DNA of 63,984 nucleotides, filler included, from Acidimicrobiia bacterium (lineage in GTDB: Bacteria > Actinomycetota > Acidimicrobiia > Spongiisociales > CAZKJJ01): the NCBI GenBank assembly GCA_046759765.1. It is 8 parts of 8 records of this genome, joined end to end, with 100 filler letters (N's around TTAATTAATTAA, not from the genome) between each part and the next. Parts side by side here need not be neighbours in the genome. Positions count along the whole stretch, not along the records: positions 9,045 to 17,798 come from JBHICV010000103.1; 7 more parts are not named here. The stretch is one strand, 5' to 3'. Under the pieces are notes generated by a model that had not been told where the DNA came from, searched no databases, and saw nothing but the letters and a program-made list of their open reading frames with translations. This document shows positions 1 to 63,984 of this stretch, one piece after another (positions within the stretch are counted from its first letter, which is position 1; each line of letters opens with the position of its first letter). Both the position numbers and the translations under genes were made by a program.

Positions 1-2
1 AG

Positions 3-386
3 GCCAGCCTGGTGCTCCCGGCGCTGCCGGCCGGATGGAAGTACGAGGGTTGGGCCGTTGTGGACGGCACCCCGTTGACGACCGGAAAGTTCACCGATGT
101 GGCAGCCGCCGACGAAGCCGCTCCCTTTGGCGGGCCCGGAAGGATGCCGCCGTTCCCAGGTGAGGACTTCGTTACCAACGCTCCCGAAGGGGTGACGCTG
201 CCTACCGATCTCAGCGGAGCAACGATCGTGATCAGCGTTGAGCCCGACCCTGACGATTCCGAGGCTCCGTTCGCACTGAAGCCCTTGGTAGGTCAGGTGC
301 CGGAAGACGCCGAGCCCGAGCCCACCAGCTATGAGCTCGGTCTCAACATAAGTGACCTGCCCACTGGGACGGCCAAGGTCGGTTGA
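3..386 (+). CDS. Hypothetical protein, 5'-partial (LPAGWKYEGW motif; possibly anti-sigma-K C-terminal-like)
   Basis: Open frame from window start to TGA at 384-386 with host-like codon usage. Confidence 0.6.
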   Translation, partial: ASLVLPALPAGWKYEGWAVVDGTPLTTGKFTDVAAADEAAPFGGPGRMPPFPGEDFVTNAPEGVTLPTDLSGATIVISVEPDPDDSEAPFALKPLVGQVPEDAEPEPTSYELGLNISDLPTGTAKVG

Positions 387-430
387 AAGGGCCCCGGAAG
401 GATCTCGCCCCGCAGTGACGGAGAGGACCC

Positions 431-1210
431 TCAGAGGATCTGGCTGAGGAAGAGCTTGGTCCGGTCCTCCTGAGGGTTCTCGAAGAAGTGCTCGGGAGTG
501 CCAACCTCAACGATTTGGCCGTCCGCCATGAACACAACCCGGTCGGCAACTTCGCGGGCGAACCCCATCTCGTGGGTAACGACGATCATCGTCATTCCTT
601 CGCGAGCCAGGTCCTTCATGACGTCCAGGACCTCGCCGATCATCTCCGGGTCGAGGGCCGAAGTGACCTCGTCGAAGAGCATCACCTTCGGCTTCATCGC
701 CAGTGAGCGGGCAATGGCGACACGTTGCTGCTGGCCACCAGATAGCTGACCCGGATACTTTCTTGCCTGCTCGGGAATCCGGACCCGCTCGAGGAGTTCC
801 ATGGCCAGTACCTCGGCCTCGCTCTTTGGTATGCGCCGCACCTGTCGGGGAGCCAGAGTGATGTTGTCGATGACCGTCAGATGAGGAAAGAGGTTGAAAT
901 GTTGGAAGACCATGCCGGTCTCCCGACGAATCTCCTGGATGTTCCGCAGGTCCTGGGTGAGTTCGGTGCCGTCCACGACTATTCGGCCGTTGTCGTGTTC
1001 TTCAAGACGGTTGATGCACCGAATCATCGTCGACTTCCCGGAGCCCGAAGGCCCGAGAACCACGACGACCTCCTGACGCCCCACGTTGAGATTGATGTCA
1101 ATAAGCGCCTGGAAGGGTCCGAAAAACTTGTCGACGTGCTCGAGCTGGATGATGACATCACCGACCGCCTGAGTGGCGTCGGCAAAGACCTCTTGGTTGA
1201 TGTCAGTCAT
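431..1210 (-). CDS. Polar amino acid ABC transporter ATP-binding protein (AapP/BztD-like)
   Basis: Walker [17 protein letters not shown] signature, [10 protein letters not shown]. Confidence 0.95.
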
Positions 1211-2460
1211 CGGGTCCCTACTCCGAGTTTCCTCTCCAGGCGCTGACTCTCTCTCGACATCGTGAAAGAGCCGACCCAGAACAGGAACCCTACAAACACC
1301 AGCGTCTCAACGATCAAACCCTGACCACGGAAGGCCTCCTGCTGCGTAATTGCCTGGGCTACGTTCAGAATTTCAAGGATTCCCAGGGCGAGGCCCGCCA
1401 GCGTGGTGTCCTTGAACAGGATTATGAATTGACCGATTTGAGCTGGGATGACGTTCCTCAGCGCCTGGGGCAGGATGATCAAGAACGTCTGTTTGACAGG
1501 ACTGAGGCCCACTGACTTGGCCGCCTCCTCCTGGCCTCTGGGTACCGACTGCAGCCCGCCGCGGACGATCTCGGCAAGGTAAGCCGCCGTGAACAGGGTG
1601 AAGACGACTATGGACCGAATCACCTTGCTCGGGGCCAGCGAGGCAGGGACGAAGAACTCGAGCGACACGCTGGCCATCAGGAGCAGGACGTAGAGCGGCG
1701 CCGCGCGTACGAACTCGATATAGAGGACGGCCAGCTTCTGTAACAGCCACAGCTTGGAGCGACGACCCAGGGCCAGCAGAACGCCCAGCGGGAAGGACAG
1801 GATTATTCCCGCCGCCGCCGCGGTGAGGTTGTACATGAAGCCCTCCCATCTGGCCAACGGCAGTGCGGCCGTGAGGTAGAAGAAGAGGACGACCGGCACC
1901 CCGGCCAGGACCAGGAGGCCGGCTCGGGAGCCCCATTTGGGGAGGACCCGGACACCGACCCGGCGACCCACGAGAGAAGCAGCGACCCCGGCCGCCACCA
2001 TGGCAGCGACGGTGATCCAAGGGCCCCTGGTCTCGGTAAGAGCCAAAAGCAAAAGAAGCGACGCGATCACGAGCCCGAACCGCTGGATCAAGTCCACAGT
2101 GCGTTCCGCCGGGCTCATGCCCTCGATGGCCGAAGTGCCGCGACGGATTTGGCGACCGGCGATCACACCAGCAATGAGCCCGCCCCAGGCGCTGAGTACG
2201 ACCAGGCTGACGGCGACGCGGATCAGCTCATCGACCGGCCAACGTCCCACCATCATCAGCTTGAGGTTCTCGTCGATGATCTCCCAGCGGGCGTTGACGA
2301 AAATGAAGCGAACGAACCGAAAGCTCGCATACAGCGCCAGAGAGCCGAAGACCACGGTGAGCACTCCATCGAGTGGCGTCCGGAACAGGTTCCTCTTCAC
2401 CCATTGCGTCTTAGGCGCCGGGGGCGGAGCACCCGTTCTAGGGGGAGCCAGGGTGGTCAT
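1207..2460 (-). CDS. Amino acid ABC transporter permease (AapM-like)
   Basis: Multiple TM segments; [25 protein letters not shown] loop. Confidence 0.93.
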
Positions 2461-3620
2461 CGCTCAACCAGCTCGAAGCGCTTATTGGCCACATTTACGA
2501 GGGCCGAGGTGATGAGTGACAGGCCAACGTAGACCAGCAAGGCGAGGGTGAAGGCAGGTACCGCCGGCGCGCCGTTGCCGACTGCAATCGCAGCCACGTT
2601 GGTGATCTCGAAGTAGGCAAATCCGGCCGCCAAGGACGAGTTCTTGATCAGGCTGAGGTACTGGTTCCCGATGGGCGGAATGGCGATTCGCATGGCTTGC
2701 GGGAGGATGACTTTCCACATGCGCTGGTTGCCCGAGAGCGCCAGGGCGGTCGCCGCCTCGCCTTGTCCGATCGGAACCGCCTGAATGGAGCCGCGGACGA
2801 TCTCGGCGATATGGCTGGCGCTGTAGATCACGAGGGCCACCAGCACGGCGAAGTAGGAGGGATCGATTCTGAGACCTCCGGCGATCTGGAGGCCGTCGAC
2901 CTCGGGCAGAGTCACCTGACCACCTAGGACGGACCACCCCACGACCAAGGTGAGGATGAAGAAGATGCCTCCGTAGAGGCCGGAGTGGGCAGGAGCCCCT
3001 GTCTTGTCGGAGACCGACCTCCGCCATCGTGCCAGTAACCACCACCCCAAGAGTCCTACGAACAGCACGAGCACCAGTGCCCAGCCCGTGGTCTCGACGT
3101 ACCAGGGAACCCCGATACCTCGGTTGGAGATAACGACGAGATCCAGGGGCGTCCAGGAGTTCTCGATCCTCGGCATGGCCTGAAGAACTACCCCGAGAAA
3201 GATGAAGGTCATGATGACGAGCAGTGGAAGGTTGCGGATCACCTCCACGTACACCGTCGCGAGCTTGTTGACCACCCAGTTCTTAGAGAGTCGCCCGATG
3301 CCGACTAGGACGCCGAGGATCGTCGCGAAGAAGATGCCCACCACCGATATGCGGATGGTGTTGAGAACTCCGATCACGTAGGCGTTGCGCGTCGGCTCGG
3401 CCGGGCTGAAATCGGCGCCCGGGATATCGAAGCTGGTTGGATTGCCCAGGAAATCGAAGCTGGTGGGAATCCCGCTGGCAGCTACGTTCGTCTGATAGTT
3501 GCCCAGCAGCCAGTAGAGAATCGCCGCTACCACGGCGAAGACCCCCAGCTGGAACAGCCATTTCAGGACCCGAACGTCTCTCCAGATGGGAGGGCGCGAG
3601 CTCGGATCCCGGGTAGTCAT
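2457..3620 (-). CDS. Amino acid ABC transporter permease (AapQ-like)
   Basis: YVEVIRNLPLL; IAEIVRGSIQAVPIGQGEAA; 4-nt overlap with next gene. Confidence 0.93.
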   Translation of the reverse strand: MTTRDPSSRPPIWRDVRVLKWLFQLGVFAVVAAILYWLLGNYQTNVAASGIPTSFDFLGNPTSFDIPGADFSPAEPTRNAYVIGVLNTIRISVVGIFFATILGVLVGIGRLSKNWVVNKLATVYVEVIRNLPLLVIMTFIFLGVVLQAMPRIENSWTPLDLVVISNRGIGVPWYVETTGWALVLVLFVGLLGWWLLARWRRSVSDKTGAPAHSGLYGGIFFILTLVVGWSVLGGQVTLPEVDGLQIAGGLRIDPSYFAVLVALVIYSASHIAEIVRGSIQAVPIGQGEAATALALSGNQRMWKVILPQAMRIAIPPIGNQYLSLIKNSSLAAGFAYFEITNVAAIAVGNGAPAVPAFTLALLVYVGLSLITSALVNVANKRFELVER

Positions 3621-3634
3621 AGGTCCTTTAGTTG

Positions 3635-3668
3635 ATGTGTAGGTGGCGGACTACCGCCACCTACACAT
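3635..3668. terminator. 15-bp perfect hairpin between binding-protein and permease genes (terminator or mRNA stabiliser)
   Basis: ATGTGTAGGTGGCGG-acta-CCGCCACCTACACAT. Confidence 0.75.
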
Positions 3669-3676
3669 TTAACCGC

Positions 3677-4747
3677 TTACCGGTATGGAGGTGCGTACAT
3701 CAGCCCGCCGTCGAGCCATTGAGCATTGACTCCCCGTTCGAGCCCGAGCGGAATCAGATGACGGGCGAATATCTCTCCGTAGTTGCCCACCTGCTTAATC
3801 ACTTGGTAAGCAAAGTCGGTGGGAATACCCAGCATCGGGTCAAACGTCGTGACGTTGCCATCCGCGTCCACGGCCTCACCGAAGAACTTCTGGATGTTCG
3901 GGTTGGTCGTATTGGCGCGGACGTCGTCGACGTTGGCCTGCGTGATCCCAAACTCTTCGGCCTGGATCGTCGCAATGACCGCCCAGTCGACCGCCTGTGC
4001 CCAGGCGCTGTCACCGTCGAGAACGACTGGAGCCAGAGGCTCCTTCGAGAACGTCTCCTCCAGGATCCTGAGCGCGTCCGGACCGGCCGGGTACGCCGAC
4101 CTCAGCCCGACCAGCTGGCTGAAATCCGAGCTCCATCCGTCGCACTGTCCGGCTTCAAAGGCCGCCTGCAGCGCGTCGGTGTCGGGGAAGGGCCTGATTT
4201 CCCATGCGAGACCGAAGAACTGCGCGGCTGCGGCCGCGTTTCCTTCAGTGGTGGTACCGGCGGCCACACATACGATGACCCCGTCCATCTCCGTAACGGA
4301 CTGAAATGGGCTGTCGGCAGCCACCATCATCCGCTGGCCGTCGTAGTAGTTGACGGTCAGGAAGGTGGAGCCCTCCAGGCCGTCCCGAGCCGAAGTCCAG
4401 GTGGTGTTCCGCACCAGGACGTCCACCTGTCCGGACTGGAGCGCAGTGAACCGGTCCGGTGTCTCCAGGTCTATGAATTCCACCTTGTTGGCGTCGCCCA
4501 GCACTGCCGCGGCGATGACCCGACAGAAATCGGCGTCAAAGCCCACGTGGTCCCCTTCGGGGGTCAGGACCGCAAAGCCGGGGAGCGCGTCGCGGGTACC
4601 GCATTTAACGCTGTCTCGGGCAATCACCTCGTCCAGCAATGAGCCCTCTACCGCGACAACGGTCGTGGCCGCCTCCTCGCCCTCACAGGCCGCCGCTACT
4701 AGGGCCAGCCCCACTAAAGCAAAGAGCAGCACTCGCCATCTTTTCAT
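3677..4747 (-). CDS. General L-amino acid ABC substrate-binding lipoprotein (AapJ/BztA-like)
   Basis: Start reassigned to ATG 4747 after GGAGG; lipobox LVAAAC; DVLVRNTTWT, SKEPLAP and GGLMYAPP motifs. Confidence 0.92.
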   Translation of the reverse strand: MKRWRVLLFALVGLALVAAACEGEEAATTVVAVEGSLLDEVIARDSVKCGTRDALPGFAVLTPEGDHVGFDADFCRVIAAAVLGDANKVEFIDLETPDRFTALQSGQVDVLVRNTTWTSARDGLEGSTFLTVNYYDGQRMMVAADSPFQSVTEMDGVIVCVAAGTTTEGNAAAAAQFFGLAWEIRPFPDTDALQAAFEAGQCDGWSSDFSQLVGLRSAYPAGPDALRILEETFSKEPLAPVVLDGDSAWAQAVDWAVIATIQAEEFGITQANVDDVRANTTNPNIQKFFGEAVDADGNVTTFDPMLGIPTDFAYQVIKQVGNYGEIFARHLIPLGLERGVNAQWLDGGLMYAPPYR

Positions 4748-4904
4748 CCCAAACCCTCCTTTGGTGTCCAAACGGTCCGTTTGCCACTTTGCGTGACGGA
4801 CTTGGTCAGACCGATGGGCGGAAACTAGCAACCTGCACCTTCGGGCGTCGAAAAAGCTGAACAGATTCAGTGGACCGCCGCGCGGGCCGACACCTAGGGA
4901 ACTC

Positions 4905-5051
4905 ATGCGAAAGCTGGTCGGAGCGATCGTCGTCGTGGCCCTGGTAGTGCTGGCGTTGACCGTAGCGGCACCGGCCGCACCCGAAGGCGCCATCCAGGAC
5001 GTTGGAAATGGGCTTCGGGCCTTTTGGGGCTACCCCGTCTCGGGTCCTTAG
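4905..5051 (+). CDS. Small 48-aa signal-peptide/membrane peptide (absent from ORF track)
   Basis: MRKLVGAIVVVALVVLALTVAAPAAPEG...; purine-rich AGGGA upstream; fills the intergenic gap. Confidence 0.45.
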   Translation: MRKLVGAIVVVALVVLALTVAAPAAPEGAIQDVGNGLRAFWGYPVSGP

Positions 5052-5054
5052 TGA

Positions 5055-6809
5055 TCAGATCCGAACTGAAAACAACTCCTGCGGATCCGGCACGCCCTTT
5101 AGTTCGCTGGCTCCTACCGAGATGAGTTCGAACTCTGAACCTGCCACGAGGTCCTTCACTGTGCGGGAGACAAGGATCTGATCAGGGCCGGCTTCGGCGG
5201 CGACACGTGCCGCGACGTGGACTGCTATTCCGTCCACATCGTTGCCGCGGATCTCGACCTCTCCGGTGTGAGCGCCGGCTCTCAGCCCGAGCCCGAGCTC
5301 CTGCAACCGAACGATGAGGTCGAGAGCGCAGCTGATGGCGTCACCGGGCCGATCAAACACGGCATGAATGCCGTCACCGGTTGATTTTATGAACCGACCG
5401 CGGTGACGGTTCACACATTCGCGAGCCACCTCGTCGTGCTCGTCGAGCTTCTGCCGCCACTGCCGGTCGCCGAGTTCTACGGCCATCTCGGTCGATGACA
5501 CGATATCGGTGAAGAGCACAGTTGCCAGAACACGTTCCGGAGGCGTCTCGGGCTTGGTTGGTTCGAACAGACGGGCTCTTTCCCCTGGCTCCTCCGGTAA
5601 GCCGGCCTCGTGGAGCGGCCCGAGGATCGCTTCCAGGTCTTTTGTGTTCCTGTAGGGGTTGAGCGAAGCCCACCACGAGGTGGAGAAGCGCGGCTTGATG
5701 CTCAGAATCCGCTTGGCCTCGCGGCGGGCGGAGTCCTCGTCGCCCAAGCGCAGAAGAGTGGCAACCCTCAGAGCCCGGGCGTTGAGCCAGTTGGGTCTTC
5801 TAGCCAAGACGACGTCGAGCTCGTCCGATGCTTCGTCTAGGCGCCCGAGGTGGTAGTAGGCAGTAGCGAGATACAGGTGCGAGTTGTCGCTCTGAGACTC
5901 GGCCAGGGGACTGAGGAGAAACACCTGCCGGTCGGCTTCGGCGGCTTCAGCGAAGCGGCCCGTGTAGAGAAGGTTCATTGCTTGGAGGTGGTAGCCCCAG
6001 GCGTAACTGGGCCAGGCCTCGAGCGCCTTCCCAGTGGTCGCGATCGCGGCGTCGTAGTCGCCCTCGAGCATCTGGATTCGTCCGAGAAGAGCATTGGCCT
6101 CCGGCGATTCGGGTTCGATGTCGAGAGCGCGCTGCAGCGCCTCCCGGGCGAGCTCTAGCGAATCCTTCCTGTCCACTCCCCACCCGAGGTGCGCTTCGGT
6201 GCCATAGGAGGAGGCAACCGCGACATGGGCTGAGACGAACTGCGGGTCAAGCTCCAGGGCAGCTTGTGCCTCGCGGCGCGCACGTCGGTTGGCCTGCCGG
6301 GAGAACTTGAGGTATTCCTCGTGGAAATTGGCGAAATGCTCGTAGGCAGCCAGGCTCCTCAGGCCTCGCCGCCACCCCCTCACTTGCTCACCAAAGCCAA
6401 GTTTCGCTTCCAGGGTGGTCGCTATTTCCGAGGAGATCTCGTCTTGAAGCTCGAAGATGTCGTCGAGGTCCCGGTCATAGCGCTCGGACCAGATCTCATC
6501 CCCGGTCGCTACGTCTCCGAGATGTGCCGACACTCGAACGCGAGTCTCCGCAGACCGCACACTTCCCTGCAGGACGTACCGAACACCCAGCTCGTCGGCA
6601 ACGACTCTCACGTCGGGTACTTCGGTTCGGTACTGGAAGCTGGAGCCACGTGCGATAACACGCAGTTGCGGAATCCGCGAGAGGGTCGTTATGACCTCTT
6701 CTGCTATCGCATCCCCCAGGCGGGGATAGTCCGGTTCTTCGTCCAGCGATTCGAAGGGGAGAACCGCGATCGCTGGTTTGTCTCCTGCGCGAGTCTCGGC
6801 GACGCCCAT
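5055..6809 (-). CDS. TolB-like + TPR + C-terminal class III adenylate/guanylate cyclase
   Basis: IAVLPF..LRVIARGSSF N-terminus, TPR-like helices, VLFTDIVSST / STGDG / GAHTGE cyclase motifs. Confidence 0.88.
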   Translation of the reverse strand: MGVAETRAGDKPAIAVLPFESLDEEPDYPRLGDAIAEEVITTLSRIPQLRVIARGSSFQYRTEVPDVRVVADELGVRYVLQGSVRSAETRVRVSAHLGDVATGDEIWSERYDRDLDDIFELQDEISSEIATTLEAKLGFGEQVRGWRRGLRSLAAYEHFANFHEEYLKFSRQANRRARREAQAALELDPQFVSAHVAVASSYGTEAHLGWGVDRKDSLELAREALQRALDIEPESPEANALLGRIQMLEGDYDAAIATTGKALEAWPSYAWGYHLQAMNLLYTGRFAEAAEADRQVFLLSPLAESQSDNSHLYLATAYYHLGRLDEASDELDVVLARRPNWLNARALRVATLLRLGDEDSARREAKRILSIKPRFSTSWWASLNPYRNTKDLEAILGPLHEAGLPEEPGERARLFEPTKPETPPERVLATVLFTDIVSSTEMAVELGDRQWRQKLDEHDEVARECVNRHRGRFIKSTGDGIHAVFDRPGDAISCALDLIVRLQELGLGLRAGAHTGEVEIRGNDVDGIAVHVAARVAAEAGPDQILVSRTVKDLVAGSEFELISVGASELKGVPDPQELFSVRI

Positions 6810-6890
6810 GGTTGAAGTCTCGCAGACCCGCCCGACGCGGGCGATGCCGTCGATAGCCTTCCCCGCCTGACGTCAAAGAAAGGCTGATAG

Positions 6891-7244
6891 ATGCTCTTTG
6901 GCAGCGCCATCCCCATATTGCCTGGCAAGACCGATCGAGTCCGTCAGTTTGCGGCGGAGTTAGAAACGCATAGAGCTCAGTATGAAAAGCTCAATGCACG
7001 GTTCGGGCTGAAAGGCCACGCCATGTGGATCAACCAAGAGCGCGACGGAACCGATGTGGTAGTCCAGGTCTACGACATCGCCTCGGCTGAGCTATTACAG
7101 GAGATGAGATCTCGACAGTGGGACATGGACTCGCCCTACGACCGGTGGTGGGTCGGCTGGGTCCGAGACGTTCTCGGGATCGATCTGCTGGCGGAGATGT
7201 CGCTGCGGGCTCCGCCCGAGGTGGTGTTCAGCTGGGAGGGCTAA
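6891..7244 (+). CDS. Hypothetical protein (small alpha/beta, PILPGK..DRWW family)
   Basis: ATG with upstream AAAGG; coherent 117-aa ORF. Confidence 0.7.
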   Translation: MLFGSAIPILPGKTDRVRQFAAELETHRAQYEKLNARFGLKGHAMWINQERDGTDVVVQVYDIASAELLQEMRSRQWDMDSPYDRWWVGWVRDVLGIDLLAEMSLRAPPEVVFSWEG

Positions 7245-7248
7245 CGAC

Positions 7249-7357
7249 CTTTTGGTGACGGGAATCCACCATATAGGTGGATAGACGTCACAAAAACCAG
7301 ACCCCCTCGTTTTGGTGACGCGAATCCACCATATGGGTGAGGGAGCGTCACCAAAAC
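7249..7357. repeat. Two tandem REP-like palindromes (60-bp period)
   Basis: TTTTGGTGACG-N-CGTCAC(C)AAAA at about 7250-7296 and 7309-7357, each with an internal ATCCACCATAT(A/G)GGTG core; between convergent genes. Confidence 0.8.
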
Positions 7358-7368
7358 CTGACCGCGCC

Positions 7369-8058
7369 TCACCGGCCGGCGGCCAGCTGCTCCCGTTGCC
7401 AGTCGTAGTCGATGTCGCCGTCGTAGAACCGCTCCGGATTCTCGATCGCCCACAGCTGCTTGCGGATGATCAAGTTGTCGGGCTGGAGTGGCATGGCCTG
7501 TTTCAGCAGATGGATGGCCTCCTCTCGGTCGCCATTCCGGTACGCCTTACCGGCGGCCCGGAACAGAGCAAGTGCCTCCGCTGACAGTTCCTCCACGCCT
7601 ACATCGATCGCGGCACCGTTCGGTTCCTCGGCCAGCCATTCCTCGATGAGCTGCCTTGTCTCCGGTCGGCGAATGTCGAAGCCGGAAGTCAAGACGGCGT
7701 CGATCTCACCGTCCGCGTTCACGAGCACCCCGTTGGGAACGGCTCTGAAGCCGAAAGCCGCTACCAGCAGATTGTCTTGATCGACCAGCGTCCGGAACGC
7801 CTCGAGTGTGGGGGCGGCAAAAGGTCGCGCCGCTTCCGGCCCTTGCGCGTCGGCCGCCACCGAAACGAAGGCGAGATCACCGTTCGCTTCTAGGAATTGC
7901 TGCCAGACCGGCAGCTGGTTGCGGCAACGTCACCACGACGCCCACATGAACACGACCAGCCGTTTCCCAACGAAGCTGATCAGGGACACTTTTTCGCCGT
8001 CGAGGTCAGGCAGCGTTATCGGCGGAAGTCGGTCTCCAGCTCGCACGAATCTTGTCAT
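7369..8058 (-). CDS. TlpA/peroxiredoxin-like selenoprotein (WASW-U-R-C) with C-terminal TPR-like helix pair, 229 aa
   Basis: ATG 8058; in-frame TGA at 7930-7932 (codon 43) in the thioredoxin redox position; frame continues into ORF 7369..7860; SECIS-like hairpin 7899-7915. Confidence 0.88.
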
Positions 8059-8083
8059 GCAGCCAGGTTAAACGCCCCAACAA

Positions 8084-8117
8084 GGGCGACCCCCGGTGCA
8101 GCGGCCGGGGGTCGCTC
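8084..8117 (-). terminator. GC-rich hairpin downstream of the flp gene
   Basis: GGGCGACCCCCGG-N8-CCGGGGGTCGCTC. Confidence 0.55.
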
Positions 8118-8152
8118 GCGTCCGGAGGGCGCTCTCCGGTGTGCGGCTGCCC

Positions 8153-8338
8153 TTATGGGTTGCTCAGCTCGTCACCAATGTCGGAGAAGGTTTGGGAGAC
8201 CTGCTCACCGGCGAATGAGATGGCCAGAAGGGCCACAATCGCGATGAGGACCACCAGCAGCGCGTACTCGACGAGGGTTGCCCCCTCCTCCCTATGCAGC
8301 GCCAGCTTCGCCTGCACCTTGCTCCACAGTGTCAGCAT
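8153..8338 (-). CDS. flp: Flp/Fap family type IVb pilin
   Basis: REEG^ATLVEYALL prepilin motif followed by a hydrophobic helix; ATG 8338 after GGAAGGGG. Confidence 0.9.
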   Translation of the reverse strand: MLTLWSKVQAKLALHREEGATLVEYALLVVLIAIVALLAISFAGEQVSQTFSDIGDELSNP

Positions 8339-8539
8339 CAGACCCCTTCCTCGCAACCTTGGGTTGCTGCCACCGACAAGGTATCTCCGGGGCAGCGTTG
8401 GCCAATAGGTCACGAGCCCTATTCACTCTAAGTGGCCGCGACTGCAAGTGGCTAGCCACCTCGGTCACCTTCGGAACCCTCCTCGAACAGCCAACCCGCG
8501 AAGTCGATAATTGGTCAGAGACGCAGAGAAGGATTCTCA

Positions 8540-8776
8540 ATGCTTCGCACAGTCGCAACACTTTGGATGGCCTTCCTGGTCGGAGTCGCTTTCACCTTCG
8601 CATTCCTGATCCTCACCCAGCCTTTCGCTTCCGAGATCGTTGAAGGAATTATCGGCAGCAGCATCTTCGTGGCCGGCTGCGTCGTCGGCTACCTCGCCGC
8701 CAGCCGCGTTTTCAACCTCGTATCCGAGCTCCGCGCGCGGCGGGTGTCCGAGTCACCGCGAGCTGCTTCCGTCTAG
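8540..8776 (+). CDS. Small two-TM membrane protein
   Basis: AGAAGGA RBS; two hydrophobic segments. Confidence 0.65.
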   Translation: MLRTVATLWMAFLVGVAFTFAFLILTQPFASEIVEGIIGSSIFVAGCVVGYLAASRVFNLVSELRARRVSESPRAASV

Positions 8777-8800
8777 GAGCAGCCAGAAGCGAAAATCCCT

Positions 8801-8944
8801 CTAGACGTCGTAGTTCTCGGCGGATTCTGATGTTCCGAGCTCATGGAGCTGCTCGAAGCTGAAGATTCCGGTCCGATGCGCATCGGGTCCAAAGGTGAAG
8901 TTGACTGCGTACGCGCCCACCATGCTCGCCGCCTCGATGCGGAT
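8801..8944 (-). CDS. DUF971 / GBBH-like N-terminal domain protein, C-terminal part (cut by gap)
   Basis: Manual translation IRIEAASMVGAYAVNFTFGPDAHRTGIFSFEQLHELG resembles the VGxYAv..F.DgH.TGIYsw motif. Confidence 0.7.
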   Translation of the reverse strand: MRIEAASMVGAYAVNFTFGPDAHRTGIFSFEQLHELGTSESAENYDV

Positions 8945-9044
8945 NNNNNNNNNNNNNNNNNNNNNNNNNNNNNNNNNNNNNNNNNNNNTTAATTAATTAA
9001 NNNNNNNNNNNNNNNNNNNNNNNNNNNNNNNNNNNNNNNNNNNN
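8945..9044. other. Artificial contig linker
   Basis: N run + TTAATTAATTAA + N run. Confidence 0.99.
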
Positions 9045-9352
9045 TCGGCGGAGTGACAGACGGCACAGCCGTTGCGAGCCGACAGCGACATGCCCAAAGA
9101 AACCAGATCCTGCGCCGGCCCTGTGGTCGTTGTGCCCTGTGTAGTAGCTGGCAGCGTTGTCGGCGCTTGAGTGGTAGCGGTGTCGCCTTCGGCGGCGCCC
9201 GCCGGGGCGACGGAGGTCGGCGGTGCGGTTGGGAGCTGCTCTTCGGCGGCGGTCTCGCCAGCCGGCCGTGATGTCACCGAGATGAGGTCGACCAGGATGA
9301 TTAGAAGAGCCAGCCCGGCCAGCGCCCCCGCTATACCTACCTGTCCGCGCAT
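9045..9352 (-). CDS. Membrane-anchored cytochrome c, 3'-partial
   Basis: TM anchor, Thr/Pro linker, CAVCH heme motif; cut by gap. Confidence 0.85.
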
Positions 9353-9367
9353 GCCGCAGTCCGTGCC

Positions 9368-9853
9368 TCAGCCGAGGGACTTCATGTATTCGGTGATGGC
9401 GGTGATGTCGTCGTCGGAAAGCTTGTCGGCGAAGTCCTTGGGCATCAGATCGGGCGGGAACCCTTCCACGATCTTGACGTTGGGATCCAGGATCGACTCC
9501 CGGATGTAAGCCTCGTCCACCACCACCGTGGAACCGTCAGTCAGCGTCTCGGTGGTCCCGAACAGACCCAACCAGGTCGGTCCCACCAGGGGGCTGCCGT
9601 CGGCGGAGTGACAGACGGCACAGCCGTTGCGAGCCGACAGCGACATGCCCAAAGCAACCAGATCCTGCGCCGTCGAAGTGGTGACCTCCCCAGCGGTAGT
9701 GGGTGGCAGAGTCGTCTCCGCCCGAGTGGTAGTGGGCTCACTCGTGGTCGGGCTTGCCGTGTCGGGTGCCGAAGTTCCGGCGGAGGAGCACGACGACAGC
9801 CAAACCAACAAGCCGGCGGCGACCGCTAGAAGCCCCCGGTGCGTACGCTCCAT
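9368..9853 (-). CDS. Cytochrome c lipoprotein (caa3 CoxB C-terminal cytochrome c-like)
   Basis: Lipobox LSSC; GCAVCHSADG; VGPTWLGLFG; YIRESILDP; distal Met in LMP. Confidence 0.92.
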   Translation of the reverse strand: MERTHRGLLAVAAGLLVWLSSCSSAGTSAPDTASPTTSEPTTTRAETTLPPTTAGEVTTSTAQDLVALGMSLSARNGCAVCHSADGSPLVGPTWLGLFGTTETLTDGSTVVVDEAYIRESILDPNVKIVEGFPPDLMPKDFADKLSDDDITAITEYMKSLG

Positions 9854-9871
9854 TGTACGGTGGCCGCCTGC

Positions 9872-10606
9872 TCAGCTCTCAGGGAGTACTGACTCGTCGG
9901 TATTGACGGTCCAGAGGATGTCCGCCTTGGAGCCGGGCGCGACGTCAGGGCTGACGCCGATCTCGATCACTCGATACCAGGCGCCGTTGGCGGGTGCCTC
10001 GTATACGAAGCTCATGCACAGACAGGTAGGCCAGAGCTTGCCGTTGAGCGAGCCGGGCGAGTCCTGGTGTGGCGCGACGATGAACGAGCGGTCCTCGGAT
10101 GATGGGTTCTCGTAGGCCAGCGTCACGGTCCCTTTCTCACCGGGTGCTAGGAAGATCGTGCTATCTGGGATCGGGTCGCCGACCGGGATCGCGGATCCGG
10201 CGGGCAGGGACTCCATTGCCCAGAGTGAGTTGACGGCAGGATCGGGTTCGAAGGCGACCAGCCCCACTCCGGGCAGCGGCTCCGGCAGATAGCCGAAGCT
10301 CAGCCTGACTGCCACCTGCCCGTCGGGCGGGTCCGGAATGTCCGCGGTGCGGTCTAGCAGGTGGGTCTCTGTCCCGGTCACAAACGCACTGACGGTGACC
10401 TCGGCCTGATCGAGGCCGTCTTCAACCGAGGCCAGCTCGTCTTGGGTGTCGGTGATGGTCGCCTGCAGGCCGGCCAGACTGTCGGCGAGTTGTGCTGCGG
10501 CCTGTGCCTGCTCGACAGACTGATCGGACGCCGGTTCGGAGGTCGTACACGCGGTCGCGGCTACCGCCAGCGCCACCATCCATAGGGCCTTGCGACTGGC
10601 TTTCAT
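9872..10606 (-). CDS. Lipoprotein with coiled coil and Cox11/CtaG-like CxC domain
   Basis: Lipobox ATAC; APGE..YENPS...TCLCM resembles Cox11 HPGE..AENx..ECFCF by eye. Confidence 0.6.
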   Translation of the reverse strand: MKASRKALWMVALAVAATACTTSEPASDQSVEQAQAAAQLADSLAGLQATITDTQDELASVEDGLDQAEVTVSAFVTGTETHLLDRTADIPDPPDGQVAVRLSFGYLPEPLPGVGLVAFEPDPAVNSLWAMESLPAGSAIPVGDPIPDSTIFLAPGEKGTVTLAYENPSSEDRSFIVAPHQDSPGSLNGKLWPTCLCMSFVYEAPANGAWYRVIEIGVSPDVAPGSKADILWTVNTDESVLPES

Positions 10607-10616
10607 GTTCGGCCTC

Positions 10617-11336
10617 CTATTGGTCGAGGGCTGCGACCGGCCACACCATCACCGCCTTGGCACCAGGAGGGGTGTCCGGACCTACTCCTACTTGGATCAC
10701 CCTGGAGAAGGTTCCTCCCGCAGGAGCCGAGAACGGAACGGCTGCGCACCAGCAGAGGTTCCTCACATAGGGCAATGCGGCCTGCGGGTCGAGCGTGCCG
10801 CCAGGCACGAGAAAGCGAATCTCCTCGTCGGTGGGATTCTCGAAAACGACCTGGAGCGTATAGAGCACTCCCGGATCTACGAATGCCAGCCCGTCCACCA
10901 GCTCAGGGCCCGTCTCGATAGCCTCACCGGCCGGCAGAGAGACAGTATCGAAAAGCTGAGCCCCTTCCGGCGCCAGGTAGAACTTGAACTCCCCAGGGAA
11001 CGCGGCATCCACGACTTCAGCGATGAACTGCACCGCCACCTGACCGGCGGGCGGGTTAGGTATGAATGTGGCCCTGCTGGGACCGACCCTCGCGAAGTCA
11101 AACTGCAAGGTCGCCTGCAATTCCTCTACGGCGGCCAAACGGTCAGAGAGATCGTGTGCGCTGGTGTGTAGTGCGTCTGCTTCGGCAGCGATCTGACCCA
11201 CTGCGACGTTGAGTTGGTCGAGCGCCTGCGTGACCTCCTCGTCGGCGGTGCCCACACCTCCAGTCGTGCAAGCCGCTGCAAGCAACACAACCGCGACCAG
11301 GCCCGCGGGCAATCGAAGTGCTCGTAAGGCAGCCAT
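10617..11336 (-). CDS. Lipoprotein, paralogue of 9872..10606 (Cox11-like, LCWC motif)
   Basis: ATG 11336 after GGAGG; lipobox LAAAC; PPxGQVAV, ENP, CxC, RVIxxGVxPD and PGxKA shared with neighbour. Confidence 0.65.
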   Translation of the reverse strand: MAALRALRLPAGLVAVVLLAAACTTGGVGTADEEVTQALDQLNVAVGQIAAEADALHTSAHDLSDRLAAVEELQATLQFDFARVGPSRATFIPNPPAGQVAVQFIAEVVDAAFPGEFKFYLAPEGAQLFDTVSLPAGEAIETGPELVDGLAFVDPGVLYTLQVVFENPTDEEIRFLVPGGTLDPQAALPYVRNLCWCAAVPFSAPAGGTFSRVIQVGVGPDTPPGAKAVMVWPVAALDQ

Positions 11337-11628
11337 CTGGCCTCCTTCCCCGGCGTCCGATTCGAGCTGGAACTCAGGCTCGGAGAACAATAGCAATTGG
11401 ATAACCCAATGTCTCGCGGCATCAGGCTCGTCTGGACACCCGCGGTACATAGGATCGAGATCCCTATGCGTCCGCATTTCGCTTGGTAGAGCTTCGCTCC
11501 ACAATCCCGACTTCTCTCGCATCTCCGATCGCTCAAACCCGATACTTCGGGAGATTCACATGACTACAGTGCACGATTCCGACACATGTCCATGCTTCAT
11601 CGCAGGTGACAAGGAATGGGAGGCCGCC

Positions 11629-11898
11629 ATGGCACGCTTCATTGTCAGCAACCAGCATCTGGCCGAGGACTGTCCCCAGCTCTCGAAAGAGCTCGTCAGC
11701 TATTACGACGCCGGCGAGGGCGAGGGGGCGATTGGCGTCTACTGCACTTGTTCCATTGGCGAGCACCGCATGCATTTCATCACCCACGCAGGTGGGCCAA
11801 CTGAAGCCTTGGCAGCGATACCGCCTGAATTCCTCCGAACATCAACGACGGTATCCAGGGTTGAACCGGCGTATGACTTCGCAAGTAGGGGCGCCTAG
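11629..11898 (+). CDS. Small His/Cys-rich putative metal-binding protein (H..EDC...YCTC..GEH)
   Basis: GGGAGG RBS before ATG 11629 (alternative ATG 11560). Confidence 0.65.
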   Translation: MARFIVSNQHLAEDCPQLSKELVSYYDAGEGEGAIGVYCTCSIGEHRMHFITHAGGPTEALAAIPPEFLRTSTTVSRVEPAYDFASRGA

Positions 11899-11964
11899 GA
11901 ACCTCGCCTCAGCCCTTAAGACCTCGGGGGGCGAGCCTTCGATCGGCAATGTGGCACTTGGCCT

Positions 11965-12669
11965 CTACCCGGCTGCCGCTTTCTTTCGAAGCGCGCGGGT
12001 GGGCTCAGTCCAGGTCTGGCGTGCTAAATCGAAGGCTTCCTCGGCAGTGAGGATGGCGATGTTGGGCAGATTCTCCAGGGCTTGCTCGGCGATCTCTCGG
12101 GAGGTAAAGAAGAGCATCGAGCTGCAGACCTCTGACTGGGGACCGACCACGGGCTGATCGTCCCCGGTCTCGGTGGGGTTCCTCCCGGGCACGAAGACAG
12201 AAGTCACCGCGGAAGGTGGGTCTACTTCAACGACTTCGTCGGCTGTGACGGTAAGCCGTATGGTGCCTCCTGTCACCGTGTCCGTCGATTCGATCTCCCC
12301 TGTGGTCTCCAGGACTCCTGGCAGCAGGATCGTGTCCAAGGAGCACCATGCGTAGAGGTCGTTGCCGTTGATCCGGATGCGGTGTCGGGTTGGCTTGAGG
12401 GTGAGGGCCATTCCGATGAAATCGCCGTTGTCGTTGAGCTGTCCGCCCGCCGCGTCGATCGCTTCGAAAAGGTCGTCGATCTTCTGTCTCGGGAGGCCGA
12501 GGAGCTCAGACGCCCGTTGCCGTGAGACAGGCTGGCCCTTTGACAGCTCCTCCAGAAGCCCGATTTGCATCAGGGGCGAGGTGTCCACACCGGCAGCTTC
12601 GTGCTTGGTCGCGACTCTCGCCGTCCACGCCGCGGCTACTTCTTCGGTGGATGGTCTCGACACCGTCAC
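11965..12669 (-). CDS. merB: Organomercurial (alkylmercury) lyase family protein
   Basis: N-terminal HTH-like part; LTLKPTRH; YAWCSLD (catalytic Cys/Asp); second Cys in VCSSMLFFTS. Confidence 0.88.
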   Translation of the reverse strand: MTVSRPSTEEVAAAWTARVATKHEAAGVDTSPLMQIGLLEELSKGQPVSRQRASELLGLPRQKIDDLFEAIDAAGGQLNDNGDFIGMALTLKPTRHRIRINGNDLYAWCSLDTILLPGVLETTGEIESTDTVTGGTIRLTVTADEVVEVDPPSAVTSVFVPGRNPTETGDDQPVVGPQSEVCSSMLFFTSREIAEQALENLPNIAILTAEEAFDLARQTWTEPTRALRKKAAAG

Positions 12670-12705
12670 TCACTCCCCGATCCGCGTCCGTCGATGAGAT
12701 GCAAC

Positions 12706-12723
12706 GATCGAGGTTCTTCGATC
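12706..12723. promoter_or_regulatory. Putative ArsR-type operator upstream of merB1
   Basis: GATCGA-ggttct-TCGATC; same ATCGA-n6-TCGAT core as at 16067-16112. Confidence 0.55.
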
Positions 12724-12785
12724 TATTCCGGAGGAAGCTCGGGTGTTCTCCCAACTATCAGATGGTCACGCCGGTGAGGGAGCCC

Positions 12786-13184
12786 TCAGTCTGGCGAGAT
12801 GATGGGACAGATCAACCCGGGGCTGCAATCCCCCGGGCTCAGCCGCTCGGCTCTCTCGGCCAGTCGGTGAAGTTCCTTCTTGATGTTGCGAAGAGCTTGC
12901 ATCCGCTCGTCAATCTCCGTGAGCTTTCTCTCGACGAGGTCAGCGACATGTCTACATGGTGCCTCGCCGCCGTCCCGGATATCAAAGACGGCTCGCACCT
13001 CCTTGAGGGTTAGCCCGGCTCGTTGGGCTGAGCGGACGAAGCCGAGTCGTTTAGCGGCCTTTTCGTCGTAATCGCGGTACCCCGAAGGCGTGCGATCGGG
13101 TGGGGGAAGGACGCCAACGTCCTCGTAAAACCGGATGGTTTTGGCAGGCACTCCCGTTTCGGCGGCCAGTTGCCCGATTCTCAC
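12786..13184 (-). CDS. MerR family heavy-metal-responsive regulator
   Basis: MRIGQLA..TIRFYE..RTPSGYRDY HTH; APC and C-x5-CPI metal ligands; GTG 13184. Confidence 0.93.
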   Translation of the reverse strand: MRIGQLAAETGVPAKTIRFYEDVGVLPPPDRTPSGYRDYDEKAAKRLGFVRSAQRAGLTLKEVRAVFDIRDGGEAPCRHVADLVERKLTEIDERMQALRNIKKELHRLAERAERLSPGDCSPGLICPIISPD

Positions 13185-13190
13185 GAGGAG

Positions 13191-13222
13191 ATCACCTTCC
13201 ATTCCGCTGGAAGGTATATAGT
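13191..13222 (+). promoter_or_regulatory. MerR-type operator and long-spacer promoter
   Basis: ACCTTCCA-n6-TGGAAGGT (13194-13215) lying between ATCACC and TATAGT, spacer 20 nt. Confidence 0.75.
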
Positions 13223-13247
13223 AGCGCAACTTTGTGAAGGGCCACAG

Positions 13248-13559
13248 GTGGAGGTCACGCTCCAATATTTCGACGACTGTGCCAACTGGAGGGTTGCGTT
13301 GAGCCGGCTGCAAGAGGTCCTGGGTAAGGACCACGAGATCGGTCTACAGCTGGTTGAGACGTTCGAAGACGCGGAGCGGCTGGGTTTCCGTGGCTCGCCC
13401 ACCGTGCTGATCGACGGAGCAGATCCTTTCGCCGACGCGTCGGCCCCGATCGGGTTCGCGTGTCGTGTGTATCGGACCGAGGGCGGAATGGACGGCGCCC
13501 CCTCCATCGAGCAGCTTCGGGATGCCCTGGGCAGGGACGCTGATCGAGGCTCACAGTGA
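13248..13559 (+). CDS. Thioredoxin-like mer-associated protein (YFxxC...FxGSPT...ACRVY family)
   Basis: Divergent from merR; motifs YFDDCANW, FRGSPTVLIDGADPF, ACRVY. Confidence 0.82.
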   Translation: MEVTLQYFDDCANWRVALSRLQEVLGKDHEIGLQLVETFEDAERLGFRGSPTVLIDGADPFADASAPIGFACRVYRTEGGMDGAPSIEQLRDALGRDADRGSQ

Positions 13560-13577
13560 CTTGTACGAGGTACCGTC

Positions 13578-14336
13578 TCAGCTCGTGCTGCTCACCACAC
13601 GCCACTGGCCCGGGCAACCCTCACAGTCCTGCCAGATCTGATCTGGCGGCTCGCCCCGCAGAAGACGCTCCGCCTCTTCGCGTAGCAGCACCCCGATCAG
13701 TTGTCCCTGAGGGTCGGTGACGATAACCAGCCTTGTTCCTCGTTTGGCCATCCGATCGACGAGAGGTTGGAGGAGACCGTTCGGTCGGACAGTGGTCGGA
13801 CCGAGCTCCATAACATCCCCCACTCGACTGTGCCCTTCGGTTTCCCAAGCATCGCTGCGGAGTCGGCCCAGGACCAGCGTGTCGCAGTCGATAACGACGC
13901 ACTCGTCCCACGCGGCGTCAAAGGTTCTACGCCTTACGTCACCGAGGAGCTCGCCCGGCGTACAAGTCGGGATATCGGGACGGGTCGAATCGCTTACCCG
14001 CTGTACGGCAGGAGCCTCGCCTTCAACCGGAAGCCCAGCAGCCTTCCAGTCGGCAATCCCTGCGACGTAGTCGTAGACCATTTCGAACCCAAGACTTTCG
14101 AGCCGGCACGCGGCTCGCGGAGACATGTCTCACAACCCATCATGTCAATAGACCACCACCGGCTTGTCATCCCGCAACACCGATACGGTCTCCACGCTGA
14201 GACGGCGCAGCGGGATGCTTATAGCCCCCGGGATATGCGACTCCGAGAATTCCCATTCAGGGAGGACATCGACAATCTGCGCATCCTCTTCCTCCGTGAG
14301 TCGAAGCAACTCCCTGCGGTCAATAGAGGTAACCAT
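13578..14336 (-). CDS. Rhodanese-CBS fusion selenoprotein with two in-frame UGA (VVVY-U-HDGL-U-DMSPRAA), 252 aa
   Basis: TGA at 14145-14147 and 14130-14132 join ORFs 14145..14336 and 13578..14126 in frame; SHIPGA and [13 protein letters not shown] rhodanese motifs flank them; CBS-like C-terminus; hairpin 14099-14117. Confidence 0.85.
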
Positions 14337-14703
14337 CCGAGTCTCCTTTCGCTCGAGGCCTTAACCGTCACCGGCGGCCACGCTTGGGTTTGCGAAATGT
14401 CGGGCTCAATCGGGCCTTGCGCCGACGGTCCAAGGCGCCGGATGCCGACATGGGCGATGCCTGTGCCATCGACACTGTCTTCCTTGTTCACGGTTCAGAG
14501 CAACAACCCATCGCGTCAACACAATACGAGCATGTAACCGACCGGTGCGACGTGTGCCTCCGTCCCCGCGCAGCGACTCAGGCACAGAGGTGCGATCTGG
14601 ACGCTTGAAGGTCACCCTTATGCCTTGCTGCGTATACCCGGACGTTCCGCCCTGCCGGAAGCGGCTCTCATGCTGTGGGTGCAGCTTCCTCCGTAAGGCT
14701 GCG

Positions 14704-14760
14704 ATGGCTCAGCTGCCAACGGGCGCGGTGGCATTCCTGTTCACCGATATCGAGGGTTAG
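14704..14760 (+). pseudogene. Remnant N-terminus of an adenylate cyclase gene (MAQLPTGAVAFLFTDIEG)
   Basis: Near-identical to the start of the 46204..48834 protein (MVELPTGTVTFLFTDIEG); ends at the stop of the convergent gene. Confidence 0.7.
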
Positions 14761-15227
14761 TAGGTGCTCGGGTAACGGGTCTGGAAGTCGATGAGCCCAA
14801 CCCATTCCGGTTTCACGGTGATGCGAGCCATGCCGTTGAAGGTGGCTTTGGCGTGGTCGCGGAATCGGGCGCCCTGGGTCGGCCCGAGGTAGCGGAGCGC
14901 CGACTCGGCGTACTCGTCGACCGCGCCTTCGACGATCTCGATTTCGGCTCTTCCTCGGACGAGCAGGATGCTGTAAGGGGGCTTCTCGCTGTCGACGGTG
15001 ACCGCCACCGCCGGGTTGGCGCGGAGGGCACGGACTTTGGGTGAGGCTCCTGCGGCTCCGAACACGAACTCGGTGCCGTTCCAGGTGAACCAGATCGGCG
15101 TGACCCGAGGAGTGCTGTCGGGAGCGATATAGCCGAGCCTTGCCGGGATGGCCGACTCGAGAAGCTGTTGGGCAACCGGGTGGTCCAATAAGTGGAGGTC
15201 GCCCTGGGGTAGCTGATCGAGGGACAT
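14757..15227 (-). CDS. Pyridoxamine 5'-phosphate oxidase family (PPOX-class) protein
   Basis: ARLGY...PRVTPIWF...KVRALRANPAVAVTVD; ATG 15227 after AAGGAGG. Confidence 0.88.
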   Translation of the reverse strand: MSLDQLPQGDLHLLDHPVAQQLLESAIPARLGYIAPDSTPRVTPIWFTWNGTEFVFGAAGASPKVRALRANPAVAVTVDSEKPPYSILLVRGRAEIEIVEGAVDEYAESALRYLGPTQGARFRDHAKATFNGMARITVKPEWVGLIDFQTRYPSTY

Positions 15228-15244
15228 ATCCACCTCCTTCGCGA

Positions 15245-16003
15245 TCAGCAAACCTGGGGTGCGTTCTGGTCGACCACGGGTCTCCACATGGCAGCAGCGT
15301 CTTCGGCAACTCCGGCCACGGAGACGATCTCGCCGTCCAGCTGGTGGTCTTTTACCCATTCTTCGGCGGCATGGCGGCTGGTGAAGAAGTTGACCATCGG
15401 GCACCAGGTCTCTTTCAAGTTCACGTCTGCGTGACCATCAAGAATGAACAGCGTTGCATCTCCTTCCGGCTTGCCGTTGCGGAAGGTGATCTCGATCTGG
15501 TCGCCGGTGCCGGGATCGGTGGAGTGGACCGTCCCATCGCCTCCCAGGGCGCCCAGGATCCCGACGGCGTCAAGCGCGCACCATGCCCAGCGAGTGGCGC
15601 CTTCAATATGGATACGATGGCGGGTCGGCTCAATGGAAAGCCCCGCAATGCCCGTCAGACGACCTTCGGGGTCGAGCTCGACACGGCCTCGGGCTCCGGC
15701 CCGATTCATAACCTCGGCGAGAGTCGATCGATCGACACCAGCCGACGTCGCCCAGGTCCCCTGGTCCACCGGATGACCCTGCTCGAGAAGCAGTCGGAAG
15801 CCGGCGGATCGCAGTGCCGCCACCTCAGGTGAAACTTCCTCCTCGTGAAGCTCGGAGAGAGCCTCCGAGCCTTCGTACCCGTTCGCCGGGACAGAACAGC
15901 ACGACTCCAAGGCGCAGTGTGAATCTGACGAATGAGCAGTACTGGCGCGCGGGGCGCAGCAGCTCGCGGCCACGTTGGGGTTGTGGTAATGGGCGGTAGT
16001 CAT
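15245..16003 (-). CDS. merB: Second MerB-like lyase with Cys/His-rich N-terminal extension
   Basis: GLSIEPTRH, WAWCALD, WCPMVNFF; N-terminal SCC..HC..SCC; ATG 16003 after AAAGGA. Confidence 0.85.
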   Translation of the reverse strand: MTTAHYHNPNVAASCCAPRASTAHSSDSHCALESCCSVPANGYEGSEALSELHEEEVSPEVAALRSAGFRLLLEQGHPVDQGTWATSAGVDRSTLAEVMNRAGARGRVELDPEGRLTGIAGLSIEPTRHRIHIEGATRWAWCALDAVGILGALGGDGTVHSTDPGTGDQIEITFRNGKPEGDATLFILDGHADVNLKETWCPMVNFFTSRHAAEEWVKDHQLDGEIVSVAGVAEDAAAMWRPVVDQNAPQVC

Positions 16004-16066
16004 GATCAAAGGTCCTTTCTCGTCAGCAAACTGTGACATCCCGAACCAGAAGCGACGTTAACTCCA

Positions 16067-16112
16067 CCCATCGAGATTCCTCGATGGGAATAAACCATCG
16101 AAGTTTCTCGAT
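16067..16112. promoter_or_regulatory. Two ArsR-type inverted repeats between divergent merB2 and arsR
   Basis: CCCATCGAG-attc-CTCGATGGG (16067-16088) and ATCGA-agtttc-TCGAT (16097-16112). Confidence 0.7.
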
Positions 16113-16133
16113 TAATCCCCGTGGAGGTTCAAA

Positions 16134-16514
16134 GTGTCAAAGGTTGGACAGATCACCTGCGAATGCGAGACCACCACCGCTTGCTGTGTGGCGCTCGAGG
16201 CCGAACCCATTGACGAACCCGTCGCCGAAGATCTAGCTGCCGGCTTCAAGGCACTCGGTGACCCCTATCGCGTGGCGATCGTTCATCTCATCTCCGGCGC
16301 CGCAGGACCGGTGTGCGTCGTAGACATCGAACGGCACCTGCCTCTTGCCCAATCCACGGTCAGTTATCACCTGAAGTCTCTGGTCAATGCTGGTGTGTTG
16401 GATCGGGAGCGTAGGGGCCGGTGGAGCTACTACACGGTCCGTCCCGAGCGGCTCGACACCCTCACCGAATCACTGGATAAGTACGCGCAGAGGATTAGCG
16501 CAAGCAGTTCTTGA
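16134..16514 (+). CDS. ArsR/SmtB family metalloregulator with N-terminal CxC..CC
   Basis: FKALGDP.R, VCVVD, QSTVSYHL, ERRGRWSYY. Confidence 0.93.
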   Translation: MSKVGQITCECETTTACCVALEAEPIDEPVAEDLAAGFKALGDPYRVAIVHLISGAAGPVCVVDIERHLPLAQSTVSYHLKSLVNAGVLDRERRGRWSYYTVRPERLDTLTESLDKYAQRISASSS

Positions 16515-16541
16515 CCTTCCAGCTGGTGGAACCCGTACGGT
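16511..16541 (+). promoter_or_regulatory. MerR-type promoter (19-nt spacer) upstream of the CcdA-like gene
   Basis: -35 TTGACC at 16511-16516, -10 TACGGT at 16536-16541, dyad (ACC)TTCCA-gctgg-TGGAA between them. Confidence 0.7.
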
Positions 16542-16574
16542 TGAGACGCTGACAGCCCGTACGGGTGATGATCG

Positions 16575-17405
16575 ATGGATGAGGTGACCGCTCGCCGAAG
16601 GGCTCGGGTCCGGTTCGGAGCGACAGCACTCGGTCTGGTCTTCGTCGGTGTGGCCGGATACTTGGGCTTCGTCGCCTTTGTGGGCTCTGGCCGCCAAGTG
16701 GCTGCGGGTGTGATGGTGCTGGCAGCAGTGACCGGGTTCGCTGCGTTTTTCTCGCCGTGTTCGTTCCCTCTGCTGCTGACATTCCTCGGCAGACGATCGA
16801 CCGAGTCACCTGGTGCGGCGCTGGCGAGCGCGCTGCGGGTCGCGGCCGGGGCCGCGTTGCTGCTCGGCGCCGTGGCCGCGGTCATTGCTTTGGGAGGGTC
16901 CGCCCTGGGCGGCGTCGTCGAGTTCGACAGCACCGTCGGGAGGCTGTTTCGGCTCGGCGTTGGGCTGTTGTTGGTGTTGTTCGGACTCCGTCAGGCGAGG
17001 CTGTGGGACGTGCGCATGCGGTGGCTGGATCGGATCGCCGGACTGTCGGCCCGGGTGTTTGATCCCGGGCGAGCCACCAATCCTGTCCGCAGTGACGTGG
17101 TGTATGGCCTTGGGTATCTGCTGGCCGGGTTCGGGTGAACCGGGCCGCTGCTCGCCGGTCTGGCAGCTCAAACCTTGACCGTGGGGGCGACGCAGACCGC
17201 CGCGGCCTTCACGGCCACCACCATCGTGTTCGCGCTGCTGCTAGTCGCCGCATCAGTCGTCGTGTCGACTGCCAGCAGCGAGGCTTTGCGCCCGGTCAGG
17301 ATGACCGGACCCGCAGTAAAACGATGGTCCGGCTACGTCCTTCTCGCTGTTGGTGCCTGGTTCATCGTCCTCGCCGCGTTACCCAGTCCGATCCTGGGGT
17401 CTTGA
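16575..17405 (+). CDS. CcdA/DsbD transmembrane-domain-like selenoprotein (SPC ... G-U-TGP), 276 aa
   Basis: FFSPCSFPLL first Cys; TGA 17136-17138 at the second-Cys position (GCTGP); in frame with ORF 17175..17405; SECIS-like hairpin 17147-17167. Confidence 0.85.
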
Positions 17406-17687
17406 CCTCCAATCCGATCCCAGGCATCGCCGAGTTCGCTGAGGTTCCTCACGCGCCTCGATCGAGTGAGTGGGCTGAGGCAAGACGCCGCTCCTTATGG
17501 AAGCGGACGGAGGACGGCTCGATATCGGCCCTCCTGGCTTCTTCGACTCTACGCATCTACCTGGAAGCAGGCCCCAACCGGTGAAAAGGACACCCGCTTA
17601 GGCACTGTCCAGCGCGCCTACCAACCTGAGTGACGTGGAGGCCACCGCGTCTGGCAGCCTCCACTGAGTCGGCTCGTTTCAATTTTC

Positions 17688-17759
17688 GTGGGCCCACCCG
17701 GTTCAGCTTCCGGCGTGGGGACTTAGGGGAGCAGCAGAAACCTACGGATTATGAGTCCG
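17688..17759 (-). pseudogene. Interrupted 3' half of a CAT-anticodon tRNA (Ile2/Met); possible att remnant
   Basis: Minus strand reads CGGA-CT-CAT-AA-TCCG-TAGGT (17740-17759) and an acceptor-like GGGTGGGCCCAC (17688-17699), separated by unrelated sequence. Confidence 0.5.
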
Positions 17760-17798
17760 TTTCAGTACGGCTGTGTGGCCAGCGGAATCGTTTCAGGC

Positions 17799-17898
17799 NN
17801 NNNNNNNNNNNNNNNNNNNNNNNNNNNNNNNNNNNNNNNNNNTTAATTAATTAANNNNNNNNNNNNNNNNNNNNNNNNNNNNNNNNNNNNNNNNNNNN
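17799..17898. other. Artificial contig linker
   Basis: N run + TTAATTAATTAA + N run. Confidence 0.99.
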
Positions 17899-18689
17899 TG
17901 TTCGGTTCGATCATCGCCTACACCGCCTACATCTATCTGCTGCGGACGGTTCGTCCCGCGCTGGCCACGAGCTATGCATACGCCAATCCGCTGGTCGCAG
18001 TCCTACTCGGCGTTACTCTCGGAGGAGAGATACTGACGGGTCCGGTCTTCCTCGCCCTGCCCTTGATTCTGCTCGGTGTTGCCATCGTGGCCCTCGCTCC
18101 CAACCCGGCTCCCAAGCCCGTGCAGAAGGCCGCCCCGGCGACCCCTACCTTCTTGATCACAGATGTGGAGGCGTCGACGCGGCTGTGGGAAGACCATCCC
18201 GAAGCAATGCATTGGGCCATGGCTCGCCATGACGAGATCCTGCATCGGGCGCTCGGAGAGAACTGCGGACGGATCTTCTCAGTGGCCGGTGACTCCTTCG
18301 CCGCGGCCTTCGACCGAGCCGACGAAGCGCTTTCCGCTGCGGTTAAGACCCAGACGTTGCTGGCCTCAGAGGACTGGGGACCCGCCGAGATTCGAGTGCG
18401 GATCGGCATTCACAGCGGCGACGCCAAGGAGCGAGACGGCCGCTATTACGGCCAGGCCGTGAATCGGGCCGCTCGCCTCGCCGATGTCGCTCACGGAGGC
18501 CAGAGCGTGTTGTCCTGTTGCACCCGGGAGCTGCTCTTGCGGGTTCCCGAGGGAACCGATGTCATCGATCTGGGCAAACATCGGCTCCGAGATCTTCAAC
18601 ACCCTGAGCGGATCTACCAGCTGACGAGCACAGGTCTCGAAACCGAGTTTCCTCCGCTCAGAAGTATTCCGAGGCCTGCTGTCGCCTGA
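17899..18689 (+). CDS. EamA/YedA-like DMT transporter fused to a class III cyclase domain, 5'-partial
   Basis: Frame from 17901 reads FGSIIAYTAYIYLL...ATSYAYANPLVAVLLG and continues without a stop into TFLITDVEAST / AGDSF / RIGIHSG / VNRAARL. Confidence 0.82.
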
Positions 18690-18776
18690 GCTCGGAGGCT
18701 CACGAGTCCCCTTTTGCCAGATCGAGTACGCATTGCGTAGTCTCCCTGCGCCAGGACCGAGCCCGAAAGGAGCAAG

Positions 18777-19496
18777 ATGGGCACCGAGAGTTACGAAGTC
18801 TTCATGGCGACCTTCCCCGACACGGAAGGTGCATCCGGAGCGGTATCAACGCTCGAAGACATGGCCAAGCAGGGTTCGATCGACATTGTCGACGCGGCGG
18901 TTATCACCCGTGCCGAGGACGGCAAGACGAGTGTTCAGCAGCACTCGCTGCCCAGTATCAAGAAGTGGACGAAGCGCGGCGCCATCATCGGTGGCGTGGT
19001 CGGAGTCATCTTTCCGCCATCGCTGATTGGCGGAGCCCTAGTCGGAGCCGGCATCGGCGCCGGGGCGGCGAAGATCGGCAAGGAGGCCCTCAAGAGCGAC
19101 GAGCTGGAGCAGGCAGCCTCGGAGCTCGAGCCCGGCACCTCGGCTTTCGTCGCCGTGGTCGAGGACAAGTGGGTTCAGGAAGTCACCAATGCGATGGCCG
19201 GCTACAGCAAGCTGGCCGAGCAGGCTCTGGACGCCGATTCAGCGGCCAGGCTGGGCATTATGGCGGACGAAGAGTCCGGCGCGGTGGCGATGTCCGGAGA
19301 CGCGTTCGAAGTCGATCCGGAGACTGGCGAGGCTGCCGCGGCGTCCTTCGATGTTGTCTCGGACCCCGAGTCCGGCATCACAGCCGCATCCGGCTCGGCG
19401 GCGGCGATCGATCCTTCCGAGGGAACGGTGGAAGCAGCCGCGTTCGAGGCAGTTGAGGTGGACGCTACCGAGGACACGGACGAAGAGAAAAAGTAG
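18777..19496 (+). CDS. DUF1269 family membrane protein with acidic tail
   Basis: IVDAAVI, Gly-rich TM, LEPGTSA motifs; AAGGAG RBS. Confidence 0.8.
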   Translation: MGTESYEVFMATFPDTEGASGAVSTLEDMAKQGSIDIVDAAVITRAEDGKTSVQQHSLPSIKKWTKRGAIIGGVVGVIFPPSLIGGALVGAGIGAGAAKIGKEALKSDELEQAASELEPGTSAFVAVVEDKWVQEVTNAMAGYSKLAEQALDADSAARLGIMADEESGAVAMSGDAFEVDPETGEAAAASFDVVSDPESGITAASGSAAAIDPSEGTVEAAAFEAVEVDATEDTDEEKK

Positions 19497-19554
19497 GTCG
19501 ACTCAGTCCGACGGGGGGGCCCGCCCATCCCGGCGGCCCCCTCTTATGTCCCGG

Positions 19555-20541
19555 TCAATCTCTAGCCCCGGGCTGCGGGAAGAGACGATCGATGCCGGTC
19601 GCTTGCCGCCACTTCTCGGTGCGGGCAAGGGTGCCCTTCGCCACCGGGGTGCCGGTGGCATCGGCGATCCGATTCATCATCTCGAAGTTCCCAAGCACGC
19701 CAGCCGCGTCGACCAGCCCGGCCGGCCCGATTCCGGCTATCACCTCTGCGCGAGCCGCCGTCACCGCCTCGTTGTTCCGGCTGATTACCGCATCCACCAG
19801 GGCAATCAGCTCGCTTCCGCCGGGCACGAGCGGATCGACGTCCGGATCGGTTATGGCCTTCGGGTCTAGAGAGGCGTTGGTTGTTTCGACGCTCGCCCGG
19901 AGCATCAGGCTGTGGGCCAGCACTCAATAGAAGCATTCGTTGACGGCGGACGTACGAGCGGCCACTAGCTCCATCTGAGCCCGGGACAGGCCACCTACAT
20001 AGGCCAGGTCGCTCATCCCCTCGTAGGTGAGGTACAGCGGACCGTGTAGATCCTCCTGGGCGACCATCTCAGCTGGCACCAACGAGAGGGCATAGACGAT
20101 GCTCGCTCCCGACGTAGCGGGTACCCAACTGGGGTTGCGGCCGGCGCCGGGCTCCTCTTTCCGGGAGGGCTCGCCGGCCAGGGGCTCGGGGAGCGGCTCC
20201 AACGGGAGGCCGATTGCTCGATGGAACGAGTCGATCGCTGACAGGCGGGAGACTATGCCCACCAGCTCGACGTAGTGCTCGTCGCCGATCTCCCCGGCGA
20301 TCTCTTCGACCCAGGAACGGGTCGGTGAAGCGGGCCTGCGGGCGATGGTTTCGGCCGCCTCATTCGCCCGGGCCGGGATCTCAGCCGAGCTCTCCGACGT
20401 TCGCGCGGTCCGCGCTATGGCGACCCGCTCGGGACCGCTCCACCAGGTTCCGGGCGTTCGCAGACGATCCCAGTCGCGTTGGAAGGCCGCCTCGATGTCG
20501 GGCCGAACGGGAACGGGAGCCGAGTCGAATTCGAAGGGCAC
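19555..20541 (-). CDS. AhpD/carboxymuconolactone decarboxylase-like selenoprotein (NECFY-U-VLAH), 328 aa
   Basis: ELVAARTSAVNECFY followed by TGA 19924-19926; ORF 19555..19923 begins at the very next codon; CxxU..H matches AhpD CxxC..H; hairpin 19888-19906. Confidence 0.88.
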
Positions 20542-20657
20542 GGGGCGACGGTATCACCATGTTCGTTGGATGCCGTCACCCCTCGAAGCCCCTTGACTCC
20601 GGCCCGCACCCCACCCCAGATTACCACTCAGAGTGGTCAAGAGGGGCCCGCAAACGC

Positions 20658-20707
20658 GTTCCTGTCAATCGGAACAGCGTTTTCCGCCGCTTGGATTGAC
20701 AGGAAAC
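20658..20707. repeat. 50-bp dispersed palindrome, copy A
   Basis: GTTCCTGTCAATC-N23-GATTGACAGGAAAC. Confidence 0.8.
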
Positions 20708-20722
20708 CAGATGCAACCACTC

Positions 20723-21802
20723 TCAGAGGTCGACTTCGGCCAGCTTCCGGGCTTGCTCGTCCTCGCGGAGGGGGTTGATGAAGGCGTCGAGGTCGCCCTC
20801 CAGGATCTGCGGCAGACGCTTCAGGGTGAGCCCGATGCGGTGGTCGGTGACTCGGTTCTCCTTGTAGTTGTAGGTCCGTATCTTCTCGGAGCGCTCCCCC
20901 GTCCCGACCTGTTCCCGCCTGCTGTTGGCGATCTCGCCCAGCTGCTCGGCCCGCTGCAAGGCAAAGAGCTTGGCCCTCAACACTCGAAAGGCCTTGGCCT
21001 TGTTCTGGAGCTGGGACCGCTCGTTCTGGACCGCCACCACGATGCCGGTCGGCATGTGCGTCAAGCGCACGGCCGAGTCGGTCGTGTTTACTGACTGTCC
21101 TCCCGGGCCACTAGACCGATAGACGTCGATGCGCACATCGACGGGGTCGAGCTCAACGTCGACCTCTTCCACCTCGGGGAGGACGGCGACGGTAGCGGTC
21201 GAGGTGTGCACTCTCCCTTGCGACTCGGTTTTCGGGACCCTCTGCACCCGGTGGACGCCTGCCTCGTGTTTCAGCCGCGCGAAGGCTCCCTGTCCCTTAA
21301 CGGCGAACGTCACCTCTTTGAACCCACCGCCCTCCGACTCCGAGGCTTCCATCGGCTCGACTCGCCAGGTGTGGGCTTCGGCGTAGCGCTGATACATGCG
21401 AAAGAGGTCTGCGGCCCAGAGGGCTGCCTCGTCACCACCGGCGGCTGAGCGAATCTCCATGATCACGTCCCGTTCGTCAGCAGGATCGCTAGGTGTGAGG
21501 GCGAGCCTTAGCTCGTCCTCCAACCGGGCGGCCTGCGATTGCTTCTCCTCCGCCAGCTGTCTCAGCTCGGCGGCCAGCCCGGCGTCCGTTTCCGCACTGG
21601 CCAGCTCTTCCGCCTCTCCCGCTTCGCTCAAGGCCTCCTGATAGGCGCGGTAGCTGTCGACTATTCCACGCAGCTCAGCGTGGCGGCGGGCCAGCTCGGC
21701 GTACCGGTCCGGGTCCTGTAGGACATCGGGATCGGCGAGCCGCGCCTCGACCTCGGCGAAGGTGGCCTCGACCTCGGCGAGTCGCTCCATGAGAGCACTC
21801 AT
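20723..21802 (-). CDS. prfA: Peptide chain release factor 1
   Basis: HRVQRVPKTE (PxT), GPGGQSVN, IRTYN; ATG 21802 overlaps the upstream stop. Confidence 0.96.
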   Translation of the reverse strand: MSALMERLAEVEATFAEVEARLADPDVLQDPDRYAELARRHAELRGIVDSYRAYQEALSEAGEAEELASAETDAGLAAELRQLAEEKQSQAARLEDELRLALTPSDPADERDVIMEIRSAAGGDEAALWAADLFRMYQRYAEAHTWRVEPMEASESEGGGFKEVTFAVKGQGAFARLKHEAGVHRVQRVPKTESQGRVHTSTATVAVLPEVEEVDVELDPVDVRIDVYRSSGPGGQSVNTTDSAVRLTHMPTGIVVAVQNERSQLQNKAKAFRVLRAKLFALQRAEQLGEIANSRREQVGTGERSEKIRTYNYKENRVTDHRIGLTLKRLPQILEGDLDAFINPLREDEQARKLAEVDL

Positions 21803-22752
21803 GATTGCTCCAACACCGCTAAGGCCTCGGGCACGACCGGACCCCGAGACCGAAGCCCCTCGAGTTCGGTGTCGTCGAGCGCGAACAGGAGGCTGGTCAC
21901 GGCTACCTCGATCATCGGGTCCTCGGGCTGAGCCGTCGTCATGCGCTGCAACCACAAGCCCGGAGCGGCCAGGACTTTGCTCACCACGCCCGCCGGCTTG
22001 AAGGCGGCGAGCTTCAATACTTCGTAGGCAACGCCGGCGATCACCGGAATCAGCACGAGTCGGGACAAGACAAGCCAGAGAAGGCTGGGACCGGGCAGGT
22101 AGCCGAAGTCGCCGAAGAGGCTGAACACGACGATCGCCACTAGCAACACGATCAAGAGAAAACTGGTTCCGCAGCGTGGGTGCTCGGGTCGGTATCCACG
22201 GATGTCAGCAATCCCGAGGGGATCTCCGGCTTCGTAAGCGTGGATGGTCATGTGCTCGGCGCCGTGGTAGGCGAAGACCCTGCGGATTTCGCTCGAGCGG
22301 CCGATCGCCCATAGATAGCCAAGGAAGAGCCCAATACGTATGCCGGCTTCGACCAGGTGAAACCAGGGGGTGTCTGCGCCCAGTCCCAACCACCCGGTCG
22401 CCGCCACCGGTAGCAGCATAAAGAGCCCGGCGAAGATGACGAGCGCCAGCGTCATCGATACCGCGATCTGACGGCTGGAGAGGGGTTCTTCGTCCTCACC
22501 TGATGCTTTCTGGGCCGACCAAGACAGCGCCCGAAAGCCGAGCGTCAGCGCCTCCACCAGGACCAATGCCCCGCGAACGAACGGAACGCGTCCCCACCTC
22601 GACCGCGAAGAGAGGCGGGGTAGCTCGTGGGATTCCGCCTCGATCCGCCCACCTGGAGTTCGGCAAGCCACCGCCCAGCCGTGGGGAGCTCGCATCATCA
22701 CACCTTCGAGCACGGCCTGGCCGCCGATGGTGGCTCCCGGGGGACGGCTCAT
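21799..22752 (-). CDS. DUF1385 family (YqhQ-like) membrane protein
   Basis: IGGQAVLEGVMMR, YHGAEH, HPRCGTSF. Confidence 0.93.
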   Translation of the reverse strand: MSRPPGATIGGQAVLEGVMMRAPHGWAVACRTPGGRIEAESHELPRLSSRSRWGRVPFVRGALVLVEALTLGFRALSWSAQKASGEDEEPLSSRQIAVSMTLALVIFAGLFMLLPVAATGWLGLGADTPWFHLVEAGIRIGLFLGYLWAIGRSSEIRRVFAYHGAEHMTIHAYEAGDPLGIADIRGYRPEHPRCGTSFLLIVLLVAIVVFSLFGDFGYLPGPSLLWLVLSRLVLIPVIAGVAYEVLKLAAFKPAGVVSKVLAAPGLWLQRMTTAQPEDPMIEVAVTSLLFALDDTELEGLRSRGPVVPEALAVLEQS

Positions 22753-22770
22753 TTTGGACCGGTCGCCCGG

Positions 22771-23115
22771 CTAAAGATCGGCCGTTGCGTCCGCCTCGGC
22801 TTCAGCCGCGGTCTCGTCTACCGGCTCGCCTGCCTCGTCAGAAGTCTCCTCAGGCGGCTCGGCTTCCTCGGGCTGGGCAGCGGGGGTGTCTTCGGAAGCC
22901 TGCTCCGAGGTGAACGATGTCTTGCCATACCGTCGCTGGAACCGCTCCACCCTGCCTCCCGAGTCCACGAGCTTCTGCTTGCCCGTGAAGAACGGGTGGC
23001 AATCGTTACAGAGCTCGACATGAATATCGGCCTTGGTGGCGCGCGTCTGGAACGTGTTCCCACAGGAACACGTGACGGTCGCCTCTACGTAGTCGGGATG
23101 GATTCCGGTCTTCAC
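22771..23115 (-). CDS. rpmE: 50S ribosomal protein L31 (Zn-binding type) with acidic C-terminal extension
   Basis: [26 protein letters not shown]. Confidence 0.96.
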
Positions 23116-23123
23116 TTCCTACC

Positions 23124-24581
23124 TCACATGGTGCTGTTCTTGGCTACCTGCGCCAGGAAATCGGCGTTGGACTTGGTGCCCTTCAACTGGTTTATGAAGA
23201 GCTCCAGACCGCTGTCCGATGCCGTGGAAGCGAGTGCCAGCAGCGCCCGACGCAGCTTCCACACCTGGCTCAGCTCAGTCTTGTCGAACAGCATCTCTTC
23301 CCTTCGTGTTCCCGAGGCGGGAATGTCCAGGGCGGGGTAGATACGCCGGTCGGCCATCTTGCGGTCGAGTTTCAGCTCCATGTTGCCGGTGCCTTTGAAC
23401 TCCTCGAAGATCACCTCGTCCATCTTGGAACCCGTTTCAACGAGTGCGGTGGCCAGGATCGTGAGGCTGCCGCCCTCCTCGATGTTCCTCGCCGCGCCGA
23501 AGAAGCGCTTGGGCGGGTAGAGAGCGGTTGAGTCGACTCCACCCGAAAGAATCCGGCCGCTGGCAGGCGTGGCCAGGTTGTGGGCGCGAGCGAGACGGGT
23601 GATCGAGTCGAGGAGAATGACCACATCGCTGCCGAGCTCCACGAGGCGCTTGGCCCGCTCGATCGCCAGATCGGAAACCTGGGTGTGCTCTTCGGCAGGC
23701 CGGTCGAAGGTCGAGAAGATGACTTCGCCTTTCACGGAGCGTTGCATATCGGTAACTTCTTCGGGCCGCTCATCGACCAAGACCACCATCAGGATGCACT
23801 CCGGGTTGTTGGCCGTCACCGATTGGGCTATCTCCCTCAGCACCGTGGTTTTGCCTGCCTTGGACGGTGAGACGATCAACCCCCGTTGGCCCTTGCCTAT
23901 AGGAGCGATCAGGTCGATGATCCGAGGCAGGATCTTCTCCGGGTGGTCCAGAAGCTCCAGACGGAGCCGCTCATCCGGGAACAGGGGCGTCAGGTCCGAG
24001 AAGCGGGGACGGCGCCGGGCGTCGTCGATGGTTACGCCATTGACGCGGTCGATCCGGGTGAGGGCAGCGAACTTTTCTTGAGAGCGAGGAGGCCGGATCG
24101 GTCCCGAGACCGTGTCGCCTTTCCTAAGACCGAACTTCCGGATCTGGCTAGCCGAGGTGTAAACGTCCTTGTCGCCCGGGATGTAGCCGGTGGCGCGCAG
24201 GAATCCGTATCCCTCCGGGAGAATGTCCAGGATGCCGTGCCGCTCTTCGAGCTCGCTCTCGTCATACTGCTCTGGGCGGCGTCCGCCACCCCGCCGTCGA
24301 CGGCCACCTTGACGGCTGCGGCCATCGCCGCCGTCGCCCGACCTTTGCTGGCTGGCTTCTTTGGTGTCCTTCTTGGCGCCGTCTCCGGATTCGGGCTTCG
24401 GCTCGACTTTCTCCGGTAGGTCGACGGGCGCGGGGTCGGCAGTGGCTTCGAAGCCGTCGGAGCTGAGGATCGCATCGATCAGCTTGGCCTTCTGCAGGCC
24501 TTCGGTTTCGATGCCGTGCTCTTTAGCGACGTCGCGGAGGTCTTGAATGGGCTTGCGTTGGAGTTCCGCTCTGCTGGTCAT
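23124..24581 (-). CDS. rho: Transcription termination factor Rho
   Basis: [33 protein letters not shown]. Confidence 0.98.
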
Positions 24582-24781
24582 GTCACCCTTCTCTCGGTGG
24601 CCATGGACTCGCTTTGGGATCGACGGCGAGCTTCAGAACTTGGACCCGTGTGACAGCTACGAGAGTGCCTGACTTCCCCGTCGAGGTTCTGAGAGGGCCC
24701 CTGCCGGCACGAAGCACGGCGAGGGGACTACGGATACAGGAGACATTGTAGGTCGAGTCGCGAAATGAACCAAGTACGAGC

Positions 24782-26062
24782 TCACCATGCTTTCTCGACC
24801 AGGCTGGCCAGTGAACCGATTCCACCGGTCACCGCCACACTGTTGTGTAGGAAGCCGACGTCGACCCCGAGCCGGTCGGCGTAAGGGACAACGACGTCGA
24901 CGGCGGCCGCCTTGATCTCAGTCAGAATCAGGTCAACGTCCTCGTTAGCGGCGAGGTCTTTCTTCAGTTCTTCCCGGTTGGAAAGGCTGTGAACGACAGC
25001 CGCCGAGATCGCGCCCTGCGCTTTCAGCTGCCGCGCCAGGGTCGGGCCGGTGACGGGCGGAGCGGTGGTCGCCGCCAGAATCTTTCGGTCATCTACTGCC
25101 ACGGTTGGCTCTAGCTCATAGTCCGCTCGGAAGACCGGCAGGTCGGGCCGAATCTCGGCAACGATCTCCTCGAGCTGTTCGTCGGGGTCTGGTTCGCCGA
25201 TCAGCACCAGCGCATCCGAGATGAGCAGCCGGTAAGGACCGAGATAGCCGCGGAGATACTCTGGGTCCAGCTCGGCCGAGGCGACCAACACGGTGACGTC
25301 GGCGAGGGCTGGAGGGATCGCCGTCCCGCTCCCCTCGTAGATGAGCAGTTCGGGATGCAGCCCCTCGGCCACGCTCACACCCAGGTGGAAGGTGTCATCG
25401 ATCGCCGCACCCGCGAGGCCTCCCCCACATCGTCGGGTGCCGACGGTGTCAACTCCCGCCAGGACTGCGTCTTCCGCGTAGTCAGAAGCCGCGTGGAGGC
25501 CTCGTTCTGCCAGCAGCCGGAGGCCTTCGGGGCTGCGGTCGAATTCGGCGGCGGTCAGGACGACCGGGTCCGGGGGGCCGCCTCTTCCCATTGTCACGAT
25601 GGCGACCTGCCGGCCGGCCGACCGCCAATGGCGGGCCAGTTCGATTGACAGGGCCGTCTTCCCGGTCCGCTTGCCGGTACCGATGATCGTCACGGTGGGC
25701 AGCTTGCTGAGCTGAGGAAATCGAAGTGGCTCGAGCCGGAAGTCGGCTCCCTCGTAGGGCACTGACCGGGCCAACGAAACGGCAGCCAGCCGCATGCGGC
25801 GCCGGTAGTCCAGGATCGGTTCGTCGCTGAGGTCGACGACGACCTCGGGCCGGTGAGTCTCAATGAGGGAGCCCAAGAGAGCCTCGTTGTCTTCCCCGGC
25901 CTCGACGGGAACCCCGAGGTCGAGCGGCCGGCCCACCTTCTCGGTCCCCCCGAGAAAGAGACCAGCCAGGGGCTCGTAGCCGCGCTCCCGGAGCCGCGCC
26001 ACGGCCGCTTCCACCACCGGTGGGTAGTGCTCCCCGTCGACGAGGACGAGGCAAGTAGGCAT
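24782..26062 (-). CDS. cpgS: Cyclic 2,3-diphosphoglycerate synthetase-like protein
   Basis: DGEHYPPV, GGTEK, DLSDEP, GTGKRTGKT, MGRGGP, HAASDY, RCGGGLAG, TEIKAAAVDVV. Confidence 0.85.
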   Translation of the reverse strand: MPTCLVLVDGEHYPPVVEAAVARLRERGYEPLAGLFLGGTEKVGRPLDLGVPVEAGEDNEALLGSLIETHRPEVVVDLSDEPILDYRRRMRLAAVSLARSVPYEGADFRLEPLRFPQLSKLPTVTIIGTGKRTGKTALSIELARHWRSAGRQVAIVTMGRGGPPDPVVLTAAEFDRSPEGLRLLAERGLHAASDYAEDAVLAGVDTVGTRRCGGGLAGAAIDDTFHLGVSVAEGLHPELLIYEGSGTAIPPALADVTVLVASAELDPEYLRGYLGPYRLLISDALVLIGEPDPDEQLEEIVAEIRPDLPVFRADYELEPTVAVDDRKILAATTAPPVTGPTLARQLKAQGAISAAVVHSLSNREELKKDLAANEDVDLILTEIKAAAVDVVVPYADRLGVDVGFLHNSVAVTGGIGSLASLVEKAW

Positions 26063-26071
26063 GTCGCGAGC

Positions 26072-26647
26072 CTAACTATCCCTGTCCCGGCCGCCCGCCG
26101 CGTTGAGCACGAGCTCTCGGACCAGGTCATAGTCGTTCCGGACATGCGTGATCCGCTCGGGGAGATCGAAGAGCTCTGCGAAGCGCTCCGGAAGAGCCGG
26201 CATCACCCCCGATGCGCGACCCACCGCCTCCGGGAATTTGGCCGGATGGGCGGTCGCCATGACCACCATGGGCCGGTCCGGGTCACGCTTCCCGCGGGCG
26301 GCCGAGAGGCCAACAGCGGTGTGGGGATCGATGAGACGACCATGCTCCCTTTGGAATTCGGCGATCTCGGCTGCGGCCTCCTCCTCATTTACAGCCTGGC
26401 CCTCGTACGTCTCCCTGAGCCTTGTCAACTGCTTTTCGGTAACGGTTAGAACGCCGTCGGAGGCGAGCTTCGCCATCGCCGCCGCTACCGGTTCAGGGTC
26501 GCGTCCGGTGGCTTCGAACAGAGCGCGCTCGAGATTGCTCGGCACCTGGATGTCCATCGCCGGACTCGTCGTAAGGACCGCCCGCTTGGCCTCCAGCGAT
26601 CCGGTTTCGAGCAGGTCGGCCAGCCCCCGATTGATGTTGGTGGCAAC
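26072..26647 (-). CDS. thrC: Threonine synthase, C-terminal part (cut by gap)
   Basis: SPAMDIQVPSNLER, DPHTAVG, ATAHPAKFPEAV. Confidence 0.9.
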   Translation of the reverse strand, partial: VATNINRGLADLLETGSLEAKRAVLTTSPAMDIQVPSNLERALFEATGRDPEPVAAAMAKLASDGVLTVTEKQLTRLRETYEGQAVNEEEAAAEIAEFQREHGRLIDPHTAVGLSAARGKRDPDRPMVVMATAHPAKFPEAVGRASGVMPALPERFAELFDLPERITHVRNDYDLVRELVLNAAGGRDRDS

Positions 26648-26747
26648 NNNNNNNNNNNNNNNNNNNNNNNNNNNNNNNNNNNNNNNNNNNNTTAATTAAT
26701 TAANNNNNNNNNNNNNNNNNNNNNNNNNNNNNNNNNNNNNNNNNNNN
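26648..26747. other. Artificial contig linker
   Basis: N run + TTAATTAATTAA + N run. Confidence 0.99.
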
Positions 26748-27641
26748 AACCGGCAAGTGCGGGTCGTTGGCCAGCAGCGGCATCCCCGAAGCCGACATGT
26801 CGCCGGAGATCGCCCAGTTGTTCGAGCCGATCTCCGCGCCCCCTTCGCCGAGGAGCGCGTCGAGGGCGCTGGTGTATTCGCCGACCTGAGCGAACAGCTC
26901 CGACAGGCCACCTTCGACAACAAGGTTCTCTGCCGTGGGGCCCTGTACCCCGGAGCCGCCGACGATGACCGGGTGTTTCGAGGGATAAGGCGGGTACAGC
27001 TGGTCGAGCTGCTGGGGAGTCAGGTCGGCTACGAGCATTGCCCGCTCGATCTCCGTGTCGAGGTTGGACCGCAGAAGCCAGGCCATGAACTTGCCCCAGG
27101 TGATGCTGTTCACGGGAGTCCAGGGCTCCGGCTCATAGCCCCAGTTGCTGAGCTTGAGAATGGCGTATTCGAAGCTGAGCTCCGCTCCACCGTGCTGCGC
27201 TAGATAGGCGTTGACGCCGTCCGTGTATGCCACCAGGGCGGCCTTGGTGGTCTCGTCGGCGGCCTCGAACTCCTTTTGAGCCAGTTGTTCCCAGCCCATG
27301 GTCCGGAGGAAGCGGTCAACGTCGAGTTGATCTGCTCCTAGCAGCTCGGCGACTCGGCCTGACCCGATATGTCGCCAGTAATCCATCTGCCAGAAGCGGT
27401 CCTGGGCGTGGACATAGCCTTGGGCGAAATAGAGGTCTTGCTCCGTGCTGGCGTAGATGTGCGGAACGCCCTGTGCGTCGCGCAATATCTCCACCGGTTG
27501 GCGGAGACCAGCCACCTCCAGATTTCCCTCCAGTTGTGGCCAGGATCGGCGGACGAGGATGAAACCCATCGCGCCGATGACCGCTCCGATCAACAGCAGG
27601 ATGAAGAGGAGGCGACCGATCGTACGACTCGTGGTGCCCAC
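26748..27641 (-). CDS. Penicillin acylase family (Ntn hydrolase S45), N-terminal part
   Basis: GVPHIYA, QGYVHAQDRFWQMD, GSNNWAI, LANDPHL. Confidence 0.93.
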
Positions 27642-27667
27642 GGAGGCACAGGCTACAACGGGACCGG

Positions 27668-28501
27668 CTATGTCAATAGGGTCTTCGCCAGCTCTTCTAC
27701 CTCCTCGAGGGCGGGCGGTGGATCCTCACGATCGGATGCGGCCACCAGCGCGCCGGCGGCTGCTGCTCGGCGGACCGTGTCCTCCAGGCTCCATGCCTCT
27801 GCCGTACCGAGGGCGCACATAGCGCCGAACGCGTCTCCGGCCCCCACCGCGTTTCGGGCCTGAACCGCAGGTGGCGTCAGCTCCCAGGTGTTTCCGGCTT
27901 CGAGGACCAAGACCGGTCGCGGCCCGTCGGTGATGATCACCGTCGGCAAGCTCGCTACTTCGGAGACGGCGTGCTCGTGTCTGGACCACACCACCACACG
28001 GCAGGCCTTGGCTGTTTCACGACTGACGTCCAAGCCGACTACGGGCACGCCAGAGTCGCCGGCCATGATGGCCAGCCGGTCACCTGCCTCGCGCGAGTAC
28101 CCGTCGACGACCACTGCTTTGGCGCGGGAAACGGTCTCCTCGCTGACGGTCGACCACTCCACTTCGCGGTAGCGAGAACCGATGATCGTCCGCTCGCCGT
28201 CCGGCGTGACGATGACAATCGTGTGCGGCGTCTCCGAATCGGAGCGTCGTTCGATGAGGGCGACATCGACCCCCCGACCCTCGAGATCGGCTAACAGCCA
28301 ATCGGCCAGAGGATCCTCCCCGAGGGTATGGCCGGCCAGTGCCGCCGCAGCACCCCAGGCGGCGAGACACACGGCGACGTTGGCTCCTCCGCCACCGTAC
28401 GTGAGAGCAAAGCTCTCTGCCGGAATGTCGTCTCCCGGCGACGGAAAGCGCTCGATGTTGTGGATCAGGTCGGGATTCACCGAGCCGTAGCAGAGGATCA
28501 C
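27668..28501 (-). CDS. PfkB family carbohydrate kinase (ribokinase-like)
   Basis: GSVNPDL, GGGGANVAV, VGAGDAF; probable GTG 28501. Confidence 0.88.
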   Translation of the reverse strand: MILCYGSVNPDLIHNIERFPSPGDDIPAESFALTYGGGGANVAVCLAAWGAAAALAGHTLGEDPLADWLLADLEGRGVDVALIERRSDSETPHTIVIVTPDGERTIIGSRYREVEWSTVSEETVSRAKAVVVDGYSREAGDRLAIMAGDSGVPVVGLDVSRETAKACRVVVWSRHEHAVSEVASLPTVIITDGPRPVLVLEAGNTWELTPPAVQARNAVGAGDAFGAMCALGTAEAWSLEDTVRRAAAAGALVAASDREDPPPALEEVEELAKTLLT

Positions 28502-28658
28502 GCGCAGCAGAATACGACCACCGTGCGGGGTAGGTACCACGCACCGCGCGGGGACCGCTAGCCAGTTGGGTGCCTCGCCGCTAGCGTTACGGCCCTCACG
28601 CCGGTCCTTCCGGGCTGGTTCATTGGATAAAGACTCATTCAAGGAGGAGCAAATAGAA

Positions 28659-30347
28659 ATGATCCCAAGAAAAGTGTGGCCGGCCGCGGTCGTTGGCCTG
28701 GCCCTCGTCGCCGCCGCGTGCGGCGAGGCTGAGGTGACCACAACCCAGCCACCCGCCACGGAGCCGCCGGCGACGACCGCCCCTCCCGCGACAACCGCGC
28801 CCCCAGCGTTCGAGGGTGCCGTGCTCGATGCGGGTGGTTGTGACTATGGAGGCAAGATAAGCAGCATCACGGCGGTAGACCAGTTCACGGTCGAGTTCGC
28901 CCTGTGTAGCCCGCACCCGCCCTTCCGGGAGCAGATCGCGTTCGGGGTTTTCGGCATTCAGTCAGAGGAAAGCCTGGTGGCGAGCGGTGGTGCCCCGCTC
29001 GACAACCCGACTGGAACCGGCCCGTACCGGATCGAGGAGTGGGTCCGCGGAGATTCGGTCGTCTACAAGCGATTCGATGACTACTACGGCCCGAAGCCCG
29101 CACACGAGACTGCTGTCTTGCGGTGGGCTACCGAAGGCGCCCAGCGGCTTCTCGAGCTGCAGGCCGGTACGGTCGACGGAATCACCTTCCCCAGCACGGA
29201 CGATTACCAAGTCATCCGGGACGACCCGAACTTGGTGTTGATTGACAAGCCAGAGCCGAACATCTTCTATGTCGGCTTCACCAACACGTTCGCGCCGTTC
29301 GACAACCCCGACGTCCGCGAGGCCGTCGCCCTGGGTATCGACCGGCAGCGCATCGTGGACACCTTCTATCCGCCGGGCTCTGAGGTGGCCTCGCACTTCA
29401 CGCCCTGCAGTGTGGAGAACGGGTGTCAGGGTGATGCTTGGCCTGCCTTCGACCCTGAGGCTGGCAAGCAGTTGCTGGCCGATGCCGGTTTCCCGGACGG
29501 GTTTGAGACCACAGTCACCTACCGGGACGTGTTCCGGGGCTACCTGCCCGAGCCGGGCAGCGTGGCCGCCGATCTTCAGGCTCAGCTCAAGGAGAACCTG
29601 AACATCGATGCCGAGGTGGTCGTCATGGAGTCTGGTGAGTTCATCCAGACGACGACGCAGGGAGAGCTAGCCGGCATTCATCTGCTGGGTTGGACGGGTG
29701 ACTACCCGCACATCACGAACTTCCTGGACTTCCACTTCAACGCGGATAATCCACAGTTCGGGGTGAACGATTCCAGCTACGCCGAGCCACTGGTCACCGC
29801 GTCCCAGATCCCCGATCCGGCAGAGGCAGCGTCGTTCTATGTCGAGGCGAACAATGCCATCAAGGACTTCGTCCCGATGGTGCCGATCGTCCATTCCACG
29901 ACGGCATTCGCCTTCGGGGGCCATGTCCAGGGAGCCTATGCCCCGCCGTGGGGTCAGGTGCTGTTCCATCTGATGGACAACGGCTCGGACACCTTCGTGT
30001 TCATGCAGGGCAACGAGCCGATCTCCTTGTACTGCGCGGATGAATCCGATGGCGAGTCGCTGCGTGGTTGTGCTCAGGTCGTCGAGGCTCTATACACCTA
30101 TACGACCACAGGTGAAGCGGTGCCGCAGCTGGCGACCGAGTGCACGCCCAACGACGCCTTGGACGTCTGGACGTGCACGCTCCGGCAGGGCGTTCTGTTC
30201 CATGACGGGACGACGTTCGACGCCAACGACGTTGTGGCGTCGTTCTCGGCAGGACTTGACGCCGCCAACCCACTGCACGTGGGTAACTCAGGGGCGTTCG
30301 ACTACTACGCGTACCTGTGGGATAACCTGATCAACGCCGAGGAATAG
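28659..30347 (+). CDS. Family 5 (Dpp/Opp) ABC substrate-binding lipoprotein, apparently circularly permuted
   Basis: Lipobox VAAAC; GTGPY; PFDNPDVREAV; the normally N-terminal LRQGVLFHDGTTFDANDV block lies at the C-terminus. Confidence 0.9.
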   Translation: MIPRKVWPAAVVGLALVAAACGEAEVTTTQPPATEPPATTAPPATTAPPAFEGAVLDAGGCDYGGKISSITAVDQFTVEFALCSPHPPFREQIAFGVFGIQSEESLVASGGAPLDNPTGTGPYRIEEWVRGDSVVYKRFDDYYGPKPAHETAVLRWATEGAQRLLELQAGTVDGITFPSTDDYQVIRDDPNLVLIDKPEPNIFYVGFTNTFAPFDNPDVREAVALGIDRQRIVDTFYPPGSEVASHFTPCSVENGCQGDAWPAFDPEAGKQLLADAGFPDGFETTVTYRDVFRGYLPEPGSVAADLQAQLKENLNIDAEVVVMESGEFIQTTTQGELAGIHLLGWTGDYPHITNFLDFHFNADNPQFGVNDSSYAEPLVTASQIPDPAEAASFYVEANNAIKDFVPMVPIVHSTTAFAFGGHVQGAYAPPWGQVLFHLMDNGSDTFVFMQGNEPISLYCADESDGESLRGCAQVVEALYTYTTTGEAVPQLATECTPNDALDVWTCTLRQGVLFHDGTTFDANDVVASFSAGLDAANPLHVGNSGAFDYYAYLWDNLINAEE

Positions 30348-30366
30348 AACCCGTCGGCTATTTACA

Positions 30367-30395
30367 GAGGGGGAGGCGCCTAGCGCCTCCCCCTC
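30367..30395 (+). terminator. 13-bp hairpin after the binding-protein gene
   Basis: GAGGGGGAGGCGC-cta-GCGCCTCCCCCTC. Confidence 0.7.
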
Positions 30396-30414
30396 CTCTA
30401 CTCTGCTGATCTAG

Positions 30415-31494
30415 ATGCTCGGATTCATCGCCCGTCGGACGCTCCTCGTCATCCCGGTTCTTCTGGGAATCGTCGTGGTGGTGTTCTTCCTGATCAGAGC
30501 GATTCCCGGAGACCCGTGCACCTCCCTCCTGGGAGAAAGAGCAACCGCAGAGGCTTGTGAGCGCTTCAACGAGGCCAACGGGCTGAACGAACCGATCTGG
30601 ACCCAGCTCGGGATCTACATGAAGAACGTGGTGACGCTGAATCTAGGCGAGTCCATTCGGTTCTCCCGGCCCGTCAGCCAGCTCCTCATCGAACGACTGC
30701 CACTTACCATCGAGTTGGCGCTCTCGGCTCTGACCATCGCAGTCTTGGTCGGGGTACCCCTCGGGATCATCGCCGCTCGTCGCCACAACACGGCGGTCGA
30801 CACTGGGACGATGGCCTTCGCCAACGTCGGCGTCTCGATGCCCGTTTTTTGGCTGGGCTTGATGTTGGCCTACGTTTTCGCTCTCGTCCTGAAAGACACG
30901 CCCTTTGCATTACCGCCGTCCGGTCGGCTCACCGCCGGCGTGTTCTCCGTTCCCTACTACGAAGTCTGGGGATGGACGCTGCAAGAGGGCACGATCTGGG
31001 CCCAGTTTCACGAGTTCGTGGCGAACCATTACATCTTCAACAGTTTCATCACCGGCCAATGGGATGTGTTGAGCGATGCCGTGACACACATGATCCTGCC
31101 CGCAGTCGCGCTGGCCACCATCCCGCTGGCGATCATCGCCCGGATTACCCGTAGTTCCCTGTTGGAGGTAATGGGCAAGGACTACATCAGGACCGCGCGG
31201 GCGAAAGGCGCCAAAGAGGCGCGTGTCGTCCGCAACCACGCGTTGCGAAACTCGATGCTCCCCGTGATCACCATCATCGGCCTCCAGCTGGGGCTCCTAT
31301 TGGGCGGCGCCGTGCTGACGGAGACCGTGTTCAACCTGGCCGGCGTTGGACGTGCCCTCTTTGATGCCATCACCGGGCGGGACTACGCCGTCGTACAAGG
31401 CTTCACGGTGATCATCGCCCTGGGATACGTCATCGTTAACCTGCTCGTCGACCTCTCCTACGGCTACCTCGATCCGAGGATCCGAGTCAAATGA
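30415..31494 (+). CDS. Peptide ABC transporter permease (DppB-like)
   Basis: IPGDP, DYIRTARAKG, LDPRI. Confidence 0.94.
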   Translation: MLGFIARRTLLVIPVLLGIVVVVFFLIRAIPGDPCTSLLGERATAEACERFNEANGLNEPIWTQLGIYMKNVVTLNLGESIRFSRPVSQLLIERLPLTIELALSALTIAVLVGVPLGIIAARRHNTAVDTGTMAFANVGVSMPVFWLGLMLAYVFALVLKDTPFALPPSGRLTAGVFSVPYYEVWGWTLQEGTIWAQFHEFVANHYIFNSFITGQWDVLSDAVTHMILPAVALATIPLAIIARITRSSLLEVMGKDYIRTARAKGAKEARVVRNHALRNSMLPVITIIGLQLGLLLGGAVLTETVFNLAGVGRALFDAITGRDYAVVQGFTVIIALGYVIVNLLVDLSYGYLDPRIRVK

Positions 31495-32453
31495 CCCTCC
31501 TCAGCCGGAGAAAGGCAGTCGAACAGCTCGAAGCCGACGCGGTCGACGTCGCGGGCCTCACGGAGCGACCAATGAGCCAGTGGCGTCTGGCGATGCGGCG
31601 CTTCCGAGAGCGCAAATCCGGAATGATCGGCCTCACGATCGTCACCCTGCTCGTGCTTATGGCGATCTTCGCTCCGATCATTGCCCCGTACGACCCCAAC
31701 GAGGTCCTCATAGGCAAAGTGGATGTCGGCCGGCGAGAGCCGCCCTGTATCCACGCTTTGGGCTGCCCAGAAGACCGGTCACAACACATCCTGGGAACGG
31801 ACGGCAACGTGCGTGACCAGTTCTCGCGCATCGTCTACGGCGCTCGCGTAAGCCTGACTTTGGGTTTCTTCACCGTCACCATTGCCCTGCTGGTCGGCAG
31901 TGCCATCGGCGCTCTTGCTGGCTACGCGGGGGGCTGGCTCGACAACGCATTGATGCGTGTGATGGATGTGGTGCTGGGCTTTCCCTCGCTCTTGCTGGCC
32001 ATCGCCATCGTGTCGGTGCTCGGGCCTGGTCTACGCAACGCCTTGATCGCCATCGCCATAGTCACGTTGCCGGCCTACGCACGCGTGATGCGCGCCCAGG
32101 TTCTAGCGATCAAGGAGAGCGATTATGTGGCGGCCTCGCGTGCTCTCGGCGCCAGGCCGCGCCAGATCCTCACTCGCCGCGTGGTCCCCAACGCCCTCAC
32201 CCCTCTGGTTGTACTGGCCACTCTGGGCATTGCCACTGCCATCCTCGAAGCTGCCGGTCTGTCCTTTCTTGGACTCGGGGCTCAACCCCCCACCGCTGAA
32301 TGGGGCTCGATGCTGGCGTCCGAACGCAACCAGGTGTTCACCGCGCCCCACCTGGTCTTCTTCCCCGGGCTCGCCATCATGATCACGGTCCTAGGCTTCA
32401 ACCTCATGGGCGATGGTCTACGCGACGCCTTGGACCCGACGTTGAACAGATGA
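31491..32453 (+). CDS. Peptide ABC transporter permease (DppC-like)
   Basis: HILGTD, SRIVYGARVSL, FNLMGDGLRDALDP. Confidence 0.94.
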   Translation: MTLLSRRKAVEQLEADAVDVAGLTERPMSQWRLAMRRFRERKSGMIGLTIVTLLVLMAIFAPIIAPYDPNEVLIGKVDVGRREPPCIHALGCPEDRSQHILGTDGNVRDQFSRIVYGARVSLTLGFFTVTIALLVGSAIGALAGYAGGWLDNALMRVMDVVLGFPSLLLAIAIVSVLGPGLRNALIAIAIVTLPAYARVMRAQVLAIKESDYVAASRALGARPRQILTRRVVPNALTPLVVLATLGIATAILEAAGLSFLGLGAQPPTAEWGSMLASERNQVFTAPHLVFFPGLAIMITVLGFNLMGDGLRDALDPTLNR

Positions 32454-33502
32454 CCGCGCCCGCGCCGTCGCCCGATGCGATAGAGACGTTGGCCTCAGAG
32501 GCCGACGCCGGCGAGCACCTTCTTGAGATCCGGGATCTGGGAACGCATTTCGACACCCGCGACGGCGTCGTAAAAGCGGTTGACGGCCTGTCCCTCCATG
32601 TCGACCGTGGTGAGGTGCTCGGCCTGGTCGGTGAATCCGGCTGCGGTAAGTCGGTCGCCTCGCTGTCCATCATGGGCCTGGTCCCCCACCCAGGCGAGAT
32701 CGTTGCCGGCGAGATCCTCTTCAACGGCAAGAACCTTGTCGAGATGAACGAGGACGAGATTCGGAGGCTCCGCGGCGAGCACATCTCGATGATCTTTCAG
32801 CAGCCGACCTCGGCACTCAACCCGGTCCAGCGAGCCGGGCTTCAGATCCGTGAAGTCTTCAAGCTCCATCGCGACTGGCAAAAGAACATCGAGGAGGAAA
32901 GGGTCTTGGAAATGCTCGCCAAGGTCGGCATACCTGACCGTGCGTCGCGAGCAAAGACATACCCGCACGAGTTGTCCGGCGGTATGGCACAGCGGGTAAT
33001 GATCGCCATGGCGCTCGCCTGCGAACCCGAGCTCTTGATCGCTGACGAGCCGACGACGGCTCTCGACGTGACGATACAGGCCCAGATCCTCGATCTGATG
33101 CGCGACCTCCAGGAATCGTCCAACACCGCGGTCGTGTTGATCACACACGACCTGGGGGTGGTAGCCGAGATGTCGGACCGTGTTGCGGTGATGTACGCCG
33201 GCGAGATAGTTGAGGAGACCGACGTGCGCGCGCTGTTCAGACAGCCGCTGCACCCCTACACCCAGGGGTTGATCGGTTCGATCCCGATCCTGGGGGCTTT
33301 GACCGACACGCTCGAGACAATCCCCGGTGTGGTTCCGTCGCTCATCGATCTTCCGACGGGATGTCGCTTTGCAGGACGTTGCGTAGCGCGGGTTCAGAAT
33401 GATCTGGACATCTGCCTCGAGCAGGAGCCGCAGCTGCTCGAGATTGCGGACGGTCACAAAGTTCGTTGTTGGTTGTATCCGGACGGAGACTCAGATGGCT
33501 GA
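32450..33502 (+). CDS. Peptide ABC transporter ATP-binding protein (DppD-like)
   Basis: [25 protein letters not shown]-terminal Cys motif; ATG 32450 overlaps the upstream stop. Confidence 0.94.
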
Positions 33503-34511
33503 GCCGCTGGTCGAAGCCAGGGATCTGGTGAAGCAATTCCCTGTCAAGGGCGGCATCCTCCAACGGCAGGTCGCCACCGTCAACGCGGTCGCCGGCGTCA
33601 GCCTCGACATCCACAGAGGTGAGGCTGTCGGTCTCGTCGGCGAGTCCGGATGCGGCAAGTCGACCCTTGGTCGCATGCTCGTACGGCTCCTCGAACCGAC
33701 TTCGGGAACGATCAAATTTGACGGCGAAGACATCACCCACCTCGACGGGAGCGACCTGAAGCCCTTTAGGCGGCGAGCGCAGATCGTCTTCCAAGACCCC
33801 TTCTCGTCGCTCGACCCGCGGGTACAGGTCGGACAATCAATCGGGGAAGGACTCCGCCTGCACGGCGTCGCCGACAGGGACGAACGTCACGAGCGGGTGA
33901 AAGCGATACTCGAGGTCGTGGGCCTGAGCCCGAGCCATGCCGGTCGGTTCCCACACGAATTCTCCGGCGGGCAGCGGCAACGGATCGGTCTGGCTCGCGC
34001 CCTCGTTCTGAACCCCGACTTCGTGGTAGCTGATGAACCCGTCTCGGCGCTCGACGTATCGGTGCAGGCCCAGGTCCTGAATCTCCTGAAGGACCTCCAG
34101 GAGGAGCTCGGCCTGACCTTGTTGTTCGTCGCTCACAACCTGGCCGTGGTCGAGCACATCTCGGATCGGGTGGCCGTCATGTACCTCGGTCGGATCGTTG
34201 AACTCACCGACCGTGACACCCTGTACGCCAGGCCATTCCATCCGTATACCGAGGCGTTGCTGTCGGCGATACCAATCCCCGATCCCGATCGTTCCCGCCG
34301 TCGCATGATCCTGCAGGGCGAGATCCCGTCGTCGATCGACCCTCCAACAGGTTGCCACTTCCATCCCCGATGCCCAATCGCGGCCGAAGGTATCTGCGAT
34401 GTTGAGGCCCCGTCGCTCCTTCCCAGTAAGGATGACGAAGAGCACCTGGCCGCCTGCCATCTGCGAACGGGGGCATACCGGCATTTGGACCCGCGGCCGG
34501 TGAGCACGTAA
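33495..34511 (+). CDS. Peptide ABC transporter ATP-binding protein (DppF-like)
   Basis: [29 protein letters not shown]. Confidence 0.94.
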
Positions 34512-34596
34512 GGCCCTCCATTGCTCTCCCTCAGAGAGTACGGGAAGCTGGATCCCAAGGAAGCAAGTTCCAAACAGGGCCGCCGCGCCCGTTAAC

Positions 34597-35446
34597 TTGC
34601 CCTTCGAGTTGAAACCCCTCGCCTTTCGTCTGGTGCTTGTTCCGCTGTTTCTGGCAGCCTGTGTGACCTCCACGGAGCCGACCACGGTGCCAACGACCCG
34701 TGTCGCCCCGTCGACCCTGCCCAGGACAACTATTCCGGAAGAAGTCGACACGCTCCGAATTGGCACCACAGAGCAACTGACGAACCTCGACTCGGCCGAT
34801 GCCTATCTCCCGCACGACTGGGAGGTGCTCGGCAACATCGGACGCGGCCTGACGTCCTTCACCCTTGGGGGTACCGAGGTGGTTCCCGGTATCTCGGAGC
34901 CTTTTGCGATCTCGGACGACGGACGCACCTACACCTTTCGCCTACGGGACGACGTTCTGTTTCCGGACGGAACTGAACTGACGGCGTCGGTGTATGAGCG
35001 TCACCTCCAGAGGATGCTTGGTCTCGCCCCCATCGACGGTGGCGGCAGCTCGCTGGGACAGCCCTTCGTGGCCTCAGTAGAAGCCGTCGATGACAGCACC
35101 ATTGCCTTTCGGCTCCACGCTGCGTCGGGTTTCTTTAGCGCGGTCGTGGCGAGCGTTCCTTATCACCCGTCACACCCCGGCCTGCCCACCGACGAGGTAA
35201 CGCCCCTTCCCCCGGAGCCGGTCTATGGCGTCGGAGCGTGGACCGTCATGTCTTACGAGCCCGGTGAACGTACCGTGCTCGAGCCTCACCCGCTCTCTCT
35301 GAGTGATCAGCCGGAAGTCGAGCGGGTCGTGATCCACTACTTCGCTTCAGAGTCTGAACTGCTCAGTGCGCTCTTCGAAGGAGTCGTCGACATCGCTTGG
35401 CCGTTAGCTTCTCCTCCCTCGCTGGACGATCTGCCGGCCGGTATCA
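34597..35446 (+). CDS. Second family 5 ABC substrate-binding lipoprotein (canonical order), 3'-partial
   Basis: Lipobox LAAC; ISDDGRTYTFRLRDDVLFPDGT near the N-terminus; start uncertain. Confidence 0.8.
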
Positions 35447-35546
35447 NNNNNNNNNNNNNNNNNNNNNNNNNNNNNNNNNNNNNNNNNNNNTTAATTAATT
35501 AANNNNNNNNNNNNNNNNNNNNNNNNNNNNNNNNNNNNNNNNNNNN
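35447..35546. other. Artificial contig linker
   Basis: N run + TTAATTAATTAA + N run. Confidence 0.99.
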
Positions 35547-36137
35547 AAAGGCTCGCCCGACCACGCGAAGACGATCCAGGACATCGCCTTCGCCGCCAAC
35601 ACTGCCTGGGACATGCCCGAAGGCGAAGAGCCCGGGTTGGAGGCCTCGTCGTTCTTCGACCCCGCCAACTTCACCTATCCGTTCGGCACCCACATTTGCG
35701 TCGTGGAGATCGATGCCGAGACCGGCGAGATCGACCTTCAGCGGTACATCGCCGTCGACGACTGCGGGATCGTCATCAACCCGGCGATCGTCGAGGGTCA
35801 GATTCAGGGCGGCGTCACTCAAGGCGTCGCCCAAGCGCTGTGGGAGGAAGCCGTCTACGACGAAGACGGCAACCTGCTGACCGGCTCGATGATGGACTAC
35901 GCCCTTCCCAAGGCGGAGTTCCTGCCCGACTTCGAGCTGGACAACACCGTGACGCCCACCGACGTGAACCCGCTCGGTGTGAAAGGCGTCGCGGAGACCG
36001 GGACGATCGCCTCCACCGCGGCGGTGTATAACGCGGTGATGGACGCTCTGGCGCCTCTCGGAGTCAGGGGAATTGACATGCCGTTCACCCCGGAGCGCGT
36101 CTGGACAGCGATCCGAGCGGCGGAAGGAGGTCAGTGA
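35547..36137 (+). CDS. CoxL/xanthine dehydrogenase family molybdopterin subunit, C-terminal part
   Basis: DDCGIVINP.IVEGQIQGG, NPLGVKGVAE. Confidence 0.92.
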   Translation, partial: KGSPDHAKTIQDIAFAANTAWDMPEGEEPGLEASSFFDPANFTYPFGTHICVVEIDAETGEIDLQRYIAVDDCGIVINPAIVEGQIQGGVTQGVAQALWEEAVYDEDGNLLTGSMMDYALPKAEFLPDFELDNTVTPTDVNPLGVKGVAETGTIASTAAVYNAVMDALAPLGVRGIDMPFTPERVWTAIRAAEGGQ

Positions 36138-37000
36138 TGCAGCCCTCAGCCTTCGACTATCACCGGCCGAGCACGGTCGAAGAGGCCATCGGGCTCCTAT
36201 CGAGCATCGAAGGGGCACGGGCGCTGGCCGGCGGGCACAGCCTCCTGCCGGCTATGAAGCTGCGCCTCAGCACTCCGACCGCGCTGGTGGATATCGGTCG
36301 CATACCAGGGCTGTCGGGGATCCAATCGGACGGCGACCACCTGACCATCGGAGCACTCACGACCCATGCCGAGGTCGAGCGTTCCGAACTCGTGAAGGGC
36401 GATTGCCCGATCCTCGCCGAGGCTGCCGCGACGATCGGGGACCATCAGGTGCGCAACCTCGGAACGATCGGGGGGAGCCTCGCTCATGCCGATCCCGCCG
36501 CCGACTATCCGACCGTCGTAACGGCACTGGGCGCCACGATCACGGCGACGGGTTCCGGCGGGCAACGGGAGATCGCAGCCTCCGATTTCTTCCAGGGCTT
36601 GTTTGCGACGGCCCTGGAGGACGGCGAGCTGATCACGTCCGTGCAGGTGCCCAAGCTCGGTGTAGGTACCGGTGGCGCCTACGTAAAGCACCGCCATCCG
36701 GCGTCGAGTTACGCGGTCGTCGGCGTGGCGGCGCTCGTCGCATTGGCAGACGGGACCTGCTCCGAGGTACGGGTATCGATCGGCGGGGTGACGGCCAACC
36801 CGGTGTCCATTAGCGGCGCGACCAAGGCGTTGGGTGGGAAGGAACCCACGGACGACGCCATCGCCGCAGCGGCGGGGACGGTTGCCGACGCGATCAGCGA
36901 CCCGATCGGCGACCTCTACGCCTCCGGCGAGTTCCGGGTGCACCTCGCCGAGGTGCTGACCAAGCGGGCGCTGTCGGCTGCTGTCGACAGAGCTGGCTGA
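36134..37000 (+). CDS. CoxM/CutM-like FAD-binding subunit
   Basis: LAGGHSLLPAMKLR, QVRNLGTIGGSLAHADPAAD. Confidence 0.93.
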   Translation: MMQPSAFDYHRPSTVEEAIGLLSSIEGARALAGGHSLLPAMKLRLSTPTALVDIGRIPGLSGIQSDGDHLTIGALTTHAEVERSELVKGDCPILAEAAATIGDHQVRNLGTIGGSLAHADPAADYPTVVTALGATITATGSGGQREIAASDFFQGLFATALEDGELITSVQVPKLGVGTGGAYVKHRHPASSYAVVGVAALVALADGTCSEVRVSIGGVTANPVSISGATKALGGKEPTDDAIAAAAGTVADAISDPIGDLYASGEFRVHLAEVLTKRALSAAVDRAG

Positions 37001-37091
37001 GAAGTGAGGGGGCGGAGCCCGTTTGGGCCCCGTCCCCTGGTGGTAGCTGCCCAGCCGTCCCGCCACGCGTCCCCGGTTAGCATCTCTGCCC

Positions 37092-37979
37092 GTGATCTTC
37101 TCGACTCCTGATAACGTCGTCGAGACCCTCGGTGATCAGCAGTACATCGCCGATCGGGGGCTGGCGGTCGCGATCTACCTGGCGCTCGAGCTCGGGCGGC
37201 CGCTGTTCCTCGAAGGCGAGGCCGGCGTGGGAAAGACCGAGGTGGGCAAGGTGCTGGCCTCGGCGACCGAAGAGGAGCTGATCCGGCTCCAGTGTTATGA
37301 GGGTCTGGACGTCTCGCACGCGCTCTACGAGTGGGACTACGCCCGGCAGATGCTGGCAATTCGGCTGATCGAAGCCCGGGGCGAAGGCAGCGGAGCCAGG
37401 GTCGGCGACATCATGAGCCGCGAGTTCCTGATTCCCCGACCGCTGCTCAGAGCCGTGGAGGCCGCTTCCGAGGACCGTCGGCCGGTGCTGCTGATCGACG
37501 AGATCGACCGAGCCGACGAGGAGTTCGAGGCCTACCTCCTGGAATTGCTCTCCGACTTCCAGGTAACGATCCCTGAGATCGGCACGATAAAGGCGGCCGT
37601 GCCGCCGATCGTTGTCGTCACGTCCAACCGAACTCGCGAAATCCACGATGCACTCAAGCGGCGCTGCATCTATCACTGGATCGACTACCCGGACTTCGCC
37701 CGCGAAGTGGCCATCGTGAATCGCACGGTCCCCGGCATCTCCGAGGGCCTGGCGGGGGAGCTGGCGCGGGCCATGGCCGAGCTCCGCAGCATGGGGCTGT
37801 ACAAGCCGCCCGGTGTGGCCGAGACGCTCGACTGGGCGTCGGCTCTCCAGGCTCTGGGAGAGGAGCATCTCTCTCCGGACCTCGCCGAGGAGACGATCGG
37901 CGTCGTTCTCAAGTACCAGGAGGACATCGAGCGGGTGCGCGCCGCGGGTTTGCAGGACGTGCTCCACGCGGCGGGCTAG
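37092..37979 (+). CDS. CoxD-like MoxR AAA+ ATPase
   Basis: LEGEAGVGKT, RLQCYEG, LIDEIDR, DALKRRC. Confidence 0.93.
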   Translation: MIFSTPDNVVETLGDQQYIADRGLAVAIYLALELGRPLFLEGEAGVGKTEVGKVLASATEEELIRLQCYEGLDVSHALYEWDYARQMLAIRLIEARGEGSGARVGDIMSREFLIPRPLLRAVEAASEDRRPVLLIDEIDRADEEFEAYLLELLSDFQVTIPEIGTIKAAVPPIVVVTSNRTREIHDALKRRCIYHWIDYPDFAREVAIVNRTVPGISEGLAGELARAMAELRSMGLYKPPGVAETLDWASALQALGEEHLSPDLAEETIGVVLKYQEDIERVRAAGLQDVLHAAG

Positions 37980-39101
37980 ATGGCCAGCGCATTCGCCGGG
38001 AACCTCGTTCACTTCACCCGTTACCTACGCAGCCAAGGGCTGTCGGTGGTGCCGGAGACCTCGGCTCTGCTCCTTCGGGCAACACATGTCATCGGGCTGA
38101 CCAACCGCGACGACGCCTACTACGCGATGCGGGCGGTGACCGTGACTCACCCTGCGGACCTACCCATCTTCGACGCCGCCTTCGAGCTGTTCTTCGGAGG
38201 GGGCCTTGCTGTCCCGGTACCAGCGCCGGGCTCTCTCGAGGTGGACCGGGGTGGAGCGCATCGCATCGCAAAGCCGGCGGCGTCGACGGCCCAATCGGAC
38301 GAGGTCGAGGTCACCGAGCAGGTTGGCGCTTCGTCCGTCGAGCGACTCAGCCACCGCGACTTCAATGAGCTCACACCCGAAGAGCTGGAGGAAGTTCGTC
38401 GGCTCATGGCACAAATGATGTGGCAGCCCGCCGACGCCCGCTCCCGACGATGGGCGCCCACCGGCCGTGGGCCTCGACCCGATCTGCGGCGCACGCTTCG
38501 CGGGATCGTGGGGCCCAGCGGGGATCTCCTTCCTTTGGAATGGTCCGAGCGTCGGATGCGGAGACGGCCGCTTCTGGTGCTGGCCGATGTCAGCGGGTCG
38601 ATGGAACGGTACGTCGAGATGTTCCTCTACTTCACCCATGCCGCCCGGGATCGGCTGGGGAAGCTCGAGGCGTTCGTGTTCTCCACTCGGCTGACCCGCA
38701 TCACTCGCCAGCTGGCCAAGCGTGACCCGAAGGCGGCGCTGGATGATGTGGGAAACACTGTGGAGGACTGGTCGGGTGGCACGAAGATCGGGGAGGCACT
38801 GGAGGAGTTCAACCTGCGGTGGGCGAGGAGGGTGACGCGGGGGGGCCCGATCGCGCTGATCATCTCGGACGGCTGGGACTGTGGCGAGCCGGCCCTGCTC
38901 GCCCGCGAGATGGCTCGGTTTCGCAGAACCGTGCACCGCGTGATCTGGCTCAACCCCCTCGCCGGACAGCCTGGCTACGAGCCCCTGGTCCGAGGCATGC
39001 AGACCGTTTTGCCGTTCGTCGACGATTTCTTGCGGGCAACGAACCTGACGGACCTCCGCGAATTGGTGAAGCTGGTCGAGTCGGTCTCGGCTCGGGTTTG
39101 A
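37980..39101 (+). CDS. CoxE-like VWA domain protein
   Basis: DVSGSM, WSGGTKIG, ISDGWD, IWLNP. Confidence 0.92.
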   Translation: MASAFAGNLVHFTRYLRSQGLSVVPETSALLLRATHVIGLTNRDDAYYAMRAVTVTHPADLPIFDAAFELFFGGGLAVPVPAPGSLEVDRGGAHRIAKPAASTAQSDEVEVTEQVGASSVERLSHRDFNELTPEELEEVRRLMAQMMWQPADARSRRWAPTGRGPRPDLRRTLRGIVGPSGDLLPLEWSERRMRRRPLLVLADVSGSMERYVEMFLYFTHAARDRLGKLEAFVFSTRLTRITRQLAKRDPKAALDDVGNTVEDWSGGTKIGEALEEFNLRWARRVTRGGPIALIISDGWDCGEPALLAREMARFRRTVHRVIWLNPLAGQPGYEPLVRGMQTVLPFVDDFLRATNLTDLRELVKLVESVSARV

Positions 39102-39380
39102 GTCGCAACCAGAGCGGCAGACACGGAAGGGTCAATCGGTCAGGGGACATCGTCCCCGGCGAAGGGGACCACTGCCGGCTGGGCCTCTGGCCGACCGAGA
39201 TCGAGCCGTCTTCAGTGTGCGGGTAGGTTGGGGTCGACTAGATTACGTGGCTCGAGCGCGGAAACCCAGTGCCAGACTGCAATTGCGTTACCGGCATGAT
39301 GGCTCCTGGGTGCAGTCCTACCGGGATGATGTTGACTTGCCGTCGACTGCCGGCTCTTGTGTCCAGGGAGGGAATGTGAC

Positions 39381-41420
39381 ATGACGAGCGAAAACGAGGT
39401 AGTGGAGGTCAGTGAAGCCGAGATCGCAGTTCACTGGCAGGAAGAGGAGTACTTACACCCATCAACGCAGTTCATCGCTCAGGCGAACATGACTGACCCG
39501 GGTATCTATGAACGGTTCAGTTTGGACCATTTTCCTGAATGTTTCAAGGAGTATGCCGACATGCTCTCATGGTACGAGTACTGGCATACGACCCTTGATA
39601 CGAGCGATGCTCCCCTGTGGAAGTGGTTTGTTGGCGGCAAGATAAATGCATCTTACAATTGCGTCGATCGCCACCTGGATCGGTATAAGAACAAGGCCGC
39701 AATTATCTATGTGCCGGAACCGGAGGGTGAATCTCACGTCGGCCTAACCTATCAGGAGCTTTTTGTAAGAGTGAATGAACTCGCAGCGCTCTTGAGGGAC
39801 TTTGCGGGACTCAAGGCCGGGGATAGGGTGACGCTCCATATGCCGATGGTTCCGGAGCTCCCGGTTACGATGCTCGCTTGTGCCAGAATCGGCGTAATCC
39901 ACTCTGAGGTGTATGGAGGATTCAGTGGGGCGGCGTGCGGCGAAAGGATAGCCGACTCGGGAAGTCGAGTCCTGATAACTATTGATGGATACTACCGGTC
40001 CGGTGAGTTGCTTGATCATAAGGAGAAGGCTGACACCGCAGTTGAGGTAGCGGAAAAGGAGGGCCAGAGCGTCGACAAAGTCCTCGTTTGGAGACGTTAT
40101 CCCGAGCAATACGTGTCTCAGGCGCCGATGGTAGAAGGTCGTGATTACTTCATGGATGAGGTGCTGAAGGACTATACCGGGTCCAGAGTTGATCCGGTAC
40201 CGATGCCGGCTGAGGATCCCCTCTTCATCATGTATACGAGTGGGACGACCGGAAGGCCGAAGGGTTGCCAGCACAGCACAGGGGGCTATCTAGCCTATGT
40301 TGCGGGTACGTCGAAGTATGTCCAGGACATTCACCCGGAGGACGTCTACTGGTGCATGGCAGACATAGGATGGATTACCGGCCATTCATATATCGTCTAT
40401 GGCCCGCTGGCTCTTGCTGCGACAAGCGTCATGTACGAAGGGGTGCCCACCTTCCCCGATGCTGGTCGTGCTTGGCGAATAGCCGAGCAACTCGATGTCA
40501 ACATATTCCACACCGCGCCGACGACGATCCGGATGTTGAGAAAGGCCGGGCCTGATGAACCGCGGAAGTACAACTACCGCTTCAAGCATATGACAACCGT
40601 CGGAGAACCGATAGAGCCCGAGGTCTGGAAATGGTACTACCAGGTTGTTGGTAAGGGCGAAGCGGTCATTGTGGATACATGGTGGCAGACCGAGAACGGA
40701 GGATTTCTCTGCAGCACTCTTCCGGCCCTAAAACGCATGAAGCCGGGAAGCGCAGGCCCCGGTATGCCGGGGATTCATCCCGTAATCTATGATGAGCACG
40801 GGATGGAGATCGAAGCGGGAAGTAGAAAAGCAGGAAATATATGCATCCGAAACCCGTGGCCGGGGTCATTTCAGACAATATGGGGAGATCGTGAGCGATA
40901 CGTTTCTCAATATTATCGCAAGTATTGCAAGAATGAGGAAAGCACAGACTGGCGCGACTGGCCATATTTCGCAGGGGACGCCGCCGTGCTCTCAGAAGAT
41001 GGATACTTTCGAATTCTGGGCAGAATCGATGATGTCATAAACGTTGCCGGTCATCGACTGGGCACGAAGGAGCTAGAGTCGGCGTGTCTCGTGGTTGAAG
41101 GGATAGCGGAAGCATCGGTGGTCCCCGTAGCGGATGAGCTGAAGGGTCGCGTGCCTGATATTTATGTGTCCCTCAAGCCAGATTACGAGGCGACTCCGGA
41201 AGTGGAGGATGCGGTTAAAACGTCGATTGAGTCGGCGATCGGCAAGATAGCTCGTCCAAAGCACGTGTATGTCGTACCGGACATGCCCAAGACTCGTTCG
41301 GGAAAGATCATGCGCCGTGTTCTTGCAGCCATCTCTAATCGGACCGAAGTTGGGGATGTGACCACACTGGCGAACCCAGAAGTCGTTGAGGCCATTCGTC
41401 AGATGGTTCAAGAGGGGTAG
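39381..41420 (+). CDS. acs: Acetyl-CoA synthetase (AMP-forming)
   Basis: YTSGTTGRPKG, ADIGWITGHSY, DTWWQTE, PKTRSGKIMRR. Confidence 0.96.
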   Translation: MTSENEVVEVSEAEIAVHWQEEEYLHPSTQFIAQANMTDPGIYERFSLDHFPECFKEYADMLSWYEYWHTTLDTSDAPLWKWFVGGKINASYNCVDRHLDRYKNKAAIIYVPEPEGESHVGLTYQELFVRVNELAALLRDFAGLKAGDRVTLHMPMVPELPVTMLACARIGVIHSEVYGGFSGAACGERIADSGSRVLITIDGYYRSGELLDHKEKADTAVEVAEKEGQSVDKVLVWRRYPEQYVSQAPMVEGRDYFMDEVLKDYTGSRVDPVPMPAEDPLFIMYTSGTTGRPKGCQHSTGGYLAYVAGTSKYVQDIHPEDVYWCMADIGWITGHSYIVYGPLALAATSVMYEGVPTFPDAGRAWRIAEQLDVNIFHTAPTTIRMLRKAGPDEPRKYNYRFKHMTTVGEPIEPEVWKWYYQVVGKGEAVIVDTWWQTENGGFLCSTLPALKRMKPGSAGPGMPGIHPVIYDEHGMEIEAGSRKAGNICIRNPWPGSFQTIWGDRERYVSQYYRKYCKNEESTDWRDWPYFAGDAAVLSEDGYFRILGRIDDVINVAGHRLGTKELESACLVVEGIAEASVVPVADELKGRVPDIYVSLKPDYEATPEVEDAVKTSIESAIGKIARPKHVYVVPDMPKTRSGKIMRRVLAAISNRTEVGDVTTLANPEVVEAIRQMVQEG

Positions 41421-41506
41421 GTCGAAGCCGTACGACGTCCGAGTCCTGCGCCGAGCGCTGGAGCGCGGTGAGAAGGCGGAGGGGTGAGAGGCACGGGACC
41501 GCTATC

Positions 41507-41860
41507 TCACCCGGATCGGGGTGCCGGTTCGAGTTCGGTTGCCGCCTGGCGGATCAGTTCCCAGGCTCGCCGCACGTGTCGCTCCTCGGTACGGGTCTGG
41601 CCGATCGACATCCGCAACGTCAGCCTGCCGTCCAGCTTGGTGTGGGTGAGGAACAGCTCGCCGGAGGCGTTGAGCCGGTCCAGGATCGCCTGATTGGCCT
41701 GGTCGCCCCCGGTATGGCGGAAGCACACCAGGGTGAGCGGAGCCGGGGCGGCAAGCTCGAAGCGAGAGTCCGCCGAGACCCAGGCGGCGAAGTCCTGCGC
41801 CAGGGCGACGTGATCACGGATGTGGAACCGCAGGCCCTCGACCCCGTAGTGCCTGATCAA
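41507..41860 (-). pseudogene. C-terminal remnant of a group II PLP (aromatic L-amino acid) decarboxylase
   Basis: LIRHYGVEGLR...LVCFR...LNASGELFLTHTKLDG..TLRMSIGQ; no N-terminal part or start. Confidence 0.8.
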
Positions 41861-42030
41861 GCCGCCGGCAGAACTCGTACCCCCCGAGGCCGGTGGCCGC
41901 GGCGCTGGTCGCGACGTAGAACGAGCCCCTCGGTTTGGAAAGGAGGATTCCCTCGGCCTCCAGCAGCTCGACGGCCAGGTCCCGCCGCTCCCGGTACGAG
42001 TCGCGGATCTCTGCCGGGACGGTGGATTGC
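41857..42030 (-). pseudogene. Internal remnant of a class I/II PLP aminotransferase
   Basis: RDSYRERRDLAVELL..G..LSKPRGSFYV....GYEFCRRL, in a different frame and abutting the decarboxylase remnant. Confidence 0.65.
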
Positions 42031-42089
42031 CACCGGGAGTCATGCGGCGTAGTCTCGTTGCGAAGGCCAGCGAGACCGGGAAGCCCGCC

Positions 42090-42779
42090 GTGAGTAGGAT
42101 CGCCCTCCTCGCCGCACTGATGTTGGTCGCTGCTGCATGTGGAGGCGACGACGACACGGCCGCCGCCACCACAACCGCCGCCACCACAACCGCCGCCGCC
42201 GCCACCACAACCACCACCACCACAACTGCCGCCACCACCACAACCGCCGCCGCCCCCACCACAACCGCCGCCACCACCACAACAACCACCACAACGGCCG
42301 CCAACGTCGACATCACGCGGGTCGATTTCGGAGACGATGGGTTCGTGGAAGTCACCAACACCGGGGTCGGTGCGGGAAGCCTTGCCGGTCTGTGGTTGTG
42401 CCAGCGGCCGTTCTACTTCCCACTGCCGGATGTCGTGCTCCAGCCCGGCGAGAGCGTCTGGGTCACCCGCGGCGACGGAGAGGGCCTTGAAGCGAGCGGC
42501 AGCGTCGTCCAGGTCGTCGCGGATGCGACCTACGGGTCGCTGTTCGCCGAGAGCGGCGAGATAGCTCTTTACATCTCCGTTGACTTCCACACCAACTTCA
42601 GCAGCCCGGCCACCATCATCTCTTACGTTGAGTGGGGCAGCTCTGGGCACGGCCGATCGTCGGTGGCGGTGGCCGCCGGCATCTGGCCCGAGGGGGGGTT
42701 CGTTGACACAGGTGGTGCCAGCACTATCAGCACCACCGTCGCTGAGCCTACTGATCCGGGAGACTGGACCGCCGGCTAG
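42090..42779 (+). CDS. Lipoprotein with Thr/Ala-rich linker and small beta-rich (lamin-tail-like) domain
   Basis: Lipobox VAAAC; low-complexity linker; VEVTN.G, GLWLCQRP, SYVEWG. Confidence 0.75.
   Translation: MSRIALLAALMLVAAACGGDDDTAAATTTAATTTAAAATTTTTTTTAATTTTAAAPTTTAATTTTTTTTAANVDITRVDFGDDGFVEVTNTGVGAGSLAGLWLCQRPFYFPLPDVVLQPGESVWVTRGDGEGLEASGSVVQVVADATYGSLFAESGEIALYISVDFHTNFSSPATIISYVEWGSSGHGRSSVAVAAGIWPEGGFVDTGGASTISTTVAEPTDPGDWTAG
42156..42301 (+). repeat. Coding low-complexity ACC/GCC trinucleotide tract
   Basis: Encodes the poly-Thr/Ala linker. Confidence 0.85.
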
Positions 42780-42926
42780 AAGCGGTCAGCCGTGAGGTAA
42801 CTCGGGCCTCTCAACCTCGCACATCGACTCCTCAGATCGTCAATCTGTGCAGATCAGCTCTCCCTGCCTTAGGCGCTTGATATGTTGGGTAACTTAGGAA
42901 TCGATCTCGGGAAAGGACCGCCGCGC

Positions 42927-43982
42927 ATGAAGGACGGTCTATTCGGTGCAATCGGGGCGGAGGGCCACGAGTGCGTGCTCTGGGGGTCTGATCCCGATAC
43001 CGGTCTGCGAGCGATCGTCGCTGTCCACTCGACCGTCTTGGGCCCGTCGCTCGGCGGCACCCGGTTCTATCCCTACGAGACGGAGGAGGCGGCGCTGGTC
43101 GATGCCTTGAGACTGTCGCGGGCGATGACACTGAAGGCGGCCGTCTCTGGGCTCGACCTAGGCGGTGGCAAGGCGGTGATTATGGGCGATCCGGCCCGGA
43201 ACAAGTCCGAAGGCCTGTTACGAGCCTACGGCCGTCTCGTGGATCGGCTCGGAGGTCGCTACATAACGGCAGAGGACATCGGCACCACGCTCGAGGACAT
43301 GGAGATCATCTACCAGGAGACCGAATGGGTGTCCGGCCTTCCCCTGGAGCTGGGAGGCTCGGGCGATCCCTCGCCTGCCACCGCCCGGGGAGTGCTCTAC
43401 GCCCTGCGGGCGGTCTCGCGACACCTGTGGGGAACCGAGGAGCTGGAGGGCCGTAGGGTGGTCGTTCAGGGCGTCGGCAAGGTCGGCTCGGCACTCGTGG
43501 AGGACCTCGTTGAAGCCGGATGCGAGGTGCTGGTCGGGGACATGGCGGAGGATGCCGTCGCCCGGGTGGTAGAGGCTTTCGGGGTACAGGCGGTCCCCGC
43601 CAGTGAGGTCCTGTACACCGAATGCGACATCCTGGCTCCATGCGCTATCGGGTCGGTGCTGAACGCGGGCATCATTCCCCGCCTGCGGTGCCGGGCCGTG
43701 GTCGGCTCGGCGAACAACCAACTGGAGGCCTATCAGGACGCCGAGCTGCTTGCGGAGCGCGGCATCCTCTACGCGCCCGACTTCATCGTCAACGCAGGCG
43801 GACTGATCAACATCTTCGAAGAGTTCCGGGGCTATTCGGCCGAGCGAGCAGCCAGGAGCGTCGAAGCCGTCTACGACACGACGCTTCGGGTCCTTTCGTC
43901 GGCACGGGAATGGGGAGTCAGTGCCGCCGCCGCGGCTCTGCGGTTGGCCGAACAGCGCATCGCCGAAGCCAGAGGCGATTGA
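42927..43982 (+). CDS. Leu/Val/Phe dehydrogenase (Glu/Leu/Phe/Val family)
   Basis: LGPSLGGTR, GGGKAVI, TAEDIG, GSANNQL, YAPDFIVNAGG; alternative ATG 42882. Confidence 0.93.
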   Translation: MKDGLFGAIGAEGHECVLWGSDPDTGLRAIVAVHSTVLGPSLGGTRFYPYETEEAALVDALRLSRAMTLKAAVSGLDLGGGKAVIMGDPARNKSEGLLRAYGRLVDRLGGRYITAEDIGTTLEDMEIIYQETEWVSGLPLELGGSGDPSPATARGVLYALRAVSRHLWGTEELEGRRVVVQGVGKVGSALVEDLVEAGCEVLVGDMAEDAVARVVEAFGVQAVPASEVLYTECDILAPCAIGSVLNAGIIPRLRCRAVVGSANNQLEAYQDAELLAERGILYAPDFIVNAGGLINIFEEFRGYSAERAARSVEAVYDTTLRVLSSAREWGVSAAAAALRLAEQRIAEARGD

Positions 43983-44085
43983 GCTGACGTCCGCCCGGGC
44001 GCGCTACACCCGAATTGGGTATATTGGGTGGCTGTCACACCGCTTGAAACCCACGTTACCCATGTTCATACAGAGGGAGGGGACA

Positions 44086-44201
44086 ATGGAAAACAAGAAG
44101 CGCTTTCCATCGCGGAGATTATCGGTACTCGCGCTGCTGCTGAGCTTTGCACTCGTAGCAGCAGCCTGTGGCGACGACGCCGAGGTAGCGCCGGTGACGG
44201 A
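44086..44201 (+). CDS. Lipoprotein N-terminus (cut by gap)
   Basis: GGAGG RBS; LVAAAC lipobox. Confidence 0.75.
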
Positions 44202-44301
44202 NNNNNNNNNNNNNNNNNNNNNNNNNNNNNNNNNNNNNNNNNNNNTTAATTAATTAANNNNNNNNNNNNNNNNNNNNNNNNNNNNNNNNNNNNNNNNNNN
44301 N
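44202..44301. other. Artificial contig linker
   Basis: N run + TTAATTAATTAA + N run. Confidence 0.99.
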
Positions 44302-45329
44302 CCCGCAGCACGTGGCAATCGGTGACCGATCACCTCATCGCCTGGGATCTGCCGGCGATCCCCGGCTACCGGGTTTGGAAGGGGCAGCTCTTCACGCTCA
44401 TCGACCCGAGGTGGACGCCGTTCTTCGAGGATGCGGACTCCGACATTGACTGGCGTTTCTTGAGCTGGGGGGGTGTGCCTCTCGATGACCGACCGCTAGG
44501 TGATCCCGACCCGTGCCCCCTCGGCTGCATTCCCGCGCTCGACGACCCGGCAGTGACCGATGTGACGGGGGGAGACTGGTATCCGGACGACCGCCTGGTG
44601 TTCGCGCTCACGGTCAACGGTGAGTCACGGGCGTACCCAAAGAACATCATGGAAGTCCACGAGATGGTGAATGACTCCTTGGGCGGTCGGCGACTCGGCA
44701 TCCCTTACTGCACGTTGTGCGGCTCCGCCCAGGCCTACTTCACCGACAGCGTCCCCGCCGGCGTCGATGTGCCCGTGCTACGCACCTCGGGTCTGCTCAC
44801 GCGGTCGAACAAGGTGATGTTCGACCTCAACACCTTCTCGGTGTTCGACACATTCACCGGGGTCGCCGTATCTGGCCCGCTCCAGGACCAGAGGATCGTT
44901 CTAGAGCAGACCTCGATGGTGGCCTCGACATGGGGCGACTGGAAGCGGGCACACCCGGACACCACCATCGTCGCCGAGGACGGCGGCATCGGCCGAACTT
45001 ATGATCTCGACCCCCTCGGTGGTCGGGACGACCGCGGACCCATCTTTCCGATCGGCGACGTCGATGAGCGTCTCCCCGTCCAGGAGCAGGTGCTGGGCGT
45101 CATCACTGACGACGGGACCCCGATTGCCTTTCCCGTTGATCAGGCACGCGCCCAGCTGGATGCCGGCCGGCCGGTACAGCTCCTCGGCATAATGCTCGTC
45201 ACCGACGGCTCAGGCGTGAGGGCAACTCTTGAAGACGGCACAGACGCGGTCGGACACCAAGCGTTCTGGTTCGCATGGAGCCAATTCCACCCTGACACCT
45301 TGGTCTGGGCTCCGCCGCCGAATCCCTGA
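44302..45329 (+). CDS. DUF3179 family protein (Cys form, YCTLC), 5'-partial
   Basis: IPALDDP, RAYP..HEMVND, YCTLCGS, TSGLL.SN.VMFD, FWFAWSQFHP. Confidence 0.88.
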
Positions 45330-45432
45330 GCCTGATCTTCAGGGGCTCGAACGTCATCGATCGCACGGTTTCGTGGGGTCTTTACGATCCACCCCGCCAG
45401 TTGGGCTTCCCGATCGACGGCGTCGGTTCGGG

Positions 45433-45804
45433 TCACGCCTGCACGCGCCCCGTAGCCGCGAACGGGCGGACTTCGATCGGATGGTTGGTTGCGTCCGCGA
45501 CCTTGCCCGCCCAGCTCAGGGCCGCATCGAGGTCGTCGGCGTTGATGATGTAGAACCCCGCGATGTGCTCTTTCGACTCCGCGAATGGCCCGTCAGTCAT
45601 AGCCACGTTGCCATCACTCACGCTGACGACGGTTGCTGCGTCGGGGCCATGGAGTGCACCACCGAAGACGAACGTACTGCTCGCGTCCATCTCGGCCTCG
45701 AGGGCAGCAACGCGCTCCAGGAATGCCTGCATCTCCTCGGGCGTCTTCGGGGCCCCAGGGACCTCACTCTCCACGGCGTAAGTCGACAACAGGTACTGAC
45801 TCAT
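45433..45804 (-). CDS. YciI family protein
   Basis: TDGPFAESKEHIAGFY, IEVRP. Confidence 0.92.
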   Translation of the reverse strand: MSQYLLSTYAVESEVPGAPKTPEEMQAFLERVAALEAEMDASSTFVFGGALHGPDAATVVSVSDGNVAMTDGPFAESKEHIAGFYIINADDLDAALSWAGKVADATNHPIEVRPFAATGRVQA

Positions 45805-46203
45805 GAGTGCTCCTCGCTTTGGTGCGCGCTGTTCCCGCGCTCACCCTATCTACGAATGGGATCGGCCCACGAGGACGCCCCACGGCACGAAAGTTACGAA
45901 CGATTGGTAGCCCGGGGCGTCCGTCGAGTCTTTAGAGGACCCCAAAACTGCGCCGAACACTCAGATCCGAGGCAAAGAACGAGCACACCGCTGAGCCACG
46001 CCGAGCGTTAGGCGGTCACCGCGGCAGCGATCCAGCTGAAGGCGAAGCTGAGTTAGGTGGTCCAGCAACCCGCCCGCCAGGCAACCTCAACGGGGTGCTG
46101 GACCTGTCATCGTTCCCGTCAACGACTTGACAACGGCCGCCTGATTCGGAGCTTCGGACTGGGCATTCATCCTGGTCCGGACAGCGCCTCCTCTTCTTCT
46201 TCT

Positions 46204-48834
46204 TCAGTTCCGGCGGTTGGTCAGCGAATATGGGCTACGGAGAGCCTCACTGACAGCGTCCTCGAGCGTCAGCCGCCGGCCTTCCTCCCAAGCAGCCTCC
46301 ACAACGGCCGGGGCGAGTTGGCGCTCGGCTACCGCTCGCGCACTCTCGAGGCCGACGCTCTCCGGCTGCATTCCTCCCCCAAGGGTGTTCCTCAGTGCCG
46401 CCGCGGCCCCAGCCAACCTCACCGCCCATTCCGGATCACGGGTTGCGTTGAGGGCAGCCACCCAATCGAGGGCCATGACCATGCCAGAGACGTTCCTTAG
46501 CTCGCTCAGCTGGCGCAGTGATTGGAGCGACTGGTCTCGCGCTCTTTGCTCGTCGCCCTGTTGAAACGACAGGGAGGCGAGGGCGAGGGTCTTGGTTGCT
46601 GCTTCGCCGTGGTCGCCGAGGCCGCGAGCAATGGCGAGAGACTCTTCCCAAAGGGGTCGAGCGCCTTCCAGATCACCTTCCATCCACTTGGCGAAGCCTT
46701 GGGCCATGAGCACCATGCCCACGCGGTCCGCTGCGTCGAGGTCGCGGAACATCGTCAGGGCTCGATCGGCGAGTCCTGCGCCTCGTTCCTCCTCTCCCAT
46801 CCAGGTGGACGTGGTGCTGAGAGCGAAGAGTGTGTCGGCCTCGCCAGAGCGATCGTTCACTTCCCGGTAGATGCCTAGTGCCTCCTCGTACCGAGACCAT
46901 GCCTCTTGGTAGTCGGCTTGCCAGTAGGCGAGACCGGCAAGCCCGCTGAGGCCCTTAGCGCGAGGTTCGGGAGCGGACTCCGGCAGCGCCAGAAGCTTCT
47001 CGATCCACTGACGTCCCTCGGCCGGCTGGCCCCGAGCGTGCCACAGCCTCCAGATCGCGCCGCCCATTCGGAGGCCGAGATCGACGTCGCCTTGGTTGAG
47101 CGAATAGGTGAAGGCGGCTCGTAGGTTGTCCAATTCGGCGTTCAGCCGGTCGAACCATGCGACCTGCTCATCTCGCGTCAGGTGGGGCTCGGCCTCCTCC
47201 GCCAGGCTGAGGAAGTACTCGGCGTGGCGGCGGGCCACTGCTTCGTACTCGCCCTCCTCACGAAGTCGCTCAGTGGCGAACTCACGGATCGTGTTCAGCA
47301 GCGTGAACCGCCGTTCGTGGGCGATGACCAGATGCTTGAGGAGGCTGTTGTCCAGCAACGAGGCGATGGCCTCGATCACATCTCGGACGGGTGCACCCTG
47401 AGCAACCTCCTCCGCAGATTCGAGAGTGAATCCACCTGCGAACGCGGAAAGCCGACGAAGGGCAGCCCGATCCGATCCGTCGAGGAGCCTGTAACTCCAG
47501 GCAATGGAGCCTGCCAGCGTCTGCTGCCGTTCCGGCACATGGGCAGAATCAGTTCTCAAGAGATCAGGGCGATCTCGGAGCTTCTGCAGCAGCTGTCTAG
47601 GAGTGAACAACCGTACCCGGGCTGCGGCAAGCTCGATAGCCAGGGGGAGCCCATCGAGGCTGGCTGCGATCTCACCAATCGCCTGGATGTTCTCGGCCGT
47701 GGGAGTGAAGCTGGGGTCGGCTGAACGCGCCCGCCGGACGAACAGGCTCACTGCATCCGATTCCAGCGCACCGCCTACGTCCGTTTGATCGGCTGGGGGA
47801 AGCGCCAGCGGCGGCACCATGAAGGTCTGCTCACCCCCGACCCGCAGCAGTGTCCTGCTGGTGGCGAGGATGCGGAGGTCCGGAGCCGCCTCGAGCAGGT
47901 GTCCCAACGTCGGTGCCGCCGGCAGAACCTGCTCGAAGTTGTCGATCACGAGGAGCAGTTGCTTGCGCGACAGGTGGTCGGTCAAGGCGTCTAGCAGGGA
48001 TCTGTCTCCGGCCTCCGCCACGCCGAGCTCCGAAGCAATGGTCGGAACAACGAGCTCCTGATCCCGCTCGGACCAGAGAGGAACAAAGAAGACACCATCT
48101 GTGAACCGTGTAAGCACGCGAGCCGCGACTTTCAGTGCAAGTCGTGTCTTACCAGCGCCACCGGGCCCAATGAGGGTCACGAGCCGAGCTTCCTCCAAGA
48201 GTCGCTCGATCGCGTCTGCCTCATCTACTCGGCCAACGAACTCACTCAGCTCGCTGGGCAAGTTGTGAGGGCGGGCCTCCATCGAACGGAGCGGAGGGAA
48301 ATCCGCCGGCAGATCAGCAGCTTGGGCCTGATAGAGCCGTTCGGGTTCGGGGAGGTCCTTCAGCCGATGAAGGCCGAGGTCACGGAGACTGATCTGCGGC
48401 GGCAGCTGCACACCCAGGTCGTCGCGGACCGCCGCCGAGAGCAGGACCTGGCCTCCGTGACCGGCTCCGGCGATGCGTGCTCCTCGGTGAACGTCGAGGC
48501 CGACGTAGTTGTCGCCTCCGAGAACTCCCTGGCCAGTGTGAAGCCCCATCCTCACCCGGACGGAGGCCCCCGGTGGCCATCGCTGCGTACCGAGCATGCG
48601 TTGAGCCTCGATGGCCGCCTGCACTGCGGCCGGTGCGACGTCGAAGACGGCGAAGAAGGAGTCACCCTCGGTACTCACCTCGGTTCCGCCTTGACGAGCG
48701 ATTGCGTCTCTCAGCACTCGCGCGTGCGTTTCGAGCACAGCTGGGTATTCGTCGCCCAGCCGCAGGATCAGCCGGGTGGAGCCCTCGATGTCGGTGAAGA
48801 GAAAGGTCACCGTCCCGGTGGGAAGTTCGACCAT
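46204..48834 (-). CDS. Class III cyclase + STAND/AAA ATPase + TPR protein
   Basis: LPTGTVTFLFTDIEGST, GPGGAGKTRL, LDGLPLAIELAAAR; ATG 48834. Confidence 0.92.
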   Translation of the reverse strand: MVELPTGTVTFLFTDIEGSTRLILRLGDEYPAVLETHARVLRDAIARQGGTEVSTEGDSFFAVFDVAPAAVQAAIEAQRMLGTQRWPPGASVRVRMGLHTGQGVLGGDNYVGLDVHRGARIAGAGHGGQVLLSAAVRDDLGVQLPPQISLRDLGLHRLKDLPEPERLYQAQAADLPADFPPLRSMEARPHNLPSELSEFVGRVDEADAIERLLEEARLVTLIGPGGAGKTRLALKVAARVLTRFTDGVFFVPLWSERDQELVVPTIASELGVAEAGDRSLLDALTDHLSRKQLLLVIDNFEQVLPAAPTLGHLLEAAPDLRILATSRTLLRVGGEQTFMVPPLALPPADQTDVGGALESDAVSLFVRRARSADPSFTPTAENIQAIGEIAASLDGLPLAIELAAARVRLFTPRQLLQKLRDRPDLLRTDSAHVPERQQTLAGSIAWSYRLLDGSDRAALRRLSAFAGGFTLESAEEVAQGAPVRDVIEAIASLLDNSLLKHLVIAHERRFTLLNTIREFATERLREEGEYEAVARRHAEYFLSLAEEAEPHLTRDEQVAWFDRLNAELDNLRAAFTYSLNQGDVDLGLRMGGAIWRLWHARGQPAEGRQWIEKLLALPESAPEPRAKGLSGLAGLAYWQADYQEAWSRYEEALGIYREVNDRSGEADTLFALSTTSTWMGEEERGAGLADRALTMFRDLDAADRVGMVLMAQGFAKWMEGDLEGARPLWEESLAIARGLGDHGEAATKTLALASLSFQQGDEQRARDQSLQSLRQLSELRNVSGMVMALDWVAALNATRDPEWAVRLAGAAAALRNTLGGGMQPESVGLESARAVAERQLAPAVVEAAWEEGRRLTLEDAVSEALRSPYSLTNRRN

Positions 48835-48886
48835 CTTCCCCTCTAGCAGCCGGGCTTGGCGGCAGACGGTGCGGCGAGTCTGCTCA

Positions 48887-49312
48887 CTATCCGACGTGTC
48901 CCCACATCTGAAAGAAAGCTTGTGGGTCTTCGCAGGGGGGCTGACCCGGATGCTCTTTGATCTGCTCATACTCGACGTGGAGATCGAAGCCTTGGAGGAT
49001 CCCCGTTCCGCTGGCCTGACCCCTTGCTCGAACGAGGCCGCCTTCCAGGCTGCCTGTCAAGCTGCCTTCCCACGTACCTTCCACGGCTTGGGGAGTGAGC
49101 ACGAACTCACCTTCGAGCGTGCCTTGCCCGGAGGCAGGATCGAGATCCAGATTGAGGGTGGGCTTATTCACACCTGCCAGGCGAGGATCATCCGATTCCA
49201 CGATGTCGGTAAACACGCGATTGCGGATCCGGAGAGTTGCCCCATCCATCTCTTCACTGCCGGGATCGATCTCGCAGGTAGTGGCGATTGCGGTGAACTC
49301 CTTCTTCGACAT
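48887..49312 (-). CDS. Hypothetical beta-rich protein
   Basis: GAGGGG RBS before ATG 49312; immediately upstream of the cyclase gene. Confidence 0.65.
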   Translation of the reverse strand: MSKKEFTAIATTCEIDPGSEEMDGATLRIRNRVFTDIVESDDPRLAGVNKPTLNLDLDPASGQGTLEGEFVLTPQAVEGTWEGSLTGSLEGGLVRARGQASGTGILQGFDLHVEYEQIKEHPGQPPCEDPQAFFQMWGHVG

Positions 49313-49424
49313 CTGTACCCCTCGTACCTTGAATGTGCCAAGGTCATTGTCGCATCGGGGCGTTCCGCGCGGCGGCCCTTCACTGACTTCGGCTCCGTGA
49401 TCAGTCGCCACATCCCCGGGTTCC

Positions 49425-49670
49425 TTGTCGAAGAGGCCCAGTAGATTTCAGACCGATTTCCCGAGACGGTCGAGAAGGAAGTTCGCCAATAAGTTGCGCG
49501 TCGAGCCCCCGGACCTGGCGACGTTTGACACGCTGCTCGAGCTGGCCGGAGTCGCCGCGCACTCGTCGGAGCGCATCGCGGCGCCGATCGCCTGCTACCT
49601 GGTCGGGCGAGCCGGTCTGGGCGCGAGAGAGGCGACCGAACTGGCGCGTCAAGTGGCGCCAAGCGAATGA
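49425..49670 (+). CDS. DUF6457-like small protein (start uncertain, possibly truncated)
   Basis: LLELAGVAAH.SERIAAPIACYLVG motif. Confidence 0.6.
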   Translation: MSKRPSRFQTDFPRRSRRKFANKLRVEPPDLATFDTLLELAGVAAHSSERIAAPIACYLVGRAGLGAREATELARQVAPSE

Positions 49671-49897
49671 AGTGTGTGGTAGTCGACACCATAGATAATG
49701 GCCAGGGTTCAGGGAGGCGGACACCCCTCCCAGCACCACTGTGCTCTAGAGCCCACGGACCCGTACAGTCGACCGCCGACACGGGCCGAAGGGGGAGGGG
49801 TGATGGCCACCTTCTTGAGGGCCCCCGAAAACCAGGCGCGCAACCCGCGTCCGCACGCCAAGCCCAGAGTTGCCTTCGCGGCCGACCATCTCCAAGT

Positions 49898-49990
49898 CCG
49901 CATGTCAATGTTGGTCAGGGCGAAGCGATCCTTGCTGTCTTCCCAGACAACCGGGCGTGGCCTATCGACGGTGGGTTCGACCAACAGCCA
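49898..49990 (+). pseudogene. Remnant of a ComEC-like metallo-beta-lactamase N-terminus
   Basis: HVNVGQGEAILAVFPDNRAWPIDGG resembles the DVGQGDA..LIDGG motif. Confidence 0.55.
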
Positions 49991-49997
49991 GAGTCGC

Positions 49998-50436
49998 ATC
50001 GACCTCGAGATGATCGGGTTCACCTGCTACACGCCCGGCTGCCAGTAGCCCTTCTGGGAGGTGCCCGATTGCCTAAGGTTCAGCACTGAAGGTCTCGACG
50101 TGGGCACCTGGATCGGCGTCGCGGGAATGAGGCTTCGGCCACCCTCGTCGACAGCTGACGCAGCGCCGCTGCATGCTGCGTCCCAGGGCTGCACGTTGAG
50201 TTTGCCCAGTTAGGCGAGGCCGAGGCACCTGCTTACCTGACACGCGGAGTTCCGATCACGCTCTGTTCTGGGATCGAGGGTGTCGAGCACTGGTGGTGAC
50301 TGATACCGCCTCGCTTCGGAATCCCCACTACCGGATGCCCGGCGACACCCTGGCCACCCTGAATCTCGATTTCATGACCGAGGTCGTACGGGCAGCTGCG
50401 GTCATGGTGGCAAACGAGGCCGGCAAGATACCGTGA
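49998..50436 (+). pseudogene. Disrupted M28 family peptidase
   Basis: IDLEMIGF followed by TAG; later in another frame SDHALFWDRG.RALVVTDTASLRNPHY.MPGDT. Confidence 0.7.
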
Positions 50437-50575
50437 CCGAACCAATCGGGTGCTGGCTTTGGAGAACTCGAGCCGTTCAACGACAACGAGCACGTCGCCG
50501 CGACGTCACCGTGCGGTTGCCCGCCGTGGGACGCGGGGTCGGGGTGCCGTGCCATGTCGGCTGAGTGCACGTTTT

Positions 50576-50986
50576 TCAGCCGTGCGAAGCCTCGACTTGT
50601 GGGAGCCGCGACGAAGGTCCCCCTTTAGCGCGGGCATGGGACCGGGGGGCGAGCCTGCGCCATATCCAACCTGCATATGAGGCCACCACGGCGAGTCCGA
50701 CCGCAGCCCGCAGCAGCGGCGTGAGGGCCTCTGGATAGAGAATGCCCTCGATGTAGCGGTCGATGAAGCCAGGCGTCCCGACACCGTCGCCTCGAAAGGC
50801 TTGCTCCACATTGGTGAGAGGGCAGGAGAACCCGACCACGACGATTCCGATCGCCCATGCCACAGCGACGAGGTGCACATACAAGGCACGTGGCCAGCGC
50901 CAGGCTATGAATCCACCGACTGCGACAAAGACGACATAACCGAAATGAAGAAGCATTACGCCGTCGGCAAGCAAGTGACGAAACAT
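50576..50986 (-). CDS. DUF2784 family membrane protein
   Basis: LADGVMLLHFG, CPLT.VE, GFIDRYI.GILYP. Confidence 0.85.
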   Translation of the reverse strand: MFRHLLADGVMLLHFGYVVFVAVGGFIAWRWPRALYVHLVAVAWAIGIVVVGFSCPLTNVEQAFRGDGVGTPGFIDRYIEGILYPEALTPLLRAAVGLAVVASYAGWIWRRLAPRSHARAKGGPSSRLPQVEASHG

Positions 50987-51235
50987 CGCCTATCTCCAGT
51001 TTTGAGCGTACCCCTCCGCCTTCGTTCCTGGGCTGTGACCCGCACCATCGAAGTCAGCGCCGCGTCCCCTGTCGAAACCAGCGAGCATGGTTGTCGGTGC
51101 ACCCACGTCACCACAAAGTTGGCCTGAGTGAAGCTTCCGCCAGTAGGACCGGCAAACCGCAGTGCGTTCGTAGCAGGTCAGTACAAGGTTCGATGGGCTC
51201 CCATGCTCAGCTCGAGCAACCGAGGCTGCACCGCT

Positions 51236-52060
51236 CTAGTTGAGGAACTGTTCGAGCATCTGGTTAAGACGTTCTTGGGAAGTGAATAACCCTGGGAATC
51301 CGGTGATTGCTCTGCCCTCTTCATCGAGGAGGACGTAGCCGAAGAGAAACGGGAACCAGCGAAAGCCGATCCGATCTATCACGACCGGCAGGGTGATGTT
51401 GTGCTCCTCGACTATTCGGGAGGCGTTCTCTGCCGAACTGTCGCGTGTGAGCACGGAGATGAACGCAGCTCGGCCTTCCCATTGGGTCGCGGCTGCCTGA
51501 AAAGGAGCAAGGCCGTCAACACAAGGCTGACACCAGGTCGCCCACTGCAATACGACGACTGGCTGGCCTCGGAGCCGAGTCAAGTCAAATGTACCGCCAC
51601 CGAGGAGCGTACCTGTGAACGGTGGTGCGACCTCACCTTCTGTCAGGCCGAACAGCTCGAGCGGAGTGGGTACGACCATCGACTCGCCAGGATCGATGGG
51701 CACGGGCGACCCGGAAGTGCGCAGGATCGCGGGCCCTGGCTCGACCCCGTCTGCCTCCACGGGAGGTGTGGGTTCGGTCGGGACGGTGGTCTGAGGCACA
51801 GGGGGCGCCGGTTCGGGTTCTGTCACGGGCGGCGAGTCCTGGCCAAGGCGCGAAAGCATGGCCAGAACCAGACTCAGAAGAACGACTCCCGCGCCAGTGG
51901 CAACGGCCACCAGCCATCCACGCTGAGGTCTCTGCCTGGGCTGTGCCAGGCCTTCACTGTGGGCAATCAGCCGTTCCAGCTCGGCCGCCTCTATCGGCTT
52001 GATCCGCTTCTGGACGGCTTCGCCCTAGCGGCTCAGACGGGTCTCGGTGTCATACGTCAA
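51236..52060 (-). pseudogene. Membrane-anchored TlpA-like redoxin (anti-sigma-like N-terminus) with an in-frame TAG near the start
   Basis: WATWCQPC; TTG 52060 overlaps the sigma stop, but TAG at 52025-52027 interrupts; intact frame 51236..51910. Confidence 0.65.
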
Positions 52061-52512
52061 CCTGCACCTCCAATGCGGCTCTGAGTCTGATTAATCCCCT
52101 CTCGATGTGGTTCTGCACAGTGCTCCTGGACAACCCGAGCGTCGAGGCGATCTCCTGGTGCGTCCATCCGAAACCGTGGTGCAAGACCACAGCTGTACGT
52201 TGCCGCACTGGAAGCTTCGTCAACGCATACTCCAGATCAGGCTCAATCCACGGCTCCGAATCGGCAGCCCCGAACGGCCAGACTCGGCTGAGGGACGGAC
52301 CGTCGCTTGACGCTTCGGTGAACGACCCGATACAGATACCCGGCCGGATTATCCAGACTCTGGACCCTCTTCCAGTGACGCCACGCATAGACCAGGGCGT
52401 TGCTGGCCGCCTCGCGGCCCAGCTCCATACCCCAGGCCGCCACCAAGGCCCGCTGCAGCCGCGGCTCAACAGACCGAACGAAATCGGAGAAGTCATCGTC
52501 CAACGAGCCCAT
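52050..52512 (-). pseudogene. ECF sigma-70 factor split by a frameshift
   Basis: Region 2 (AWRHW..LDNPAGYLYRV) is in ORF 52243..52512; region 4 (LPVRQRTAVVL..EIA..LG.SRSTV) is in another frame. Confidence 0.8.
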
Positions 52513-52695
52513 AGCGACTCTTCTCCTCGCTTCCTCACCTTATAAGGGGTGAGTCAGGTCGGTCTGCACCACACAAACCCTCACATCGCTGCGAGGTTCG
52601 GATGCCAAAGCCGTAGCGGCAGGAACGTCGCTGCCATCCTCAGGAGAACGGTTAGTGCTCCCTCCGGTACTCTTGTAAGACAACGAAAATCTCCC

Positions 52696-52770
52696 GCCGG
52701 AGTAGCTCAGGGGTAGAGCAGCTCACTCGTAATGAGCAGGTCATCGGTTCGAATCCGATCTCCGGCTCCA
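52696..52770 (+). tRNA. tRNA-Thr (CGT)
   Basis: Cloverleaf GCCGGAG...CTCCGGC, anticodon arm GCTCA-CT-CGT-AA-TGAGC, TTCGAAT T-loop, encoded CCA. Confidence 0.97.
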
Positions 52771-52869
52771 AGAAGTCTCGCGCCTGCCACATTCCGCTCA
52801 TCGCCAATGGTTCATGGCTCTCGCCGGTGGTCATAAGGGTGTAGAAGTTGTCTCACCGGGGTTGTATGA

Positions 52870-52885
52870 TCGAACATATGTTCGA
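52870..52885. promoter_or_regulatory. Actinobacterial LexA (SOS) box
   Basis: TCGAAC-atat-GTTCGA upstream of a GAGGAG RBS and ATG 52901 (gene cut by gap). Confidence 0.85.
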
Positions 52886-52917
52886 TTGAGGAGTGAGCTG
52901 ATGTCTGAGTGGGAGAG

Positions 52918-53017
52918 NNNNNNNNNNNNNNNNNNNNNNNNNNNNNNNNNNNNNNNNNNNNTTAATTAATTAANNNNNNNNNNNNNNNNNNNNNNNNNNN
53001 NNNNNNNNNNNNNNNNN
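52918..53017. other. Artificial contig linker
   Basis: N run + TTAATTAATTAA + N run. Confidence 0.99.
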
Positions 53018-54492
53018 TGGACCTCTATATCGAACGGATCAACCCCGACAATCCAAACCAGTACGAGTTCCGGGGGGAGTGGCGCGACATGGAGGTGCGC
53101 ACGGAGATCCTCGAAGCCCCGGGGCGGGAGCCGGTCGAGCTGGAGGTTCGGTCGACACACCACGGTCCGATCATCTCCGAAGTCTTCGAAGACCTCGAAG
53201 ACTTCAACCTGAGGTCAGGGGTGCGAGTCCCCGAGCACTACGCCATCGCCCTGAGCTGGACCGCGCTCCAACCCACGGGCGTTATCGACACGATCATGGG
53301 GCTCAACCGAGCCTCCAACTGGGAGGAGTTTCGCACTGCGTTGGCCTCTTTCCACGTTCCCGGACAGAACTTCGTCTACGCCGACCGTGACGGCAACATC
53401 GGCTACCAGTCGACGGGCATTGTCCCGGTCCGGGCGGCCGGCGACGGGACGGTACCGGTGCCGGGCTGGACCGGAGAGTACGAGTGGACGGGCTTCGTTC
53501 TGCTGGATCAACTGCCGAGGGCTTTCAATCCACCGGAAGGCTACGTGTTCACGGCTAACAACCGGCCGGCGGGCGACTCCTACCCGCACCAACTGTCCAC
53601 GATGTGGGCGTACGGATACCGGGCCCAGCGGATATCCGACATGCTGGAGGCTGCCCCACGTCCACTCGAACCCTCGTATCTCAGACTGATGCAGGCGGAC
53701 GCGCGCGATCTCTTCGCCGAAGTACTGGTTCCTTACCTGTTGGACGTGGTCCCGAGTTCCGACCTGGCCAGACAAGGTCAGGCATTGCTCGGCGAGTGGG
53801 GTGACTCGGGCGCAGAGGTTTTCGATCCCAGCTATCAAATGCGTCCGGAGTCTGCAGCCGCCGCCGTTTATGCCTCCGTGTGGTCCAGATTGCTGACCAT
53901 CAGCATCGGTGACGAGCTAGGCGGCGAGTTCACACCCGAAGGGGGTTCGCGCTGGTTCGAGGTGATGACCGACCTGCTCGGAGATCCGGAGCATCCTTGG
54001 TGGGATTACCAATTCACCGAAGAGATCGAAACCCGCGACGAGATCCTGCTACGGGCGCTGGAGGAGGGTATGGCCCTGACCTCGGGCAATCTAGGCAGCG
54101 ATCCAAGGGCTTGGAGCTGGGGCGCTCTTCACACCGTGACCTTCGAGAATCAGTCCTTGGGCCAATCAGGCATCCCACCCATCGAGTGGCTGTTCAACCG
54201 CGGGTCGTATCGAACAGGCGGCAGCGCTTCGGTACCCAACGCCACCGCTTGGGATGCCTCTGAAGGCTTCACGACGGCTGCTCATCCCTCCATGCGGATG
54301 GTCGTTGACTTCTCGGACCTGGACACGTCGACCTGGATCCACTCGACCGGGCAGTCGGGCCATACCTTCCACCCCAACTACGTCGACCTGGCTCAGGACT
54401 GGGCAGATGTGAGGACGTACCCCATGCCGTGGACGCGTGACGCCGTCGAGTCGCTGACCACTCACTGGCTGATGTTGGTGCCGGAGGTCTAG
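53018..54492 (+). CDS. Penicillin acylase family, C-terminal part
   Basis: DLYIE, THHGPIIS, QNFVYADRDGNIGY, TANN, PSMRMVVD, GQSGH. Confidence 0.92.
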
Positions 54493-54496
54493 GAAC

Positions 54497-54527
54497 CAGC
54501 TATCAGCTTTCAGCTGTCAGCAATCAG
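54497..54527 (+). repeat. Heptamer tandem repeat (CAGCnnT)x4
   Basis: CAGCTAT CAGCTTT CAGCTGT CAGCAAT CAG. Confidence 0.7.
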
Positions 54528-54587
54528 AAACCGACCCGGCCTCGGACCGCTGAGGGCGTCTACGCTCTCCAGGTCGAAAGGAGCTCT

Positions 54588-55019
54588 ATGAAGAGCAACG
54601 CCACGACCACGTGGACCGGAGATCTTGCCAGCGGCTCGGGAACTGCCTCATTGGCTACCGGAGTAGCCACCGCGCTTCCCGTTACTTGGGCATCACGGAC
54701 CGAAGCGGCGGACGGGAAAACGAGCCCGGAGGAGCTGATCGCAGCCGCGCACTCGGCCTGCTATTCCATGGCACTCTCGGCGGGGCTAGCCGGAGCCGGC
54801 CACGCACCCGAAAAGCTGGTCACGGAAGCCGAGGTCACCTTCGACCAGAAAGACGGGAACTGGACCGTCATCTCCTCTCACCTGCACGTGACGGCCACCG
54901 TCCCGGGAATCGATTCCGACGCCTTCGCTGAACAAGCCCAGCATGCCAAGGACGGGTGCCCCGTTTCACGCGCACTGGCCGGCAACGTCGAGATAACGCT
55001 CGAGGCAGAGCTTTCCTAG
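54588..55019 (+). CDS. osmC: OsmC family peroxiredoxin
   Basis: SPEELIAAAHSACYSMAL, CPVSRAL. Confidence 0.93.
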   Translation: MKSNATTTWTGDLASGSGTASLATGVATALPVTWASRTEAADGKTSPEELIAAAHSACYSMALSAGLAGAGHAPEKLVTEAEVTFDQKDGNWTVISSHLHVTATVPGIDSDAFAEQAQHAKDGCPVSRALAGNVEITLEAELS

Positions 55020-55027
55020 GCCTACGC

Positions 55028-55077
55028 GTTTCTGTCAATCGTGGTGTCGCCAGGCGCCATTGAGATTGACAGAAAAC
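55028..55077. repeat. 50-bp dispersed palindrome, copy B
   Basis: GTTTCTGTCAATC-N23-GATTGACAGAAAAC. Confidence 0.8.
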
Positions 55078-55129
55078 CGTGGCACTCGCCGGAATTCGCG
55101 CTCTTTCAGTCGCGTAGAGTGACCGGCCT

Positions 55130-56647
55130 ATGGAAATTCGCGCCAAGTCGACGCTTCACAATCCGTCCGAGGAGGAGCTGCGTGACCTGACCGAGCAACA
55201 AGCAACAGCACGGTGGACCGAGTTCGGCAACCTCAACATCACGACCGAGGTCACAGCTCGTTCAAAGGGATCGACGTTCGTGGTCAACGACGATCCGAGC
55301 CAGCACACGGACCCCGTCATCGACCGGTCCACTTACGCAGAGATGGCCGATCGGCAGGATCAGCACCTAACCGAGCAGGATGTGATCGTTCTCGACGGCT
55401 ACATCAGCGACCACCCGGATGCCCGAGTGGCCGTCCGGCTCGTAGTTGAGATAGCAAACGCCAACTTGGCCGCCATGCAGCGGCTCCTCTACTTCCCGCC
55501 GGACGAAGGTTTCGAGCCTGAGTTTCACGTGATCTACACGCCCAGCCTCGATGCTCCGGGTTTCCCGAACGACCGCCTCATCGCAGTGGACCTCGACAAC
55601 TGGGTATCGAGAGTGTTCAACGCGGACTACTTCGGGGAGTCGAAGATGAGTGGCCTGCGGATGTGGGACGCGTTGATGTATCTCCGTGGCGGACTGGCGA
55701 TGCATTGTGGATCCAAGGTCATCGAGGTGAACGGGACCCGGTCGACGGGGCTGGTGGTCGGCTTGTCGGGAACGGGAAAGACCACCACCACCTTCTCCCA
55801 ACAGGGTGACGTAGCGAGGCCGGTCCAGGATGACTTCGTGGCTCTCTTCCCAGACAGCCGGGTCTACGGCACGGAGGCGGGGACCTTCGCCAAGGTATAC
55901 GGCCTCACGCCGGAACGCGAGCCTGTCGTCTGGGCGGGGGTGCAGAGCTCGCGCAGTCTGCTCGAGAACGTGGCAATAGACCCCGAGGGGCGCCTCGACT
56001 TCTTCGACACGTCGCACACCGAGAACAGCCGCGCGATCTGTAGCGCCGACGATCTTCCCGGCTTCCTGGCCCCGAGGTTCGTCGAGACGGCCGACTTTCT
56101 CCTCATCCTCAATCGAAACCAGGGCATCATCCCGGCGGTAGCCAGGCTCGACCGGCAGCAGGCTGCGGCCTACTTCATGCTCGGCGAGACGACCGGCACC
56201 TCGGCCGGGGGAGCCGCCGAGGCTGGCAAGTCTCTCCGTGTGCCGGGAACCAACCCCTTCTTCGTCTATCTACACGAGCAGCAAGCCAACCGACTGTATG
56301 AGCTACTTGATGGAACCAAGATTGACGTCTATCTCCTAAACACCGGATGGATTGGTGGGGCCGATCCGGACCAGAACAAGGAGGTCACGCCTCAGCACTC
56401 GAGCACGATCATCGAGGGAATCGCCGCCGGATCGATAGCTTGGGAAGAGGATCCGGACTTCGGCTATCAGGTCGCCTCGAACGTCGAGGACTTCGACGAT
56501 CTGGAGCTACTCCAGCCGCGCCGCTTCTACCAGCGAGTGGGCCGGAGCGATGAATACGCCGACCGAGTGGAGGAGTTACGCCGGGAACGGAAAGCACACT
56601 TTGGGTCGTACGAGCAGCTGCTACCAGAGATAGCTAGGGCCATTTGA
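55130..56647 (+). CDS. pckA: ATP-dependent phosphoenolpyruvate carboxykinase (divergent)
   Basis: YFGESK, HCG, GLSGTGKTT, QDD, E.G.FAK, LENV, TENSR. Confidence 0.85.
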   Translation: MEIRAKSTLHNPSEEELRDLTEQQATARWTEFGNLNITTEVTARSKGSTFVVNDDPSQHTDPVIDRSTYAEMADRQDQHLTEQDVIVLDGYISDHPDARVAVRLVVEIANANLAAMQRLLYFPPDEGFEPEFHVIYTPSLDAPGFPNDRLIAVDLDNWVSRVFNADYFGESKMSGLRMWDALMYLRGGLAMHCGSKVIEVNGTRSTGLVVGLSGTGKTTTTFSQQGDVARPVQDDFVALFPDSRVYGTEAGTFAKVYGLTPEREPVVWAGVQSSRSLLENVAIDPEGRLDFFDTSHTENSRAICSADDLPGFLAPRFVETADFLLILNRNQGIIPAVARLDRQQAAAYFMLGETTGTSAGGAAEAGKSLRVPGTNPFFVYLHEQQANRLYELLDGTKIDVYLLNTGWIGGADPDQNKEVTPQHSSTIIEGIAAGSIAWEEDPDFGYQVASNVEDFDDLELLQPRRFYQRVGRSDEYADRVEELRRERKAHFGSYEQLLPEIARAI

Positions 56648-56705
56648 GCCTTGACAAGAGCCACCCGGGAGTGTCAACTCCTCAGTGGAAAAGGGGGGAC
56701 AGGCA

Positions 56706-57764
56706 ATGAGCCACATCGTTCATATCGTCGGCACCGGAACAGTGGGCGAGCCTTTGATCGGTCTGATCGCCGACCACCGGGAGGACTTCGGAGTAGAGGA
56801 AGTCACGTTCCACAAGCGCACTCCTCTGCTCGAGGAGCGAGGGAAGGTCAACGACCTCATAAGCCGAGGTGCGAATCTCGCAGCCGACTCCGACCGCTGG
56901 AACACATTCGAGGAACTTGGCCACTCCCCTAAATACGACAGTGGGGAAGCCATCGAGCGAGCTTCGGTAGTGATCGACTGTACGCCCGCCGGCAACTCCA
57001 ACAAGGACGAGCTCTACTCCAAGGCCCGAGGCCCGGTGGGTTTCATGGCACAGGGATCGGAGTTTGGGTTCGGCAAGCCGTATGCCAGGGGCATCAACGA
57101 CGAGTCCCTGCTACGTGAGGACGACCGATTCCTCCAGATCGTGTCATGCAACACGCACAACATCGCCGCGCTGGTTAAGACGCTCGGCTTCGACGGTGAC
57201 GAGACCTCGATCCTGGACAACGGGCGCTTTCTGTGTATCCGCCGGTCCAACGACATCAGCCAGGACGGTGGGTTTGTCCCCAGCCCCACTGTCGGACGAC
57301 ACGACGAGGAGCGCTTCGGCACTCACCATGCTCGGGATGCCCACGGCCTGTTCGCGACGCTGGACCACGACCTTCCGTTGTGGTCATCGGCCCTGAAGAT
57401 GAACTCTCAGTACATGCATGCCATCTGGTTCAGCCTCACGCTGGAGCGGGAGATGACGCGGGACGAGGCCATCGACCGCCTTGAGGCCAACCCCCGCGTA
57501 GCCATTACCCACAAGCGGTCCGCCAACCGTGTCTTCTCGTTTGGACGTGACCATGGCTACTACGGACGAATCCTCAGCCAGACCGTCGTTCCGGTCGAGA
57601 CTCTGGCCGTTCGCGACGGCAATGAGTTGGTCGGCTTTTGCTTCACTCCGCAGGACGGCAATCCGCTGCTCTCGACCGTGGCGGCGATGCTCTGGTACTT
57701 GCATCCGAAGGGATTCGATGAGCGGCTGGACATCCTGCGGCGGTACCTGTTCCAGGAAGTTTGA
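56706..57764 (+). CDS. Archaeal-type (type II) glyceraldehyde-3-phosphate dehydrogenase-like protein
   Basis: VGTGTVG Rossmann motif, VIDCTPAG, VSCNTH catalytic Cys, RRSND, HH..DA. Confidence 0.75.
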   Translation: MSHIVHIVGTGTVGEPLIGLIADHREDFGVEEVTFHKRTPLLEERGKVNDLISRGANLAADSDRWNTFEELGHSPKYDSGEAIERASVVIDCTPAGNSNKDELYSKARGPVGFMAQGSEFGFGKPYARGINDESLLREDDRFLQIVSCNTHNIAALVKTLGFDGDETSILDNGRFLCIRRSNDISQDGGFVPSPTVGRHDEERFGTHHARDAHGLFATLDHDLPLWSSALKMNSQYMHAIWFSLTLEREMTRDEAIDRLEANPRVAITHKRSANRVFSFGRDHGYYGRILSQTVVPVETLAVRDGNELVGFCFTPQDGNPLLSTVAAMLWYLHPKGFDERLDILRRYLFQEV

Positions 57765-57876
57765 AACCGAGCTGAGTTTGGAGGCGGGACTTGAGATATC
57801 TGTTAGTCCTTATCGCCTGCCTTGGAGCCGCTCTGTTGGTCATCTGGAAGCTAAGTGTCCCGGTGGAAGTACCTCG

Positions 57877-58809
57877 CTAGGCCGCCCCGGTAGCGGAGGC
57901 ATCTCCCAGATACTCGACAATTGCCTCCGCGAACGGCTCCGCGTGGGTTAGCACGGACTCATGCCGGGCTCCTTCGAGCTCCAGCACCTCTGCATGCTTC
58001 AGGAGCGAGGCCAGCTCGAATTGAAGCGACGGATCTACGAGCTGATCTTCGGTGGGTATGACAATGAGGGCCTCGACGCTTAGGCGGCCGACCCAGCTAC
58101 GGCTATCGAAGCGCGCCACGGCAAAGCCGCCCTCGTAGTACAGATTCACGTCACGACCCAGGTAGGAGTCCCAGACCCATCGCTCGTGCACGGGCGCGAC
58201 CGCGCCGACCCTCGTCAAGTAGCGCTGCCGCACCCATGAGAACTCCGCTTTGCTGACGCGGTCCCAGGTTCTCCCCAGCCACAGCAGTGACCACATCTTG
58301 AGTTGGTCCGCCGTTGTGGGCGTCACGGTTGCCGCGGTTCCTCCGAGCACCAGCTTCTCGACGAGATGCGGGTATCGGTGGGCGATCTCCTGGGCGATCA
58401 TCCCGCCCATGCTGTAACCGACCAACGGAACGCGGCCGACGTCGAGCATGCCGAGAAGAGCAGCGATCTCATCAGCGACGTCAGCGATGTCGTAGCGGGC
58501 CCTTGTGTAATCCGACTTGCCACTGTTCCGTTGATCGATTGCGATCACGTGGAATCGATCGGAGAGCAATGGGATGATCTTGTACCAATTGAAGAGAGTG
58601 TCGGTCGCCCATCCATGGATGAGTACAAGCGGCGGAGCGTCCGGAGGCCCCGACTCCCGGACGAACAGCTCCCGATCACCCACGAAGACAGACCGACCGG
58701 GCAATCGCAGCGGGTGCTCCTGCGGTACCGAAAACTGTGGCTTCGGCTCCGGGCCGAGCCAGCGCCACAGTATGTAGCCAAAGGCCAGCCATCGGATGAG
58801 GCGGATCAT
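57877..58809 (-). CDS. Alpha/beta hydrolase
   Basis: LIHGW, GYSMGG nucleophile elbow, D and H positions. Confidence 0.9.
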
Positions 58810-59255
58810 CGGTCGATCTCCCCGCTCAGTCCGTCCACGGCGAAGACAAACTCGGCGACCGGCCGGCCGCCGATCAGGTGCTCTTGGATGATCCGCTCCA
58901 TCACCTGAGTCGTGACGCCCCGATACCAAGTCCCTTCCGGGTAGACCACTGCCACCGGACCCTGTTCGCATATCCGAAAGCAGTCCACCTTGGTGCGGAG
59001 AATGGAGCCTTCACCGCGCGGCGTTTCGGGAGGGTCGTAGTCCATGTCTCCTCTCCAGGCTGGAGGCGCGCTGGCGAGATCCAACTCCTTGAGACGCTGC
59101 TTCAGATAACGCCACACCTCATAGGACTGCTCCCGCGTCGAGCATCTCGGCGTGGTCTGGTCGGCACAAAGGAAGATGTGGCGCGTGATGTTCCCGATGG
59201 ACAACGCCCCGGCGATCTTGGTGAGACGCGCGTCAAGCTCCGAGCGGTCTGTCAT
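58806..59255 (-). CDS. Thioredoxin-like [2Fe-2S] ferredoxin
   Basis: HIFLC...[20 protein letters not shown]. Confidence 0.92.
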
Positions 59256-59292
59256 CGCGGCTCCACACTAGGAAGGGTCTCGAGCACTCGGA

Positions 59293-60321
59293 TCAGTGGA
59301 GCGTGATCGTTTGGGGTCCCTCGGTGATGTGGCCGATGACAGCTGCGGCCAGTGTGCCCTCGGCAGCTAGCGCCGCAAGAAGGGCGTCGACGTCGTCCGG
59401 AGCGACCGCGATAAGAAGACCGCCGCTGGTCTGGGCATCGGCTAGGACCCTGATCGTGGTGTCATCCAGGTCTCCAAAGTCACTGAAGCTCTCGGCCGAC
59501 TTACGGTTTCTTCGGCTTCCTCCCGGATAGATTCCCTCGGCGGCCAACTCCCTTACACCTTCGAGAACCGGAACTGCGGCCGCGTCGATTGCGGCTGCTA
59601 CTTCAGAAGCACGTATCACTTCGCCGAGGTGGCCGAGCAGACCGAACCCCGTTACGTCCGTGGCAGCGTGTGCTTCCACCGATGCCATGGCCCGTGCCGC
59701 GCCATCATTGAGTTTCGTCATCACATCGACCGCGGCATCGCGCTGCCGGCTTGTTGCCCGACCGCGCTTGATCGCAGTGGAGATGATTCCGGTACCCAGC
59801 GGCTTGGTAAGCACCAGTGCATCGCCTACCTGGGCTCCGGCATTCGTGACTAGGTTGTCCGGCTCAACGAGTCCGGTCACGGCAAAGCCGTACTTGGGCT
59901 CTTGGTCGTCGATCGAATGGCCGCCCACGATCGAACACCTCGCTTCCGAGAGGACCTTCTGCCCTCCCTCGATGACCTCCTCTAGAAGGTCAAACGAGAG
60001 CTCCTCGCGGGGCCAGCTCACCAGCTGGAGCGCAGTGAGGGGCGTTGCTCCCATGGCGTATATGTCGGACAGCGCGTTGGCAGCGGCGATCCTGCCCCAG
60101 TCGTAGGCCTCGTCCACGATGGGCGTGAAGAAGTCAACTGATTGCGCGACGAGCTGGCCGGATGGGAGACGGAACACGGCTGCATCGTCTGCCGTCTCCG
60201 GCCCCACCAGCAGGTCGACGTCTGTGGGAGGTTGCAACAGGCGCAGGACCTGCGCCAGCTCGTCAGGACCGAGCTTGCAAGCTCAGCCGGCGCCGTGCGA
60301 GTAGCGGGTCAGTTTGGTCAT
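59293..60321 (-). CDS. selD: Selenide, water dikinase (Sec-containing), 342 aa
   Basis: ATG 60321 MTKLTRYSHGAG-U-ACKLG with TGA 60283-60285; DDAAV, DFFTPIVD, NALSDIYAMG, TDVTGFGLLGH, DAQTSGGLL. Confidence 0.96.
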
Positions 60322-60324
60322 CAC

Positions 60325-60374
60325 GTTTCCGTCAATACACGCGTCGGTTTTCGACGCGTCGATTGACACGAAAC
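60325..60374. repeat. 50-bp dispersed palindrome, copy C, directly upstream of selD
   Basis: GTTTCCGTCAATA-N23-GATTGACACGAAAC. Confidence 0.75.
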
Positions 60375-60395
60375 CGTAACGCGATTCTCCTCTGG

Positions 60396-61624
60396 CTACT
60401 CCATCTCGAGGATGTCGACCAGGAAGGCGTAGATGTCGGCAGCCTCGTCGATCACCTTGGAGACCGGCTTGCCTATTCCGTGGCCGGCCCGGCGCTCCGT
60501 GCGCAGCAGGACCAACTGATCGGGCTCGGAGACTTCCTGAAGTGCAGCCGCGAACTTCCAGGCGTGCATCGGAACCACCCGGTCATCGGTCTCCGCGGTC
60601 GTGATGAGGATCGGCGGCCTTCGCGGGTCGGGCTTCACGTTGTGCACCGGGGAGTAGGCATAAAGGAACTCGAAGTGATCGGGATCTTCTTCGGCGTTGC
60701 CGTATTCGGGAATCCAATACCGGCCGGCGGTGAACTGGTGATATCGGAGCATGTCCGCAACCGGAACGGCCGCGACGGCAGCTCCGAACAGCTCCGGTCG
60801 CTGAAGGAGGCTAACCGCCACCAGCAGCCCGCCATTCGAGCCACCGAAGATGGCAAGCCTTTCCGCTGAGGTCCACTTCTCGTCAATCAAGAGTTCCGCC
60901 ACGGCGTAGAAGTCATCAAAGACGCGCTGCTTGTTCTCCAGCATTCCTGCCCGATGCCACTTATCACCGTATTCCCCCCCACCGCGCAGGTTGGCATCGA
61001 CGATGACGCCGCCTCGCTCCAGGAAGGCGATCCGTGACGGTGCGAACAGCGGGGTCAGGCTGATGTCAAAGCCGCCGTACGCATACAGCATGGTGGGGTT
61101 GGTGCCGTCGAGGGAAACATCGCGTTGATGGGTGACGAACATCGGGATCTGGACCCCATCATCAGCAGTCGCGAACAGCTGAGTCACGTCGAAGGCTGCC
61201 TCATCGAAATCGACCTCAGTATGGAAGAAGGGTTCGACGGAAGCCGAGTTCAGGGCGTAGCGCAGGATCGTCGGGGGGTGCAGCTGTGACTGGAAGTTCA
61301 GAAACGCTTCCTCATCGCGCTGTCGCCCGGATAGCTCCGCGACCGAACCGAGGCCCGGCAACCCCACCTCTCCTGTCGGCGAGCCCTCCAAGTCAAACAC
61401 CCGCACTCGATGGCTGGCGTGGTGCATGTAGAGAGCCAGAATCCGGTCGCCGACGATCACCGCCGTCTGCAAAGTGTCGTCACCTTCGGGCACAACGCGC
61501 TCCCAGTTCTCGCGAGCCGGGTCCTCGAGATCGACGGCGATGACCTTGCCCCGATCGGCGTTGAGGTCGGTTAGAAGAAATATTCGGCTCCCGACGTTCC
61601 CTGCCAACTCGTACTTGGCCTCTC
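60396..61624 (-). CDS. Prolyl oligopeptidase (S9A), C-terminal part
   Basis: YGGF, NLRGGGEYG, GGSNGGLL, DDRV, AGHG. Confidence 0.95.
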
Positions 61625-61724
61625 NNNNNNNNNNNNNNNNNNNNNNNNNNNNNNNNNNNNNNNNNNNNTTAATTAATTAANNNNNNNNNNNNNNNNNNNN
61701 NNNNNNNNNNNNNNNNNNNNNNNN
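61625..61724. other. Artificial contig linker
   Basis: N run + TTAATTAATTAA + N run. Confidence 0.99.
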
Positions 61725-62091
61725 GGATGTGGATGGGTACGCCGGCTGCTCGGCGCATCTCCTCGGCGTACCGCTTCACCGACTCCTGCATCCTGAGCGC
61801 GGCGTAGCAGGCCCGCACGGCGTGGTCCTCATGGGCCAGCGGCCCACCGAAGAGGGCCATGATCCCGTCGCCCATCACCTGGTTCACGGTCCCCTCGTAG
61901 CGGTGGACGGCCTCCATCATGCGTTCCAGCACGGGATCAAGGAGCTTCCTCGCCTCCTCAGGGTCGCGGTCGGCCAGGAGCTCCATGGAGCCTTTGAGGT
62001 CGGCGAAGAGCACGGTGACCTGCTTGCGCGAGCGTGTCCGCAAATAGCTGAGGCGCGAAAATACTGGACTTGACAGCCCATGGTCAACCAT
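61725..62091 (-). CDS. Class III adenylate/guanylate cyclase domain, partial (start doubtful)
   Basis: RKQVTVLFADLKGSMELLADRDPEE...MGDGIMALFG.PLAHEDHA. Confidence 0.8.
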
Positions 62092-62136
62092 CTACCCTTT
62101 TCTCAACTTTCTGAGCTACACGAAACGAAGGGGCTT

Positions 62137-63297
62137 ATGGAAAAGAGGCTGCTCGTCACCAGTGCCGGCTCCACCGGAAGCAACAATCTGACCTGGAGCC
62201 TGAGGGCGGGTGATCCGTCGTTTGTCGTCATAGGGTGCAACTCGGATCGGTTTGTCCTCAAGCAGTCGTCGGCGGATCGGAATTACCTGGTTGCTCCTGC
62301 CGACCATCTAGACTTCGCGAATCTGGTGTATCGGACTGTCGAGGCCGAGCACATCGATCTGTTGATCCCCACGTTAGACAGCGATGTGAAGGCGATGTCG
62401 AGGCTTCGCGGGGAGATCCCTTGCCGTCTGTTCCTTCCCGATGAGTCGGTGATCGACCTGTGTCAGGACAAGTACGAGCTCACGGCCTTTCTACGAACCC
62501 GGGGGCTTCCGGCTCCGCTCACGTATACCGTGACCGATCTCGACGGGATCGAAGGGCTGTTTCGTCGACTGGCTCCTCGGAAGCGGCTATGGTGCCGCAT
62601 GCGCCGCGGTACCGGGTCGATGGCGGCGATCCCGGTGAAGAGCCCGGAGCAGGCTCGGAGCTGGATCAGCTACTGGCACGTGATGCGTGGCGTGCCTCCG
62701 ACGTCGTTCACCTTGTCGGAGTACCTTCCGGGACGGGACTTCGCGTGCCAGTGCCTCTGGAAGAACGGCGATCTCGTCCTGATCAAGACCACCGAGCGCC
62801 TGTCCTACTTTTGGGGTGGGAGTACCGTCAGCGGGGCTTCCTCCATCGGCGCCGTGGCGAAGACCGTTTTTGAGCCACGTGTCGTCGATGTCAGCACGGC
62901 GGCCATCCGTGCTCTCGATGAGAGGGTCTCGGGCGCGTTCAGTGTGGACCTCAAGGAAGATGCGAGTGGCGTTCCCTATATCACCGAGATCAACGTTGGC
63001 CGGTTCGTTACGGGCACGCCACTGTTCGATCTCACGGGAAAGCACAACATGGCTTTGACGTATGTCCGGCTAGCGATGGATGAACTTTTGGATATCTCCG
63101 AGCCCTACGATGTGGTCGAGGACTACTATATGGTACGCGACCTCGACTCACTTCCCGGTATCTACCACGCGGACGAGCTCTTCGAGGGAATCGTCGATGC
63201 CGCGTGCTTACCAGCTGTCCTGACCGAACGACAGGAAAGGAGGGAAAGAGATGGGTCAAGCGATCCCGCCCGAGCACATTCACGTGGTGCATGTTGA
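62137..63297 (+). CDS. ATP-grasp protein (carbamoyl-phosphate-synthase-like small family)
   Basis: LLVTSAG, DLLIP, CQDK, LSEYLPG, ITEINVGRF. Confidence 0.85.
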   Translation: MEKRLLVTSAGSTGSNNLTWSLRAGDPSFVVIGCNSDRFVLKQSSADRNYLVAPADHLDFANLVYRTVEAEHIDLLIPTLDSDVKAMSRLRGEIPCRLFLPDESVIDLCQDKYELTAFLRTRGLPAPLTYTVTDLDGIEGLFRRLAPRKRLWCRMRRGTGSMAAIPVKSPEQARSWISYWHVMRGVPPTSFTLSEYLPGRDFACQCLWKNGDLVLIKTTERLSYFWGGSTVSGASSIGAVAKTVFEPRVVDVSTAAIRALDERVSGAFSVDLKEDASGVPYITEINVGRFVTGTPLFDLTGKHNMALTYVRLAMDELLDISEPYDVVEDYYMVRDLDSLPGIYHADELFEGIVDAACLPAVLTERQERRERDGSSDPARAHSRGAC

Positions 63298-63445
63298 GCT
63301 CGATGGTCCTGTGGAGCAGGGCAAGGTCACCGAGTTCAACGACGCTTTGCTGGCGGTTGTCAAGAAGTACGGCGCCCAGGCTCGCTTGTACAGGAAGCGG
63401 CGCCAGGTGAAAGCTGACAAGAACCAATGGGACCAGGGGGATTAA
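63251..63445 (+). CDS. Small hypothetical protein
   Basis: GGAGGG RBS; amphipathic beta-alpha-beta pattern ending KKYGA. Confidence 0.65.
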   Translation: MGQAIPPEHIHVVHVELDGPVEQGKVTEFNDALLAVVKKYGAQARLYRKRRQVKADKNQWDQGD

Positions 63446-63506
63446 GACGATTGTCGAGGATCGTGACGATTCCGCGGATCAAGAGTCCGGTGACGCCGGC
63501 CACTGC

Positions 63507-63635
63507 ATGGAAATAACCGGGCGGCTCACGCGGAGCGCCGCCGAGGCGCTCGAGCTGGAAATACGCCGCCTTGCCAAGCGCTACGGGGCCGAGGTCAAGG
63601 TGCTGCGGATCGAGAGGCGCTCAGAGGACGCCTAG
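63507..63635 (+). CDS. Small hypothetical protein resembling 63251..63445 (absent from ORF track)
   Basis: MEITGRLTRSAAEALELEIRRLAKRYGAEVKVLRIE; start may lie further upstream. Confidence 0.5.
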   Translation: MEITGRLTRSAAEALELEIRRLAKRYGAEVKVLRIERRSEDA

Positions 63636-63699
63636 AAACCTCCTGCTTGGTGGTAGTGGGCCACGAGCGGGTGCATGCCGAGAGTCTCTCTGAATCGGT

Positions 63700-63770
63700 C
63701 TCGGCAGCCCGAGCCGGTAGCCCGCCGAAGAAGCCACCCATCCCGCCTGCGCCGACTACGGCAGCCTGCA
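63700..63770 (-). pseudogene. Remnant of a ketopantoate reductase-like Rossmann N-terminus
   Basis: AAVVGAGGMGGFFGGL.ARA with no continuation. Confidence 0.45.
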
Positions 63771-63784
63771 GGGAGGGACTCCGT

Positions 63785-63984
63785 TCAGGTAATAGAAGCC
63801 AGCTCCGCCTCCGCCCTCTCCAGCCAGAACCCCATGTCCATCTCGCGGTAGAGCGTCGTCGCCGTGGTGAGGTGCTCCTGAGCCTGCTCCTGTTGGCCAA
63901 TCCGCCGGTAGAGCGTGCCTAGGCCGAGGTGGCAGTGGGCGACCAGGGGGCGCATGCCGAGGTCGGTGGCGACGGTGAGGGCTT
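63785..63984 (-). CDS. C-terminal TPR end of a cyclase-AAA-TPR protein (runs off the window)
   Basis: LGMRPLVAHCHLGLG.LY...A..LYREMDM.FWL.RAEAEL. Confidence 0.75.
   Translation of the reverse strand, partial: ALTVATDLGMRPLVAHCHLGLGTLYRRIGQQEQAQEHLTTATTLYREMDMGFWLERAEAELASIT

Follow-up and report, generated by a model that had tools for sequence, protein, structure and literature searches.

A conserved gene set under metal regulators in an Acidimicrobiia genome, with three in-frame UGAs very probably read as selenocysteine

Results

Gene content of the locus

The region described here spans positions 11629-17405 of the window (the whole stretch of 63,984 nucleotides that was analysed) and lies entirely within contig C103 (window 9045-17798, 8.75 kb) of an Acidimicrobiia MAG from an uncultured bacterium (92%-complete, 308 contigs). 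Its genes and features are collected in Table 1. This locus represents a conserved Acidimicrobiia gene set that is controlled by metal regulators and occurs twice in the genome.

Table 1. Features of the locus in window coordinates, with the basis of each assignment
Feature	Position	Strand	Basis
Small Cys/His-rich ORF	11629-11898	+	ORF; upstream limit may lie near 11560
merB1, MerB-family organometal lyase, 234 aa	11965-12669	-	PF03243 E 2.3e-24
merR, MerR-family metal regulator	12786-13202	-	PF13411, PF09278, PF00376
MerR-type operator dyad ACCTTCCA-n6-TGGAAGGT	13194-13215	.	Inverted-repeat search
trxL, thioredoxin-fold "DF family (seleno)protein" type	13248-13559	+	NF049942 E 8.8e-18
Rhodanese-CBS gene (rhd)	13578-14336	-	PF00581 E 4e-17, CBS E 1.5e-5 (Pfam)
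SECIS-like hairpin, rhodanese, CGAGCCG-CGUGC-CGGCUCG	14099-14117	-	12 nt after UGA-69, 27 nt after UGA-64
Rhodanese in-frame UGA, codon 69	14130-14132	-	ORF reading
Rhodanese in-frame UGA, codon 64	14145-14147	-	ORF reading
ppox, PPOX-class F420-type oxidoreductase gene	14757-15227	-	PF01243 E 6e-11; start codon inferred
merB2, MerB-family lyase, 264 aa	15245-16039	-	PF03243 E 9.5e-25
Two tandem ArsR-type operator dyads ATCGAnnTTCnTCGAT	16067-16112	.	Divergent merB2/arsR intergenic region
arsR, ArsR/SmtB metalloregulator	16134-16514	+	PF01022; NF033788 81.5 bits, above cut-off
CcdA-like gene (ccdA), six-helix membrane protein	16575-17405	+	hhalign profile-profile comparison
CcdA-like in-frame UGA, codon 188, in GFG-U-TGP	17136-17138	+	ORF reading
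SECIS-like hairpin, CcdA-like, 5-bp stem, GGUCU loop	17152-17166	+	13 nt after UGA
True stop of the CcdA-like gene, TGA	17403-17405	+

A sequence-only reading of this contig had described two MerB-like lyases, a MerR and an ArsR regulator with matching operators, a mer-associated thioredoxin-like protein and a His/Cys-rich small protein, and these were recovered. Both lyases belong to PF03243 and keep the catalytic Cys/Asp/Cys set. MerB1 aligns to the solved MerB structures 3f2g/1s6l (E about 1e-22) with equivalents of Cys96, Asp99 and Cys159, and MerB2, which carries a Cys-rich N-terminal extension with CC pairs, retains the same equivalents relative to its best solved relative, the Bacillus MerB2 5c17 (E 2.2e-19). 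Both remain under the NCBIfam cut-off of 193 bits (143 bits for MerB1 against NF009710, 91 bits for MerB2), and they may act on a substrate other than an organomercurial. The thioredoxin-like protein was found as TrxL, which matches no Pfam family and scores 64.1 bits against NF049942 (cut-off 70); it is present in its Cys form in the window, its Cys11 and Cys72 are invariant in the alignment, and its AlphaFold2 model (pLDDT 90.7) has thioredoxins as its closest structural matches in the PDB (E about 0.03, probability about 0.9). The ppox gene sits between merB2 and the rhodanese gene, and its product scores 67.7 bits against TIGR03618, under the cut-off of 79. The small Cys/His-rich ORF is real, but it matches no Pfam or NCBIfam family, no homologue of it turned up elsewhere in the genome or among the fetched loci, and it is probably outside the module.

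Both operators are present and conserved in relatives or metagenome loci. The best NCBIfam match of MerR is TIGR02051 MerR (99.6 bits, under its cut-off), and the protein has three conserved Cys, one of them where the dimerisation helix begins. Its operator dyad directly precedes a TATAGT -10-like box facing trxL, is identical in the second copy of the gene set, and is homologous to TTGACC-[CTTCAA n6 TTGAAG]-TACGTT in five loci of relatives (L062, L063, L066, L067 and L104). The two ArsR-type dyads, ATCGAG ATTC CTCGAT and ATCGAA GTTT CTCGAT, separate the divergent units merB2-ppox-rhodanese and arsR-ccdA; such dyads stand upstream of arsR in all five metagenome loci examined, in two copies in L172, L186, L206 and L181 and in one in L190. 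ArsR has a Cys-rich N-terminus (CECETTTACC), is 40% identical to the ArsR-type gene product encoded immediately upstream of merA on contig C85, and weakly resembles both TsoR (E 2.4e-8) and the sulfite-sensing BigR (E 4e-6).

Predicted selenoproteins

The two UGA-interrupted redox proteins of the earlier reading were confirmed, with UGA at codons 64 and 69 of the rhodanese-CBS gene and at codon 188 of the CcdA-like gene. In the rhodanese, a cytoplasmic protein, the residues around the UGAs read VVY-U-HDGL-U-DMS, so that the active-site loop is U-HDGL-U; Cys77 is also conserved, and a CxxC lies at the C-terminus. Orthologues across families are 59-64% identical with the frame maintained across and beyond the UGAs, and homologues of other lineages have Cys at both positions. 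The loop of the family is (Cys/Sec)-X4-Sec: the second position, U69, is always Sec, whereas the canonical catalytic residue is Cys in 26 of 33 distinct UGA-form genes. All seven pairs of the downstream hairpin are intact in 32 of 33 UGA-form genes versus 12 of 53 Cys-form genes, and 99.6% of aligned cells are paired; compensatory changes occur in L069 and in the second copy (G000:C36), and covariation is slight (one pair, two sequences). The closest known protein, and the best NCBIfam match, is TsoB, a rhodanese/DsbD fusion selenoprotein for which the same UxxxxU motif is listed. This fusion is a Rosetta-stone hint in favour of the metal link.

Regarding the CcdA-like protein, the predicted CcdA identity is correct at the superfamily level only: none of 13 members matched a Pfam family, whereas hhalign against bona fide CcdA gave a probability of 96.7% (E 3.4e-10), with Cys62 (within FFSPCSFP) and Sec188 at the two redox Cys positions; this Cys/Sec pair sits in the two half-channel motifs of the protein. 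A fold search with its low-confidence model ranked the NMR structure of CcdA, 5vkv, first (probability 0.98, E 0.1). Among 120 public homologues listed, 109 end directly before the UGA codon and 7 run to full length and have Cys in its place, and TGA stands at this codon in 71 of 80 metagenome loci. The downstream hairpin is paired in 98% of cells (n=60 sequences), and its stem covaries at synonymous sites (pair 18-30: UA 24, CG 15, GC 10, UG 5; pair 20-28: CG 56, UA 4), with a covariation score that was reached by 0 of 500 shuffles; the window copy has a C-A mismatch at the fourth pair. A Sec-containing CcdA-like protein is absent from a literature review.

The Sec machinery was searched for in the rest of the genome by profile, which yielded selA (416 bits), selB (338 bits) and selD (390 bits), the last being itself Sec-containing (U in SHGAGUACK). 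A tRNA-Sec was not found in this incomplete assembly, and was found in all five tested relatives that carry the gene. Across class-level orthologues, the UGA positions are retained at 27 of 29 places. Taken together, the alignment of the UGAs with Cys in homologues, the conservation past the UGAs, the hairpins and the selA, selB and Sec-type selD genes make it very probable that all three in-frame UGAs are translated as selenocysteine, helped by hairpins located 12-13 nt downstream. The UGAs are also covered by contigs from at least four runs of a single study (metagenome contig comparison), and thus are not a one-off assembly error; among the matches listed, no letter deviates at the UGA places, and the best-matching holder may be the source sample.

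Conservation of the gene set

Judged from sequence, the conserved core is ccdA-merR-trxL-rhd, with merB, arsR and ppox in some loci only. The second copy, on contig C36, has rhd, ccdA, merB2 and trxL on one strand and merR and merB1 on the other. The linkage recurs as MerR-(MerB)-TrxL-rhodanese(Sec), with or without the CcdA-like Sec protein, in relatives and metagenome contigs: MerR-(MerB)-TrxL-Rhd was found in seven of the eight other genomes with fetched loci (the contig of G039 ends inside trxL). Within 3 kb of 25 C-X4-U species loci there are 15 TrxL, 11 MerR and 6 MerB, and of the 30 CcdA-like metagenome loci that extend 2.5 kb or more downstream, 15 have MerR, 14 TrxL, 8 Rhd, 4 MerB and 4 ArsR. 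Four loci (L172, L186, L190 and L206) contain arsR, ccdA, merR, trxL, rhd and merB2, the last with 52-55% identity and adjoining arsR-ccdA; ppox is also there in L190 (77% identity) and L206 (29%). Loci in which merB is linked to the core are a minority (6 of 25 C-X4-U loci and 5 of 80 CcdA-like loci). Cys-type rhodanese-CBS homologues in Streptomyces, Micromonospora and Nonomuraea have neighbour genes that are unrelated to the module.

As had been noted, merA, merT and merP are not on contig C103. The genome has a merA on contig C85 (571 bits, cut-off 454). This gene is preceded by an ArsR-type regulator of its own, encodes a full-length MerA that includes an NmerA domain, and lies in a cluster that also includes a ResA-like membrane-anchored redoxin; the MerT family had no match anywhere in the genome. 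Among nine relatives' genomes with a rhodanese orthologue (completeness 86-100%), six have no MerA above the cut-off, and the majority of core-carrying relatives are without merA and merB, which indicates that the core is not tied to organomercury. Two findings that would have counted against the earlier reading, a lack of linkage in other genomes and a genome without Sec machinery, were looked for, and both results favour it; overall the reading is partly supported. Of the suggested Se-based alternative or supplement to the mer pathway, the module would be the supplement and not the alternative in this genome because of the full-length MerA on C85.

Discussion

Taken as a whole, the best explanation is a conserved Sec gene set working as a metal ligand-exchange chain, which we hold tentatively, at slightly less than even confidence. 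A soft metal, with Hg(II) or an organomercurial the likeliest, would derepress the module genes, the Sec and Cys sites of which would form the chain. MerB would cleave the carbon-metal bond and retain Hg(II), which may then pass to the rhodanese, at its di-selenol loop, and to the DF protein, at its Cys pair, since Hg is bound more tightly and exchanged faster by selenolates than by thiolates. In the CcdA-like protein, the Cys62/Sec188 pair would move the metal over the membrane, or reducing equivalents that keep the sites free. Where MerA is present, as on the other contig of this genome, Hg(II) would end at MerA; where it is absent, the module would be a high-affinity buffer. Hg import without a reductase would be harmful, which counts against a role of the CcdA-like protein in Hg uptake.

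Points for the metal link are the conservation of both operators, the three-Cys MerR, the Cys/Asp/Cys set in both MerBs and the ArsR paralogue upstream of merA. Counted against a metal relay are a core mostly without merB, MerBs under their cut-offs and the unrelated neighbours of the Cys-type rhodanese homologues; moreover, to our knowledge, electron transfer is the sole role of the DsbD/CcdA superfamily, and we know of no metal transport by it.

A less likely explanation, though the strongest of the rivals, is that the CcdA-like protein supplies thiol proteins outside the cytoplasm with reducing equivalents from within it, via a Cys62-Sec188 selenylsulfide, a role likened to those of CcdA, DsbD and ScsB. 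The di-Sec rhodanese and the thioredoxin-fold DF protein would serve in the cytoplasm as donors dedicated to it, metal regulators would switch the system on since exposed thiols are damaged by soft metals and by copper, and merB would be an occasional passenger. A precedent is found in copper tolerance, with the ScsB/ScsC system. The placement of Cys62 and Sec188 on redox-active Cys, the 5vkv fold match, the thioredoxin fold of TrxL, the ResA-like redoxin near merA and a core without merB or merA in most genomes are consistent with this role, as is TsoB, which joins a like rhodanese loop to a DsbD-like domain; Cys77 and the C-terminal CxxC of the rhodanese could resolve a diselenide. However, no gene for an extracytoplasmic thioredoxin-like acceptor is conserved in the module in the fetched and metagenome loci, the genome already has a housekeeping CcdA (C4:29222-29794), and we know of no rhodanese fold that partners DsbD/CcdA. 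In several relatives, merB is co-regulated with the module from one MerR-type promoter, an arrangement that fits a metal path better.

It is improbable that the rhodanese is a sulfur or selenium transferase with a persulfide or perselenide on its Sec/Cys loop, from which sulfide or selenide would trap Hg(II) as inert HgS/HgSe, or reactive S/Se species would be handled, with the CcdA-like and DF proteins recycling the loop. Perselenide chemistry of rhodanese and Hg-Se antagonism are known, and neutralising a metal without a reductase would explain the module in the six of nine genomes that lack MerA. The clear rhodanese domain, Sec at the canonical catalytic position in di-Sec forms and the weak similarity of ArsR to BigR and TsoR agree with such a transfer. 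Nevertheless, the position that is always Sec is U69 and not the canonical catalytic residue, the regulators resemble metal sensors (three-Cys MerR, Cys-rich ArsR), and the examined loci had no linked gene for sulfur oxidation, sulfide:quinone reductase, persulfide dioxygenase or selenium metabolism.

Refutation is nearly complete for the view that takes the UGAs to be genuine stop codons, pseudogene lesions or assembly errors in a chance neighbourhood: an assembly without tRNA-Sec, the cutting of the CcdA-like protein at the UGA by public gene callers and a frameshifted merB2-like gene in the C36 copy would agree with it, but the identical UGA positions among orthologues and metagenome loci, the strong conservation downstream, Cys opposite UGA in homologues, hairpins specific to UGA forms, the Sec machinery of the genome and the recurrence of the UGAs across runs leave it close to refuted.

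We infer from the gene set that the module functions as a selenol/thiol relay for metal or electrons. With ligand exchange as the preferred reading, the present results suggest that selenium may help Acidimicrobiia to handle mercury-like metals.

Gene content and assembly context

The whole module region was located within one contig, C103 (window positions 9045-17798), of the metagenome-assembled genome (MAG) G000, an assembly of 308 contigs and 2.73 Mb with a completeness of 92%. The window joins eight contigs of this MAG (C102-C108 and C273) through paired 44-N spacers around 12-base linkers, and features that seem to span these joints are, therefore, not real neighbours. The sequence-only reading had described a selenium-dependent organomercury/metal detoxification island in this region; the observation on which it was built was confirmed, including its gene description and the in-frame UGAs (Table), while the interpretation was supported in part only. 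The nearest public relatives of the module genes were found in Acidimicrobiia MAGs.

Table. Genes of the module region on contig C103, in window positions
Feature	Position	Strand	Remark
Small Cys/His-rich ORF	11629-11898	+	no family
merB1	11965-12669	-	PF03243 match
merR	12786-13202	-	
trxL, thioredoxin-like	13248-13559	+	NCBIfam DF family match
Rhodanese-CBS gene (rhd)	13578-14336	-	two in-frame TGAs (codons 64 and 69)
PPOX / F420-type gene (ppox)	14757-15227	-	
merB2	15245-16039	-	PF03243 match
arsR	16134-16514	+	
CcdA-like membrane protein gene	16575-17405	+	TGA at codon 188, GFG-U-TGP

Regarding the small Cys/His-rich protein, which had been counted as a member of the island, the ORF is real, has neither a family nor a homologue in the places searched, and was dropped from the module for this reason. 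The stretch upstream of the module (9368-11522, minus strand) encodes a cytochrome c of the lipoprotein type and a pair of paralogous lipoproteins, the latter with weak similarity to the LIC11469/Lsa20 family and a CxC motif in each (TCLCM and LCWCA). These genes were absent beside the module in the loci of other genomes and were, therefore, excluded as well.

In-frame UGA codons as selenocysteine

The UGAs of the rhodanese-CBS and CcdA-like genes very probably encode selenocysteine (Sec, U), as indicated by four lines of evidence: the conservation of the rhodanese, that of the CcdA-like protein, RNA structure, and the Sec machinery. Homologues have U or C at rhodanese codons 64 and 69 and at codon 188 of the CcdA-like gene, and the UGAs were read through in orthologues at 59-69% identity, with the protein kept on both sides. 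Among G000 and 40 relatives, a count that includes the unpublished genome G015, rhodanese orthologues (59-64% identity) occurred at 10 places in 9 genomes, and a paralogue (50% identical) was found on contig C36 of G000; these 11 places have two in-frame TGAs in eight cases and one in three, and the block PVVVY-[U/C] is invariant in the translations. In a class sample of 301 genomes, including the unpublished G293, the orthologue was present at 29 places in 25 genomes, with at least one TGA at 27 of the 29 (two in 13, one in 14). A wider scan of 80 species-level rhodanese loci detected the loop form C-X4-U in 25 and C-X4-C in 54, the search patterns having demanded Cys at the first position, so that U-first forms were not findable. 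Sec and Cys are exchanged at both loop positions, and the second is the one that Sec occupies in Acidimicrobiia, Gaiellales, Thermoleophilia, Nitriliruptorales, and several Chloroflexota.

The CcdA-like gene has a TGA in four of the six genomic copies examined and Cys in the other two, and 80 metagenome loci had TGA in 71, Cys in 1, and an unreadable position in 8. Among the best 120 public homologues, 109 end exactly at ...AGFG, because gene callers stopped at the UGA codon, and 7 are full-length with Cys.

A hairpin with a 7-bp stem (CGAGCCG/CGGCUCG) and the loop CGUNN lies 12 nt past the second rhodanese UGA (UGA-69), and this single hairpin serves both UGAs, which are 15 nt apart. All seven pairs were kept in 32 of 33 distinct UGA-form genes versus 12 of 53 Cys-form genes, both forms encoding ...SPRAAxRLE at this place; stem-breaking Arg and Ala codons are avoided in the UGA-form genes, and compensatory double changes were noted in one further locus (L069) and in the C36 paralogue. 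The CcdA-like hairpin, located 13 nt past the UGA, has a 5-bp stem and the loop GGUCU, with 98% of cells paired in an alignment of 60 sequences. One of its pairs is UA in 24, CG in 15, GC in 10, and UG in 5 of these sequences, another changes from CG to UA in 4, and the covariation score was matched by none of 500 shuffles. Both hairpins agree with a bacterial SECIS element (bSECIS), for which models set rules on distance and loop: the stem-loop follows the UGA closely and has a G early in its apical loop.

With respect to the machinery, selA, selB, and selD of G000 exceeded their NCBIfam cut-offs (416, 338, and 390 bits, respectively), and selD (59392-60321, minus strand) is itself a selenoprotein gene, with a TGA (60283-60285) at the active-site Cys/Sec position in SHGAGUACK. 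The search for selA, selB, and selC that had been proposed for the rest of the bin was, thus, answered by selA and selB, together with a Sec-type selD, while selC was not found in G000, though it was present in five of five relatives tested (58-80 bits). The best Rfam matches to tRNA-Sec in G000 were tRNA-Leu and tRNA-Ser, none was identified among the 46 tRNAs reported by ARAGORN, blastn with the selC genes of relatives returned nothing, and an Rfam scan near the selA, selB, and selD loci returned chance matches only; considering the 308-contig assembly, we read this as an assembly gap. ARAGORN also reported a tRNA of unassigned identity with a four-base anticodon (ggct) at C145:4936-5021.

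Contigs from at least four sequencing runs of one study, all of DNA, have the same TGAs, and no RNA run was among those listed with the region. A genome-wide reassignment of UGA was ruled out since the same genes terminate at ordinary TGA stops. In runs X2-X4, several other contigs match the rhodanese UGA/hairpin stretch only (window 14085-14133) and then diverge, at least one of them having another UGA at the first loop position, which points to additional Sec-rhodanese variants within these communities. The use of Sec in Acidimicrobiia, including a Sec-type SelD, is reported for Actinomarina in the accessible part of a 2026 preprint.

The CcdA-like membrane protein

Profile comparison places the membrane protein in the CcdA/DsbD superfamily as a divergent member, and not at the level of Pfam, so that its earlier designation as CcdA stands at the level of the superfamily and not at that of PF02683. 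None of 13 members of the family matched PF02683 at E up to 1, the protein has no Pfam or NCBIfam match, and its profile matched no PDB sequence at E up to 10; two public homologues have a precomputed PF02683 match, and JGI and NCBI call some members CcdA. When the 13 members were aligned by hhalign with 13 PF02683-positive DsbD_TM/CcdA proteins of relatives, a probability of 96.7% was obtained (E 3.4e-10, 201 columns), with SPC placed on SPC, GFG-U-TGP on TPCIGP, and, accordingly, Cys62 (FFSPCSFP) and Sec188 on the two redox-active Cys of CcdA. The AlphaFold2 model was of low confidence (mean pLDDT 61.7), and the only high-probability match that Foldseek returned for it was the CcdA structure 5vkv (E 0.1, probability 0.98, TM 0.40/0.46).

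A separate, ordinary CcdA is encoded elsewhere in G000. In the class sample of 301 genomes, the CcdA-like gene was present in 6, and is rarer than the rhodanese gene. No fused, longer homologue of the protein was found, which is weak evidence.

The thioredoxin-like protein and the rhodanese

The trxL product has no Pfam match and scored 64.1 bits against a cut-off of 70 with the NCBIfam model NF049942, "DF family (seleno)protein" (E 8.8e-18), over model positions 1-96, the full length. Its first position is Cys and not Sec in all 17 aligned members, and its predicted structure shows a thioredoxin fold (pLDDT 90.7). A complex prediction for the DF-family protein and the rhodanese, based on Cys-form orthologues (alignments A5/A6), gave 0.00 against a mark of 0.32 and is evidence neither way. 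Arsenate reductases of the Cdc25/Acr2 type have the motif CX5R; the rhodanese loop ends in Asp, not Arg, and this assignment was rejected.

Conservation of the gene cluster

G000 contains the module a second time, in a more compact form, at C36:7317-11089, where rhd (two TGAs), the ccdA-like gene (Cys form), a merB2-like gene, and trxL share one strand and the opposite strand has merR and merB1. In this copy, a frameshift between the blocks SHEIVTDG and WTWCAVD interrupts the merB2-like gene, and the interruption represents either a pseudogene or an assembly error. The rhd and ccdA-like genes, which are 2.2 kb apart on opposite strands of C103, are adjacent on C36. The arrangement MerR-(MerB)-TrxL-Rhd was observed in seven of the eight other genomes with fetched loci, in one of which (G003) ccdA belongs to the same operon; the eighth locus (G039) is cut off within trxL by the end of its contig.

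Within 3 kb of the 25 C-X4-U species loci, TrxL was encoded at 15, MerR at 11, MerB at 6, and the CcdA-like protein at 1, and the corresponding numbers for the 54 C-X4-C loci were 10, 5, 3, and 0. Among the 30 metagenome loci of the CcdA-like gene with at least 2.5 kb downstream, MerR was found at 15, TrxL at 14, Rhd at 8, MerB and ArsR at 4 each, and PPOX at 2, the usual order being ccdA-merR-trxL-rhd on a single strand. Three loci (L172, L186, and L206) have an additional upstream arsR and a divergent merB2, L206 also has ppox, and L190 has the order arsR-ccdA-ppox-merB2-merR-trxL-rhd; most of the gene set of the window, therefore, recurs in a rearranged form. The linkage proposed from the sequence alone was, thus, recovered in other genomes, but the conserved unit is ccdA-merR-trxL-rhd, which differs from the one proposed, and merB belongs to it in a minority of cases. 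The Cys-type rhodanese homologues of cultured actinomycetes had unrelated neighbours with no common theme, and one locus from Dehalococcoidia stands behind a copper-type P-ATPase.

Regulatory sites

The MerR and ArsR regulators had been described with matching operators, and both dyads were found and are conserved in relatives or metagenome loci. The merB2/arsR intergenic region contains two tandem dyads; the ATCGAnnTTCnTCGAT pair was present upstream of arsR in four of the five metagenome loci examined, and one copy in the fifth. The merR/trxL dyad, ACCTTCCA-n6-TGGAAGGT (13194-13215), is identical in the C36 copy and aligns with TTGACC-[CTTCAA n6 TTGAAG]-TACGTT, the textbook MerR-type promoter of merB-trxL-rhd in five relatives, in which a 20-nt spacer with the dyad inside separates TTGACC from TACGTT. 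The -35 element is poor in the merR/trxL promoter of the window (ATCACC).

The module MerRs fall into two subtypes, both with one Cys where the dimerisation helix begins and two C-terminal Cys. Such a three-Cys pattern is typical of divalent soft-metal sensors, and the module MerRs are putative sensors of this kind.

Mercury genes inside and outside the module

The two MerB homologues, merB1 and merB2, matched PF03243 with 86 and 87 bits (cut-off 27) and fell below the NCBIfam MerB cut-offs (143 and 91 bits versus 193-200). Equivalents of Cys96, Asp99, and Cys159 are kept in alignments with solved MerB/MerB2 proteins (WCSLD and VCSS in merB1, WCALD and WCPM in merB2). Both are candidate organomercurial lyases. 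Within the N-terminal 70 residues of merB2 lies an extension with many Cys pairs (SCCAP... and ESCCSV), which is absent from solved MerB proteins and may be a built-in metal-receiving tail.

Neither merA nor a MerT/P/C/F transporter is encoded on C103, as the sequence-only reading had noted; since C103 is one short contig, this absence holds within 8.75 kb only. A search of the rest of the bin revealed a full merA on contig C85, which encodes 544 aa with the NmerA motif GMHCDGC and scored 571 bits (cut-off 454), and no match to PF02411 (MerT) in G000. The merA cluster (C85:5897-9583) also encodes a membrane-anchored redoxin of the ResA type, a membrane protein of 88 aa, an ECF sigma factor, and an ArsR/SmtB regulator (7559-7828) that is 40% identical to the ArsR of the window. 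The 88-aa protein has a CC pair in its first helix and matches MerT at E 0.02 only. A second pyridine-nucleotide disulfide oxidoreductase is encoded at C85:3602-5290. Considering this merA, the module would supplement MerA in G000, and of the earlier proposal of a selenium-based alternative or supplement to the mer pathway, the supplement is retained and the alternative is not, as far as G000 is concerned.

Among the 41 genomes, MerA exceeded the cut-off in three of the nine with a rhodanese orthologue (G000, G004, and G030), which are those with merB in the MerR-TrxL-Rhd module, and in 7 of the 32 without an orthologue. The six rhodanese-bearing genomes without MerA are 86-100% complete, and the lack of MerA from most genomes with the rhodanese argues that the core needs neither MerA nor MerB. 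Genomes with merB and without merA pose a puzzle in the mer literature. Two MerA-like flavoprotein paralogues in relatives (G009:C16:200235-201584 and G004:C72:2105-3445; scores of 375 and 341 bits, short of the MerA cut-off) have one in-frame TGA each, that of G009 being directly after merA, and are possible Sec-containing disulfide reductases.

Comparison with known systems

The classical mer operon consists of MerR, MerT/P/C/F, MerA, and MerB (Tn21/Tn501/R831b), and ArsR-type regulation is known for the mer genes of Streptomyces. The module resembles the former in its three-Cys MerR-family regulator and a dyad inside a long-spacer promoter, in MerB homologues with the catalytic Cys and Asp equivalents, and in a membrane protein whose Cys-type site is paired, and the latter in an ArsR that is similar to the regulator beside merA in G000. 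In contrast to classical mer, the module has no merA, merT, or merP, its MerBs are below the NCBIfam equivalog cut-offs, its transporter-like gene belongs to the CcdA superfamily, the partners in the cytosol are the rhodanese-CBS selenoprotein and the DF-family protein with its thioredoxin fold, and most genomes with the core do not have MerA.

The membrane protein shares with the CcdA/DsbD beta domain (PF02683) a pair of conserved redox residues, each in a P-C-x-x-P-type motif of one of two pseudo-symmetric halves, and the NMR structure of Thermus CcdA (5vkv) was the best fold match of its low-confidence model. Unlike CcdA, it has Sec in place of the second redox Cys in most members, an extra N-terminal helix, and a gene located in metal-regulator operons and not with those for cytochrome c maturation, and it is too divergent for Pfam or PDB sequence searches.

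The best NCBIfam match of the rhodanese was TsoB, a rhodanese/DsbD fusion-like selenoprotein (NF045694), with 43 bits against a cut-off of 805 and over model positions 52-168 only, the rhodanese part. In the available part of a 2026 review (PMC13188914), TsoB is listed with the motif UxxxxU and two Sec and credited to Haft and Tolstoy (2025). The window has this two-Sec loop, as U-HDGL-U, a rhodanese coupled functionally to a DsbD/CcdA-type membrane domain, and an ArsR/SmtB regulator that weakly matches the TsoR of the Tso system (E 2.4e-8). The differences are that the rhodanese and membrane protein are separate genes, that the rhodanese has a CBS pair and a C-terminal CxxC, that the membrane protein has its own Sec while the two Sec listed for TsoB are the UxxxxU pair (PMC13188914), and that the partners are MerR, the DF-family protein, and MerB in place of TsoA, TsoC, TsoX, and TsoY. 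The window, thus, looks like a split relative of the TsoB design that fails TsoB membership on score, fusion, and partners. If the Sec and metal-handling reading holds, the occurrence of split (rhodanese plus CcdA-like) and fused (TsoB) forms would argue that the two parts act on each other.

The idea that Sec serves organometal chemistry has already been published for the Sao system of Clostridioides and its relatives, in which, according to the same part of the review (PMC13188914), SaoL is a MerB-like selenoprotein lyase and SaoT a thioredoxin-like selenoprotein (credited to Haft and Gwadz, 2023). A MerB-family lyase is encoded with thioredoxin-like and other selenoproteins in both systems, as far as that source describes Sao. 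SaoL is itself a selenoprotein (CU motif) in this description, whereas both lyases of the window are Cys proteins, which match SaoL weakly (E 1.7e-4 and 8e-6), and the ABC transporter parts listed there contrast with the CcdA-like and rhodanese-CBS proteins here.

In the available parts of two reviews (PMC13188914 and PMC9312934), a Sec-containing MerT-like "putative mercuric transport protein" and a UxxU "putative mercuric reductase / metal-binding protein" are cited from the selenoproteome surveys of Zhang and Gladyshev. These entries are a precedent for Sec at metal-binding Cys positions in mercury-handling proteins, both for a transporter in the membrane and for a motif with two Sec; they are of the PF02411 and HMA types, unlike the CcdA superfamily and rhodanese proteins of the module. 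The parts of these two reviews at hand contain no Sec CcdA-like protein, and that of PMC13188914 has no stand-alone CcdA-type selenoprotein, DsbD occurring there only in the TsoB entry. A full-text literature search for selenoprotein with CcdA or with Acidimicrobiia returned nothing on the module. We provisionally regard the module as a new, split relative of the rhodanese/DsbD selenoprotein design, which is under MerR/ArsR control, has a Sec in its membrane protein, and is linked to MerB in some genomes.

Possible function of the module

The analysis shows that the genes of the module are real, conserved, and co-regulated, with one Sec site embedded in the membrane and one or two in the rhodanese loop. 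A soft metal would switch on a chain of selenol/thiol exchange sites. For this chain we tentatively favour, at a little under an even chance, the handling of Hg(II), also of the Hg(II) that remains on MerB. This reading is preferred because merB is co-regulated, MerR has three Cys, a paralogue of the ArsR is located at merA, and Sec is already on record for MerT-like and metal-binding proteins. Its main rival is that the proteins relay electrons only, as do CcdA, DsbD, and ScsB. The rival fits the CcdA superfamily better than a metal chain does, and also fits the many genomes that have neither merA nor merB; we consider it possible and on the unlikely side.

A stronger version of the mercury reading, in which the core performs a MerA-independent, selenium-based neutralisation of mercury and organomercury, is improbable in our assessment. 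On this version, Hg(II), also that released by MerB, would be captured at the Cys/Sec pair in the membrane and at the di-selenol loop of the rhodanese, and would be held or converted as Hg-selenolate, HgSe, or HgS, or exported, without being reduced to Hg(0). Such a pathway would account for the majority of core genomes being without mercuric reductase; in G000 itself, merA is present. The chance is small that the rhodanese acts in chalcogen transfer, trapping HgS/HgSe or handling sulfur or selenium species, and an artefact, in which the UGAs are not Sec, is nearly excluded by the four lines of evidence for Sec.

If the metal-handling chain and the Sec assignments hold true, a common membrane family of sediment and vent Acidimicrobiia has been systematically mis-annotated, with 109 of the 120 listed homologues cut at the UGA, and this family would be a selenoprotein with Sec at a redox-active position inside the membrane. 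A rhodanese with one or two Sec in its active-site loop would be tied to MerB lyases by operon structure and conserved MerR and ArsR operators, and the pairing of split and fused forms would help to explain the still unexplained Tso system. Taken together, the module would represent a concrete and testable meeting point of selenium chemistry and mercury/organometal handling in uncultured Actinomycetota, and would have a bearing on environmental mercury cycling.

Follow-up and report, generated by a model that had tools for sequence, protein, structure and literature searches.

Selenocysteine (Sec) is known from the active-site loop of several rhodanese-type proteins; forms 1 to 4 carry the motifs UxxS, UxxG, CxU (NF041203) and UxxG, and form 5, TsoB (NF045694), carries UxxxxU with two Sec residues in a protein resembling a rhodanese/DsbD fusion (PMC13188914, with Haft and Tolstoy 2025 as its source for TsoB). 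In the accessible text of PMC13188914 the table of 119 selenoprotein families holds no C-x4-U rhodanese form and no CBS fusion, and the term CBS occurs 0 times; nor is a CBS fusion mentioned in the accessible parts of PMC9312934 and PMC12013277. A literature search found neither a rhodanese-CBS selenoprotein nor a rhodanese within mer loci, although the family could be listed in supplements or by Deng et al. 2026. The closest solved fold is BH2092 (PDB 3NHV/3O3W; rmsd 1.3 A, 31% identity), a structural-genomics target with the same two-Cys loop spacing, for which the search found no functional study; unlike the protein described here it is a single domain with Cys only.

Two closely spaced UGA codons and a mosaic of Cys, one-Sec and two-Sec forms are also features of the UXXU Group 4 [NiFeSe] hydrogenases, for which the accessible text proposes one SECIS for two UGAs and a tRNA, tRNA-ReC, that may put Cys at one or both of these codons (PMC13582414). 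However, these are unrelated proteins, linked to tRNA-ReC, with UGAs three codons apart rather than the five found here. The SAO system, with its MerB-like SaoL, and Sec-type HgcAB likewise tie selenoproteins to MerB-like genes and organometallic chemistry; the SAO system is an anaerobe operon of other families, whereas the gene described here encodes a rhodanese-CBS protein and lies beside Cys-type MerB and MerR. The available portion of the same source reports no selenoprotein among the characterized mercury-resistance families (10.1101/2022.07.06.499078). Roughly half of MerB genomes lack MerA, and the fate of Hg(II) in these is described as unexplained in the accessible text of PMC8261052.

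The protein studied here shares with TsoB a rhodanese domain with U-x4-U and two Sec residues, a likeness at the level of motif, and TsoB is its best NCBIfam match (residues 11-116 to profile positions 52-168, E 1.4e-11). It falls outside TsoB, scoring 43.2 bits against a cut-off of 805 with the rhodanese part alone matching; where TsoB has a DsbD-like region, it has a CBS pair and a CxxC tail. Unlike TsoB, its rhodanese-CBS family is mostly C-x4-U and has DF, MerR and MerB genes as neighbors. Forms 1 to 4 share Sec in the active-site loop and differ in motif, and NF041203 gives 36 bits against a cut-off of 115. The rhodanese-CBS family is real and uncatalogued in the lists compared, while the U-x4-U rhodanese itself is already known; the word rare, used for the di-Sec site in the first-pass annotation, has accordingly to be toned down in view of TsoB and of the shared SECIS proposed, in the source as seen, for UXXU hydrogenases. 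What is new, as far as sequence can tell, is that a subclade rich in U-x4-U forms lies beside mercury-type genes and has a CxxC at its C-terminus, which hints that it handles mercury or soft metals. The best overall explanation of the locus, with a probability of about one half, is a two-Sec rhodanese-CBS protein, decoded with one SECIS, that has a soft-metal role in a MerR/MerB-type cassette.

The rhodanese-CBS gene and its family

The window, the whole 63,984-nt stretch of DNA analyzed, joins parts of eight contigs from a 2.7 Mb, 63% GC, 92%-complete assembly, and the gene lies on its JBHICV010000103.1 part. The nearest named homologues suggest an Acidimicrobiia-like actinobacterium as the host. 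Read on the minus strand from 14336 to 13578, it forms a single frame of 252 residues with TGA at residues 64 and 69; the order is VVVY-TGA-HDGL-TGA-DMSPRAA, a run of 11 residues, the CBS pair and finally, at 13580-13578, a stop codon that is also TGA. A ribosome-binding site, AAAGGAG, stands 6 nt 5' of the ATG (14343-14349, minus strand); a promoter-like site was looked for and none was found. The coordinates and read-through frame of the first-pass annotation stand, with the addition that the gene, whose strand it left unstated, is on the minus strand. The plus-strand reading of 13578-14336 was dropped as full of stops and on the wrong strand.

The rhodanese domain (residues 8-100; 14037-14315, minus strand) matches PF00581 with E 4e-17 and 63 bits against a cut-off of 22.2, the CBS match being weak. 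A model based on a 95-row alignment has pLDDT 93.8, lower in the tail; a single-sequence prediction (pLDDT 36.6) was set aside. The rhodanese domain has a loop of C-x4-C type and lies within rmsd 1.3 A of 3NHV over 107 columns; in the model the nucleophile position is predicted at the loop start, with U64 at the catalytic position and U69 at the loop end. The first TGA, UGA1 (14145-14147, minus strand), corresponds in the alignment to the first Cys in the YCWGPAC loop of BH2092. Other rhodaneses have C-x-x-G-x-R loop types, relative to which the loop here has a two-residue insertion. The CBS pair, a Bateman module, spans residues ~114-226 (13659-13997, minus strand) on the basis of the model and of 2EF7, 5KS7 and 3K2V. 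The CBS ribose-phosphate motif is G-h-h-(T/S)-x-x-D; across 95 aligned proteins the first repeat has G-R-L-R and no fixed Asp, and the acidic site of the second is Asp in 54 and Glu in 19, Glu being the residue of the window protein. The C-terminal CxxC (CEGC, 13614-13625, minus strand) falls in the lower-confidence tail of the model, and the protein, said earlier to continue into CBS-like sequence ending in CEGC, does have the former and extends 11 residues beyond the latter. A Cys-pair tail occurs in all 14 U-x4-U proteins, of which 13 share ancestry and the other, L074, ends in a Cys run; 10 of 66 C-x4-U proteins have a His-rich tail.

Protein searches yielded matches in 21 of 61 relatives, in 37 of 401 genomes from the class and in 45 of 401 from the phylum, the count among relatives being taken at E 1e-10 and including distant rhodaneses. 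Codons were read at loci where tblastn (E 1e-25) spanned both positions, 102 in number and 101 after removal of one duplicate. These comprise 73 C-x4-U, 14 U-x4-U (the window gene and a same-genome paralog included) and 9 C-x4-C loci, with C-x4-other at 3, other-x4-U at 1 and neither at 1; U-x4-C is found at 0 of the 101, an absence that is non-significant (Fisher p 0.21). Ten C-x4-U rows come from the unpublished genomes G015, G305, G423, G467, G505, G534 and G733, and no claim rests solely there. The C-x4-C, C-x4-U and U-x4-U homologues predicted by the first-pass annotation are thus all present, and its di-Sec active site needs a change of emphasis: the second position, UGA2 (14130-14132, minus strand), is the main Sec of the family, TGA in 88 of 101 loci, and the catalytic position is TGA in 14 only.

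On a quick tree of 98 rows, computed with positions 64 and 69 masked and with three fragments and one duplicate excluded, one clade of 25 rows (SH-aLRT 97) holds 13 U-x4-U, 10 C-x4-U and 2 C-x4-C members intermixed, and the fourteenth U-x4-U gene (L074) lies outside it. Two elements of the overall explanation, which share its even odds as parts of the whole, are that a C-x4-U family widespread in Actinomycetota would have had U69 as its ancestral Sec, and that U64 would have been gained in the Acidimicrobiia-related subclade and at least once elsewhere, reusing the existing SECIS.

Protein databases truncate the protein: 113 of the best 120 hits begin directly after UGA2 and none of the retrieved proteins contains U. 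Among 150 cluster representatives 66 begin after UGA2, 24 are unreadable by pattern and the rest divide into 53 with C/C, 1 with Trp and 6 with other pairs; Trp, named at the outset as the residue that would speak against Sec, thus occurs in 1 of 60 readable full-length representatives. On two Pseudonocardia plasmids, where the gene is C-x4-U in each case, RefSeq splits it into two CDS, and all-Cys full-length orthologues exist at 60-62% identity. In L215, on the Rubrobacter marinus plasmid NZ_CP045122.1 (~8900-9600), a C-x4-U gene has an intact hairpin and an apparently frameshifted 5' part, and its annotation covers the CBS half alone. The paralog of the host genome (G000:C36:7317-8045; L040, L149) is a U-HDGL-U rhodanese-CBS gene of 50% identity in a similar merB-merR-DF-merB cassette. 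Other vent organisms show first-position TGAs in loose alignment ends, U-ADNQ and U-MDYQ, hand-read for the first codon only.

Both TGA codons are covered by contigs of two public runs, one of which may be the source sample, with no alternative letter at either codon, and both recur at 12 loci (10 other genomes and one metagenome contig) besides the paralog; sequencing error, raised earlier as a possible refutation, is excluded by these matches. The runs containing this DNA are hydrothermal-vent metagenomes of one study, and no RNA runs are among the listed holders of the stretch.

One SECIS hairpin and two UGA codons

The two codons are followed by a bacterial SECIS (14099-14117, minus strand), recognized by sequence, folding and covariation, that has a 7-bp stem and a CGUGC loop with G at loop position 2 and then U. 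Its stem lies 12 nt from UGA2 and 27 nt from UGA1 and its loop 19 and 34 nt, which bears out the placing of CGAGCCG-CGTGC-CGGCTCG at the 13th and 28th base by the first-pass annotation; its folding energy is -12.3 kcal/mol. The bSECIS model, as set out in the accessible text of PMC13188914, calls for a stem of 4-16 bp, a loop of 3-9 nt with a G among its first two positions, a distance of 16-37 nt from UGA and an energy below -7.5 kcal/mol, and the hairpin agrees with it on stem, loop, energy and both UGA distances. Of the 72,505 TGA triplets of the genome just 124 (0.17%, the selenoprotein gene and its paralog both included) have a 7-bp hairpin of this kind, perfectly paired and with its loop led by G, so its presence here is not chance.

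All seven pairs are intact in 86 of 88 loci with UGA2 as against 3 of 13 without it. Over 83 distinct rows 99.7% of cells are paired and 12 cells have a two-sided change, from C-G to U-A or A-U, with Arg becoming Gln or Leu; 0 of 500 shuffles equal this, relatedness of the rows inflating such counts. The synonymous-codon test is the stronger one: in 82 rows with UGA2 the least variable 4 of 66 conserved synonymous columns are codons 76, 78, 79 and 75, and the frozen codons are GCG (82/82), CGG (69/69) and CTC (80/82) against backgrounds of 34, 31 and 46%. By these sequence comparisons the hairpin is a conserved, covarying bacterial SECIS that has decayed in Cys forms. The SECIS of the paralog (G000:C36:7317-8045) has a compensatory A-U pair.

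The host genome encodes selA, one copy of selB and a Sec-type selD, all over profile cut-off. A tRNA-Sec was not found in the 92%-complete assembly by Rfam search, relaxed ARAGORN, an anticodon-loop pattern or a profile of five relatives' tRNA-Sec; tRNA-Sec(UCA) is present in all five gene-carrying relatives examined. Among 80 of 82 genomes searched selA occurs in 65 of 70 with a UGA form versus 5 of 10 without, and it is common regardless (275 of 401 genomes of the class). Three further elements of the genome were noted: a tRNA-like sequence (G000:C125:335-421) whose anticodon is TGA, whose variable arm is long and whose D arm is aberrant, not called by default ARAGORN, which reads as a degenerate tRNA-Ser or allo-tRNA; and two likely other selenoproteins (G000:C42, ~9934, plus strand; G000:C114, ~2212 from the contig end, minus strand), each with an in-frame TGA, a SECIS-like hairpin and an open frame, their TGA contexts being TW-U-PLC and C-x2-U.

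As in bacterial selenoproteins generally, in-frame UGA aligns to Cys in homologues with the frame conserved on both sides. Sec at residue 69 is, on this comparative evidence, nearly certain, and residue 64 is probably Sec as well; the first-pass proposal of Sec decoding with a SECIS is upheld by the covarying hairpin, the frozen synonymous codons and the selA, selB and selD genes. The lack of tRNA-Sec in the assembly would suit a pseudogene, an erroneous sequence or a code in which TGA means Trp or Gly, a far-fetched alternative that is refuted by the conservation pattern: both TGAs are conserved in 11 genomes, confirmed in other contigs and aligned to Cys, a selected hairpin follows them, and TGA also terminates this gene and many homologues.

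A review states, in the text available, that SelB requires a SECIS 11 nt from UGA (PMC11431864), a distance that suits UGA2 and the formate dehydrogenase of this genome and not UGA1, so UGA1 decoding may be inefficient. Folding revealed no further G-loop hairpin that could be a second SECIS for UGA1. It did give a mini-helix of 4 bp (GAGA-CAUG-UCUC; 14120-14131, minus strand) that may form in the stretch from UGA1 to the SECIS and has no G-led loop; its TCT codon is found in 10 of 14 U-x4-U versus 2 of 10 subclade C-x4-U loci, a pattern confounded by ancestry and therefore not counted as evidence. A precedent from the same organism is selD on another contig of the window (59392-60315, minus strand): a TGA lies in its frame near 60285, and 26 nt downstream of this TGA begins a distal hairpin resembling a SECIS, an unusually long spacing. 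In a survey of 30 of 40 selD matches (L015, L184-L212), the 25 Sec forms of this taxonomic order all have a GU-led (GUN) loop in the distal hairpin, and 22 of them form 7/7 pairs; it occurs in 0 of 5 Cys forms. A nearer hairpin with a variable loop is also present, and SelB probably uses the distal one of the two tandem hairpins. The conserved hairpin at 26 nt suggests that the local SelB is able to work at ~27 nt, and by analogy with selD a single SECIS serving UGA1 and UGA2, as the first-pass annotation had it, is plausible and retains the standing of a proposal.

Among the UXXU-hydrogenase genomes covered by the accessible text of PMC13582414, ~56% have tRNA-ReC, and a tRNA of that kind, or near-cognate read-through, might place Cys at UGA1 and leave U69 alone as Sec. 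The distance of UGA1 from the stem and the Cys found at the residue-64 position in 85 of 101 loci would fit such Cys insertion. It nonetheless appears improbable: a normal tRNA-Sec(UCA) is the top hit of the tRNA-Sec family in five genomes (four U-x4-U, one C-x4-U), the ten further regions examined hold 12 tRNA genes of ordinary Ser/Leu type, the host has one selB, and selD shows similarly long spacing. No tRNA-ReC-like tRNA occurs among the hits examined in five relatives.

The lowest-energy fold of the free mRNA is another long hairpin that hides UGA2 and half of the SECIS. This competing fold, the interleaving of UU, CU and CC forms in the subclade, by which U64 seems exchangeable, and an ATG two codons 3' of UGA2 (M71) in 65 of 95 aligned proteins could together mean that UGA1 is a selenium-dependent bottleneck that stops most ribosomes when selenium is short and tunes the amount of protein more than its chemistry, with re-initiation at M71 possibly yielding a separate CBS protein. 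We consider this very improbable, as 30 of 95 proteins have Leu, Ile, Thr or Ser in place of M71, a split at M71 would, by the model, sever the rhodanese fold before helix 71-81, and the all-Cys orthologues at 60-62% identity are full-length. On the preferred two-Sec explanation, the SECIS would fold once the ribosome covers the first codons despite the competing mRNA hairpin; SelB on hairpin 14117-14099 would deliver Sec-tRNA to UGA1 first, the stem being 27 nt away, and the same SelB-hairpin complex would serve UGA2 five codons later, with the stem 12 nt away.

Mercury-type genes around the locus

The selenoprotein gene is flanked in the window by two MerB-like genes, and the first-pass annotation was silent on mercury genes near it. 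On one side, two genes upstream and on the same strand, is a MerB-like lyase (merB2, 15245-16039, minus strand), with a PPOX-class F420-dependent oxidoreductase (14757-15175, minus strand) in between and an ArsR/SmtB metalloregulator (16134-16514, plus strand) divergent from merB2, the latter two identified by profile search. The second lyase, merB1 (11965-12669, minus strand), has Cys and Asp at the expected catalytic-triad positions; both lyase profile matches are below cut-off. Next to merB1 is a MerR-family heavy-metal regulator with three Cys (12786-13190, minus strand; best model Hg-MerR, below cut-off), followed by a small protein of the DF family in its Cys form (13248-13559, plus strand, start inferred; NF049942, 64 bits against a cut-off of 70). 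MerB-like lyase 2 also has a Cys-rich N-terminal extension (two CC pairs and one Cys) and a C-terminal Cys. The minus strand past merB1 (9045-11522) holds two c-type cytochrome-like and two related lipoprotein-like ORFs, and a short remnant ending in a stop, which we take to resemble an adenylate-cyclase N-terminus, lies at 14705-14760 (plus strand), with similar pieces on five other contigs.

The locus does not belong to a canonical mer operon: its MerR and MerB neighbors score below the curated cut-offs, which leaves the metal not fixed, and merA, over cut-off in the host genome, is on another contig. Of 50 genomes searched 15 have a merA over cut-off; for subclade genomes the figure is 5 of 20. 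In the window the DF gene is convergent with the selenoprotein gene whereas in relatives it is directly upstream and co-oriented; the 420-bp gap upstream of the selenoprotein gene shows no DF relic and no inversion scar. A complex prediction of DF with the rhodanese domain of an all-Cys natural homologue gave a score of 0.00.

Neighbors were counted mostly in flanks of ±1.5 kb. In the subclade DF, MerR, MerB or MerA is near 21 of 22 loci, with DF directly upstream and co-oriented in 19, MerR near 17 and MerB near 7; these loci share ancestry, so the neighborhood counts as few events. Outside the subclade DF is directly upstream in 5 and MerB near 8 of 79 loci, and 60 of the 79 have none of DF, MerR, MerB and MerA nearby. 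In 24 of all 101 loci the distance to an upstream DF is between -20 and +23 nt, and of 47 loci with wide flanks 29 have DF, MerB or MerA and 18 none of the three. The order merR-merB-DF-gene, with no merA found, is seen on a plasmid of Pseudonocardia autotrophica NBRC 12743; a P. broussonetiae plasmid has merA ~1.3 kb upstream of the gene on the same strand. Eight loci of one outer clade (L084, L089, L091, L092, L099, L102, L117, L121) have a small Cys-rich ORF after the gene.

Mercury genes are absent from the neighborhood of most family members, and other neighbors include luciferase-like monooxygenases and the small Cys-rich ORF. Together with the rhodanese fold, its retained catalytic position and the C-x4-C loops of unrelated rhodaneses in the same genomes, this lends some weight to a general role, in which a two-Sec enzyme of sulfur or selenium transfer or thiol redox, for instance a persulfide or perselenide carrier resolved through an Se-Se or Se-S bond, is joined by mercury genes that merely hitch-hike on mobile metal islands. 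Such a general role remains credible and is on balance unlikely, since MerB stands in the short flanks of 15 of 101 loci from several families, other lineages (5 of 79 loci) and the Pseudonocardia plasmid show the DF coupling again, and metal-type tails recur. On the DF/MerR/MerB context we lean, at slightly less than even odds, towards a protein that binds Hg or a similar soft metal or caps it with chalcogen.

Proposed role and significance

In the preferred soft-metal explanation the two rhodanese-loop selenols would form a soft-metal and sulfane-binding site for the MerR/MerB-type cassette, a suggestion drawn from motif and gene context that we hold tentatively, at a little short of even chances. 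The selenol pair would bind Hg(II) or organomercury released by MerB, or pass S or Se to it; the C-terminal CxxC and the co-encoded DF protein could act as relay or reductant, and the CBS pair probably dimerizes the protein and may bind an adenine nucleotide. The first-pass annotation had put forward nucleotide sensing by the CBS domains and a possible diselenide, both of them conjectural. A more specific and rather doubtful version is that the two-Se rhodanese is a MerA-independent mercury sink, in which Hg(II) taken over from MerB by a pair of selenols would be converted to Hg-Se or Hg-S by rhodanese-type chalcogen transfer.

Whatever its substrate, this is a large selenoprotein family that gene callers split in two. 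Its natural C/C, C/U and U/U alleles, of ~60% identity and with the same hairpin region, offer a test of how one SECIS serves two codons and also of what the second selenium adds. If the mercury link holds, the family bears on the missing selenoprotein of mercury resistance, as the accessible text of 10.1101/2022.07.06.499078 presents it, and on the fate of Hg(II) in genomes that have MerB without MerA (PMC8261052, as available). Were the mercury-sink version true, mercury-resistance cassettes would have their first selenoprotein, and bacteria with MerB and no MerA one way of surviving demethylation; an actinobacterial SelB would also be seen to use a single hairpin, 12 and 27 nt away, for two UGAs.

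Follow-up and report, generated by a model that had tools for sequence, protein, structure and literature searches.

The window, by which is meant the whole stretch of 63,984 nucleotides analysed (filler included), comes from one metagenome-assembled genome of an Acidimicrobiia bacterium, 2.73 Mb in 308 contigs and 92% complete. The gene considered here is on contig C103, which occupies window positions 9045-17798. Directly upstream of it, on the same strand, profile searches locate a gene for an ArsR/SmtB-family metalloregulator with a Cys-rich N-terminus (16134..16514, +). Divergent from this arsR gene is one for a MerB-like alkylmercury lyase (15245..16039, -), and the same contig has, again by profile searches, a MerR-family heavy-metal regulator (12786..13334, -) and a second MerB-like alkylmercury lyase (11965..12669, -). 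A rhodanese-CBS open reading frame (13578..14336, -), recognized from its sequence and from NCBIfam, contains two in-frame TGA codons at 14145-14147 and 14130-14132, which would give the motif Y-U-HDGL-U.

The gene itself begins at 16575 on the + strand. Conventionally read, it is an open reading frame of 187 codons (16575..17138) that terminates in TGA at 17136-17138; when the frame is read past this codon it specifies 276 residues, with a final TGA stop at 17403-17405. The first part (16575..17135), defined by the frame, by homologue alignments and by a structure model, encodes an extra N-terminal transmembrane (TM) helix, TM1 with the sequence FFSPC, TM2, TM3, a basic loop and the first half of TM4, and ends in ...AGFG. 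The motif FFSPCSFPLL spans residues 58-67, and the Cys62 codon is at 16758-16760. The in-frame TGA (17136..17138) is a candidate selenocysteine (Sec) codon for residue 188, in a column that has Cys in Cys-type homologues and that aligns with the second Cys of CcdA. The in-frame continuation (17139..17405) starts with TGPLLAGLA and, on the evidence of frame, alignments and model, encodes the rest of TM4, TM5, TM6 and the stop. A first-pass annotation of this DNA had pointed to FFSPCSFPLL, to GFG-TGA-TGPLLAG, to a downstream two-TM open reading frame in the same frame, and to a hairpin GCTGCTCGCC-GGTCT-GGCAGC. All are present: the hairpin sequence is at 17147-17167, and the downstream frame adds the remainder of TM4 to its two TM helices in the model. 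A separate open reading frame with a TTG start, giving a 76-residue product, can also be called at 17175..17405. A genome-wide reassignment of TGA is ruled out, since both arsR and the gene itself end in TGA.

Between arsR and the gene is a promoter-like element (16511..16541, +) which overlaps the arsR stop codon. It consists of TTGACC (16511-16516), a 19-nt spacer and TACGGT (16536-16541), and the spacer holds the dyad TTCCA-N5-TGGAA. The element is conserved at two related loci (L038 and L039), where the dyad is changed compensatorily to TTCAA/TTGAA. A scan for sigma-70 consensus promoters found none, and because that scan tries spacers of 16-18 nt only, the element remains a pattern; as such TTGACC-N19-TACGGT fits a MerR-type layout and is a candidate promoter. 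The first-pass annotation had proposed a MerR-type promoter with a 19-nt spacer ahead of the gene. The element is indeed found and is conserved at the two other loci, but the adjacent regulator is of the ArsR type. Two copies of the palindrome CCGTACGG, at 16533-16540 and 16557-16564 (16533..16564, +), are the only two in the 64-kb window and are possibly an operator or an RNA hairpin; they are not conserved in L038 and L039.

The TGA codon recurs in the same column throughout the family. A word-indexed protein search listed 120 homologues, at least 105 of which, by a script that tested the end motif, stop exactly at ...AGFG, most of them being 187 residues long; Cys is found at the column in all seven full-length homologues aligned. 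When cluster representatives at 50% identity were searched exhaustively, the same pattern appeared in more divergent clusters, and there separate C-terminal fragments that start just past the TGA column are also called as genes. At the DNA level, 52 genome loci were examined (the window's own locus, 12 from 401 same-class genomes and 39 from a genome collection). The motif is present in 49 of these, with TGA in 45 and TGC or TGT in four; L046, L052 and L068 did not match the motif pattern and were left out of the count. When identical copies are removed, 43 unique genome loci remain, 40 with TGA (Sec-type) and three with TGC/TGT (Cys-type). A metagenome scan kept 80 loci, and all 78 that have the motif have TGA (L132 and L144 are without the motif); 66 are new unique sequences. 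Neither TAA nor TAG occurs at the column in the 43 unique genome loci or the 78 motif-bearing metagenome loci. The frame downstream of the TGA is always open and conserved, down to ∼36% identity, and reaches contigs of Chloroflexota and Nitriliruptorales. The repeated occurrence of TGA (40/43 and 78/78 loci), together with covariation in the adjacent hairpin, puts the in-frame TGA far beyond chance.

An alignment of 55 sequences, extending to 25% identity, has seven invariant columns: P61, C62, G92, G108, R126, G137 and C188. A quick tree, built after one short row had been left out, unites 40 Sec forms and 11 Cys forms in a single clade, within which the Cys forms sit nested between Sec forms and Sec and Cys have switched at least three times. 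The genome of the window itself has a Cys-type paralogue, which adjoins MerR- and MerB-like genes.

These data bear on whether the UGA is a true stop, in which case the locus would consist of two genes or a broken gene, i.e. a protein of 187 residues and one of 76 residues with its own start. The TTG-started reading frame at 17175..17405 would suit this, as would the gene calls: at least 146 of 268 fetched homologous calls end at the TGA column with the 187-residue product, and with the separately called C-terminal fragments this bears out the expectation in the first-pass annotation that standard annotation would split the gene. A stop codon that was only a stop would, however, not be expected to remain TGA in frame in 40 genome and 66 metagenome unique loci, never replaced by TAA or TAG, with Cys in its place in full-length homologues; in addition, termination would cut TM4 in mid-helix, according to the model. 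Two observations had been named beforehand as grounds for abandoning the selenoprotein proposal, a column that is not Cys in homologues and two open reading frames that are consistently separate elsewhere. What was found is Cys in every full-length homologue examined, and one frame interrupted only by TGA.

The SECIS-like hairpin (17150..17167, +) was characterized by covariation, folding and comparison with the Escherichia coli fdhF element. Its arms are GCU(C)GCC and GGCAGC, its loop is GGUCU (17157-17161), and the conserved core is 5 bp, with 17152-17156 paired with 17162-17166. RNAalifold applied to 40 aligned Sec-type loci gives a 5-bp stem and an invariant GGUCU loop. The metagenome adds 64 new loci that extend far enough to compare: each has a GGTCT loop, and 58 form the stem completely, with five pairs; the Cys-type loci retain three to four of the five pairs (n = 3 DNA sequences). 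The AGLA residues encoded at the hairpin are conserved in Cys forms also, and part of the hairpin conservation thus reflects the protein, so that only the synonymous-site signal is independent of it. This signal comes from pair 24-36, in which the third bases of a Leu and an Ala codon, both synonymous sites, face each other. The pair is GC in 13 sequences, UA in 11, CG in 10 and UG in one, and is unpaired in three. Its covariation score is 0.235 versus 0.074 when shuffled, a value reached by none of 500 shuffles, and sliding the partner by 1-3 columns lowers pairing from 86% to 16-48%. In L066 the stem is kept by a GUC/GAC change at the price of two amino-acid changes. Synonymous-site covariation that keeps an fdhF-type hairpin is a further argument against a simple stop.

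The bacterial SECIS model, as given in PMC13188914, has a loop of 3-9 nt whose first two positions contain G, a stem of at least 4 bp, a distance of 16-37 nt from the UGA and a minimum free energy of -7.5 kcal/mol or lower. The hairpin lies within all four constraints stated there, with the loop GGUCU, a 5-bp stem, a spacing of 18 nt and a folding energy of -7.5 kcal/mol; the latter was computed for GCU(C)GCC-GGUCU-GGCAGC as a mini-hairpin and sits right at the model's threshold. The resemblance to the E. coli fdhF SECIS is close in some respects: in both, counting from the U of UGA puts GGUCU at nt 22-26, the loop is flanked by a short G+C stem, and the window sequence has one bulged pyrimidine on the 5′ side. 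The stem sequences differ, here a C-G pair closes a consensus loop of 5 nt, and recruitment of SelB is here a prediction. A scan of 16900-17450 against Rfam at E ≤ 10 produced chance-level matches only and no SECIS family. The SECIS of the genome's own selD is without the GGUCU spacing and so yields no simple organism-specific SECIS rule.

The selenocysteine machinery is largely present in the genome. Matches to selA (416 bits, cut-off 268), selB (338 bits, cut-off 242) and selD (390 bits, cut-off 125) all exceed their thresholds. The selD gene itself carries an in-frame TGA at GAGUACK, and by its sequence the genome is one that decodes UGA as Sec in selD, which also argues against the stop. 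In favour of the stop is that tRNA-Sec was not found in the genome's own assembly by Rfam, ARAGORN or blastn: a search with RF01852 returned tRNA-Leu and tRNA-Ser only, whole-genome ARAGORN gave 43 tRNAs and no SeC, neither an odd ARAGORN call on C145 nor the selA, selB and selD contigs had an Rfam match, and blastn with the tRNA-Sec of two relatives gave 14-18 nt chance matches only. The tRNA scores above the Rfam cut-off in five of five related genomes tested. In two of the three relatives whose loci were fetched it lies within ∼700 nt of a contig end, and an assembly gap is thus the likely reason for its absence here. The idea that the Cys-form genomes are those without Sec machinery was also considered and is ruled out, as selB is over the cut-off in all five genomes tested, including the Cys-form genomes G013 and G354. 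Taking frame, homologues, hairpin and machinery together, the TGA at 17136-17138 is predicted with high confidence to be read as selenocysteine, and termination at this codon is very improbable.

The relationship of the protein to known families is remote. The read-through product has no Pfam match at E ≤ 0.01 and no match to DsbD_TM at E ≤ 1, and none of the models of NCBIfam release 20 matches it at E ≤ 0.01. The threshold of DsbD_TM (PF02683) is not reached by the window protein, and distant relatives pass it (P0200 with 40.6 bits, P0197 with 36.5 and P0184 with 35.1). A family profile searched against solved structures finds only CcdA of Thermus thermophilus (5VKV), over the whole length and at E = 3e-8. 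In this alignment FFSPC corresponds to the first Cys of CcdA and G-[U/C]-TGP to the second, and both columns are invariant in the 55 sequences. The AlphaFold model (pLDDT 83.7) has a six-helix core and the extra N-terminal helix; its top Foldseek match is likewise 5VKV, with a probability of 1.00, TM scores of 0.45/0.53 and an E value of only 0.055. Since the family profile matches 5VKV while the product misses the Pfam threshold, homology to CcdA/DsbD_TM is supported at the sequence level and formal membership in PF02683 is not. The original description of a CcdA/DsbD-like carrier with Sec in place of the second catalytic Cys agrees with this alignment, in which Cys62 takes the position of the first. 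The positive-inside rule, applied to the model, would put the N-terminus in the cytoplasm and the C-terminus outside.

The membrane part has no match to PF02411 or PF03203, the MerT and MerC families, and membership by sequence in MerT, MerC, MerF, MerE or MerH was rejected. One distant relative, P0234, shows a weak N-terminal MerC match of 21.1 bits, which is below the cut-off. A tblastn search of 72,556 PLSDB plasmid records with the protein gave no match; by this search, therefore, the protein has no detectable likeness to the contents of PLSDB, a collection expected to include the known mer transport genes of plasmids.

The gene neighbourhoods point to metals. Among the 43 unique genome loci (tblastn), a MerR-family gene is found in 23, MerA in five, MerB in seven and ArsR in four, and at least one of these in 27; the other 16 are without a mer-type neighbour in the available DNA, which for several is short. 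In L034 and L050, MerA directly adjoins the gene and is above the curated MerA cut-off. Elsewhere, the window's own genome encodes a canonical MerA that carries an HMA domain and, C-terminally, a CC pair. Fusions to HMA domains are seen by Pfam in three Sec-type shortened gene calls (P0148, P0149 and P0151) and directly from DNA in Sec-type L028, and nine Sec-type shortened gene calls have an N-terminal CxxC. Metagenome contigs from sediment and groundwater commonly contain the family. On these genomic grounds the protein probably takes part in handling mercury or another soft metal. The first-pass annotation had spoken of a metal-inducible conduit or carrier: this is supported by context, namely the ArsR, MerB, MerR and MerA genes and the HMA fusions, and the regulator adjacent to the gene in the window belongs to the ArsR type rather than the MerR type. 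Scores of the MerR-family neighbours are about the same for the CadR/PbrR, CueR, ZntR and MerR models, and all fall below cut-off; for this reason the neighbours do not identify the metal.

This last property leaves room for a second function, that the same selenoprotein, controlled by a MerR-family activator, exports or sequesters a soft metal (Cu, Cd, Zn or Pb), with the N-terminal HMA domain feeding the Cys/Sec site. The equal matches to the CadR/PbrR, CueR and ZntR models suit such a function, as do the N-terminal HMA fusions, which would be cytoplasmic by the positive-inside reading of the model, and weak matches to the NCBIfam ArsG efflux permease (relative P0148, 16.7 bits; a DsbD_TM gene among the neighbours in L065, 26.2 bits). 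Mercury genes proper speak against it: a true MerA directly adjoins the gene in two loci and MerB is present in 7/43, and the 142 neighbour open reading frames include neither a P-type ATPase nor any other efflux component. Soft-metal efflux or sequestration is accordingly regarded as improbable, with only termination at the UGA rated lower.

The main rival explanation is that the selenoprotein acts as a CcdA-like reductant conduit, in which Cys62 and Sec188 would pass through a selenosulfide cycle and move reducing equivalents through the membrane, for example so that thiol and selenol proteins of metal defence stay reduced. The alignment of both residues with the CcdA Cys pair favours this, and more distant relatives are fused to AhpC/TSA-like or thioredoxin-like domains. 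A small protein of a family termed DF lies beside the gene in L018, L059, L062 and L063, and its DGCP and GSPT motifs look thioredoxin-like. A rhodanese whose loop reads UxxxxU is encoded close by, and TsoB has been described as a rhodanese/DsbD fusion (PMC13188914). The close relatives, however, are fused to HMA and not to thioredoxin-like domains, the linkage is to merA, merB and merR, and none of the 142 nearest-neighbour open reading frames has a thioredoxin-type Pfam domain at E ≤ 1e-5. Three other DsbD_TM-type genes in the genome could cover housekeeping; the neighbourhood of the best canonical paralogue (C4) has no ResB or ResC, and the housekeeping CcdA was not pinpointed. Reductant transfer appears rather unlikely, less so than efflux.

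The preferred explanation is a Cys/Sec membrane relay for Hg(II). The gene at 16575-17405 would encode a seven-helix membrane protein of 276 residues with the CcdA/DsbD fold, and SelB, recruited by the hairpin at 17150-17167, would decode the UGA at 17136-17138 as Sec. Sec188, in mid-TM4, and Cys62, at the break in TM1, would form a selenolate/thiolate pair in the middle of the membrane, as counterparts of the two membrane-embedded Cys residues of CcdA. At one membrane face this pair may bind Hg(II), an organomercurial or another soft metal. Alternating access similar to that of CcdA would then hand the metal to cytoplasmic thiol or selenol partners, for example MerA (through its HMA domain), MerB, or HMA domains in fused form. 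The relay would be a functional analogue of MerT or MerC on a different fold, with Sec supplying a ligand of low pKa and strong thiophilicity. The Hg-Se bond is very stable, a property that could hinder release of the metal in such a relay. On balance the relay for Hg(II) seems the best overall explanation of the locus, by a modest preference. The narrower proposition, that the metal is relayed directly rather than electrons being relayed or the metal expelled, is put forward at slightly under even chances; by sequence, the metal-relay, redox-conduit and efflux readings are inseparable.

The family appears to be new. The 119 prokaryotic selenoprotein families catalogued in 2026 (PMC13188914, Table 1) include no stand-alone CcdA/DsbD_TM entry, the nearest being TsoB and a Sec-type MerT. 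Full-text literature searches returned no report of a CcdA-like selenoprotein family, and neither DsbD nor CcdA is mentioned in the searched passages of the deep-Sep paper. This is apparently an uncatalogued and widespread selenoprotein family in mercury-resistance loci of uncultured sediment actinobacteria. The interpretation in the first-pass annotation is essentially right; the protein is very probably a new Sec variant of a known fold, lying in mercury-type loci. Because at least 146 of 268 homologous calls are cut at the TGA codon, the whole family is recorded as shortened hypothetical proteins; one profile combined with Sec-aware gene calling would mend hundreds of records. If confirmed, the protein would represent a natural exchange of Sec for Cys inside the CcdA/DsbD membrane core, and the nested Cys forms, with their three or more switches, offer a ready system for what selenium adds to a membrane thiol relay. 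The family may link selenium availability to the detoxification of mercury and organomercury. Since the loop and spacing of the hairpin equal those of E. coli fdhF, heterologous expression in E. coli may be feasible.

Of the known systems, CcdA (5VKV) and the DsbD_TM family (PF02683) share with the window protein SPC in TM1, G-[U/C]-TGP in TM4 and, as modelled, the six-helix core. They differ in that the second Cys is here a predicted Sec and that an extra N-terminal TM helix is present; furthermore, the genes near the window protein are of mer type, with no thioredoxin-like or cytochrome c maturation genes. A second comparison is with actinomycete CcdA-domain proteins annotated as mercury transporters in Tables 3-4 of PMC12195606. 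These have a CcdA-type domain and an actinobacterial host, and an ArsR-type mer repressor appears in the same tables, whereas the tables give no Sec codon (PMC12195606). As tblastn against the 72,556 PLSDB plasmids matched nothing, any relation to them is remote. To our knowledge, mercury transport by these actinomycete proteins is an annotation and has not been demonstrated.

A Sec-type MerT, listed as 'putative mercuric transport protein', is already catalogued among the prokaryotic selenoproteins (PMC13188914, Table 1). Sec-MerT (PF02411) and the MerT/CopZ fusion-like protein (NF045683) are, like the window protein, predicted membrane selenoproteins of heavy-metal systems, and HMA fusions occur in both. 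The folds and families are unrelated, and the membrane part of the window protein has no match to PF02411 or NF045683.

The remaining comparison is with TsoB (NF045694), a rhodanese/DsbD fusion-like selenoprotein with the motif UxxxxU (PMC13188914, Table 1). TsoB is described as a selenoprotein with a DsbD-like part, as the window protein is predicted to be, and NCBIfam has a model for an ArsR/SmtB-type regulator, TsoR, as the window has an arsR gene beside its predicted DsbD-like selenoprotein gene. The window protein has no NF045694 match at E ≤ 0.01, and membership in TsoB was rejected; the rhodanese gene, with its UxxxxU loop 2.2 kb from the selenoprotein gene, has the rhodanese part of TsoB as its best NCBIfam match, at 43 bits versus a curated cut-off of 805. 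Compared by description, Table 1 gives TsoB only UxxxxU, a motif which in the window is in the rhodanese loop; here the predicted Sec is in the membrane core, and the rhodanese and DsbD-like domains are separate genes. Given the description of TsoB as a rhodanese/DsbD fusion, the rhodanese-CBS gene may be functionally linked to the selenoprotein. The most far-reaching proposal, possible yet distinctly tentative, is that this uncatalogued family, with Sec in the CcdA/DsbD membrane active site, acts in Acidimicrobiia of sediments and in some Chloroflexota as a selenolate/thiolate gate that admits Hg(II) or methylmercury for MerA and MerB, and together with the di-Sec rhodanese constitutes a split counterpart of TsoB. 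If true, this would tie the use of selenium by microbes directly to the detoxification of mercury.

A Cys-type paralogue of the CcdA-like Sec gene is found in the same genome (contig C36, 8092-8910, minus strand) and has TGT at the Sec column. The two genes are ∼45% identical. The paralogue lies beside a MerB-like gene and a MerR-family gene, the latter 65% identical to the MerR-family gene of the window. The MerB-like protein of the window (15245-16039, minus strand) has a Cys-rich N-terminal extension (SCC, CALESCC) of ∼70 residues.

arsR is separated from the Sec gene by 60 nt, in which the palindrome CCGTACGG occurs twice (16533-16540 and 16557-16564). These are the only copies in the 64-kb window, are 24 nt apart, and together can form a 10-bp stem. 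The palindromes are not kept in L038 or L039, the two homologous loci compared.

SelD of this genome appears to be a selenoprotein itself, since the canonical GAGUACK site of selD (contig C108, 6375-7298, minus strand) contains a TGA in frame. The hairpins downstream in selD differ from that of the CcdA-like gene in lacking its GGUCU spacing.

A small protein with FDGCP and GSPT motifs is encoded just downstream of the CcdA-like gene in L018 (719-1135, minus strand), and between this gene and a divergent merR-family gene in L059 (5589-5903), L062 and L063 (5711-6001 in both). All four scored 46-70 bits with NF049942, ‘DF family (seleno)protein’ (cut-off 70). Molybdopterin-oxidoreductase open reading frames downstream of the CcdA-like gene are split, with pieces at 339-632 in L025 and at 1191-1424 and 4-1016 in L026, all on the minus strand. 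Such short and long pieces are what would be expected of a Sec-containing formate dehydrogenase.

Ten contigs (L037, L038, L039, L041, L043, L045, L053, L054, L056 and L059) carry typical Acidimicrobiia-like gene copies, and their MAGs are labelled Kiloniellales, Gammaproteobacteria, Boseongicola or Acidobacteria. Near-identical copies are present across differently labelled MAGs (L045/L056 and L059/L060), and this suggests mis-binning or recent transfer. The window itself consists of contigs joined by N runs (8945-9044 and from ∼17799; C102 is 1-8944 and C103 is 9045-17798), and gene order over these joints is without meaning.

Two TGA codons (14145-14147 and 14130-14132) interrupt, in frame, a rhodanese-CBS open reading frame (window 13578-14336, minus strand). 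Both lie within the active-site loop, which reads VVVY-U-HDGL-U with TGA as U. At L033, another Sec gene locus, a truncated rhodanese open reading frame followed by a CBS-like one lies directly 3′ of the Sec gene. The top NCBIfam match of the window rhodanese-CBS frame is the rhodanese part of TsoB, at 43 bits, far under the cut-off. The window frame has in common with TsoB, a double selenoprotein, the UxxxxU motif listed for that rhodanese/DsbD fusion (PMC13188914, Table 1).
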